A stretch of 60,121 bases of DNA, counting the filler, from Sluysia triapertura (lineage: Eukaryota), in assembly GCA_046118255.1 (NCBI GenBank). It is 5 parts of 5 records of this genome, joined end to end, with 100 filler letters (N's around TTAATTAATTAA, not from the genome) between each part and the next. Parts side by side here need not be neighbours in the genome. Positions count along the whole stretch, not along the records: positions 1 to 10,996 come from JBJNIA010190363.1; 4 more parts are not named here. One strand, given 5' to 3'. Positions 1 to 60,121 of the stretch are shown one piece after another. Position numbers and translations under genes: made by a program. The notes beneath the pieces were generated by a model. That model had not been told where the DNA came from. It searched no databases and saw only the letters and a program-made list of their open reading frames with translations. Within the stretch, counting starts at the first letter, position 1. Every line of letters begins with the position of its first letter.

Positions 1-900
1 ACTTCTTTCTTTTATTTATAATTTTATGTCTTCTACTCGTCTCCTAATTCAAAGTTGGGCAATCCCAACATATATATCCAAATGCATATGTTCTTCATAT
101 ATTGGTTTTCCATTAGTTGGCAAAAAATATTAAAAGTTAACGATATTTACTGGTACTAACGAATAACTTGTAAAGAAAATAAGTATAAAATGAAAAACAA
201 TACTTTGCAACTGTTCACTTGTGGAAATTCATTACAGTAATACAAAATACACAAAATACATTAAAGGTCTATTTAATTAATTTCAAAATTAATTCTTATT
301 TGAAAACGGTATAAAATAAAGGATTAAAAAGAAAAATTACTATTTTTTTGCGCAACAGTTCTACTAAAATTGTAAAACGTTCAATCGTGAACATAAAAAA
401 TGAATAAATAGATGAATTGAAATTTCATTTTAAATAAGTACTGATATTAAATATTTTAAGATATTTGCTATTGCTGAAATAATTTTATTTAGATATATCA
501 ATCGATGCTTATTTTAACAATATTAGGTAAGAGTACTTTTAATTTTGAACGAAGTTAAATTTTAGATAATTTTAAAACTTCCGCTATAATAAAACTAATT
601 AACAAATAAAATTGAAATTTTGCAAAATTGTTAGAGCACGAAGTTCTCACAAAATCCATCATATTGAATATTGCATATACAGGTTTATAATAAATTCATG
701 ATGAATTAATAGCATAAGTTCTAACAAAATACAATGTTAACCTTGAATTTAAATTTATTTTCAGAATATAGTTTAATTTTTACAATGATTTTACAAATTA
801 TAAGGTTTACAATAATATACAAATTAAAGTTTTATATGTTGCTTTCAAAAAGAACTTTAGCGTTTTATGAACTAAAGCACCTCTATATTATATTTAATAA

Positions 901-1422
901 ATGTTAAATAAAAATTATTTATTTGACTTAATTTTATTTATACTGCCAGGTTTCACGTATTTATTTATATGTAAATATACAAAGGTGGAGGAGAGTTTTA
1001 ATATCCAGGCCATTCATGATATTTTATATGTTCGATTCAATTTTTCTGAGGTGATTTTTAATTTTGTATTATTATTTGTAGTATGACCACAAAGTTTTTC
1101 CTGGTGTTGTGCCTAGGTCTTTTGTTTTACCTTTGATAATTTCAGTAATTTCTCATCCATTTATTATTTTTAAGAATTTGTTAACAAATGATTTATTTTA
1201 CAGTCAAATAATTGGTATGTGATTTTACTCTCAGTAATTTTAATAAAGTTAGGTTATCAATATTAATTTTGTGTATTATTGCTCAATTTCATTTTTATCT
1301 AACAATAAAGAAAATATTTAGTATTCATGTCGCACATTATTATGCTTTGGTTACAAGTTTACAATTTCATATTAATTTTTATGCTTCAAGAACATTGCCG
1401 AACAGTTTCGCTTTAATTTTGA
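901..1422 (+). CDS. ALG12: ALG12 Dol-P-Man alpha-1,6-mannosyltransferase, 5' part only (exons 901-1050, 1082-1214, 1249-1422)
   Basis: Splicing a 31-nt intron (1051-1081) and a 34-nt intron (1215-1248) gives an open frame with [38 protein letters not shown] and [18 protein letters not shown], all hallmark ALG12 motifs. A GT donor follows at 1423. I could not find downstream exons (e.g. DSxFW, PHKELRF) in this segment. Confidence 0.88.
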
Positions 1423-2228
1423 GTATGATTTATTTTAATTGTATTATTTACAAATAAATAATAATATTTTATTTAAGCAATACCATAGTTGTATATGATT
1501 AAATTATACTGCTTACATAACATTAAATCATTTTAATTTATTAAAATTAGGTATTAAATTTCTATTTTTTGGAAATATTAAGTTTGATTGTAACAAAATT
1601 TGAAATTTTCAAATCTGATATTTTCTGAAGTCATTTTTATTTACATTTATACATTTTCGATCTTTCGAGACAAGGATCGAATTGTTACAGAGTTTTCATG
1701 TTTAATGAGAATTAAGAATGATTTAAATCACAAAAATTTAAGTCCGAAAATTTATGTTTCGTCTTTTTCTTTGATATCTGTTTGCTCTGAAAAGAAAGCT
1801 CAATATTTTAAATATTAGAATTAGTTGTGAATAAAAATTATTTGTTCTAACCTAAGAAATAATTGGAAATGGTAAGATGTTTATTTCATTGTGTAATTAC
1901 TTATGGTTTTGAATTTTGTTAATAACTGACGTGGTTATTGAAAATTCAGTTCAATAATAAAATACTATAGATGCTGATGTCAGATTTTTTAATGTCTGGA
2001 TTGGATACTAGAATTGGATAATTTTTCAGTACAATTTGGCTGAGTTTTATAAATAAAATTTAGGTGAAAATCATTTTTTATCTTATGAGTGATTACAGTT
2101 ATCACTAAAAAATTTTTTTACAAAATTTTAACATTTGTAAAAAAATTTGTGTAACATTTAAAAAATTGTATCTGTTGTGATAGTTATACTTTATGTTTTA
2201 TTTAATCTCATATATTGATTCTAGTCAT

Positions 2229-2530
2229 TTTTAGACTTTAATTCTCGAAATTTATTCTTTTTCTGATAATGCTAAACCTGAAAGCTTTCGTATTCTGTTT
2301 GTATTCAACTTGTGTTCAACGTAAAAACCGATAACTTTATTTATATTTCTTTAATCGTTTATTTCTATTATAAGCGTTAACTTTATATTCAAAGATTATT
2401 TTCTGACTTTGCTTTAAAATCTTAATTATTAATTTAATAATTCTTGATCTAAATTAAATTATCTTTATAACTTTATCTTAAATGAGTGTGAATTCAATAC
2501 TCGTCTTTGTTCTTAAAGATAGAAGTGCTG
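2229..2530. repeat. Dispersed AT-rich repeat, family A copy 1 (possible LTR)
   Basis: Shares collinear anchors (ttttagactttaattc; aattattaatttaat; aatgagtgtgaattcaatactcgtc...gaagtgct) with 8405-8755. The last anchor is also shared with 43290-43505. Confidence 0.45.
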
Positions 2531-3419
2531 GCTAAAATTTTTATAATTGTATCCTAATTATAAAAGGAAAAACAAATCTCCATTTTCAATCTCTTTCGAT
2601 TTTATAAGGAAAGAACGAATTTTATTTAAATACGACAAACAAAATCATTTATTTAAATATATGTACAATTGAAAAAAATTTAAGACATTTATATTTAGTT
2701 TCTGAAAGATTTCTATAATAATTTAACGTTAAAAATAAACCAATATTTTATATATTATGTTGAACAAATATTACAATTAATTGTATATTAATTAATTAAA
2801 TTATACATTGACAAAAGTTATGAAATGAAAATTGTCAAAAATTATGGTAATGCTTGTGTTTAAATGCGTTTACTCGCTTAATTTGTGTGTACTCTTTTTT
2901 ACTGGCTAGTGAATAATTCAATTCACTAATTTGTTAACGCTCGCACAATGATAATTCTGAGCACGCGTGCAAAAAATGAATGAACGGGTGAACGCACTCT
3001 GTTTCTTTCTACAAAAATCCAGCCTACAAAGCCTAATTAAAATTATTATTATTATCGTAAATATACATAATGTACATACATTCTTTTCTACTTATAGTCA
3101 GTATGAAATATAGACAAAATCATTGATTTAATTCATTTTGGATTTTATGTAATTTGGAATATAATTATTATTATTTGTAAGTTTAATATTATTTGAATTT
3201 AATTATTTTGCATTGCTCTACATTTTATTTCGATTTTATTCTGTTCGATTTCACATAATTTTTTTAATACTCCTAATCAGTTTCGTCACCGGTTACTCCT
3301 GTTAGATATGAATGTTTAGTGCTTAACATTGATTAGCTTATTGAAGAAGCTACTAGCGCAGATGACCTTCATTTCTACCAAGGGTCTTCTTGCACTGTTG
3401 TAATTATTATTTGCGCATG

Positions 3420-5035
3420 TCATATAAACTAGATTTCTCGGAGGAGGCTGATATAGGTTTTGTTTTTCTTCATCTTGTTCAATATTGATTGTTTGTATCG
3501 CTATTTCTTCCGTTTTCTTTCCTTTTTAAGAACATTTAATTGAGAATGAGGGTGATGGTGTAAAAGAAATTTAGCTAAAAATGGAAAAAACCAATTATTA
3601 ATTTCCAAGTAAAACCTGATATCTTGTATATATTTACTGCAGAAAACATTTGAGATATTATAAGAGCAATGACTTTAATTATTACACATATGCCTATTAA
3701 TCCTGAAAACGCTTGTCTTATTACTAAAAAAATTCCCCATATTTGTTTTGAAGTATTATGTGCCGCTTTCTTAAAATGGTTAGGTCCTAATAATAATTCG
3801 AAATTTCTCTTACCATCATTTTCTATAATAGCCTTGTCAACTATATCCGTAAGTAATTTTGACCTTTTAATATTTCGTGCCAAGCTGCTTGTATATCTTA
3901 GAATAAATTCCTGATTTCGGAATATTTTTCGAAGCGAAAATTTTAATTTTGTTTTAATTCCGTTAAGCCTATAGTTTCCGGAGTTTTGACTTAGCACCTA
4001 TGTGGCAATATCCAAAGATTATCATCAATTTTGTATTCTGGAGCCATTACGTTAGAACAATGTAAGGTTTTTGGTTTTAGCTTATTAGTTGGCATAATTA
4101 TTGTGGTAACTGGTTCTAAATAAGCGTGGTGATTTTTATATATTACTGTCAGTTCATTAGTGAATTCATTTTCTTGTCTAATTTGTACCTCAAATTTTTT
4201 TACATTTGTAAGTGTATAAAACTTCATCCATTAATCTACCAAAAACTCCTTCTAAAGGAAGTAATAGTGCTACTAAGTCTGTGTTAGTTATTGCTACTGC
4301 TAGTTTCCTTGATTAATTGGCAGTCTCTAGTTATCATTGCTTGATAGGCTTTTTCTAAATACATAAGTCCTAAATGGTAATAACAATCAATTTTATTATT
4401 GCAATATGTATTTAATTTTAAATTTTGTATCTATCCCTTTATTTGCTTGTAATATTGTCTTTTCAGATAAATAAATTCCTTAGTAGTTAGTTTATGTGAT
4501 TTCTTGTCCGCATCTAATTACTAACTTTTTGATAGAAATATTAATCCATCTTTATTTGCCATTAAAATTGTGGGAGTTTCTACTTCATTAAATCTTTTCC
4601 TATCGGGTATATCTATATTATCTTTGTAAATTTGTTTTTATACTTATTTCTTATTTACTTATTTACTTTTACTTATGTATAATACATAAATTGATACATA
4701 ATTGATACATAAATCCCGAGATTAAATTAATTTTAAAAATATTATTGGGCATTGAAATTTTTCCAATTCGTATATTAATATAGACTCACCAGTCACAACT
4801 GGTTTGATTACAGAATGGTCGTGACATCATAGTTCCTTTTTCTAAATCAAAACTTAATACTACATTTCTTGAGCTACTACATTGTGATAAATTTTTCCTT
4901 CCTATTCTATTGGGCCTCTTTCACAAGTAACATCTATTAATACATTGCCTGCTGTCCCCTTATGTTATAAATTATTTTTTCATTGTTTTTAATTGCTTTT
5001 AATTTGTCTCCTTTATTTAAACTTATATATACAAC
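3420..5035 (-). pseudogene. Decayed chuvirus-like (Jingchuvirales-type) envelope glycoprotein gene; endogenous viral or retroelement env
   Basis: Joined across frameshifts, the minus strand reads LEKAYQAMITRDC..LAVAITNTDLVALLLPLEGVFGRLMDEVLYTYKCKKFEVQIRQENEFTNELTVIYKNHHAYLEPVTTII..CSNVMAPEYKIDDNLW..LLGPNHFKKAAHNTSKQIWGIFLVIRQAFSGLIGICVIIKVIALIISQMFSAVNIYKISGFTWKLIIGFF. Motif order and the C-terminal TM region match chuviral G as I recall it (GEVxHxxKC, ELPV, CxxxMPxxYK, WxxFxxFG..AGxIG..YGWS). Confidence 0.75.
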
Positions 5036-5108
5036 TACATTCTCCAAAAATTCCCGTGAAAGTAAAATAATAGATGAACATCGTGTTCATGTGGAATGAT
5101 AACCAATT

Positions 5109-5109
<1 letters not shown>

Positions 5110-5161
<52 letters not shown>

Positions 5162-5182
5162 TTACCACTACCACCACCACCA
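5110..5182. repeat. (ACT)n microsatellite followed by (ACC)n
   Basis: About 17 perfect ACT units are directly visible; they explain the poly-Ser ORF 5035-5241. Confidence 0.95.
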
Positions 5183-5234
5183 CTAATTCTGCTTTTCGGC
5201 AATTTCACCATCGTATCTGAAATTATAAAATAAT

Positions 5235-5820
5235 CATGCATTCCAGAAAGAACCGATCATCAAAACGAATATGTACAGTGGTAATGCTGGCGCATTACAA
5301 TTGATTGTTATCGGAACGTTGACATTGTTAATATGTATTATAATCATTGATACTATTCTCTTCATGTATCGTAACTCCAGAAGAATCAATGTGGTATTAA
5401 CTGGTACTATGAAAAGATCAAACCTCCTCAAGACATTACAAATCACGAAGACGAATCATGTTACCTGCAGATAATTTATACTTATTCAACACTCATTGGT
5501 ATCATCTTGAAAAAAGAATATTTGATCCAAAAATGAATTCGAGTATCTTATATGGATCTAGTACGATTCCAGTGCATTCAATGGTTTCAAATAATGTTGA
5601 CATAACACAAACATAAACAAATGATAAATGATAATGAAACGGTGGATATTTATCTATCATTATCACCAGTGAAATAAAAAATCGGTAACATCAATAACTA
5701 TGATGTATTTGTTCATTTTACTATTAAAAATAATCGATCAAACCTCGATTCTAATTCAACCAATATAAATGGACTTGAAAATCCGACTTGCCATTTATTG
5801 GATGAAAAATGAGTTAATTT
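5235..5820 (+). pseudogene. Fragment of a single-pass membrane protein gene (TM plus cytoplasmic tail), degenerate
   Basis: ORF 5271-5474 has a clean hydrophobic span (LQLIVIGTLTLLICIIIIDTILFMY) followed by basic residues (RNSRR). Downstream sequence is coding-like but interrupted. Confidence 0.3.
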
Positions 5821-6119
5821 TTTTACTCATTCCATTGAATTAATGAGTAACGAACATCAAATAATAATGAAACAATATCACATTTTAGTGTTATCATTTT
5901 TTATTAGTATTCATTTCGTTTTTGCGTATAATGTTTTATGTGACTTCATTTTACTTTTAATTACTAAGATAAACTTATTTAAAAAATCAGTTTTAAAAAT
6001 TTTATGCAAAATATTTGCGGAATATTTGTTTCAACAGACATTTCAATGATGTTATTCAACATAATTACAAACAATACATGCAAGAACACTTACCAATGAA
6101 TATACTATTGAATGATGTA

Positions 6120-8121
6120 ATTTCTAGTTTCATAGACATTGTAATGTTTTTAAATTTTATCATATTCTATAATAAAAGCTGTTAAATTTTGTTGTCTTCA
6201 TGCTGTTAAAATTAAGTTTTGTTTTCAAAGGCATTAAGCCTGTTTTAATTCTTAATTGTTTAATGTTTAAAGGTCAAATTTGGTTAGGTAATTTAAAATA
6301 TGTTTTATCCAAAAGTAAATAAAATTTTGAATAGTTTTAAGTCCTCCAAAATACTATTATAATTTTAAGTCTTTCTTTATTGATAGCTGCATTATTTTGT
6401 TTTGTTATAATGGCTTTATATTGCCCATTATCTATGTAGTCACTTATATTTGTATTTTTATATTTTTCTTCCATCATTTTAATTATTTTCGATAATGCGG
6501 TTTTGTACTCTTTTAATTCAGGTAACAGTGTTCTATACTTATAGAAACGAGAAAACTTGTTTGATAGTATTGCATAAACAATGTTTTTTGTAGTTAATAT
6601 TTTTCTATATTTTTATAAATAATTTTTGTTAAATTAATAGGTTTTTATGTATTGGATTTGGGATTATTATTTCATCATTATGTATCTTTTTTCTTTTTTT
6701 TAAAAGTATTTGTTTCCTTATCTTCAATTTGTATGTGTGGGTTTTCTTCAATAAGATCATCATTATCGTGGTAATGTCTAATTTTACCATTATCCATATA
6801 ATAATAATAAATATTTTTGTTATAACTATCTCCCACTAATTCTTTTAGTAATGATCGTTGGGTTTTATCTAAATCAACATCATCTTCATTTATAAGTTCA
6901 TCTAATTTACTTAGTATATGCCATTATAATTGCGGAAGTCATTGATGCTTCCTCATGGTTTCCATTCATTGATGGATAACCGTAATCATCTATAAAAACA
7001 TTTCTTTAGTTTCTTTAGTTTTCATTTCTGGGTTATTCATTTTAACGTTAGCTGATATTACTATTATTGTTTTTATTTCATTTTTCATTTCTTCTGTGGC
7101 ACAGTAATACGCATCCTCTTCACCTATATCCACTTCTGCTTGTAATACTTCATCTTCAGTTTCCACTTCTTGATCATCACTTGAACTTATTTCTTCGTTT
7201 GACTCTGGTTTATTTTCTTTGTCATTTATTTCTTCCTCTGTATGACTGGATTCAGCATTTGGTTCTACTTCTGTTTCATCGTTACTTTTGATTCTGAATC
7301 TATTTCTTTATTGACTTTCCTATTTGGTTCAATTTTTTTTGATTCACCTTCCCATTTATCAAGTATTTGTTGAATTCTTCATTTGTAATTACTTCGTTTA
7401 TTTCTTTTATTTCTTCTATTATTTCTTCCATTGGTTGGTTTAATATTTCTCGAATTCTAACTTGAATAGGTTGAATTTTCCTCTTTCTCGTTCTCTACTT
7501 TGTTAATTTTTTTGAAATTCTAAATATCTATGGTTTATGAAGCTCAAAAAACTTGCTCTTGTTTATTTTTGAATCTATTTTTATCACAATATTTATATTT
7601 ACCACAAAATTTTCGAAGCATTGTATTCTTTTCTTCGTTGGTTATTAATTTAATATATTTATCATCTTCATCACTACTAATTTCTCTTGGTTCTTTGTTC
7701 TTGATTTTCTTATTTCTTTTCATCCTCATATTCATTTCTGTTATCTCTAAAATTATAATCTTTTTGATTTATGTCCATTATTTCTTATTATTATCATCAT
7801 TAAATCTGATTTCCTATTAGGGTTTTGTTATCTTTGATTATCGAAGTTGATTATTGGTGGCCACCTCGGTGCTGGTCTTTGTTCATAGTTAGATGCACCA
7901 TAATTACTTGTTCTATTATTCTGAAATCGTCTACTTCTAATATTATTTCCTCTATAATTATAATTATTTGAATTACCCCTATAAATATTAGAAATGCTAC
8001 TACTATTAAATCTATTGTAATTGTTATTTCGATTATTATTATTATTATATCCATCATAACTTGAGAAATTATTCGTATATCTATTATCATTATAATTATC
8101 GGAATTGTTTGTTTGGCTCAT
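6120..8121 (-). pseudogene. Long degenerate ORF upstream of the chuvirus-like G (N/Y/R-rich N-terminus, E/K-rich middle); function unknown
   Basis: ATG at 8121 opens MSQTNNSDNYNDNRY..RGNSNNYNYRGNNIRSRRFQ..RPAPRWPP. It continues through frameshifts into KEPREISSDEDDKYIK and WHILSKLDELINEDDVDLDKTQRSLLKELVGD, with the same purine-rich strand bias as the G region. Confidence 0.5.
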
Positions 8122-8332
8122 TGTATCGTTTTAATGTTTTATTTTAAAATTTAATTGGTAATTTTTCATCTTTTAATTAAGAATTTCACTTTAAGAATCT
8201 TATCGCACATTCTTATAACATTCATGAACATTAATTCGGATATTTGCAGGCATTCGTTTTACTTAATTTACAGATCATTCAAATATTCGATTTGTAGGCA
8301 AAATTTGATTTTATTTAGATATTTGCAGACGC

Positions 8333-8370
<38 letters not shown>
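8333..8370. repeat. (TA)n(TG)n microsatellite
   Basis: Directly visible. Confidence 0.95.
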
Positions 8371-8404
8371 AAAATTTAAAAACATTAACTGATAATAGAC
8401 GTTG

Positions 8405-8755
8405 TTTTAGTCTTTGATTTCTTTGAAATCTCTTCTGTGCTAGTTTAAATAATGATATGCGTTTTGATTTAATCAGGCTCACGTATCAATTTAGTTGTAG
8501 TCTTTAACTCTTATAATTTATTCTTAATAATATCGAACTCTTAATAATATGGACTTTTAATATCTCGATCTTTTTTGGTCTATTTATTAAATTGGAAATT
8601 ATAATTATTAATCTAATGAATTTTCACTTTTACTTTCGGTCTTCTCTGTAATTTGATTCGATGTACTATTATATGAATTTTAATTTATTAAATATCCTTT
8701 GTTTCAGAGAATGAGTTAGATCTCGTCTCTACTGTTTGAGATGAAAGTGCTTAAT
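8405..8755. repeat. Dispersed repeat family A copy 2 (possible LTR)
   Basis: ttttagtctttgatttc / aattattaatctaat / aatgagttagatctcgtc...gaaagtgct are collinear with 2229-2530. Confidence 0.45.
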
Positions 8756-9099
8756 CAAATAATATGTAATATTATCTCTTCTCATCCTATCCCGAATTCC
8801 CTCTACACGCTTTTAATAAATTAGATAAACAAATTAAATTAGTGAGAGTGGTTTTATTTAAATCACTTTTTAAAACTTTTACTAAAAAATTTGTGGTTTT
8901 TGTTTTTAAGTTATGGTTTTTAATAATATAAAGTGGTGAATTTATTAAATTATATGTATGAATAAGATTGAAATATCTTAAGGATATCTAAATACTTTAT
9001 CGAAATTTCAACTTTATTACTAATTAATGTAATATTTGGCCTGATTTAACTTTAAATAAAAACATATAACACAGAACAATTTACCAACAAAACGAAAAT

Positions 9100-9800
9100 A
9101 TAATAAAAATTTAGTTTATGAAAAATTAAAATCGTATTAAAGTATTTTATCAGTAAATTTTCGTAACATCCGCTACATGTGACATTTAGATAATTTGTTG
9201 GCCGAGTAACATTTAGTATGGAACTAAAAGACGAGATCTTCACTATTTTATAATTATGGAAATTATGTAGATTTTCTTTAAATTCATTCATTAAATCAAA
9301 AACTAAATTATACATTACATGAATAAAGTTAAAAGTCTGGTGAATTCGTTGATCATTAGTTCGACAACATTTACCTATAAATTGTCTATTACTAATTGTA
9401 CAATGTTAATTTAATTTATTACAACTAACACCATCTTTATAATTTCAAAGGTTGAATTAAATTTACTTTATCAGGAGTGTTCACATCGATGATGTCATGT
9501 ATTTTAGATTCAATTGGATCTTCAGGTTCAGTATCATTAAAATGACAGCCTATCTCTATCATAGTAGAACGAAATCCAGTATTTATTCTAAAAATGAGAT
9601 TTCCAATAATTGCTCATTCATTAATCAAATGATATCCAAACTAACTGAAATGATTTGACGTTTCGATTTTAACGCTTCATTTAAAAATAACTTGTAATAG
9701 AATATCGTGTTTGCCATAAAACGATAGACTAAAAATATTAAAAATAAAAAGAACATAAAAGTATTACTTTCAACACGTCTAGTTATGTATAGGTTACCGG
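9100..9800 (-). pseudogene. Possible spliced gene remnant with a CxxC motif (OB-fold/Zn-like); unidentified
   Basis: Coding-like blocks GFRSTMIEIGCHFNDTEPEDPIESKIHDIIDVNTPDK and KISSFSSILNVTRPTNYLNVTCSGCYENLL lie next to plausible GT/AG sites, including a candidate 39-nt intron at 9729-9767. Stops prevent a clean gene model. Confidence 0.25.
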
Positions 9801-10699
9801 ATAATAATTATGAATAAGCTTTTCAATAATTTTACAAAAAGGGAGTAATTGATTTTTTAATAACAATTTTATTTATTTAATTATTAACAGCCATATTGGC
9901 TTAAAAAATTTTTTATTAAACTTTTAATTCTTGTTACTACTATTATTATCATTATTTTGCTAACATTACAATACTTTAAAGAATTTAACATTAAGTATAA
10001 AAAAATAGACAATTTTAAATTAACAATATTAAAATTAACTTTCTCTCAAATAAATATAACAACGTTTATTTACAGAATTTTAATAACACTATCTTAGGAC
10101 TAGTTATTGTTAGTTTACTAATTCAGAATCAGAACTAGGAATATTTAAAAGAATTAAAATATATGTGATTATTTCTGAAAACGTTATTCAAAAAAATTTT
10201 ATTCAGATTAAACAGTACATATATCATGCCATTCATTCCAAACCTCCGACACATTTAAAGATGACAAAATCAAAATGCTTATCAATAAAGGAATGATATT
10301 ATTCTTTGAAATGTAAGCTGGCTATTGTCAACTTTACAATTTTATATCATCATTATCTTTGTCTCCGTTGGGTGTGTTTGGTTCATTGTCTTTGTTTTGT
10401 TTTACTTGGCATCGGATTCTTTATGTTATCATTCTTTATCCTCATCGGATGTGTTTAAGTAGTAGTTATGCTTGTCTTTCTTAACATTATTTAATTCACT
10501 TCATACTGAAATCTTCGCATTATCATTGTCTATGTCTTCGTTAGATGTTTTTAAATCATCTTATCATTGTATTTATTTAAGTTGTTTAACATTGAAATAT
10601 TGATTCTATTAGTTGTTTACATACATAAATTTCCTCGAAATCGATATTGAGTGTGCGGACTCGAAATTATCATAGAGCTTCGGTTGGAGAAAAAAATGA

Positions 10700-10894
10700 A
10701 AATATGATAGAAGACTAGGAAGAATTGAGTGTTTTTTTATAGAAATTTCATTGTTATAAAGATTATGCCTAGTTTTAAGTTTTTAGAGATTTTTATGTTG
10801 GTGTATATATACGATTGTATATATATGTTTAATATTTTGTGTGTTAATTGCGATCTTTTGTTTATTTGTTTTAAATGATAGGTTTTGAACCACC
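10700..10894 (-). repeat. LTR-like repeat family B copy
   Basis: Starts GGTGGTTCAAA, has a C/A-rich body, then aatgaaatttctataaaa, as at 55703+ and 58445-. Confidence 0.5.
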
Positions 10895-10996
10895 TATCAT
10901 TTTATTTTCTTTAGTCAACATTTTGACTATGTTTTTATGTATTCATAATTCGCCATGTAAGAATACAATACATAATGAAATGAAATGAAATGATGT

Positions 10997-11096
10997 NNNN
11001 NNNNNNNNNNNNNNNNNNNNNNNNNNNNNNNNNNNNNNNNTTAATTAATTAANNNNNNNNNNNNNNNNNNNNNNNNNNNNNNNNNNNNNNNNNNNN
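10997..11096. other. Artificial contig spacer (44N-TTAATTAATTAA-44N)
   Basis: The identical 100-bp six-frame-stop linker occurs four times. Confidence 0.98.
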
Positions 11097-11178
11097 AGAA
11101 TTTGTGACAAAGTGTGACAAGGGGGAGGGGGGTCTAAAAAGGCCATTTTTAGTGTGACGTGTTTTCCGAACGACCCCT
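11097..11178. mobile_element. Terminus of a non-autonomous DNA transposon/MITE (superfamily uncertain)
   Basis: GC-rich island; the reverse strand reads (TA)AGGGGTCGTTCGGAAAACACGTCACAC...CCCCCCTCCCCCTTGTCACACTTTGTCACA. This resembles a terminal architecture common in invertebrate MITEs. It is cut by the spacer. Confidence 0.55.
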
Positions 11179-14100
11179 TATTATAAAATAATTTTCAACA
11201 GGTAATAACTTAATCTACTTCCTATAAAAAAGTAGATATAAAATGTCAAATTGCTGGAAGATTATGAAATATTTAAGAAAAGAGCAAAGTTATTTCTGCT
11301 TCAGAAATATTATAGTGAATGATTTACCTTAAGCGCTTTGAGTACTTTCGCAGTAGATATGAGCGCAATATAAATTAATATATTATTATTAAAATTAATA
11401 TTATTATATTTAATTTATTTATTACAAAAATAAAATAAGTTACAACGTTTTATATCTCTACTTGTATTATAATTCTAAAACAATAAAATATTGAAATTAA
11501 GGCTCTGGATTTAATTGAAATTAAATTTAATCAGATTTTGAGTCTATTATGTTTGTGAATTTACCTAGATTTTAATCCTTCTATTAAAGGGAAAGATTTA
11601 AATAATTATTAACTTAAGACTTATTAATAAACTTCGTTCAAGCTGCAAGATATCAATTGTTTGGATGACAATGTTCCAAATTATAAATCGTTTAATTATG
11701 AATTCCGAATCGAAAGATTCACAAATGTTCAAATTCCACAAAAAATAAAGATTACATGATCAACGATATATATGTTGAAACAATCGTTTTCAATTACTCT
11801 TTATAGATAACTTTTGTATTCGTTGTAAATATTGTATTTTATACAATTATTTTTGGCTTTTTATATTGGAGTTAATGTGGGTATCACATCCAACAAATAA
11901 TGAATCCAATATTATTCGATATGGCTGTTATATACAAAATTGTAAATATAATATTAATAATTAAAATATTTTTTGTTGCACATTTATTTTCTTTTTTTCA
12001 ACCAATACCTTGTAATGTTTTCGATGAACTTAATTTTCGATTTGAAGAAAGTGCTGGTCACTTTCGGATAACTCTCATCAATATCTACTTTAGCACATTT
12101 TTGCATTAAATACATCATCCCATTCATTAGCTTATAATTTTACACTTGTATGTGGTAAACCAAACCAACAATTAAACCGAGGCTCATAAACTTTTGACAA
12201 TTTATTTAATTTATTTGTTAAACCCATGGTAAATATTTCGTAAAATGAGACGCAATAAGACGGCTTGTTCTGGGTAAACCAAATATATCTTAATTCAAAT
12301 CTCGTTTTAGAACCGATTACATAATTATCTTATTAAATCTCGATGGTCTAAACTGAGAACTTTTTGTTAACCACATTGTATCAAACGAAGGCATAAATCA
12401 ATTAACTTAAACATGTTTTTACAATCCTTTTTAACTTTTGTTATTGTCCAACCTTCTTGAATACGATTTTGTAATCTTTTATAATTCATTCATAAAATGT
12501 ATAATTTCATCAACTTATTACAACTACTATTTTATACAGCATACGATCTTTTCGGTATCTTTTCAAAATGCAGTATCAAAATTTTATAATTTTGTGCAAT
12601 TCACTGATAATAAATAACATAGGTGACAACAAATAATTGGTGGACTGAGTCATTTTGAATTTGACATAATAATTATTGCGCATTACATAATACATTAATT
12701 CACAACTTTATTATAATCGATATTATTAAGTTCCTTTTTAGTTTTTTATGTAAAATGATCAATAACCATCCAATAAACTTTTGCGTCGTCATTCGCATAA
12801 TACTTCAAATTTGAAACGCTTTTCGTTGAAAACCTTAAACAAACTGTATAATCATGACTTTCCCTGTGGAAGGGAAATATTAATCCTCAAATCTCGACGT
12901 ATCTCTACAATTCTTCGATTTTTATTTGTTTGTCTTTCTACCTTTATTTAAAATTCTTCGTTAATGCTGTCAAACATGATTCAGATTCACTCTACATTTC
13001 TTCATAATAATGGGTACTACATAAACCTTTCGAAAACATCTTTTGGTAAAATCAAAAGATTAATTCCTAAAATTTAAAATTCGAACGCGTACTATTGTTA
13101 AGTCAAAAATTTTACAGCATTTCTGTTCTTTATTAAATAATTTAAAAAATTCGTCCTTACAAATTTATAATTCAAAGTATATCTGTTATTTTTTTGTTTC
13201 AATAACAATAATAATAAAATTTAATAAAACTAATTCAAAATAATAATTTTAATAAAAATTTGAATAATAAAAAAATCAAGAAACTATATTTCCAGTATAG
13301 ATCTATATACGATATTCAAAAATGTAGCGCATGTTAGTGTGATTAATGATTCTTTTTATAATTAATCATATAAATTAATTAATATTAATTTGAAACTTAA
13401 TACTTTTTATCAGTCCAATTCATAAATAAAACGATTTATTTATAAAAATATTAATTTAATGTTTTATTATGAAATTATAAAATTGACAAAAATAAATTCA
13501 AAGGCATTCAGTAATGTTAAAATAAAATCTTAATCACAAAATAAACAGAAAGATTACGAATCAAATAGAGAACTCAAGGAAAAAATTACTTGGTGTTAAC
13601 AGCACATTTCAGCTAAGTTGAACGTAAGTGCTAATATAAATATGGAGTAAATATGCCATATATTCATATAACTTTAACATTGTTACAGAACTATTATAAT
13701 TCGACCAGATGTTGTTATTTATCATTATGAATCCTCTTATATTACAATTATAATTTCTTTAAAAGGAAGATTAGGATAAAGGTAAAATTTGGTTCATTAA
13801 ACCTATATTTGGCAAATATAATTATATCTGGTCCTGACAATCTTTGAACTTATATGACTAATAATAATAATGAGGTCAATTAATTTTGATATTTTAAAGA
13901 AATTAAAGCATAATCATAATATTAAATGAAAGTAATAATCTCCATTTGCAAGAAAGATTAATGAATTTATTATTTCAAAAGTTAAAGGTTTTGATAATGA
14001 GGATATGGGAATTGGTGTGATATTATGTAATTATGTATGCCAAGCATATTTTAATGTGTCCAAAATGAATTTTTGCCGCTGTATGTAGTGTTGAAGGTAT

Positions 14101-14819
14101 ACATTGAATATGTTTTAGTATGCATTCAAGATGAAGTTCCGCCTATGTATGTTGCATTAGTGATGTAAAAAATCATTGGCGAAAGATTGACTTACTATAA
14201 TAATTAGTAATAATATTAATGTCATGTCTTTATTAATTAAAATTTCTTTAGTTTCTGTATACGCTATCTTTTGCATAATTATTAAACAATTTAAAATCTA
14301 TTTTTTGATTAATTGTAACTGGTTCATACAAAATACCGTCAGTTATATTTACAATTATACAATAAAAATTAAAATGAGTACTTCATTGACAAAATTTTTA
14401 TAGATACTTGAAATACTCTCCTATAATATCATTTAAAATTAGAACATAAACGTTGAATTTGAATTACGAAGTGAAAAAACATTTTTTTCAAAATTACACC
14501 AAAAAATTGATAAAATTTACTTAAAATATATCTTTAAAGAAATTTTAAAATAAATTCTACCATTATTTATGTATTTGGTATTTTTTTAAATTTATAATAA
14601 TTGAACAAATACTTTAAATTTAATGTTCGTGGAACTTTTGGTACTTAAAATAAACAATTTATGAATGTAAATGTGATTTGATTGCAAAGACAGTTAATTT
14701 TAGGTTATACTACCAACAGAAACTATCGATAATTTCATTGCAATTGTGCCCATATAAACATTTGATGAATTAGTTAGCCATTAAAGTACATTAATTATTT
14801 ACTAATGACTGTTAGATGA

Positions 14820-15240
14820 ATAATTTGAAGTTGTGTTGACATGTGAACTTCCATTTTCATATTGGATAATTCTTGTAACACAAGTAGCATGTGCTGTCCA
14901 AATATTAAGATGACCATAACATTCTTTTATACCATTATTTTTTTACCAATCTTTTCAGAATAAAAATTATAATGTTTTTCTGCTGAAAGTGCTGCTCTCA
15001 AATCACCATTATATGCAGTTGTAACTTTAAGACTTTTAACTCCATGAAATATTTTACTAGTTTCCAATGATCTTTCCATAAATTCAATTGCTTTGTCATA
15101 ATTTTGATTGGCGGTTAGAATACTATCAATATTTGGCATGTCTGGATGAATAACTCCACGACATAATAAAGCATTAAGCATTAAACATTAACTCCATTAC
15201 ATGCGAATGAATAAAGACCCATATGAGGATATTCTTGAAT
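14820..15240 (-). pseudogene. CLUH: Clueless/CLUH C-terminal TPR fragment, decayed
   Basis: YPHMGLYSFA..ALLCRGVIHPDMPNID..NYDKAIEFMERSLETSKIFHGVKSLKV..GDLRAALSAEK..FYSEKIG..KECYGHLNIWTAHA..ENGSS parallels CLUH (LALYCFA..GEDHPEM..YDLSLRFLENAL..HGPKALKV..FRSALQHEK..GSS). It carries stops, frameshifts and short deletions. Confidence 0.72.
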
Positions 15241-15299
15241 AACATTATTAGAATCATTTATTAGGAAATATAGAATATATGAAAGATTGCTTATTGATT

Positions 15300-15920
15300 T
15301 ATTAACCTGTGGTTGCGAAATGAATTATGCTTTGGTATGACTTTAATGTTTAAGTCTGTGGAAGATTTTTAGAATTAAATTGTTTAATGCAACGTTATTA
15401 TTGAATAGTTTATAGTTGAATTGGTTTAATAAGTAATCGTTGTGAATTAATTGATTGTAAAAGTTGTGAGGCAGTTATTTGTTAAAGATGTAGAATGCAG
15501 AATGTATGGAGAATGTATGATCTTTAAACGTGTAATTATAATTAAAGATTCGTTGAGTGCTTTCTGAGTTGAAATGTGATTTTGTTTTATTATTGAGCCT
15601 TCTTGTATTTAGTGTTTGAAATTTATGTATCTTATTTGTATCTGTTTGTGAATTTGGTAAATGCATTGAATACTGTATGGTGTAGATTTTTTGAAATTAT
15701 GTTACTTGATGATCTAAAACATGTACATGCGAAGTGAGTTTATGAATTAGATTATGTGATTAAATTTAATCACATGAAGGGTTTTGTTGAGTATTTTATG
15801 AATTGTAAAGTGATTTACACTTGAAAAAATGTGAGATTATAATGTCTTTTCTGAATTCTAAGATGTTTATATAATTTTTGCGTAATTGTTGTAAAGGTTA
15901 TAAAATGAACCACCACGACA
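15300..15920 (-). repeat. C/A-rich LTR-like repeat (family B related)
   Basis: Begins TGTCGTGGTGGTTCA at 15920, with strong C/A strand bias like the other family B copies. Confidence 0.4.
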
Positions 15921-17119
15921 TTAGTGAAAAACTTTAATGAAAAATTGAACACATTAAAATGATAGTAAGTAAATAACCAACAAAAAATAAGAATGTTTAC
16001 TTGCATTCTATTTTTTCTTCACTGTTGAATCAAATCGCTAAATAACTTAAAGACTTAATGACTTAAAAATGATTCACAATTGTAAATAAAACATGTGTAT
16101 TATTAAAAATGCTAGTATTATTTATAAATGATTTTATTAAGAAATTTCAAAATTAAAGCAATTTTGTATTGTAATTTTACAGAAGAAATAATTTATTCTC
16201 AATTTATGCTGCAATAAATTTCACGTGATTTATTGTTTTACAAATTTGGCAAAAATTATTGTTATTTCTTGGCGCAAAAGCAGCAACTTGGCATTTATCA
16301 AAAACTTCAGATCTTTATTAACAACTACTTATTGATTATGATCCTTTACTTAGGTTATAAATATTTTGAATCAAAATTTATTCGTGAGAGTTCATTTACA
16401 AAATTATTAAAATTTTCGATCAGTTGAATAGGATTATAAATTCTTATATATGTTTAAACTCAAAGGTGATCAAATAAATTTATATTAACTAAATCAAAGT
16501 AATTCAAGTTACACTAAAATTAATATTTTGTATTTAATGTATATTATTGAACATGAAAAATAATTAAATATTTTTCATGACAGGTTCAAATATGTAATTT
16601 AATCGCACTTTAGAGCGCGTTAAGATTTTCAATAATGACTTATTCACCCAAAGGTGAAAACTCCTATATTTGTTTGTTTTTATACCAACAAAAACAATGG
16701 TATAAAACTGAAACAAAACAGAGAAATGATTATTTGTACGACTGATATATATTTCGTACGCTATTGCAGTATTTCATTTATAGTTGACTGTCTGAGTTAA
16801 CAAGAAAAGGTTGTTTTTCAAAATTATAAAAGGTATTTGTAAATAATAATCGTCACTAATAGGATAACCTAACTTTACTCTAATCAAAAATAACCAACAC
16901 CATAAATTGAGTAATAAATGGAAATTTATTTTTGTCAAACATTAATTAAGATTGCACAAAGGAAAGAATGCACATTTTATTGTTTGATCGTATTGTGCAT
17001 TTCTTTCCAGTAAAACATAATGTGCAGAAAAATTTGATTTAAATCCGTATTAAAATCATTTAATGATTATAACAGATTTGCATATGGAAAAAATATTTTA
17101 AATTTGAAGTTTATTTTTT

Positions 17120-17295
17120 ATTCGGAAACATGTCGATTTGTAAAGCAATTTTATTCTTTACTTACAATACATAAATTTGATAGTTTATTTTAAGTAATTA
17201 AAAATGTTATAAAAGGATGGGCAATTCGATTACAAACACGGAAGACGTAATTCCATTTCACCTGACAAAGTACACGAAATGATTTATAAATTAAA
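17120..17295 (+). mobile_element. Possible hAT transposase C-terminal dimerisation domain remnant
   Basis: ETCRFVKQFYSL...RRNSISPDKVHEMIY resembles the hAT pattern RxxLxPxxVxxL; heavily decayed. Confidence 0.3.
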
Positions 17296-19779
17296 ATTTA
17301 TTATATAGAGAGAGTAGGAGTTTATGGAATAATCTTAGATATTTTTGAAACAAAGTATAAATTTATTAAGTTATGCAATTAACACATTGAGAATAGTATA
17401 CTGTGAAAGTATATAGCCTAATCCCCGTATACTTTTTGTAGATATTTAATAAAAAGTGATAACAAGAGGTATTCATAATATAGTGTAACACTTATTAAAG
17501 TATAAGTAATGTTCATCATATGCATTTAAAAATATAATAAATATTATAATATTTATTTGTAATTCTAATTTATAGTACGATTTGTCATGAAATTCCAAAA
17601 AACATGAATTTCCGTCATCGGTCCTCATTGTATTAAATTGAACAATTTAACAGTAAAAATAGGTTACTATAGTTACTTTAGTTTATTGGTGGTGTAACAA
17701 AAATGTAATCGTCTGTTGCTTTAAAATTAAGTTGGACTTATTGCCTTTAGATTTATTTTTGACTATTACTTGAAAATTATTTGTAAACTTTAAGCAAATA
17801 AATATTTACAACACTTTACTTTGGTTTAATTTTATAATAAATAACTTAAACTGTCACAATACTTTGACTAATATTAATGATTTTAAAATCTTAATATAAA
17901 CAGTCTCTCTCTGTAAAGTTGTGGTTTTAACTCGTCTAGGAAGTAAGAGATGAAGGTGTAAATAAAATTTTAAATATTCTTTCAGAGTTAAATCTTTGTT
18001 AATTCTTAAAACTTATAAAGATACTAAAGGTATAAAAATAGCACACTTAAAATAAAATCTTACTTTAATAATTGTAAAATTATGATCAATTTTTAGGGTA
18101 TTGTACTTACATGTAATAATAATCGAAGTTCAGTAATAACAGATGTCTGTTTCCAAATGAACAATCTTGTGTTTCCAATTAAACAATCTTTTTAATTCTT
18201 ATAAACAGATGAGATCTTTATTATATAATTTTTATAATGTTAAATATCTCCTCATACAGTATTTTTCACGGATACTTTTCTTGATTATATTTTATAATAA
18301 TTTCTTTCTAATCATATTTTCTCTCTAATTAATTTTACTGTATAGTTATTTTTACTCTGTAATAAAATATGCACTTTAATCTATTGCAGATATTTATTTC
18401 TGTATGTCCTACTTCATTCTAAAATATAATTCTGGCTAAATTTTCATCCTTTTGTCATTTTATCTATTATAGCTACATATTCTGTAATATAAATAACTGT
18501 TTCTATTCGTCTTAGCATCAATTCGGGTCTTTTCACCTCTCTAATGTTCTTGCTTATTCTTCAGCTGCTTTCTTGGCTTATTAGTATGATAAGCTCCATT
18601 CTTATTTTTCTTTTATTTTTTTGAATGCATTTATGAATCGTTTTTCCATTTTCAAATTTCAAAGTTTTTCTTATGTATATTAAGGTTTTTGGATAGTTTG
18701 TTTAAGGATTTATTTCATTAAATATTTATTTTAAAATTAAATGTTAATATTATATTTTTATTTCTTTACATTATCTTATTACTTTGTAATTAGTTGTGCA
18801 TAGAATTTCTGTTCTTAAAAGGCATCATTGAAAAGTTGAAATATATATTTAACGTTTAATTTAATTTGTAAAAAATAAAGCTCCAAGAGCACATAAAATA
18901 TCTAGAAGGCTAAAATATTTCAAAAAATAGACAAATTATAAAGCACAATGCCAAGTGACTAAAGCTTAAAGACGTGAAAGAAAGCCAACGTCAATATCAT
19001 CCTCTTCGATTAATAATACAACATTTATTTGTAAACTTTAGATAAATATAAATTCTATGACACAATTGTTTTTAATCAACTCTATAATAAATAACTTCAG
19101 TTACTTGAATTGTCAGAATTTTTTGATTTTAGAACTTAATGTAAACAGTCTCTTTTTTGTTGTAATGTTCGAAAGCGTTTAGTTACTAAACTTTAGTATA
19201 TAAATTATACAAATTAATCAAGCGTTTAGCAGAGTTAAAGCTATAATTTATAAGAATTGAATGTAACATGAAACTAAATTTAATAAAGATTATTAAGTTA
19301 ATTAAGATTTTTAATTAATTAATCCATCTTTAGACTTAATTTTATTTTATGTTTAAAGGTTTTATTAAGGTTTCAAGGTTATTTAGCAATTTATAAATCA
19401 CTGGATGTTTTCACCTTCACCTCTCTGATTCCTTTTTCTACTTCATGTTAATTATTATTATACTAGATATATTCTCAATACCAATAATTTTGTTTCTCAA
19501 TTATTTTAAAGATTTTTAGCACTTTATAAGGTTACTAAAGGATCTCAAATGCTCATCGATGCTCCAAGATACTTAAAAGTTACTAAGGTCTTAAATGATC
19601 CAAAGGTTCCAAAGTTCAAAAGGTACCTTAATGCTTCTAAAGGTCTTTCAAGTCATCTCAAGCTTCTATAAGGTCTCAAACCCTTATACAGGTTTTTAGA
19701 ACCTTAAGATATTCTTTCGCTGTTAAGATTATTATAAATGTTTTCTTTTTCATGATTCTTATTTCAGCAATGTTTATAA

Positions 19780-19871
19780 TATTCAGTCCACTACTTGTAT
19801 CAGTTTTTTCTCATTTTATGATTTTATATGTTTTCAGTCATCTCCAAATCCACAGTTGGACAATCCCAACA
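19780..19871 (-). repeat. LTR-start-like repeat family C (second copy at 1-70)
   Basis: TGTTGGGATTG(C/T)CCAAC..GGAGA(C/T)GA..GAA occurs on the minus strand starting at both 70 and 19871. Confidence 0.45.
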
Positions 19872-20319
19872 ATAACATAATTATAAAAAAGCTTTTGGAG
19901 CCGGACCAGGCGTTGGAATTCATATATAAAAATAATTACTCTAAACTTTGAGTATAATTATTAAAATTTAAATTCATTTAATCGCTGAAATAACACACAT
20001 GTCTATAAAATTCATATCTTTTAATCTTTTGTCATTCATGAACAAAAACAGAAAATTTTCATCATTAATAACCAAACATATTGCCATAGATTTAAATTTT
20101 TGATGATAACAAAAATGTAAATGTTTATAAAATTCAAATCTTTCAGCTTTCTGTCATTCTTGAGTAATAACAGAACATATGTATCATTTAATAACTAAAT
20201 TCTTTGATCCTACAATGAAATGTTTAGTAGTGTAGGAAAGTATTAAGTATATCAAATATTAATCTCATTAGTATATACGTATCACATAATCACATATGCA
20301 TTGATTAAATGCTTAATAT

Positions 20320-20645
20320 TCTAAATTAATACATTATAACTTTTGGAATTTAATAAATATAATAAGCAAATTATTGTATAAATTAATATTTATTATACTA
20401 TTTACAAAGTATATGAATTAATTAAATGCTTATTACATATAACATATATAATTAACATTGTAACTTACTGGAATTTAATACAAGCAAATTATTTGAATAA
20501 ATATAAGTAAATTACGAAATTGGAATAAAATTGTCAAGTAAACTGCATTATTGGAATGAATTAATACACAATTGGCGCTATAACGAAGCAAGTTATTGGA
20601 ATAAATTAATTAACAAATTAAATACTATTGGAATTTATTACATAA
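20320..20645. repeat. Degenerate minisatellite (ttattggaat...aagcaaa units)
   Basis: At least six recurrences of (a/c)ttggaat(t/a) with aag(c/t)aaa at irregular ~25-60 bp spacing. Confidence 0.5.
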
Positions 20646-21149
20646 CTAATATATGAGGACTAACGAATCAGAAAATAATTTACAACAATATTGCACAGAA
20701 ATATATCATTTATTTCACAAATAACAAAATATTCAAATAATCTTATCAGGATTAACTGTAAAGATAAGTTTGACAGAAAAACATAATATTCAACGAAGGA
20801 ACTAAAATTATTGCATAAGCGAGTTAATATAAATTTTAAAACTATTAACAATAAAAAAATAAAAAATAACGTACGGTTGCGATTAATACAATTTCATTTT
20901 AGTTTACTATTTTTTATTAAACCGAAAGGGAGAAAATTTGAATTTTAAATTCGTAAAATAAATTGCACCAGAGACCAGCAGAACTAACCTGCAGAATTAA
21001 TATAAATATCTAGTTGAGATTTCATAAAGACTAATCTAAAAGTAATCTAAGATCAATAACAATATTCATAGAGGAACGAATTAGTAAAAATTTAAACACA
21101 AAATTAATTTAAGTAAAAAGAAAAATATATAACAAAACTTTTACTGATA

Positions 21150-21520
21150 ACAAAAGTGTATGTTCACATTAAAATCTTCTATCCTTCACGAACACATGTA
21201 ACATTAATAACTAAATGATGTGATACTTTTAAACTCTTAGTGATAGTACAACACAGATCTTGAAACAAACAGCTTTATCCAAAAAGTTTTAAAAAAGTTT
21301 CAGATAACCAAATAATCATTCAAATTTTAAAATATTATTCATTGAATTTGTACTTCGAAATAAGCTTTCTCATGTAACTCCATCAGATAAGATTACATTA
21401 AGTCGATCAAGCACATCTGTTCATATTCCCAACTCACATTTGCTATAATGCCAAACTTTATTTTTCTTAATTTCTTCGATCAAATCCACATCAGTTATAT
21501 TTCTTTCTCTCTATTTTCAT
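21150..21520 (-). pseudogene. HUWE1: HUWE1 extreme N-terminal fragment, decayed
   Basis: ATG at 21520 gives MKIERKK (cf. MKVDRTK). After a frameshift it reads DVDLIEEIKKNKVWHYSKCELGI*TDVLDRLNVILSDG (cf. [35 protein letters not shown]). Multiple stops. Confidence 0.7.
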
Positions 21521-22022
21521 ATTTACTAATAATACAATAATTCAAATATATACGTAAACTATAACTTCAATTAATAAGAAAATTTAAAGTATATAGAAAG
21601 TATTGAGAAATTTCAAAAAAAGTGTAATAAAATATATATTTTATCATTATTTCGTTCAATAATCTAAATTAATACATTTTTATTATCGATGTAGGTATAA
21701 TTAAAATAAGTAACTGTTTTTAAAAGAAAAACTATGATTTTTATTATTTAACAAAACATACGTTTCTTTTAAAAGTTTTGACAATAATAAACAAATATAT
21801 TTTTCTTTTCGTTTAATTTTATTTACTAAGTTAGCATTACTTATTGAAGCTCTTCGATTTGGTAACAAAACATAATAAAAGCATGCATACAAATAACAAA
21901 TTAAAACAAATTTATATAAACATTTTTTCATTTTGAATTTTATGTTTACTTATTTTAAATAGGAAATCTTTTTTTGAAAGCCCTACAACTATGGTAAATT
22001 GTAGAAATAACTACTTATATTA

Positions 22023-22122
22023 NNNNNNNNNNNNNNNNNNNNNNNNNNNNNNNNNNNNNNNNNNNNTTAATTAATTAANNNNNNNNNNNNNNNNNNNNNN
22101 NNNNNNNNNNNNNNNNNNNNNN
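22023..22122. other. Artificial contig spacer
   Basis: Same 100-bp linker. Confidence 0.98.
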
Positions 22123-22734
22123 TTCGTTAAATGAAGAAATTAAAAACAATAGAAAATTTAGGTTTTTAATGTTAGCGACTTTTCTGAATTAAGTCTAAAT
22201 TAATTTGAAAATGTCAAATTAATTTTCGTAAGCTTTAATATTATATTTGTGTATCTAATATTATTTAACGTTTAGTATTTTATTGACTATAATTTTGATT
22301 TTTATTCTCTGATTTTTGACTAATCCAGCTCAAATTTAGTTATAATATCATAATCTTTAGAAAATATAATACTTTAATTATTAATTTAAATAAATATTTA
22401 TAACCAGATTCAGAGTTGTGATATATAATATGGATAATTCTCAATTAATTAACTTATTAAACAAGTTTTAGCAAATCAATTATATTTTATATTAATATTA
22501 ATACCAAATTTAATATTTTTTACTAATTTAATTTATGCTTAATAATTTTTATATCATTAATAAAGTAGTCTTAATTATTGTGTTAAAATGTAACAGAATG
22601 TTAAAATGTAACAATCACAAAAAATGTTTACATGGTAATTGCGAAAAATAATGAATTAATTACTTTCGGAAATAGAATACTTAATTTTAATAGGTTAAAC
22701 AAGAAAAAACATAATTTTGAATAACGGATTCTAA

Positions 22735-23085
22735 TAAAGTCGTATGTAGTAATGATCACGTTTCTTTTTGGAATATCAATTTCCTTTTAAATCGTGAATG
22801 TTTCAAAATGCATGCAATGATGGAATACTTGACAAATTTCCTTTTAAATGTGAGTCTATAAAGGTATTAGGCGGAATAGAGGTTTACAGCATATTTTTGA
22901 TAAGAAAAGTTAAAGAAACACTGACAGATGCTAAATACGTACAATTAATGAGGTATGACATTTTTATACGAATTACGTGGAAGATTTTCAAAACAACACA
23001 CATTCTTATGTTTTACAAAATCGATTTAAGTCTTGCAGTGTAAATCTTCTAAATTGGCCTAGTTATAGTTCTGATATTCTAGAAA
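22735..23085 (+). mobile_element. Tc1-like transposase remnant
   Basis: SIKVLGGI..RKVKETLTDAKYVQLM (cf. SVMVWGGI..GTLTAxKY) and VNLLNWPSYSSDI (cf. WPSxSPDLNPIE). Confidence 0.6.
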
Positions 23086-25754
23086 TAAGCTAAATATTAA
23101 CAAGTTAATTAAAATGAGTTAATTGATGTTATAAGTTAATTAAAATTAAACAAAAGTCAATTAAAATTGTTAATTAAAAATAAGCTTAAAAAATTAATTA
23201 AAGTTATTTAATTAGAATAATAATTAAAATTAAGAGATTAATGAATATCAATTGGAAAGCAGATTAAATAAAATTAAAGTTATTTACTAAACAAAATTAA
23301 TAGTATACAAAAGCTAATTTAAAATACTGTTTTAAAATTTAATATTGTAAATATTATTACAATAAACTAAACACTCTATAAGAAAACAGTAGAAGTTATT
23401 GAACCATGCAGGTTTATTGGATAAAAATTAGAAAATATTGAAAAATAAATACGAAATTCTAAAATTAATTAATATAACGGTTAAGCAAAATTAAGTGTGG
23501 TATTTGTTGTCTTAGTTTATTTAATGCTAAATTAAATTATTTAATACGAAATATTATATCTGGAAAACCAGATTCGAATAACGACTCTACCCTAATTAGA
23601 ATATTTATAACCAATTAAGAACAATTAATTTTATCTACTAAAATACCAATAATTAGAAACGTATGACTAGTAAAAGTCTAAATATAATTTAAGAAACAAA
23701 AAATACACAATAATATTAGCAACATGGAATGTATAAAGAAACTTCTTAAGAATTCTGTGGATCAAATAAATGATAATGTCAAAATATGAAAATAAATGTT
23801 GACTTTAGTCTTAAAATAGAAGTGCTAAAAATAAAAATAGATACATATATGTGTATTTAGATGTAGTCTAAATTAAAAATATTTTGTATGTCGACGAAAA
23901 ATCAATATTTTATGTACATTTTTTATTATGTAAATTCTATTTTTAGAATTACTAATTTATTTGATAATTTATTAGTTTATTATTTTATTTAAATAATTTA
24001 TTAATTTGTATTTAACGGAATATTTTAAAAGAATATTTTTAATAAATAATTTGTAAAATTATATTTAATCGATGAAAACTTTGTTTAAATAACCTGGAAA
24101 TTAAGTATAAATATATAATACTTCACATAATATTTCACAACATAAAATTCACAATAGTCAATCAATAAATTCTTAACAAAATCACATAAAGAAAATTTTA
24201 TTTTGGACGTAACAAAAACCTGAACGTTATACAAATTCTAATAGTGTAGAGAATAACGTCATCGATTCAGAATTGACCGCATTCATGCAAAAGAATAATA
24301 CGTTAGTCATTTTATTTAAGTTTCGCAACCATTTAGTTGACATAAAATCTTACTCAAATCCATTTAGTTAATTTGTTTTTTCAACCATTTAAATGGTTGA
24401 AGCAAAATTATTATTATTATAAGAAAAATTAATTACCACAAGTATTTAATTTTTGTAATCTTTAAATATTTATTATACAACAAAGTTTTGTAAGCTTAGT
24501 ATAATTTTTATCTTAAGGTAAATTATTCAAATTGTGTTTTCATAATTAAATTATTTTCGTAGTATTAAACTTACATAGTTATAAAGTGCCCCAAAAATCT
24601 TTTATGTTTTCATAATTTAATATAAAATTTCATTTTCGAAGATCCTTTTTAATTGGAATCCGAAGTAAAATACATAATTCTAACCTGTCATTGCAATAAG
24701 ACAGAAACCGAATCCCTGACATCATAGCAATAATTCTTTAACTAGTCTGTTGACACTTTAAGACATAAAAGAACTCCAAATAATTATTAGCCCTCAAGTG
24801 AGTAAGTCTACTATCGTAAGGAATTCATGCAGATTAAAATCTAAATAAATAACCATACCATACAATAAAAAACATGCTGTTGACAAGAATTCAAGAAATA
24901 TTTCTTCGCATTCAAAATGAAAAAAGAACTTAGATTAAAGATTTATAAAAAAATACATATTGACAGAATAATGGCTGAGCTAAAACGAAATGACATTAAT
25001 GTTTAATGATATTTGATTTCGTAATGATATATACAACTATTAAAATATTATGAAGATCGTATTATAGTTCTCAATAGAAAATTTTTGCTTATAAAATAAT
25101 TTACAACTTAACGTGCTTTTGATAATATTGTATATATAAATTTTTCATGTTGTTTGAAATTGAAAACAAATCAATAAAACTACATTGTTATAATGATAAC
25201 TAGTAGCGTGCAGTTTCTTTTTTAAGTTATACTGAACAGAAAAATCCAGTCTGTGATTGTAGCAGATGTAATTAAAATAAATGAAATAGTTATAACTAAT
25301 AATGGAAATTCAAATCCGTAACAGAAACTATTAAAACACAGATAAATTATTATTTCATGTAGGAGGAGGTTTAAATCAAGTATACCCTGCTACTGAAATG
25401 CAAATTCATCCAATCAAAATGATGTATCCCTTTTTAGTCTCCTATGAATTACGATTAAGTAAATTTACATTATCGTTTAGTTATCTAAGAACCAAACAAA
25501 TTTTGTGTTTGTTGTGTTGAAAATAAAATTACATTGCATTTTAAGAAATCTAATTATTCGTAATATTCACTTTACAATACCGAAAACATTACGGATTAAA
25601 TATAAAAAATTAATTGAAAGTGAATAATAATAACAGAAACTAATAAATATTAACTGGACAAGTGGATATAAATAAATGAAGAACATAGTATAAAAATAAT
25701 ATAAAGTAAAAAGTAATACGAAAACGTTAATGTGTACTGTAAATATCTCCTATA

Positions 25755-25855
25755 TATAGAAAATTAGCTTTATGGTTATAGAAGAAGATTCATTATATAA
25801 AAATCATTATGGAGTTAGATTGGTTAGGTAGTATAATGTAGAAGTAAATTTTCTT
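25755..25855 (+). mobile_element. Retropepsin (LTR-retrotransposon protease) C-terminal remnant
   Basis: ISFMVIEEDSLY/IIMELDWL with a frameshift, resembling FxV..IILGxDWL. Confidence 0.35.
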
Positions 25856-25869
25856 TGACTATTTTGATA

Positions 25870-26175
25870 AATAGATCGACTCCTATCTTGCTGCATGATA
25901 ACGCTGTATCACACACTATATAAGGAACTGTGACAAAATTGCAGGAAATAGTGTTGAAACTTCTTCATCATCCTGCATACTTACTAGACCTAACCTCCAC
26001 TGTCTACCACTTTTTCTACAATTAGGACAATATTTTATTAGGAAAACAATTTAATTCCGGCAATGCTGCAAAACTAGCTTTCCAGGAATTCAGTGACTCT
26101 CATTCGCCTGAATAACATGCCACTTAATTAGCAAAAATAGACAATATCGATTCTACAATTCCTTATATTTGTAAG
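25870..26175 (+). mobile_element. Mariner transposase C-terminal remnant
   Basis: NRSTPILLHDNAVSH..KLQE..LLHHPAYLLDLTSTVYHFF..DNILLGKQF..AFQEF matches mariner HDNARPH / HPPYSPDLxPxDYHFF. It has in-frame stops and the third catalytic Asp is lost. Confidence 0.85.
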
Positions 26176-26816
26176 TTATCAACCAACTTTGTCTTTTTTC
26201 CACAAATTTTAACATGGATAAGTTTGGTTATTGTTTGTAATTACATTTATATAAAAACTCAAAAGATAAGTCAAAAGTACTCACGATATCTCATAATTAT
26301 AATAAGGAAATTTAATATATCGATTTAGAATCATTTTAAGAAAAGAAATAAAGAAAACGAAGATAATCACACATCATGTTCCATTAAAACAATAAACCTA
26401 AATATTAAATTTTAACTTAGAATTACTTAAGTCAATAATCTATTCAATTATTTAATAATACCAATAGTAAGTAGTACGAAAAATTTTTCAAATATATGTA
26501 ATGATGCAGAACTCAACTACACCGTGTTCTATTTTACTATCCTATCAGACTTTGTTGTACATTTTATGAAACGAGGTAATAAGTTTTAATATATCTAAAT
26601 AGTTTAAAATATTTATTATTTATAAATGTAAGAGATGATTCCAAAGAATTTTCAAAGTTAATACTTCTTATTTTTTTAATTCTTAAATATTTTAGATTTT
26701 AATACAAGAAAATGTGCACATTTATTGTTAAACATTTAAAATAATATCAATTAATAATTTATCAATTAGTTTTATTTTGATCTTTATACGTATTTTTTAA
26801 AACCAAAGAAACTTAC

Positions 26817-27177
26817 TATGTAATAATTCATTAATAGATTTTGGTTTCGGTGTTTCCATTGATTCTTGTAACTTTCTATTTTCGAATTTGTTATTAACAG
26901 TAGAAGTAAGCATGGTGCTAGTAATAGATAAATTATGAATACTTGAATTCATTGTTTGCCTAGAAACAATATCCTATTAATATAAAATGAAGTTATTTAA
27001 TTCAATTAAATAATCGATAATCAACTAAAATATTACACTCTATAATAACGAACAATAATTGAATTTTTTCTGCGGTAAATCAGTAACGTAATTATTTGAT
27101 TGGTTTGTCGGTTCATAAATGTGTTTTTGAACACCTAATTGTTCACTCTCAGTTGAAGATGTTCCTAGATCAAGAGT
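26817..27177 (-). pseudogene. Unidentified spliced gene remnant (two S/T/N-rich exon-like blocks)
   Basis: AG-bounded open block 26973-26817 (DIVSRQTMNSS..ETPKPKSINELLH) ends at GTAAGT. An upstream block (TLDLGTSSTESEQLG..) contains a stop. Confidence 0.25.
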
Positions 27178-30100
27178 CTAAAATTATATTTATATTAATT
27201 GCATTATTAATAAAATAATTTTATTATAAAATTAATAATACATTATTGTTTTATTGTCTGATATGTTATTTATCTACGTCTTTTTTATACGTGCTTTTTT
27301 TCGAAATCTTTGTTTAGTATTACTGTAATAATAATAATAAATTTTTATCCAAACTATTAAAAACTATAATTTTTTATATTGCTATTATTATTATTATTGT
27401 TATTATTATTGTAAGAATTAATTTATTGCTTAAATTACTTATATCGTTATTAAGGTTTCGTTTTAGAATATACTTTAGATATTAACTGTAAACATGTATT
27501 GATAGATTTTATTTAGTAGTTGCATTCCTTTAATTAGCTAATTCTTAAATATATTTAAAACATATAGGTCGGTTTAATGAAAATTTAATGCGTTTATTTT
27601 ATTAAGTTAGTAATTTAAAATTGGTACATCTTTGCAAAAATTAAAATTTTAAATCAAACTTATGTTAAAAATAGTTTTCTATATTAATTATTAGTCGATG
27701 AGTTATTCAAGCAATGTTAACTTTGATAATAAATGATCAGGATCACAAATGATATCAATGACTTACTGATCAATTTCTATATATATGATAAATCAATACT
27801 AATAAATGTAACACTTCGTGTTTGTGCTGACTAAGTATTAACTTGTAAAACCAGTCAAATCATAATTGTAATGAACACTGATAGTGAATTATTGTGCAAC
27901 TACAATAAAATATTTGTACAATTTATGAATTTATCTTTATTAGAATTATAACCATAAAATAAACTAAATTCTTTTTACTTCTATTGTTTTGACCTTTTTT
28001 TAAAAATCAAATTACATTATGGCCAAATAATTTTTAATTTCATTTCATAATAATTAAACCATAGTTTATTATGTTATGTGGCTAATTTCATTTTAGTCAG
28101 TTAATTTTATTCTTTTTGAGGATATAAATTAAAATAAATCTTTTATGATTTAAAATTATAAAATCATTGCATTAGCTTCAAAAAAATTATTTAAAATCTC
28201 TGAAATTAAGACAGAAAATTCATTTAGTATGAGAAGCACTGAGTAGAACTTAATGAACAGATAAATAAGATTAAGGATTAAGCAGAATCAACGTAAGAAT
28301 GAAAAAACATATTCTAGTAAGTACGAAACAAACTTGTAACCATTAAATGAATGTGTATAAAAAATTAATAAATTATAATAGGACCAAAATTATATTATAG
28401 AAGAAATTGGGCATGTAAGTAGATAAAAATGTTCGCCCTAAATCACCTTTGCGCGCGTAGTTCGTTTCTTATAGATTAGATCGTTCCTATTGGTTGAGTG
28501 TTGTGTAATTGTTTAAAGCGTTATGATTGGTTAGAGTAAGTATTAATTTGGATTTCGTGTTAATAAATTTGAAATAGATCTTAACATATAAAATACTAAA
28601 AAATGACAATAACATCTAATATGTAGAAAATTGGTATTTAGGAGGCATTTTTGAGGCATTCTGACAGTAATACAGTAATATTGTTATAAATCAAATACTC
28701 AAATTCAGTATATTAGTTTTATTATTAACCTTATATAAGGACGTACTGGAATTACATTTAATACATTGAATTTGTTTAGTATTTCATTTTGTAATATTAT
28801 ATCTTCTTTACTTATTTCTAACAAAATTCATTTGACGGAATTTTGACGCATAATTTTATTTTGTAAATCATATCTTCTTGTAAAAAGTGCATTTCGTATG
28901 AGTTAAACATTCTAGTCTTTTTGTATATTGGTGTTTCATATTTCATAAATAAATTGATTAGATTACCTCCTTTTCGTTTACTATGGTAAGATCAATTTGG
29001 TAAGCCGATTTTGGTGAGACAGACGATTTTGGTATTGTCTTATCAACGAAAACAATTTCATTGTATATGAAAATGATACAAGAGTTTTGCATAAATATGA
29101 GGCGCGTTTGCTCTAATTTTACCAAAAACATTTTATACTCCAGTGTGTTCACATATAAAAAGAACAAATAATTTAGTCATTTCTTTGTTAAATTGTGGGG
29201 ATATAAAAAATTATGCATTTGTATAAATACGTAAAAATAAATCATGTAGTCATTTTTTACGTCACGATAGCAAATTTTGGTGACTCAAGCCGTTGCCGAC
29301 GATTCTATTACACGCAATAAAATACATTATCACTTATTGTTATATAACACCTACATCACCTTCCAAATCATTCACTCACCAAGATAATTTATAAAATACA
29401 TCTAATAAATAACACAAATATTTAAAACATTATAATTATTAATAGTGATAATATTTTTATATTATAATATTTAATGGTAATATGGAAATGCACTGAAATG
29501 CGGCTAAAATAGAAAAGTTGCACAGCACTGCTGAAGGTCGACAAAATATCGGACAATTTGAGTCTGAAAAGGAAAATGTTGACCCATTAAAAGTTATCAC
29601 GCTTATTGAAGAATATTTCCGGACTCACCGAGGGTCCTTATGAGTGTAAATTTCTCATTTTTAATTTATTTTTATTTTTAAACATAGAAAATATAGATTG
29701 GATCATTTATAAATCAGTTGTCCGAAATAAACAGATAATTTTATTTGTTTTTATTTTTTTTAAATATATTGCGGTTTCAGAGATGTTCTTATTTTGTCAT
29801 GGATTTGGGGGTATAAAATATTAGTCCTTCAAAATCATTTTAAATTATCAGCGCCTTTGTATTAATGATGCTTGCATTCATTGTGTGAAAACATTTAAAA
29901 AAATAAAAACTTGTACACCAAAAAGGTATTAAATTGCATGAACTAAATTAATATAAGTAAAGCATCAGAAATAATTATATAAAATAATAACGCAATATGT
30001 TCAATTATGTCCATAATAAGAATTTAGTACGATACACATAGTTTAGTGACGCAAATGTAGGTCTATAGAAATATTTTAATATTATGTGTTATGAGGTAAG

Positions 30101-31416
30101 CATAAAAGTTATCGTGTAGTATATCATAAAAATTTAAAAATAAATCAACATCTAAAGTTCATTTTCTAATAGTACTACATCTTCAAAATCATTAAAAAAG
30201 ACAGATCCACATATAATATTTCAAAGTGATAAGGACAATAGAGACAGTGATAATTTTCGTACTCCAACATAAAGGACGTAATTATTGCAAAAATGTAAGT
30301 CCATTAAGATCAAATCCGCTTCCATCATTAATAACAAATTATTTAAAAAACATAAAGCCTGTAGTACGTAAAGCAGTACCAAAAACCAAAAACCAGACAA
30401 CCATTAATATAAGAATGAGATAAACGAAAACAATAAGAGAAAAAAGGATGGTTCGTATTTGCCAAATACAAAGACGTGTATAATTTAAGTTAAACATCAA
30501 AATATATTTATAATTAATTATTTTGTAAATTCTTCACTAAACTATGGAAAGTAGCTGTAATCACAATGAAGACTCTTTGCGTTTTCAACATTCTATAATG
30601 TTCAAAAGTTTGAACAAAAATGAATTTCTCAATGTATTAGTGACGTTGACTTGGAAAATATATAACGTTTTATTAATATTCAAAGATATGATTTATTGAT
30701 AAAAATAAAAATATTATGCGTCAAATAGAAACTCGAGCACCATAAATATATAAAATTGTGACTACAATCCTGTCAGTTACTTGAAGCCAATTGAGTGTAA
30801 ATAAAAGTAAGATTCTATTAATTTTTATTTAATAATGCATAAAATATCTCCATGTATTGCTTCTGAAATAATATTATGACACGAGCACTTGAAATAAATG
30901 GAAATGAAGAAAAAGGTTCTCAAAATATTTCTTGAAAAATTAAAAGAAAAAATATAAATAATAAATAAATAAATGTATATTTTTTATGTGTTTCTTTCGA
31001 TTTATTATAATTATGTTGTTTTAAGTTAATTTTAAGAATTGATTTAAATAATAATGCATCGCACAAAATTATACACCCCAACTTATTAATTGAAAAAATG
31101 CAAGAAGTCTCATTTGCAAGCAAAGTGGACGTTTTATTGGTACAATACTACCAATTGTGGTATCATATGCTGGTGAATTGGGACAAATAAAATATTTAAA
31201 TATTATCTAGTTTATCCAGTAAAAGTTTCTGTATAAAATCAGATTGTTGTAATGGAGGATCAAAAAAGAAGACAATGTCGATGGATAAATGGTTCGATCC
31301 AAGACTCAGTTTGTTACACAGCTTTAGAAGAGCTAGAAAAAAGACGAAAATGATGAATGAAGATTTGACAAAATGATTGATACGTGAGTTGGATTATTCA
31401 CTTAACACGTAAATAT

Positions 31417-31995
31417 GATTTATAGCAAGCTGATTTAATGGAAGCACTCCATGTTTAAAATTAATAATGTTTGCAAATATATTTTAAATTGTGTTGATGT
31501 ATTTTCAAAATTTACAAGAGCGGTTCAAAAGAGTTCTAAAGATGTGAGTGATGTAGTGTCGATATTAATTACAAACGACAGCCTATAAATTTTCAAACTG
31601 ATTTAGGTAAATAGTTTTACAATAAAGATGTGAAAAAAGTACTATAAAAACATGAAGTTAATTATTATTCAGTGTTTAGTCAGTAATGCTTAGGCAGCAA
31701 TAATTGAACGATTTAATCGTACTATAAGAAATAATTTTAAAAAATATTTTATAAAACAAGGTAATATAAATAGATTAATGTATTATTGTATACAATCATG
31801 TATACAATCATGTATACAGTAATCATCGACGACATATGGACATAAAAATTCAAAAAATTCATTCATAAAAAACTTTAATAATAACTGAAGTGATGAGGTG
31901 TTTCAAATGTATACAAGACAAAATCCTGTAATCTATGTATTAAAAGATAATTATAGTGAGACTGTACAAGGAAAATTTTATCATGAAAAATTAAA
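31417..31995 (+). mobile_element. Polinton/Maverick (adintovirus-like) retroviral-type integrase, decayed
   Basis: L*QADLME..KYILNCVDVFSKF..FQTDLGK*FYNKDV..AAIIERFNRTIR..N*SDEVF..PVIYVLKD..VQGKFYHEKL: the DDE motifs and C-terminal signature of Maverick integrases. Confidence 0.88.
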
Positions 31996-32819
31996 TAATT
32001 TGTCTTATTGAATCAACTCTATCAACTAAAAGTAAATTATTATCAAAATTATTATCAATAATTTTAATCATAAAAATTATAATAAATCAATATATTATTT
32101 ACAAAAGTAAGTAGTTCATTAATGATAAAAATAAATTAAACAAAGACGTTACCTTTTTAGTATCGTATTTGTTTTAGTTTGATATTATTTTATTTTTTAT
32201 TGGATGTTGAATACTATATACGGATTCAAAAAAGATTACTCAAGTTTTTTATTCATTATTAATTTACAGAATTACAATGAAGACATAGTATAATAGGAAT
32301 AAATTTTTCGGACACAATCATTTTACATTCTGAAGTAAGTTTTTGTAATTAATATATTTATTGCTTTTTAGTGTGAAGAAATTCATGCGATAAACATGTG
32401 GACCATAATTTAATTTTTGGAAAGTCGTCGAAGAAGATATTTCAAAATTCAAAAACATTTAAAAATATATGGAAATAAAAGCAAGATGTACAAAAGTAAG
32501 TGTTATTTTAATTAAATTATTTTTTAGATAATGTGTACGAAAATATAAATTGTGTCAAAGATGAAGAAAAAAATACAGTTGGAAAAAATAATTTAATACT
32601 ATATAGGTTTCGGGAGGCCTTTTACCTCTAAAAATATTCATTTAGAAAGTGATTTAAGTGATTTTAACTTACAATTTAAATGATCAAAATCAGTCATTTT
32701 TCCTAACTAAATCCAAGGTCAAGTTTAAAGAATCGTACATAAGGAAATTAAAGAATGGCGCATAAGTGAACCACCTATGGTGTACGATAATTTAGGCAGT
32801 GTACTTTATTACAACAAAA

Positions 32820-33600
32820 TTTTCAAACTTAACCTTTTTAAGTGGTAGGTCATATATTAAGACATCAGATAGGTTAAAACATGCTTACAATGTTATTAAT
32901 GCTCAAAATAATGATAACATATGTTTTTTGTATTCAATATTATCAATTTTGAAATATGATTTTGTAGATAAAATACAGATTCCGTGTTAAAAATTACACA
33001 AAATATTTGGATAAATTCAATTACAAAGATTTTGAATTCATCATGACTATATATAATATATCTAAATTTGAACAATTAAATAACTTACCAGGAAATGTTT
33101 TTAAATGTGATATCCATGAGAAGGACGGCATTTTTGAAAATATTGCGAGAAATTTAATTGTCCAGTTTCTTTTTAAAATGTATTGATGTTAATTCAAATA
33201 CTTTATTAAACGTAATGATTAAAGATGAATTATTTGATGTCAAATCATGATACAATGTATGGTACTAAATTTCAAGATATAATAGGTAAACTAATGTCGA
33301 AAGTCAAAATAAAGTAAAATATATTGAATTGATATTTTTGAGGTCCAAATGCTATTCCTTATTTTATAGTACTACTGATACAATATGGCTAAAAGGGTCG
33401 CTCTTTAAAGCACCAACAAAAGTCATCAAGAATATAAAGAATGTTTTGAAAATTGTGTCAATTATTCTGTAGATCACACCAGAATTGACCTCAAAACCAT
33501 CTATTATATGCAATCAAATGAAAGAAAATTGCATTATCCAACAAAGAAAACAGGAAGGACTGACTGGAGAATAATCAAAGTATAGCTTATGGACAATACT
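32820..33600 (+). mobile_element. Polinton/Maverick protein-primed DNA polymerase B; N- and C-terminal pieces with a large internal deletion
   Basis: N-part: GRSYIK..VINAQNNDNICFLYSIL..ISKFEQLNN. C-part: ELIFLRSKCYS..AKRV..HQEYKECF..NHLLYAIK*KKIALS..SIAYGQY (cf. LRSKMYS, KAKGV, KIALSxxDDKR, YGHY). Confidence 0.82.
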
Positions 33601-33772
33601 TTCTTAACAATGATAATGATGACGAATTTTGATGACTTTAATCTTCTTATTTTGATAAGGATTTTTAATAAATGTTTCATTTGTTTTTTTCTTGGCGTTA
33701 ATGTTAGTAAATTTGTATACTAATAATATACATTTTACTAATTCTACAGATTTTACAGGCATTTAAGATTTA

Positions 33773-33774
<2 letters not shown>

Positions 33775-33808
<34 letters not shown>
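33775..33808. repeat. (AT)n microsatellite
   Basis: Directly visible. Confidence 0.95.
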
Positions 33809-33812
<4 letters not shown>

Positions 33813-34688
33813 GTATTTTAAAAATATGAAGGTAGTTGTCTATTATCCATAATAATAGTCTTAAATATATCGTTTTAGTAATGTTGATGATTTTCTGTCA
33901 TTTAATTATATTGAATAACGGTTAGCAACAATCTCATTACACGGCAGTTATAACATTGGAATGACATTAATTTTTCTTGTATAAATTGGTTTGTGTAATC
34001 ATGATGAACGCTGTTTAGATGGAGATTTCTTTGGACAGTCATCGCTAAAAGATTTGATATATTAGATTATGTAAATTGATAACCATAGAACTTTCGCAGA
34101 TATAATCACGGTAACCATAGAATCATCATGGGTTTGTAACCTAATATTATATATCACAATCTTGTATAAACTATATAAGTATGGTTGATTGTCAGATTAA
34201 GAAATAACAGATCATAAATGTGATAGCCAACCTATTATCTTAAAAAATTTTATTAAAAATTTATTTAAATATATTTCACATTTCCAAAAAAATCCATTAA
34301 AACATTTCTTTGAACATAACACTCACTCCAAAAATCTACAACTCACATTTCTAAATTCACAAATAATACAAAAAATAATTAAAATCTTAATCGCTTCAAC
34401 ACTACACAACAACCTTGCAAATCCTTCACAACCGTTCTTATACCTCAATTATTTTCACATCCACCAAAATGAACTCCCATTTTTCAAAACATTTCAAATC
34501 TACCATTTACATTCAAAAATTAACATAAAACAATATTAAACTAAATCAACACAATCTACAAAAAACCACATTCTCATATTTACCTCCTCTGCGTTCTCTA
34601 AAACAATTCATCCGCTAAAGTCAATTTAAATCTACAACCTTATAACATATAAACCACGGTGACATTCAATACCATCAAATTACATTAA

Positions 34689-34788
34689 NNNNNNNNNNNN
34701 NNNNNNNNNNNNNNNNNNNNNNNNNNNNNNNNTTAATTAATTAANNNNNNNNNNNNNNNNNNNNNNNNNNNNNNNNNNNNNNNNNNNN
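34689..34788. other. Artificial contig spacer
   Basis: Same 100-bp linker. Confidence 0.98.
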
Positions 34789-36966
34789 TTCCTTCTGGAA
34801 GTTTCTTTTTTAATAAGTTTTAAAATATAATAAATATAATGATTTTTAAAATAATAAATTTAATATATTTTTATAATAAATATATTTTTTAATAAATTTT
34901 CAACAATTAAAAAATTTAAAACTTTATACATTTTTTACAAGTCTTTACATGCTTTTAATATTGCATCAGTTCCGATTATAATCGTTCATTAAAAATATTG
35001 AACCAATCAGATTACATGCATTGAAAAACTTAATATAATTATTTACGAAAATGTATGAGTTTACCTCATATTAACGAATATTACTTTAAGCTTGCACATA
35101 AAAGCGAAACAAACTTCAATATTTAAACAAAATGAATTGTTACTAAATTCCTTAAAATTTCATTGTAACGATTATTTGAAACTGACTTGAAATGCGTAAG
35201 GAACTTTCAAATTATTTTATTGCAAAAGGTTTCTTACATAAAGAAATTTGTTAATTTTTTCTTTGGATATTAATAATGCGTCAATATTTATTTTCGTAAT
35301 TTATTATAAACATCAAGAAATTAATAATTAAACCAATTGTATTTTTTTATCTCATTAATCTAATCAGCGGTTGTTGTGATGGTAACATAAATTACCGATT
35401 ATCATTAACGGGTTAATCGTCAATTTAGTAATTAGTTGTGAGAATTTTTTATTAAATTATAAATTAATGTTCTTCGTAAAATGATAAATTACAGTAAAAT
35501 AAAAATTATAATTTAAAATATATCAAATGACAATTTAAAAATCTTAAAATTTAATTATAAAATAAATCTAAAATATCTTGGTAATCTTAAAATATTCTGA
35601 AATCAAACATACAGACGAAATTAATAAAAAAATAGAATGCAAGAAACACAAAGTTGAACTCTCCAGACTTAATTAATGAAAATGTACAGATATAAAGGCA
35701 GCATCATATAACGAAAAAACTAGAAATTTATTAAAATGGAAATGAAGAAACTATGGAACACTATTGGAAAGAAATAGTACACAATTTTTAAACTGTAGAT
35801 ACAATTAAAAGATTTTCTATTACATAATTATTTAAAAAATATTTAGCTTCGGAATTATGTAAAAATATTTCAGAATACAATATACTATGATAACCTAATT
35901 AACTATATTTCAATAAAAAATAAAATTTCAATACCATTTTTGAGAAGTAATATTTATAAACATAAGATACTTCCAGATAAATATATAATAGGTTCACAAA
36001 TATTCAAATGTCACATTCTATCATTTTAAGAGTATTAAAGTAAGTTTTTATATTCAAATAAAATTCTCAATGTTTCATACAATTTTTCCACCTATAATTC
36101 GGAAAAATTGTGAGCGTTTTTTATTTTATTTTATTTCATTTATTTTTAAAATTTAAATGGAATCAGTACAATATCAAAATGTAATCATATTTATCTTTCT
36201 CACAGATAATATTTAAACTCTATTTTGACGAAAATCAAGAAATTTCCATTATAACATTTTTCTGTTATTTTCAAAATGCAAAAACATCAGTATTAGCTAA
36301 AGAAAATATGGAATATCAAAATTAAAGAAAAATAACAACCAATAAATTTCTAATCAGTGGACTTTGTAAACGTCTTTAAATAAAAATGGTATATAACATC
36401 GCTTTAGTTTTATTTCATGTTTTTGAACAGATGAAATTCAAGAAACTCGTTTTAAAATGTATCACAATAATTTGGATACTTAGCGTTAAAATAACTACTA
36501 TCAAACCATGAATAAATGTAAATAGAGATTAAAAATAAAAACGATTAAAGATGAATAATTAAATTGAATTACTAATAATTAAGCCATTGTTATTATTTAA
36601 ACTCATTATGAAAAGTTGAATTAACTAAAAGTACACACTACACATAAAACTCAATAAATACTTAAAAATAAATCAATAGAAATTAAACGTATTATCTTGC
36701 ATAATAAGCAAATTAAATATTTGTTTTACTTAATAAATAATCGAATTAATTGCTAAATGTTAACAGAGAATTATTGAAATTTGTCACATTCAAAACATAC
36801 ATATTGTTAATGTTTTGGAAAAATTATTAAATTAATTTTTTGTTTTTATACACAAATTTAGATTTATAAAAAATCTAATTTCTACTGAAAAATAATTATT
36901 TAAGACAAACAATTATAAATGATTTAAATTTTTAATGTTATTTCTTACTACCTTGTAAACATTTGA

Positions 36967-37015
<49 letters not shown>

Positions 37016-37040
37016 TAATATAATAATAATAATAATAATA
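36967..37040. repeat. (AAT)n microsatellite
   Basis: Directly visible. Similar tracts lie at 45418-45457, 47893-47940 and 50328-50384, and (ATT)n at 57435-57492. Confidence 0.95.
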
Positions 37041-37244
37041 CTGCTACTAGTACTCATTCCAATCACAAATTAATCAATTGATAATTATTCTGATTCAGTT
37101 CTATAAATATGCACATGATTCATTGTGATTACTCTATTGCTATAATTATTAAAATTATTCTTATATATAATGTGAATAAATTGACTAATAAATATTCTTT
37201 TATAACGCTTTCTTAAGTGTAATTAATTTTTAATATATTCTTAA

Positions 37245-38405
37245 CACTAGATTGCCCGTCGTTTCTTGCCTATATTGTCCAAAAACAGTCAAAATGGCTG
37301 CATTGTGAAAAAATAACTAATGTGTAAAGAAAACTGTTTAAAATTAATTTTTAATATTTCTTATATTACAGTTATACAAGTTATTAGTAAATATTAACAA
37401 TAAAAAAATTTAATTTGAAAAAAATAATGTATGCATTATTATTTGTATATTTTATGCAAATGAAGGTGGAAATCTTTTTATGTGTACATGTTCTGCAAAC
37501 ATACTTTGACATTTTTCACATATTATTTGTTTTGTTGACAAAATTTGCCTTTGTGAGGATGGGTTGCATTTGATCTTTGTGGGTCTTCATGTTCTGATAA
37601 ATTTATCTGTCTTGCAACCCCATATTTGTTGGAAAGCTGTTCTGCTAATTGAATTAAGAACTATTTTCGTTCCATTTGTATTCCTGTCGTTTCTTTGTAA
37701 ATGATCCAAGAATTTGTGACAGCCAAATCTAAAATGTTGAAAAATATTTGGAGGGGCCATCTACGAGAACTATCTTTTACTGTATATTTTCTGGCCATTT
37801 TATTCACCATATCTACTCCAAATTTTGTACTGTTATAAAATTGAATTGATTCCGGTAACAGTTTTTTTATTAATTTTATCAATTTTAACAAATTTATGCT
37901 TAGAACTTAGAAAAGCTACTTTTTATTTGGTTTGCTTTTATATATTGTAAGAACACAATTCTCTGATTTATATATCAAAGTGGAAAAACAAGGCATGTTA
38001 TCCTTCGTCTGTTTGGCTGCCTTGGGTTGTTCTTTTTTGTTTCCTCGAATAGTTCCAACTAGAGTTGATTTTTTGGCCAATAATTTTGTCGCAAGTGACA
38101 CTCTAGTGAAAAAGTTATTGGTCGTGATATTTCTTCCACAGTTTATGTATGGCTCGACAAGTTTCCGAACAACGTGTTCACTGATAAGCATTCACGATGG
38201 ACGTTGTTCATCTTTCCCTAAATAAGGAAAACCATTCAAAATGTATTTGCTACTAACATCTGATGTAAGCCAAAATTTGATGCCAAATTTGTTGGGTTTA
38301 TTAGGCATATATTGTGTAAACCTGCACCTAGATTTTGACGGAAATCATTGCTCGTCACGTGTTACATCTTGCCCTGGTCGATAGCAAGCTTGACTATTTT
38401 CAATA
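37245..38405 (-). mobile_element. piggyBac transposon, 5'-truncated and inactivated, with one terminus
   Basis: RDEQ*FP..RCRFTQYMPNKPNKFGIKFW, GRNITTNNFF, LVGTIRGNK, FYNSTKFGVDMVN..RRWPLQIFFNILDLA and a C-terminal Cys-rich region (CEKC..CRTC). TTAA at 37241-37244 is followed by a CACTAG terminus. The catalytic TDN is mutated to TNN. Confidence 0.92.
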
Positions 38406-39331
38406 AGTACAGACGTCGATAAACAAGTTTTAATTTTTTCCTTAATAATTGTGCTAAATATAGTTTCGGTGACCCAATATTCTAAGTTTTCAAATAATTT
38501 CATTTTTTCTTAAGACTTCATAAATTTCTTTTAAATAAGAAATAACTGAATTAATGTACCGAAGAACTTTTGTTAATAGTCAAAATTGTTGTAAACTTTG
38601 ACATCTCCATCTATTTTATTTCGTGTAAAATTCAATTTTTTAAATTTTTTTCTTTTTCTTATTTGCATAACATAAATACTCAAAAACTATCAAATCATTG
38701 ACACAAATTTGTATGCTTCTCTAAAAGATAACACCTTCTGCGGTGTTTCAATTCTTACCTACGATTATAATGTATTAGTTACATATGCATCCACACATAC
38801 TCAAACCTCAACTTACACTCATTTCAAAATACACTTAAGGAACATTTAGTACTAACCGAAGTCTGATACTCATGATAGCAATACATGACCTCATAAAATA
38901 CTAAGTGTAAAAATTTTAAATAAAGTTAAAATCCTAATTATAGACAGTAGTAATATTGACTCTAACTTTTGTAAACACTACAGGAATATTCGTTATTATT
39001 GCAATTCACGCTATCGTCGCCCTAATTTATCAGTTGTATCTATTGTTATGGCACAATTGTAAAGTATAGTAACAAGCTTGATTTTGATATCGTAATTAAG
39101 AACATAATTGAATTAAAAAGTTACTTTAAGGCACCATTAATTCTTTTCAACTATTATTTACTATTACTTCTGTTAATCTGTAAATGTCTAAAGATTTAGC
39201 AATCCAACAAACTAATATTGATGCTGTTAAAGCTAGATAAATAGCAGTGGCGTTGGGTGATTTTGGAATTGATATTTTTATTAACCAATTTTATGAGAGG
39301 AATATGTTATGATGTCAAAAATTGTTTTAGG

Positions 39332-39562
39332 ATGGACCCTAATGCTTTTCAGCTGGAAAAAGAGATAGGTTCCGAAAGTTTTCCAACCAATGAAAATTTC
39401 TTTGGACTTGTAAATTTTGAAAATATGTTACTGCAATTCGGTTCTGCAAGCACTATTTTTTTGTTTTTGTCCATTTCGCAAGAAGTTGTTGCAGTACAAG
39501 CACCAAACCAAGGGTCAGATTAAAGAAAGCGAATATTCAGGGAAAGTGTCAAGTAAAACAAA
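39332..39562 (+). pseudogene. USP12/USP46 deubiquitinase N-terminal fragment, frameshifted in the Cys box
   Basis: [31 protein letters not shown]/(frameshift)[22 protein letters not shown] vs USP46 [46 protein letters not shown]. The rest of the gene is not found. Confidence 0.85.
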
Positions 39563-41439
39563 TGTATATAATTCAAACTAACAAACATCAAAAGATACAA
39601 GAATTTAATAATAATGAAGATACAAAAATAGTTTCCAGTAAATTGATAAATCTAAATAAAGTCACAGAAAATTCAGGTGTCAAAGGTGACAAAAATATAT
39701 TAAGAAAAGTAAAAGAGCTAAATCATGTATTTATATAAATATATAATGGAAACCTGTAAAAATGTAATATGTATATGATTCAAATATTTTAACAATGAAA
39801 GGTAGATCCGTAATTTTCACTATCTTTATAATTAAATAGAGGAAACTTATTTAGATAATTTTGATTTTGCTTAAAATTTATATCATTTCTATTAATTAGA
39901 GAATGAACAAAATGTTGAATATAACGATTATTATTAGATTTGTGAAAATTAAATAAATTTTCAGTTCCGAAACTACAATCACCTATTATAAAATCAGTAC
40001 ATTTGTAATATATGACTTTTATAATAACAGATAAGGCAAGCAATAAAAATCACAATAATAACGTATTAGAGAGTAATAAACGGCAAAAAACAAAAATGAC
40101 AATAACAATAGTAGAAATGAAACAATAAAAAATAAGAGTCACGTAACGGCAACTTAGCAATGATTTGTTTGTGAATTCATGTATGCGTAGATGTGTGAAG
40201 AAAGGAAAAAAATAGGAATTCATAATGTTGTTATTGTTGATAACATGTTATATTGAATCTAGGCTGTTATAGCTAGTTGTTGATATGTTTGAAGAAATGG
40301 AAATAATGTAAGAATTATTTGTTAAATTTGTTACTGATATATATATTTGTTACTGATATATATACTTTGATTGTTGCATGTAATTTGTTAAGTTTTAAAT
40401 TGTTGCGTTAGATTGAGTTGAAATTTGGTTGCTAATTTGTTTTTGATTGTTGTGTTTTGGGGTTGAATATGGTCTATGATTACAAATAAAGCTGGATAAA
40501 GTGTTGTATGAATTTGATGTATAAATGAGTCGTAAAATGTTTAACGCTACATAAAATAAGAACACTAAGCAATTATATCTGTTATATGATCTGCATAAAA
40601 AGAAAAATAGTGTCTTTTGTGATATTCCAGGTGGAATAGATTTTAAACTATTTCAAGTTTGATCTGAATTATTAAGTAAATTTGTAAAATCGAATCGAAT
40701 TGCTATTAGTATCAAAGGAAACTCACGGCGATGTTTGAATTATGCTCTAGATATTTAAGAATAGAGAAAAACAACTATTACCGTCTCTTGAATCAGTGTA
40801 TCCTGCTATAGAAATACAATGATTATAGAGTAATTTAATGAACAAGGAGAGTGTAGTCACTCAGAATAAAAACTAAATTATTGCAGAAGCATAGTCACAA
40901 GTTTTCTCACTGAAATTAAAGACATGACTCTTAAAATCGAAATTCACCCTTAAAGATTCCCAAAGATGAAAAGCGATTTAAGTATTTTGAAATGCCATAA
41001 TGTTGTAAGATAAAAATAATTTTTTTCTGAGAACCGAATCCAGTGGCGGAATGCATAACCAATGAAAAAAGTAATCGTAACTTAAAACATACTAGAACAT
41101 GCAAGATGTGCAGACACAATCTCCTTTAAACCGAAAACCTGCCTTAAATGAATCACTATTTTAAAATTCCAAGATTTTGACTGTTGTTGGATTCATGAAT
41201 AGTTGACAAGAGTGTAAGTAACAATGTTTTAAAACTTTTTATTTTGTGTTAATAAGCATCGTTAGGTTAATAATTTTTTCGACGGAAAACAGGATGATTG
41301 TCTAAATACAAAACTTTCAATATTTTAACCCTACAAAACTGTCCACAGATATTTTAATCTTTATAATTAATAAACATATTGAGTTGAAATTTTGAAACTT
41401 TTTACTGTAATTTTATAAATATCCCGCACAATTTAAAAT

Positions 41440-41690
41440 CATTTCCGCTTCATAAAACGTGAATAGAAACTTTCGCCGAAAACTTTTCGTACAAGAGCTT
41501 ACGTAGAAAGAAACACACAAATGTTTTAAGCGGAATCAAAGCCATTTACTCAGCGAAACATTTAAACACAGCATCCACATCAACATCATCAACAAGAACA
41601 TGCGAAGAAAATCAAAAAAGCTAACATAATTTCTAATATGTGGTAAATGCAGCAATTATGTGTCTTACATTCAAAAGAGGTAATAATATG
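41440..41690 (+). mobile_element. Possible second piggyBac C-terminal remnant
   Basis: RRKLFVQEL ... ICGKCSNYV, resembling the RRxFL motif and the Cys-rich tail; very decayed. Confidence 0.25.
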
Positions 41691-42594
41691 TAATACGTGT
41701 GTTTAAATATGCAATTTATTGAAAATAAAAAAATACGTAATGTGCACAATTTTGTCCACGCTTGTTAATCTACGAAATTTTTTATTAATCCTAGGATTAA
41801 AGTTTATAAAATATAATGATGAAGAAATATCTAATGCTAATAATCATAAATTATGTGAACTTTTGAAAGTTATTGGTGATCATATTATGTTAATAAGATT
41901 AGTTAAACATTATTTTTATTTACTAAAGTTTATTTTACAATTAAGATAAGCTCTAAAACATCTAAAGAATTATCGAAGTGCAAAACTTACTATTTACTTG
42001 TCTCACTTTAACAATATTCTCTGCAATAATTAAATCTGTTAACATTAAATATGGCCTTCATGCGATTGTAGATTTACGTCTACATACTCTACAACTTCTT
42101 TCATATGCATAACTATAATGACTTTAATTCTTATATGAAAAAAAAATAAATGAAAATTTTAACTTTAGTTTAATTTATTAAATCACACCTTCAACAAGAA
42201 ATCTCCTGGCAATTTTGGAATACGTTACACCAAACTGTGCTTGGAACGCAGTGTTAATATCAAAAATATTACAAATTAAAGAAAACCAGTTCTTGATTAT
42301 ACAATTTCTTAATCAATTTTATGAACATATTCATATTTCTATTGATTAGCCTTCAAGGTGAACCGACATTCGTGATATAACATAATTAAAATTTAAGATA
42401 AATGAAATTAAAAAGTTAAAAAATTTTCGTAATGTCTTATTTTATAACAATTTAGTAACATTAAAAAACTGCAAATTTAAAAATTTTTAAATATTTTTCA
42501 TCTTACTATATTTCATGTTAATAATCAGAAAATGTTAAAAAAATTTTCTACTTATAATAATGTTTAAAATTATTCAACTGAAATATAAGCTTAC

Positions 42595-45202
42595 CAGCGG
42601 TGCTGCTAATAGCAACATGATAATACAAACACCAGCACGTCCATTGGAAGCTGCATGCAAATCATTTGTGGACACAGACATACTTTGTATAATCCACAGA
42701 TCACTTAAATAACCAGCTAATATACCACCAAAAACACCACCTAGATCAAACAAAGTGGACAAATTTCCAGCAGTTTTTGGATCAAGACCAGAACCAATTT
42801 GATTTAAATAATTTGGCAACCAATACAGAAAAGTGTAAGCTACTAATTTGGCAAAAAATAAAGACAAAGAATATGGTACGACATTCTGTAAAAATAATTT
42901 TGAATGAAAATTATTTTAAATTTTTATTTATCAAATTTATATTTTCAATTACATTTGTAAAGTTACATATACACATTTAAACTTGCAAATTTAAAATTTA
43001 AAATTTCATAATTGTTTATTATAAAAATTTTAAAAACAGTCGAACTGCTGTAAATTATGCATAATTTTTCTAGTTTAATCTAAATTCATATTTTTCCTAA
43101 ATCACTTATAAATTGATTAACCGGCACAAGAGACTGCTACTAAACGTATATTGGATTTTCATAAATATCACGATGTAAAAATTAAAAGTTTAGTTTATGT
43201 TTTTATAGAAGTTATATGTGTCCGAATACTGTTTTATATTTTATAGATTTGGTATGTGCTTTTAATGAATTCTTAGCCTCTGCTTTATTCGTATAAATTC
43301 TTATTCTTTAATAATAATCTAAACTTCTCTAATAACATTCTCACTTTATATTACTACTTGAATTTAACTGGAAGTACAATCTTTTGTCAATATAAATCCT
43401 TTCTTTTAACTTATTCTAATTATTTGTATTTTCTATTATGTTCACCTTATCTAGAAGTGTGAATTCGAATACTCGTTTCGATGATCTGAAATGGAAGTGC
43501 TTATTATTTAAGTCTCTATTGACGTTTTGATATTTAAAAGAACAATTATTTCTGGTCGTTTCTAAATTTATGGGCTCTAATTTCAAACAAACAAAATTAG
43601 TGAATATTTATTAAATAAATTTTAAATTAATAACACAAAATTTTAACTTCAATTTAATTAAGATATAAATATAACGAAAAAAATATGTGACTGAAAATAA
43701 TACTTTAAACAATAACAAAATATTTTTGAAATGTTTATAATTTTAGAGTTGTTGGGGTTGATTAAATATTGTTAAATCTTCAAAAAATGTCTCGATAGTA
43801 TCTTCAATAGCTTATGTACTGTTATCAGTATTGTTGCTGTGTATTTATATCCAGATGTATTGTTACAATAAAATTTTAAAATTATCAACGGTAATATTGT
43901 AATAATGATTGTAAATATAAAACATTATTATTAACAATAATTGTATAGTTGTAATCACGATAATATTAGTAACTATAAAACGATATCAACAATAATTGTA
44001 TAGTTGTAGTCATGATAACTATTTTCAGTCAATAATATAATAATTTTAAATAATTTTCAAATAAGTAATAGACACGATATTATAGTAATAATTATTTTCA
44101 GTTAATGTAACAGCTTATATGTTATTAAATTTAAAATGACTATATATTATTAAATGTCGAATTTTAATGATTTTATACAATTTCATTTTAAGAACATTTT
44201 TAGTTAATTTTCATCGAGAATAAAGTTAATTCTTTAATTACATACTAGTTCTACTCAATCTCAATTTAATATGATTTTATCTTATATACAATATTTTAAA
44301 TCGTGTTTTTAAGGTCACGTTTATGTTCTTCAAATTCGATTTCATATCAATGTGAATTTTAACAATAAGCATAGAAATTGTCGAAGAAATTTAAACACTT
44401 GTGATTGGGAATTTAGTGTTAAAATGTTAAAATTCAAAAAAACATAAGTCATCGTCTTTTGTTTACCAAAAACATGAATTCAGACTATAAAAATTGAACT
44501 ATATTAGTGACACTAGCTTTATTCATGTAGTCAGTGTAGACGATTTGCATTAATTTCACCGTCATTCTTTATTTACAGAACTGATTATTATCATAATTAT
44601 TACGATTTAACATTTTGTCGATTTTAATATCTTTAATTTTTCCTTATACTAAATATTTGTACTCATTTTCAATTCTGAAAGTATTGAAACTTTAAAATTT
44701 ATTTTAGCTTGTTAAAGTCAATCAGGCTACTCATTACTTATTTAAATTATTACTTAATGATTCATATGTTTATTAAAATTTCAATTGATTATTAAGTGTG
44801 AACATTTAAATTTTTAAATATTTAATTTTTCATTAAGTCGCTTATTTACATACATAAACGTAATTTCAATATGAATCAAACTTGAGATTAATTTAAAGTA
44901 GTAGTTCGTTAAATTTCAGTCCTTAAATTTTCTACAAGGGACATGAGCTTTATAAACATAAATCTTGAGTGTTTTTAAGACGTGAGGTTATATTATTTAT
45001 ATTCAAAAACAAAAGATATTATCGGGCCTAGTTTTAAGAAAATACTTACTGGAATGCGAAGAGCTTCCCATATCGAAATAGCATTCTCATTTATTGATTT
45101 TTTTGAGGATTTACTCAATAAACTGTCTTGATCTGTTCCTTCAGCAGAATTTGCAGATATTACTTCTTCCATTGTCGATAACTTACGCACTTGTGTTAAT
45201 AC
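42595..45202 (-). CDS. SLC37-family sugar-phosphate/Pi exchanger (MFS), two internal exons: 45202-45050 and 42885-42595
   Basis: A phase-0 GTAAGT/CAG splice joins AISIWEALRIP to NVVPYSLSLFFAKLVAYTFLYWLPNY..AGNLSTLFDLGGVFGGILAGYLSD..NGRAGVCIIMLLLAAPL, close to SLC37A1/A2. Other exons were not located. Confidence 0.88.
43290..43505. repeat. Dispersed repeat family A copy 3 (in SLC37 intron)
   Basis: agtgtgaattcgaatactcgtt..ggaagtgct is nearly identical to 2485-2529; ttattctttaataataatctaaact is similar to 8518-8540. Confidence 0.5.
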
Positions 45203-45415
45203 CTCAAAAGAAAATTATGAACTCATATATAATTTATTGAAACAATTTATTGAAACAAAACAAATTTTGGGAATCAGTACTTTGTAAGTTGCTCTTACAT
45301 CCAGTGTATTTAAACTATGTTCAATATAAAGTAACACCTCAGCCAAAAAATAAGAGAGACATTTCATTAATTGATATTTTTAAAGTGTAAGATAAATTAA
45401 AATAGTTTTAATAGA

Positions 45416-45458
<43 letters not shown>

Positions 45459-45603
45459 CGAAAAAATATTAATTACTAATTTAAAATCTTCGACAGAAGG
45501 CGGTACATAAATAATGATTTTCATATAAATATTAGAAAATGATCATTCAGGAGGATTAGAATGTAAAATCACATAAAAGTTAATAATTAATAATATTGTT
45601 TTT

Positions 45604-46875
45604 CTATGCAGAATCAGCAGTAGCAGGAATTGTAACTGGAGCCAGGGCAGCAACATTGCGACGAAGTTTTGGGTACCGAGAAAGAATGTGATTGACGTAG
45701 ATGGGATGTGAAGTCTTCACCATATCAAAAGAGATGTCTACCAAGAGCTTGTTAATAACACGTTTTACTGAATTTGAATTTTTTACGGATAGTTACATTT
45801 TCAGAGTTCCAAGTATGGGGAATATTAGGATGAAAATTTTAACTTTACAACGAACAATTTTACTTAGATGTTGAAAGATGAATATTTTAAAGAATTTTTT
45901 GTGAATATCAGGGTAAGAAACAATTTTGTCAAATGGGGTTTTAACATCAATTAAGTAGTAACACTTGTCAAATTTAAAGAGTAAGACAGGGCGTTGCCGT
46001 TTAATTTCATCAGGAACATCAGAGCGATTGGAAAAAAGAGAGCACTGAACATCACAATCTACATCAATACCATTATCTTGGAGAAAGTTTGTAACAAGTT
46101 TGAGTGCGAGATTGTGACGCATAGTGATAAGGCTAAAATTGAAGGTACAATGATTAAGCACTTTTGAAGCAGATTCACATTTGAATGTACATCTTCGATA
46201 ATTTGTAGGAATGTTCAATTTCAAGTTCTGCCCAGTAAAGTTAAGTGCTAGAGTATTGGTTCGTGCTTTAAGTAGAAAAAAGAAAGTGTTGTCAGGAAGT
46301 TCAGAATTCAACAGGAGTCTATTTGTGATGCGAGATTGTGCAAGGGATGAGGTGAGCAGGGATTGGCACTTCAAGGATTGCCAACGATAGAAATGAGATA
46401 ACCCAGTTAGTGGAAAGCCTGAGTTATCCTTTTCATCCTTTGTGAAAGAATAGGAAGTATCTTAAAGGGAAAGAGTGATAGAAAAGGAATCTTCAGCAAA
46501 AGCAAACAAAACTTGATTGTTATGTTTAGATTTCAATGCTTTACAGCAATTCCTAACATTAGACCCAAGCGTAGATATAGATATATTTCACAGTCAATAA
46601 TACCAGAGAGCCGGTTGAAGGTTGTAATAAAGTCAGGATTCCGAAAGTATAGTTTGTAATCAAGAGAAAAATAGCGTAACATTTTATCAGTGGAGGTAAA
46701 AATTCGGAAGCAGTGAACTACTGTTTGAATTAAGTATTCACTGTGGAGAGAGGTAAAACCAAGTCAACAGTGGTATAGAAAAAGTCAATAGAGGTAGAGC
46801 GAAAATGTATTTCAAGGGCAGGTCGAAGAAGGTTTCTAAAACTCCTATCAAAGGAGGGAGTATCATTTTCAATAT
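45604..46875 (-). mobile_element. RLE-type non-LTR retrotransposon (R2/NeSL/R4 superclade) 3' part, decayed
   Basis: KARTNTL..(Y)RRC..ESASKVLNHC..RHN..RP(V)LL..YLIDVKTPFD is a degenerate CCHC knuckle plus PD-(D/E)xK restriction-like endonuclease. It continues through stops to about 45604 and runs upstream to the spacer. Confidence 0.85.
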
Positions 46876-46975
46876 NNNNNNNNNNNNNNNNNNNNNNNNN
46901 NNNNNNNNNNNNNNNNNNNTTAATTAATTAANNNNNNNNNNNNNNNNNNNNNNNNNNNNNNNNNNNNNNNNNNNN
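46876..46975. other. Artificial contig spacer
   Basis: Same 100-bp linker. Confidence 0.98.
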
Positions 46976-47565
46976 ACATTGCATTCTTTTAATTACAAAG
47001 CCACTGAAAGTTTTAATAAAACTTCAAAAACGTAAGTTGCATTTTCTATTGTAAAACATCGATTGAATATGTTTTAAAGACTTAAAGGTTATAAATTATT
47101 GTTACTTAAATGTTTTGTGACTTGCAAATTTTATTAATTAATAATTGCATTCCAATAATATTTTTCAATTAATTGTTTATTAGTACCCTTATTTATAGAG
47201 GGCTTTAAAAAACCATTGTGCGAATCCGTTAATCGAATTTGAAGTAAATGATTAACAAGATTACCATTGAAAAATATACAGAAGTTCTACATTACAAATT
47301 AATCATTTATTTCATGAACTGAATATAGAAAACAAGAAAATTTAATCAGAAATTCCAATAAAACGTTTTTGGTAGACACTTTATAAGATACCATTATACA
47401 TGATCAACTAGAGTATTTACATGATACTACCGATGAGCTAGTATCCGTATATATCAGATTTATATGTATAGTAGTATGATAAATCCAATAAGATGTGATA
47501 AATAAACAAATTAATTTTAAAATTAATAAATATTAATTAAATTATACTTTAAGAAGATCAATTAC

Positions 47566-47887
47566 CTCATTATTAGTAAGAATCATACGAATGCAAAAAC
47601 ATGCTTCTGCTTCCGTGACTATTCCTTGATAACAAGAATCAAGCTGGTCGAAGTTGGTATCACTTGCATTCTTAAAGTAAGCAAGCAATTGTACACAAAA
47701 TTTTGACAATTTTTCAATCGTTTCTATGGAATCATTTGAATGAATTTTTTGCTGAAAAAGTGAAATTAATTTTGATACATCACAATCTACATCCGACCAT
47801 AGAAACGAATAGTTAAATAAATCTTCCAGATAATGTAGTCGATGTTGAATAATTGGAAATATCTGTTCGAATTTTTCATATGATGTT
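47566..47887 (-). CDS. Open exon, possibly the mitochondrial glutamyl-tRNA synthetase (EARS2-like) anticodon-binding domain
   Basis: CAG acceptor after (TTA)n and a GTAATT donor. FEQIFPIIQHRLHYLEDLFNYSFLW..IRMILTNNE resembles VERILLLRQGHICRLQDL..YSYLW..LRMALSGQQ. Flanking exons are not cleanly recoverable, so it may be a pseudogene. Confidence 0.38.
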
Positions 47888-47890
47888 CTG

Positions 47891-47941
<51 letters not shown>

Positions 47942-50325
47942 GAATAATCACACTTCAATAAAACGTTAAGATCTAATACTTGATTCCAATCCTACCTCAT
48001 TATATCCTGAGAAAAATACAAAGCTCTGTTTCATTTGAAAATTTTTAAATCTTTATTAAGAAGCAATTTACTGTAGATATTAACTCCGTCAGGTTATTTA
48101 ACTCATTGTAATTGTGATGAACTCAAAATTAAAACACTCTAGTCATAAACACAATCGTAGGAAAACATCAGCACAGTTAACACATTTCTTAAATAAAATC
48201 CTAAACGAGCTTCAACATAAAATTCTAACAAAAAAATCGAAATCTAACAAAGTATCAAATCAACAAACAACATACATGAGACACAAACATTTTCATAACA
48301 CTACACATTTTAACATTTACATATTCTTACAATCAAAATTCATCATGTTTGTTTAAATTTTATTACTAAAATTATTTTAATATTGTGGTTGCATTATTGT
48401 TACTTCTAAAATTGCTAATTTTATCTGATAATTATCTACGCGATGTCTGTATTATTCCATTTTTATTAATAATGATATAAATGTGACTTATAATCGATTA
48501 ACTCCTGTGTGTTTACAAAACATTGGTGAAACAGTATCGAAGTGCACAATAAATTTAAGTCACAAACTCTTCAATAGCAGTATGTGACTTAATGACTACA
48601 TCTCACATTAATCTAAGCAGTATTTTCTTATTAAATTTGGTTAAAGCTTTATCAGGTATTAGTTAATATTGAAATTTTAGATTTGAGTTTCAATTATCGT
48701 GGTACATTGGTTCAAAAAATTATGAGTAAATTTATGTGAAAATACGTCAATAAAAACACTGGGCTTGTCCTGTAATTCATTCTCTTATGAATTTGCTTAT
48801 TCAGTGATTAATTTCTGATTGAAACATAAAACCTACCATGCAAAATTTTTTTGAAAATATGAAAATAAATGATTTTAAAGTTTTAGCGAAATGTTGGTGG
48901 GACTAATTCCAGATTTAATAATACTAACTGGTGTTAGATTAATCGAAAGAATCTATTATATCGATTAAGATTATTAGTTAGGAAATTTGGTATGAAAATA
49001 CTAATAATGAAGATGACAAAGATTTTTACAGATTTGTAAACATATATCGTGCTCCTTTTTGAGGATTAAAGAAAAGAATTTAAAATAAGCCAATACGATT
49101 TTATAATTTATTTATGTTTACTGATGTACCACGAAACAATAAAGAAAGTAGCATATAGATAACAGAAAAAGCAGGAAAAAATAGCTTCTACAAATTTTGC
49201 TAGATATGAAAAGTCGAAGAAAATTCCTCCAAAACTTAAGATAAAAAACCGTAATGTAACAACAAATAAACAAATAAGTAGGATACATGTAAATTTATAA
49301 AATTTATCTTACAAATTTAAAATAGACTAATTCTTTACTCACAATTTACTGTAGAGAGAACAACTTATTTTTTATTTAAAAATTGTATTATTTGCTTAAA
49401 ATAATCAAATAATAGATATAAACCACAATGATATCATGTTAAGCTGACTTTACAAAGAACATAAAAATAATAAAATAAAAATAACTCGAATCCATGTTTT
49501 TTTAAATAACTGAAAATTTTGTTTTCAAAATATTCCCGCGACAATTTTACATTCATCCAATAATGATTCCCTATGCTTTTCAGTTTTTTTTCATTCAAGA
49601 ATTCAGATCTGCGTGTCATCAATGATAATTTAAACTAAATGATGTAATAATAATAATAATAATAATATAATAAATAATTACATATTATTTTATTTTACAT
49701 TTTATAAATGTTTAAAAACCTCTTTTTAATGTTTCATTTTATAACTCAAATTTTTGTAAATATTATGAATGTTTGGCTATAACATTATGTTAAGTAACTT
49801 TATCTTTGACTTTGCATAAATTCTGTCAATCAAACTAGTTTATTTTTAGCCTCTACATTGTGGAGTTTAGTTCTGAACTCGTTTCTAATGGCGGAAATGT
49901 GATAATATAAATTTTAATTATCGTTCTTAGTTTTTTAATGACCGTCTTCAAGAATCAAACTATTTCACAGTAAAATTATTAATATTATTAATAACCAATG
50001 ACCGCATAGCAATTTTACTTCAAAACTAAATATAATTTGTTTCATAAAGCGCCCACATTGTACAGTATTTTCCATTGATATTGATTATGGTCAATGAATT
50101 CGTTGTTTCCATTGTGAAGTAATTTTTTTATAATTAATTTCAATTTCTTTCCAGTTAAAATCATATAAAAAATCCGTAACCTTCTTTATTTGCTAATTAA
50201 GAGTAATATTATCAAGTAGTAGTATCAAGTTGCATTATGTATTTGCTTTTTATTTAATTTTTTAATTAAGTGAATTTTTAATATATTTTTTTCTTGATTT
50301 CAGATATTTTCGTTTTATTTTAAAT

Positions 50326-50385
<60 letters not shown>

Positions 50386-51257
50386 GCATTCCAGAAGTCA
50401 TATTTCTTTCGAAGTGAAATATTTCTTCGCATTTTTCTCATAAAATGATGAAGCATAATTTCACTTAAATTATAATAGTTTAACTGTGCAGAGTAATTGT
50501 GTTTGTTAAATAACGTTATCCTATCATACCTATTGTAGAACAGTCTATAAGATCAAGCATTCTAGACACCCCTTGAAAAAACAGAAAGAACTAAGGAATT
50601 TGCGTTGAACATTTAAAAATTCCTGGATCATAACAAAATCAAATCCTGTACAAATTGGTTTATTTGCAACACTTACGTGAATCAATTCCCACGTGCTTAA
50701 AATACATGAAAATGAAACAGCGGCTTCAACAATCGACCGACACAATAAGTTAAAGATTGTGAACTTATGACTCACGAAGCACCTATTTATATTTTAACGC
50801 GAAACTAATCAACTTAACCTTTATATAAAATGCATATGCATTCAAATAAATAATTAATAATATTTAATAATTAATATTATTATTAATAATAATAAATAAT
50901 ATTATTAATAATTAATAATATGCATATCACATTGTAGTCTGATAATTAACTAGAGCTACATTATTTAAACAAAAAATATAATTTTACCAAAGTATTAAAA
51001 ATATTCGCTATCCATGCCTTAATCAAAGTTATCCAGACTGACGAAGATAAAAAAACTGATATTTTTCAGATAAATTATTTCTTATCTATTATGTTTACAG
51101 TATAGTTTATTTGCCTTAGGTACAACTATTGATGTTGTAATATTTTTAACGTTTCTAATAAACATCGTCTATAAACCTTAGTATTAATTTGTATCTCCCA
51201 AAATGTATTACACAAAACCATTCATAAATTTTGAATAACAAACTATCACTAAGCAAT

Positions 51258-53060
51258 ATGTAATCTCTTTTGCATAAGTAATAATAAAATATGTTTCTGG
51301 AAACAAAAATAGTTGTATTATCTTTACTAAAATATCATGTCAACCCATTTTATTTAGAGGCTATTTCTGTAAAGCGTTTGTTATTGTTAATTTTGCAAAA
51401 TTACGACAATCATTTAACATTAGTGTTTAGTTTATGACACAATTTGGACTTAAAATCATGGATATTGTTATGAAATTTAACGGTTGAAGAAAATAACGTA
51501 TGATCAATATTATTCGATTTGAAATTTTGAATCTGCTCACTAACAATGTCTTTAAATGAATCACATTTAAAATCATGTTCATGAATAACTTTATTACCTT
51601 TAGTCAATACACACCATCTAGATAAATTACTATAATCAACGGGAAAAGGAAGTCTAAAATTTAACGAAAATTAAAAACCATCAATCAATACATAAATAAT
51701 GACCACAATTAACCTAGTCTAAATCTTTTGCATAACAATTTGAACAAATGTATTCAAAAGGATTTTCTTTACACTTTTTAGATTTATTGGTAACAACTTC
51801 ATTCAAATTGCGTTTTCTAGATATAAACATTTTAAGATGCTTTGAAGTAATGACTTGTATCAGCACAAAAGAATCCGAAATTAATAATATTTTATTACTT
51901 TATTACGTGAATAATGAAAATAATTAATCAGCATCAAAGTGAAGCATAAAAAACATTACAAAATTGCGTTTTGAAACAAAAACAAAACTAATCTTTAAAT
52001 AATTTTAAACAAAATATAAATCACATATGAAACAAAAATACATTTAAAATAAAAATTAATTTTTTTTAATTAAGATTTTCAATTTCAAATTAAATGCTGT
52101 TATTAAATAACTCTCATTATCACAAATGTTGTAATTGTTATAAGGCAGGATTTTTTTAATGTATCACTAGGATGTCTTCTTAATGATGAAATTGAATTTA
52201 ACTGTGTCAGTACTTTGTCTGAATTTCTGTGTAAAATATCCATTCCATGATATCGAAAGTAACAAAATGAAATTAAATGCAATACACATGATAATCGTCC
52301 AGTTACATGTGAAAGTTTGATCCGAATTAAACTTGCATTGTTGTCCTTGCAATATTTTACCATTCGCATATTGAATATCTAATTGCTTTGTAGAATTCAT
52401 TTCCATAGGTCTTGTAATTAAATTCATTATTTCATGTGAAGTAAGGCAAAATAACTATTATAAAATATAAAACTGATAAGATCTCTTTGTATTTCTTGAC
52501 AGACAAATGTTTCAACCTATAATATTTTGCAAAATAACTATTGGTCTGACGATTCTGTATCGATAGTGTGGAACAAAGGTTTCGTTAATTGGATACAAAA
52601 ATGTGCAAAATTAATAGGGTTAAACATTAGCAGGGCATAAAACGTTTTACAAAAAAGTTCTGATTCAATATAGAGCAATAAATATATCTACATAATGATT
52701 ATAGACACTATTAAAATTTTTGGCGTGCTGCTAAAGTGGATGATACTTATGATACTTTTATAGTAGATTCTGTTATCAAAATTTTATAGCTTAAATGGAA
52801 TGTAAAATTCTGAGGTGAATGAAATGTTCACAAGTGTGGTTGATGTGAGTTATGTTTGTATTGTTTGCTTGTGTTTAGTAAAATATGAGGTGTACAGCTG
52901 TGACACTATGTAATTTGTTTTGCATAAGTAATAATAAAATATATTTCTGGTAACAAAAATAGTTGCATTATGTTTATTAAAATATTAATCAAATTACTAA
53001 CATTTTCTTCAATTTCCTGCCAACTTATATCGTCAACCCATTTTATATTGAGGCCATTTC
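51258..53060. repeat. Local direct duplication (51258-51367 vs 52908-53060)
   Basis: tttgcataagtaataataaaatat.tttctgg.aacaaaaatagttg.attat...gtcaacccattttat..gagg is present twice; the second copy has about 40 extra bp. Confidence 0.85.
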
Positions 53061-55702
53061 CTGTACTCATTAACCATATTTTTAATACTTCAGGATCTAT
53101 TCCTATTTCAATTAATTTATCAAAATTATAAAAGCTTTCGTTGAATGAGGGACTCCGTTTAGATATTTTTTCTCCAGTTCTAATAATAATAATAATGATA
53201 ATAATAATAATATAATCCTTGATAATAATTTGTTATTTTACTTAAAATTAGTTTTGTCTTGAGCTCTGACTGAACATTTCGTCTACGTTTGTTGATATTG
53301 AGATGTATAGGATGAAATAGACCATATTATACGACATATATTAAAAGCATTCATGATTTTAATTACAGAAAGAAATTCGCCATATTAACTATAGGGAAAA
53401 CCTGTTAAAGAAAGAAATTGAAAAAATTATTGGCCATAGTATAATATCAGTGGAAATACTGTGTAGAGTGGGTTTACTCTTTTAATAATTTATGTTTTAA
53501 CAAGTGCAGTATTTTATAAATTTGATATTTTATTGACACAAGTTGTATTATAGTTACACAGTAAATATTCTGTTTACGCAATTATAATTAAATTTTATTT
53601 GATTGATTCATTTTGAAAAATTGAAGATATTAACCAGTAAGTATGGTAACTAAATAAAATTAAAAATGTTAATTATTATGCGTGGTTTCTCTTTTAAGTG
53701 CATGTGCATTTATTTATATTTGTTCTGTGTTTAATTCATTTCTGAGTGTAGTTATTTACATATTTGAATTACTTTAACTACAAAACTTTTATTAACATTT
53801 CTATCTGAAATGGTCGGGACATTAACGATCCATGAAAATAATTAAAAAGGGACTTCAGGTTCAATTTATCGAAATCAAATGTAGCAACTTTGAAATTGAA
53901 GTTCGGCTTAAGGCCTGTCATTTAGAAATGTCTAACCATTATAACCTGTATGGTATTTTCCACTATATTACATTTTAAATCATCAGGTAAGATAAGGAAT
54001 CACATTCTGCAAATCTACACAAAAAACTTTGAAATCGATATGCTATAATGGGAAGATTTCAAATCAACACTAAATATTATTCTACGTATATAATTAAAAT
54101 CAACAAACCGATTATTGAATTCTTCACGCTGCAGTAATCCAAACGGTGTACTTTAAAAAATCTGATTGTCAACAACATCAAAATCATTAACAGTTTTTGT
54201 ATTAATAAAGAAAATACTTTATCCTTTTGCTACATGCCAATTATCATCACATAATAATTAGAATGACATAAAACACCAGTAAAGACACGCGTTGAAAACA
54301 GCATTTGTCTTTCGTCGATATATATGCATGGTGTGATAAAATACTGATCCATTTTATGGAATTAGGTAATTTTAAAAAACTTTGTCTTAAATTTTTTAAA
54401 AAATTAACATGAAAACATACAGACGTAATATTTAAACAAAAACGTCTTTATTTCTTCGAGTTAAACTCAACTTTAAAAATATCTAGTTTTGCTAATAATT
54501 CATTATCTTAAGTTTTTAAATAATACTTCAATTTCATGATAAATTTGAATTTTCAGCTTCAAAAAAAACCATCGGATTATTAAGTTTTCCAATATTTCCA
54601 AAAGTTATTGACACGATTTTTCTTTCCGAATGATTTTCAATGAGTTAGACTTCAATATTTAGATATTCTAGTTGTAAACCAATTTTCGTCCTTTGTCTGT
54701 TACGATTATTTAAATTATCGTAATCCAAAATGCTAAAGGTAAGAGGCATTAAATTATCAACTACACTTGGTCTGTAAATTACTGCCAATTTCAGTAATCT
54801 CCTGTAGAACTTCACTTTCACGTACACTACTTGTTATTAGACTGGTCACATTTCAAGTTATATAAATGATCTCTTGTGATATTTTGATTGAAATATATTA
54901 TTTGAAATCGAAGATTAAATAAATCACAAAATTAAATTGCAGAAATAACACGAAAGTTAAAGATGATTGGTACTGTCAGTCCTGAAGGTAAGAACGGCGA
55001 TGACCAAAAAAATAGAATAATTAATTATTACCATTTTAATATAGTAAATTTTATTGTGAATTTTTATATTTTGTAATTTTATGGTTTGAAATTTGTATTG
55101 GAAGCGCTTCATGTATAATTTTTGGTATGAATTCATGTGTGAAAGTGATAACAAAACTGTCACGTGTGGCTAAGACACCACACAGTCATCAAATACAATT
55201 ACAAAATAACTTATACTCTCTAGAGACTTGTTATAAACCAAAATGATTAATCGAATATATAAACAAACAAATCTCAAAATTAGAAAAGTTATACCATTTG
55301 CGAGACGTACAAAATATAACCCGAACAAAATTAAAATAAAATAGAAGAATTTCTCTAAGTTAATAATAATCACAATACTATAATTAACGAAAGATATTTA
55401 AAAATTCCTATTCCTTACAAAATAGCTAATTTATATAAGCATACTTTATATGCCTCTTCTTATGTGGCTTCTCATGAAACTAGTGAAGCTGTTTTGATAA
55501 ACAATATAAAATCACATTTGAGCCTATTATCATATTTATACAATTACCACTCAAATGTTATACGTAGCATTATAGTTATTTGTAAGTAAATACATTTTTG
55601 AAAAGCTAGTTTATTCCAAATAATTTAAATCTCGTAAAAATACAGTCAGAAAAGCATGATAAATTCTTGAAATCAACTAACATCAAGGCATACAACACAA
55701 CT

Positions 55703-55950
55703 TGTGGTGGTTCAAATTTTCACTTAAAATTTTAAAACACTATAACATTAATAAAATAAACAAAACATGACATCTTCTAGAAAAATTTCGCATTTTCAAC
55801 ACAGAACATTGAACCAATATATAAACAATTAAATATCCAAAACACAAAAACTTAAAAACTTAAAATTAACCATAAATGACAACATAACATAGTAATGAAA
55901 TTTCCATAAAACCTAATCGAGTTTTCTTTTTGTTTTTCTTCTCTCTTTTG
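55703..55950 (+). repeat. LTR-like repeat family B copy
   Basis: TGTGGTGGTTCAAA start, C/A-rich body, aatgaaatttccataaaa (55894-55911), pyrimidine tract. Confidence 0.55.
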
Positions 55951-56609
55951 AACTTCCCTATTAGTCATACATTTGTTATTAAGAGTAATCCAGAATCTGA
56001 CATTGTGTGTATAAATTAAACACCAAGAATTCTAATGTACCTGGATAATTTACAAAACAAACAATTTTGGTCATATTTGTGCCATTTTATTTGATTCTTG
56101 TCAAAACTCAATTGACTTATTATACATAATGCAAGATAAAATGACAATGATATCCAATAAAGTATCGAAGATAAATTTACAGTCAGAAATAATTAAACAT
56201 TATTCTAAATTGAAGTCTTTAAACCTCTCCAACCATAAATTTAAACTTAGATTTTAATATGAAATTAAATATTGGAATAAGTGGATTATTTTCAACTGAA
56301 ATTCAGCTAGCTAAATGTGCTCAACTGCAAGAAAAGCCAAGCATTTCTCGGACATCAAAACATCATAATCTTTATTCAATTTATTTAGAACCTAGTTCTA
56401 AATTGAATAAAGAATTTATAAACCTTCACGTTATTGATGTTCAGCTAGATAATTCTACGGACGAAAATATCCACAATTTTTAGTTTATGATTTGGTTTTG
56501 AAATATGGAAGTAATAAGTACTAAAAGATATATATCTAGCAATTCACGATCGAATGCTGAGTATCGTGTTTGCTGTGCAGATAATTTATGTGAATAAAAT
56601 TCTATGGGT

Positions 56610-56995
56610 CTGGTTCTATTATATTAGAAGCATCTGTTGTCAAAGTGAACGGTAAATGTTAAAGAGGAAATGTCAAACTTTTCATTTTCATAATTGCTTG
56701 TACGGTGTCATCGAAGGCTTCTAGGGATGTTGTATTCTTCTTGCCCGAGGAAAGAGCTATTAGCGGTCCTATGATTTCTGATAACCTAAGGATGAAGCCT
56801 CGACAATAGTTGATTAGGCCTAAGAAACTCCGCATTTGTGTAACTGCTTGCGGTTGCGTGAAGTCTCTTACTGCTGTTATGGGTTTCCAGTGGTTCTATC
56901 TCGTCAACATAGATGTACCCTAGGAAGATAATTTTTATTTGAAAAATTTTCATCTTGACAATTAAATTGTTGTGGGCTAATCTTTGGAATACTGG
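56610..56995 (-). mobile_element. Ty3/gypsy pol remnant (RT C-terminus and RNase H start)
   Basis: VFQRL..IIFLGYI../ITAVRDFTQPQAVTQMRSFLGLINYCRGFI..LSEIIGPL..EAF..PFTLTTDAS. Confidence 0.88.
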
Positions 56996-57431
56996 GTTTA
57001 TGTTATTTGTCATTTTAATAATTTTATGATAAAAATAAATAAATATTAGTGTTAAATATAAGATTTATACTATCTTTTTAATAATTAAAATCTTGAAATT
57101 TTGAAATGCATCAATTAAATTTCCATAAAACGAAAAATACAACTTTGAGGAACTTGATTAGTTCTAAAAAACCTTGACACTATTTTTTTTACTTATTCAA
57201 CACAACTCAATCAATAACATTTGCACAAACTGCAAACAGTGTTGTAAACCTTCATTTTCACATTCTCTTTTTATTTACTCTTAACCATCTAGTCAATCAC
57301 ACAAAATTTTAACAAATAATGATGTAATAATTAACAGTGACGTAACTAGTAATTATCACATCATTAGTATAATGTCGATTATTTATTGACTCAGCCATAT
57401 TGGCATATAATTTAAATTAAATAGCATTAAA

Positions 57432-57495
<64 letters not shown>

Positions 57496-58169
57496 ATTAT
57501 ATTTTTAATTGGTATTATATTCTCTAATTATCCTCATCTAATAAATACGCATAAACTTAACACTTTAGATTCTAAACTGTCCTTTTCTTTTCTTCTGGGT
57601 TTATTTTACTGTCGATTTTCTAATTATTTTTCTTGTAACTAAACTTGTAAATTTTTAATAGATTCTTCGAAAGTTTTTTATCTTCGTACTACATTTGGCG
57701 TGTAATTCTTCATAAGCAACTAATTTCATAAGCTCACTACTTTCACTATCAAACTTGTTTAAATAAACAAGTCTATGTGGATAACTTAATCAATGCTTGA
57801 TATAACAGATAAGAAAACGCAGAACCTTCGATGACAATTATTCTGTCTCAGTTTCTATTTTTTAAAAATTCTTTAGCTGAATTTTCTGCTTCATGAGTTT
57901 GCACCTTCGTTTCGACTTGAATTAAGGTATTATCTTTATGGCGGACGTTTCTGTCAGTAATTTTATTGTTGTCTTCTATAATTTCTTTTCTTTATATTTC
58001 AAATGGGATTCAAATGGAAGATAAGTTATAAAAAGGGCTGACTTCATCAAAAATCATTGTACAGAGAGCTTTGCGTGATTGAGATGTAGAATTCGGAGAA
58101 AAGCAGGATTATTCTTATCATTAGAAAGTTATTGGGAATTTGTTGAGCATTAACTGACGAAGAATTTGG

Positions 58170-58445
58170 ACTTAATGATGTATTTTTGATTTTTTTGTTG
58201 ATAATAATATAAAAAGGTTATGATAGAAAAAAGTTAGGAAGAATCAAAGAATTGCTTTTATGGAAATTGCATTGTCGTTTTATTTTATTACTTAAGTGTT
58301 ACTTTAAAGTTTAAGAATTTTATATGTTAAAGTTTTTAGTTGTTTTGAAGGTTTGTGAAATTTGTTTGTGTTTGTATTAATGTAATAAGTGATGTTTGTT
58401 GATTCTGTATATGCATAAGTTTTAAATAAAGTTTGAACCACCACA
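58170..58445 (-). repeat. LTR-like repeat family B copy, upstream of the gypsy remnant
   Basis: TGTGGTGGTTCAAA starts at 58445 on minus; aatgcaatttccataaaa lies at 58273-58256. Confidence 0.55.
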
Positions 58446-60121
58446 ATAATGTCAGAAGAATATTCACAATTAATTGCCAATTCTCATGTCGACATACATG
58501 ACAGAATGTCTTTACAAACAGATTTTGTTTAAATCAATGGAAACAAAGAATATCTTCAAATTTAGTATCAATAAATAAATTGCTTCATATCTCATCAGTA
58601 TTTATCAGAATTACGATCAGAAACGACTTATAAATTGACTAATTCAATAAAAACACGCAATTTAAAGATACCATCAAATTAATACTCATGTTGGTTGTAT
58701 GGATACTTATTCTACAAATTGTTATATTAACGCTAATGTGTAGATAATGGACAGTGTAATATGAAGCATTTTGAATACATTTCGAATATATTGTTTGTAT
58801 ATTGTCTTGTTTGTAATTCAAACAATCGCAGTATCAAAGCATCCAAGTTAATATAATGCTCACATAATGCTTATTTTAACTTCAAATTTTCAAAATTTAT
58901 TTTCACTTTTAAATTCATTTTTAATTTACTTTAAATTGTACTTTATAAACCTGTTAATAATGAAATTAATGAAATCTATTGTAAACTGATGCAAGTACAA
59001 AATATTAGTACAAAAAGCTTAACTTCTTCATTCTATCCATTTCAATTATAAGAACTTATCACAAGTAGTACAAACGATAAAAGTTCATAAATTTAGATTT
59101 TAATCAAGAAGCACTATAATCGAATAAATGCTCTTGTAGCAAGTTTGACAATGCAACCATTGGATCTAGTTATCCAAAAAGACCCAAAAATAATTTTTCA
59201 ATTTATTCTTTTTTATTTTTATTCTCATATAAATTAATTATCATGTTTGTATTTCTTTAGTAATGTCTTCTATCGTTTCGCATGGCATATTCAGAAATTG
59301 TCAAAACAATTTAATAAAAAAACTCATTTGTGTTTAGATTTGATAAATATAAATAAGTTTAATTTTTATCTTTACCTTTTTGTAGTTCTCCAAAAATTTG
59401 AATTTAATTTAACAATACAATTTTTAATAAAAGATAATTTAAATATTACTTTTCAATTTATGACTTTATTTTTTAACGAAAATTTATTAGTCCGTTTAAT
59501 AAAAAGTTTATATATACATATGATTACATTAAAGTCAAAACTAAGTGGTTACCCACTACATTAATATATAATTATTATTAAAATTTTACTGATTCAATTA
59601 TATTATAACATATTAGTTTCAGCAAAATATACTGACATTAATAAAAGAAACCATAATAAAGAAACCATATGAAAAGTTTAAAACAAATCAAGTAATTATC
59701 ATGAAATCGATTAAATAGTATGTTTGCCACTATAAATCAATTACTCGAATAATTGAAAATGTTTTTAGTAAATGAGAAATGAATGTTTTTTCACAAAATG
59801 GTGGATATAAGCATATAGAATTTGGAAAATAATAATTTACTCAAACATATTATACGGTTTAGCATTGTATTGTATAGTTTTACGTTTATTTCAGATTATA
59901 CAATTAAATAAAACAAGTGACAAATTTAGAAGTAGAAAATGAAAGCAATGAAAATTTAATTTCTGATAACATTAAAATGCAAGATTTGACATTTGGCAGT
60001 TTCTTATCTTTCTGATTTTAAATATATTTTAACTAATTTAGAACCATAGAGTTAAGAAATTTTCTTCATTGTGAAAGTTCGAGTCACTTATTGTAAATTT
60101 CTCCCAAATTAAATCTTCAAT

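Follow-up and report, generated by a model that had tools for sequence, protein, structure and literature searches.

A decayed class III fusogen gene in repeated DNA of Sluysia triapertura, most likely a remnant of a Burro-like Ty3/gypsy retrotransposon

The Burro elements of planarians (GYPSM1) are described as giant Gypsy-like LTR retrotransposons with a gag-env-pol order, a 4,873-aa open reading frame, and Ubi/SUMO-like and BCL2 domains (PMC6431247). Their env is mononegavirus-like and is located between BCL2 and PR, and they occur in thousands of copies, with decaying fragments in Dugesia japonica; the reason for the accessory domains was left open in the available portion of that report (PMC6431247). 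Burro and Gypsy elements were reported as abundant in planarians (PMC11410931), and nine gB-type GAG-ENV-POL errantiviruses were described from flatworms, six of them in S. mediterranea (PMC13524379). In mosquitoes, 200 of 263 env-bearing BEL/Pao copies were defective (PMC7642597).

The window, a stretch of 60,121 nucleotides from S. triapertura, contained an env remnant within highly repeated DNA. This locus is most likely (probability about 0.86) a dead copy, truncated at both ends, of a Burro-like Ty3/gypsy retrotransposon, and most likely an ordinary, decayed example of a known element type, not a new gene cassette. The copy spans about 5 kb. The decayed minus-strand coding run that an earlier note on this DNA had described was found with its Asn/Tyr/Arg-rich frame, its acidic and basic frames (7768-6990), and then the glycoprotein, which has a cysteine pattern and is hydrophobic towards its C-terminus, but the run was not a continuous 4.7 kb, since 5240-6091 was low-copy and the A skew was lost. 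The features were as follows.

7828-8130, minus strand: Asn/Tyr/Arg-rich open frame of 100 aa; no Pfam match, high depth to about 8079
6620-7820, minus strand: broken basic and acidic frames; depth 6,247-24,784 in bins 6376-8079
6337-6612, minus strand: 91-aa frame where relatives have a Bcl-2-like helical domain; suggestive match
5100-6300 (edges approximate), no strand: low-copy interruption; (AGT)n tract within it near 5103-5190; depth and loss of A skew
3570-4955, minus strand: pseudogenised gB/mononegavirus-type env, N-terminally incomplete; PF24664 and tblastn to relatives
about 3742-3578, minus strand: C-terminal hydrophobic membrane region within env
3169-3387, minus strand: probable relic of a retroviral-type aspartic protease, immediately following env; env-proximal protease profile
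3181-3200, no strand: 3' break of the repeat from high-copy to low-copy DNA, no terminal repeat; depth 50,299 at 3201-3220 and 529 at 3181-3200

Positions 4955-3570 covered profile positions 120-594 of 598, with 435 codons matched to the env profile, about 9 frameshifts and 8 stops. PF24664 was matched in two frames, at E 1.1e-8 (34 bits, profile 486-619) and at E 4.4e-6 (25.4 bits, below the 27-bit cut-off; profile 384-463), and a piece from the middle of env scored 45.2, whereas the best of 40 shuffles reached 17.8. When env was compared with its database relatives, the summed tblastn identity was 29-45% in all 15 tested, with a best E of 3e-55. The glycoprotein is a class III fusogen of the chuvirus/mononegavirus type, in agreement with the original call of a chuviral-G-like fusogen. 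The fold predicted for the relative P0005 (mean pLDDT 56) most resembled chuvirus-type G (E 5e-38) and also matched herpes gB (E 3.5e-13), and this model was at most 22% identical to any of the 50 viral glycoproteins among the matches listed. A PDB sequence search gave one irrelevant match (E 0.44). The 140-aa env frame returned 0 matches among 228 candidates in a word-based search, and only P0005 and P0021 in an alignment search. The signal peptide and the first ~119 profile positions were not found at the locus; the N-terminus was sought in three places, where 6 of 40, 25 of 30 and 5 of 40 shuffles scored as high. Because of the ~17 disabling breaks and the missing signal peptide, env would yield no complete protein.

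The expected site of the signal peptide and N-terminus was occupied by the interruption, about 1.2 kb of low-copy DNA between the upstream block and the env block. The depth was 57-100 across 5240-6091 and 826 across 6092-6375, and a unique contig of depth 17 covered 5571-6069. The minus-strand A skew was lost at about 5100-6300, and Pfam, Rfam and env N-terminus searches of 5100-6300 gave no match.

The summed contig depth was 6,000-160,000 over the element and 12-280 alongside. A single run, which may be that of the assembly itself, underlies these figures, and they do not give a copy number. In total, 7,364 contigs were mapped, of which 5,861 were less than 95% alike, and the depth was hundreds of times that of the flanks. 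The env-bearing DNA is a dispersed multi-copy family. The depth fell at 3200 and at about 8080, and both repeat ends lay inside coding-like sequence, with low-copy DNA beyond them. The unit boundary, placed at 3420 in the earlier note, was displaced, as high depth persisted to 3201 over the likely protease remnant (50,299-159,730 at 3201-3280). The junction was tiled by exact-match contigs at 2497-3053, 3026-3164 and 3148-3417 (depth 12-16). A joint of 3063 with 8081 in the contig mapping was rejected, since two (ATT)n tracts had been joined there by a low-complexity match. Around the element, a repeat search and flank-against-flank blastn found no long direct or inverted repeats within the contig piece, which stops at 10996 and leaves the distant ends outside the view.

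With an env-proximal profile, the protease remnant, a weak match first chosen by eye and then scored, reached 8.5 bits, a score that one shuffle in 2000 and one of 2378 other pieces of the whole stretch also attained. A mixed profile was equalled by 2 of 2000 shuffles, and an RT-proximal profile was weaker (88 of 2000). A frameshift-aware test was not significant (7 of 100 shuffles as high). The catalytic D-T/S-G motif was missing from the frame at 3169-3387, which had no Pfam match.

The upstream frames showed no significant homology in Pfam, the relatives' profiles or Atlas. The frame at 7828-8130 may represent the low-complexity nucleocapsid or linker region of Gag; stretches rich in N, R, Q and G surround a zinc knuckle upstream of env in the relatives L002, L003, P0006 and P0009. 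The frames at 6620-7820 would correspond to the Gag-to-Env linker. When compared with the relatives' pre-env regions, they outscored all 12 shuffles in 8 of 11 comparisons, with small margins explicable by composition. The 91-aa frame scored 5.1 bits against a Bcl-2-like profile of five relatives (81 of 2000 shuffles as high), matched P0021 by BLASTP at 36% across 36 aa (E 0.005 in a set of 12 sequences), and gave nothing specific in Atlas. A capsid profile built from three sequences was equalled by 6 of 30 and by 12 of 30 shuffles. For a Gag capsid or CCHC knuckle upstream of env there was no Pfam match, and the fit was one of position and composition.

The relatives all came from other genomes, so that an intact copy from this one was not among them, and 8 of the 15 database relatives were pieces without pol context. 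PF24664 was present in all 15, env was followed by a retroviral-type aspartic protease in 7, and RT, RNase H and integrase were reached in 2 (P0003 and P0006), as they were in two cluster members, P0019 and P0016, the latter 4,844 aa long and bearing ankyrin. Two loci, L003 and L001, went beyond env too. In L003 a single frame of 2,693 aa carried capsid-like, knuckle, env, DTG and YLDD motifs. The L001 frame, of 3,426 aa, held env together with three DTG sites and YIDD, and in L002 gag, a knuckle, a ubiquitin-like domain and a weak Bcl-2-like one preceded env. No LTRs were found in L001-L003, whose contigs are short. The Pfam Bcl-2 match was weak in P0005 (E 0.00096) and L002 (E 0.025), as were the Ty3-type matches (Ty3_capsid, E 0.0035; Peptidase_A2B, E 1e-4). 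BEL/Pao elements have Pfam marks of their own, and none of these families was found in the relatives; membership of Anakin or BEL/Pao was rejected on this basis.

The glycoprotein is carried by a mobile element, as the earlier note had proposed. The nearest relatives were single-frame gag-env-protease-RT-RH-IN polyproteins of the published Burro/GAG-ENV-POL kind, a finding which that note had named as one that would remove the novelty; its reading as a new env-bearing element or a non-autonomous cassette of a nucleic-acid-binding ORF and fusogen was not supported. As that note had stated, RT, RNase H, integrase, L and N were lacking in the unit: none was matched when 24 frames across 1.5-9.9 kb were searched. 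Nor did the pol parts of six relatives match the element. RT is absent because the copy is likely truncated. Since RT, RNase H and integrase are missing, the locus was classed among derived fragments and not among intact Burro-like or GAG-ENV-POL members. Rfam gave 0 matches over 2000-10990, and a promoter scan, of a type unsuited to a eukaryote, was at chance level.

The likeness to Burro, which for Burro-1 to -4 rests on their published descriptions and not on sequence, includes env in frame between gag and protease, the Ubi-like, Bcl-2-like and ankyrin domains of the relatives, the high copy number, the occurrence of decayed fragments and the likely planarian host, whereas the present copy, some 5 kb long, lacks RT, RH, IN and LTR. 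Smed_errantivirus_1-6 and the Platyhelminthes gB-type errantiviruses share the env type, host phylum and gene order, the last as seen in the relatives (PMC13524379). By eye, two errantivirus env rows (Platyhelminthes_C1a) had motifs common to the locus env and its relatives, and likewise no LTR or PBS was listed for the Smed errantiviruses in the available part of that survey, which retained intact elements only and would not have admitted the present copy (PMC13524379). Anakin, a mosquito BEL/Pao element with a chuvirus-derived glycoprotein, has the same Pfam fusogen family and many defective copies (PMC7642597), but it belongs to another retrotransposon superfamily and host, and the relatives here place env before the protease and have weak Ty3-type matches. 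Troyka (PMC12440569), from what is available of its description, was a false lead.

Among 15 of 237 contig joints, none linked the upstream block to the env block, so these could be two repeats. The upstream block (6376-8079) would then be a different repeat, lying by chance beside a Burro-like env-protease fragment. The lack of significant homology upstream and the low-copy DNA between the blocks are in keeping with this arrangement; it is nevertheless unlikely, as both blocks share strand and A skew, their order and composition fit the pre-env region of the relatives, and a weak Bcl-2-like signal lies at the expected place. The verdict on the env fragment would be unchanged. The chuvirus-type fold of the relative and the PF24664 match would also suit a chuvirus or mononegavirus glycoprotein mRNA that became endogenous, or a solo glycoprotein domesticated for use by the host. 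Endogenous glycoproteins of Chuviridae/Jingchuvirales share the fold and Pfam family, but the identity to them is much lower than to retroelement env, L and N are absent nearby, and the context is retroelement-like. An endogenous Chuviridae element was rejected because L and N were unmatched and the nearest long relatives were retroelement polyproteins. Domestication is scarcely credible for a highly repeated locus whose breaks and missing signal peptide leave no protein.

It is quite improbable that the locus is a worn member of a pol-less family (gag-linker, env and protease) copied in trans by autonomous Burro-like partners. The missing RT, RH and IN, the high depth over both env and the upstream block, and the frequency of defective env-bearing BEL/Pao copies in mosquitoes (PMC7642597) accord with such a family. 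A mobile unit, however, needs repeated ends, whereas both ends here drop into low-copy DNA within coding-like sequence; no LTR or TIR was found at the locus, and every full-length relative has pol. A literature search for env-only elements gave one unrelated paper, which neither supports nor excludes such a family. An abundant pol-less Burro derivative with Gag-linker, Bcl-2-like domain, class III fusogen and protease, packaged and spread by autonomous partners, is very doubtful. If it existed, it would be a satellite-like element bearing an envelope, in an animal rich in stem cells, and a defined family of this type would be the only case of wider interest for the locus.

For the preferred reading, a dead Burro-like copy, the ancestor would have encoded a single polyprotein of Gag, accessory domains, Env, protease, RT, RNase H and integrase. 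From knowledge of Metaviridae, the intact ancestor would have cut this polyprotein with its own protease or proteases and copied itself by RT and integrase, and the class III fusogen may have served passage between cells. After insertion, pol beyond the first protease and the 5' gag/LTR part were probably lost; the low-copy interruption would have been acquired over the start of env, and stops and frameshifts would have accumulated. The present copy would make no full protein and would not mobilise by itself. The locus adds one flatworm genome with a large decayed gag-env-pol family, which agrees with published work and does not alter it. L001-L003, P0016 and P0019 are natural long open frames, useful for asking why Bcl-2-like, ubiquitin-like and repeated protease domains occur. 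A pattern scan gave 0 loci in viral contigs (458 stretches) and in prokaryote genomes (118 stretches), and at least three among at least 594 metagenome stretches.

The host is likely a planarian flatworm, as judged from one exon in another contig piece of the stretch. This SLC37-like exon had its best match in Schmidtea (60% over 107 aa, 132 bits), and the next match among the 120 listed scored 92.8. Short introns are common in flatworms (PMC6530080).

The minus-strand repeat at ~3201–8079 was in all probability (about 0.86) a copy, now decayed, of a gag-env-pol element of the Burro-like type, a kind already known. Two minus-strand frames matched PF24664 in Pfam, and a frameshift-aware profile placed the env gene at 4955–3570 (profile positions 120–594 of 598), with approximately nine frameshifts and eight in-frame stops. 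The signal peptide and N-terminal part of env were not found upstream, within the low-copy interruption (~5100–6300), or past it.

One env frame returned 15 proteins in a search of 1.84 billion representatives, and their summed tblastn identity to the window env was 29–45%. PF24664 was present in all 15; aspartic proteases followed env in seven, RT, RNase H, and integrase were reached in two, and the remaining eight were pieces of 74–748 aa with no pol context. The cluster members P0016 (4,844 aa) and P0019 (3,003 aa) were env-PR-RT-RH-IN polyproteins. At least three metagenome loci (L001–L003) carried env relatives. L003 contained a single 2,693-aa frame running from capsid-like and knuckle regions through env to pol motifs, L001 contained a 3,426-aa frame, and L002 contained gag, knuckle, ubiquitin-like, and weak Bcl-2-like domains, followed by env after one stop; in L001 and L003, pol was recognised by motif reading. 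The closest kin of the window env were thus retroelement env genes. The model of relative P0005 (mean pLDDT 56) matched chuvirus-type G, with a best E of 5e-38 at 22% identity, and also herpes gB at E 3.5e-13. Global TM-scores were low, and Atlas agreed with this fold match. The earlier note had called a chuvirus-like glycoprotein in a possibly new element or cassette. PF24664 and the P0005 fold upheld the glycoprotein call, whereas the nearest kin, env genes of gag-env-pol retroelements, spoke against a stand-alone chuvirus gene and against a new element or cassette. What the note described thus held up in part, and its interpretation was supported in part.

Among the relatives, P0001–P0019 and L001 carried one to six DTG protease motifs per polyprotein behind env, and several appeared by eye to end, after integrase, in a further signal-peptide-to-membrane region. 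Behind the L001 frame, a 496-aa accessory ORF (10617–12107, plus strand) matched an RNase T/DEDD exonuclease (PF00929, E 1.4e-5). P0006, a gag-env-pol polyprotein deposited under a Flavobacteriaceae MAG name, likely reflects eukaryotic contamination of the bin.

In the available text of PMC6431247, planarian Burro elements occur in thousands of copies, and the 4,873-aa ORF encodes Gag, knuckles, and Ubi/SUMO-like, BCL2, and ankyrin domains, and BCL2 and PR flank an in-frame env that matches fusion proteins of mononegaviruses; decaying Burro fragments are described in Dugesia japonica. The accessible part of PMC13524379 reports gB-type GAG-ENV-POL Ty3/gypsy elements in Nematoda, Bryozoa, and Platyhelminthes, including nine flatworm rows, six of them from S. 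mediterranea, with 1–215 intact copies. Two of these flatworm env rows shared motifs, judged by eye only, with the window and its relatives.

Depth was summed per bin over contigs of one public run, possibly the assembly's own, at 80% likeness, and served solely as a contrast, not as copy number. It was 15,307–51,627 over bins 2968–5239 on the env side and 6,247–24,784 over the upstream block (6376–8079), against 57–100 at 5240–6091, 99–278 at 8080–9783, and 84 at 2684–2967; single exact-match contigs had depths of 8–26. The coding run described earlier was on the minus strand but not continuous. Of 7,364 contigs matching the stretch, 498 had at least 99% likeness and 5,861 fell under 95%. At fine scale, depth was 50,299–159,730 over 3201–3280 versus 529 at 3181–3200, and dropped to 12 at 3321–3360, a patch private to this copy. 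The junction at ~3200 was not an assembly error because exact-match contigs tiled 2497–3417. No repeated terminus was found at either end of the element. We read these data as a large dispersed family, of which the window copy is a diverged member that breaks off at the protease on one side and at the N-rich frame on the other.

The frames upstream of env gave no significant match. The equivalent place in relatives held an N/R/Q/G-rich nucleocapsid region and an acidic linker. A helical domain ending in GGW was also present there in 5 of 12 relatives; window frame 6612–6337 matched this domain weakly (81 of 2000 shuffles as high). Strand, skew, order, and depth suggest that the upstream block belongs to the same element as env; no joint linking the two blocks was seen among 15 of 237 contig joints. 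Further upstream, 8080–9500 was A-rich, mildly repeated DNA with no capsid match, and could be a diverged 5′ part of the element.

Behind env, the first recognised DTG motif lay 106–349 residues past the membrane-region end in 11 relatives. Window frame 3438–3139, chosen by eye with three protease profiles tried, scored 8.5 bits against the profile of env-proximal proteases, a level that 1 of the 2378 other pieces of the window and 1 of 2000 shuffles also reached. With the RT-proximal profile, 88 of 2000 shuffles were as high; the frame had no Pfam match, and a frameshift-aware protease test behind env was not significant (7 of 100). A protease remnant directly after env is likely, though not proven.

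The pol parts of six relatives matched nothing within the element, which bore out the earlier report of a unit lacking RT. Their sole clear match in the window was a separate RNase H remnant at 56871–56623 (tblastn E 2e-7 from L003). Unlike an intact Burro-like element, the window copy had no RT, IN, or LTR, and it was therefore filed as a derived fragment of the gag-env-pol kind, placed in no named family. The window was AT-rich and consisted of five pieces with N-linker-N gaps between them; the element lay on the first (1–10996). Other features of the window were as follows.

900–1460, plus strand: ALG9/12-like mannosyltransferase gene (PF03901, E 2.9e-7), on the same piece as the element
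37664–38344, minus strand: disrupted piggyBac-type transposase (three frames match PF13843)
39330–39640, plus strand: ubiquitin hydrolase-like sequence (PF00443, E 0.0013), changing frame with no evident intron
45793–46461, minus strand: 222-aa frame with no Pfam match
56500–57099, minus strand: RT-connection/RNase H remnant of a decayed LTR retrotransposon (PF17919, E 4e-5), on another piece than the env copy

By its motif, the 222-aa frame resembles the zinc-knuckle/endonuclease region at the C terminus of R2-type non-LTR elements. The ubiquitin hydrolase-like sequence is either a pseudogene or an assembly error. The ALG9/12-like gene had a predicted 31-nt GT-AG intron at 1051–1081 that kept the frame. 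Such short introns do not mark an unexplored lineage because microintrons are common in flatworms, according to the portion of PMC6530080 available. The SLC37-like exon at 42577–42915, on a different piece from the element, had its top match in Schmidtea mediterranea (60% over 107 aa, 132 bits; runner-up 92.8 bits among the best 120 of 379 matches) and shared a loop insertion with it. On the evidence of this one exon, the host is probably a planarian or closely related to planarians.
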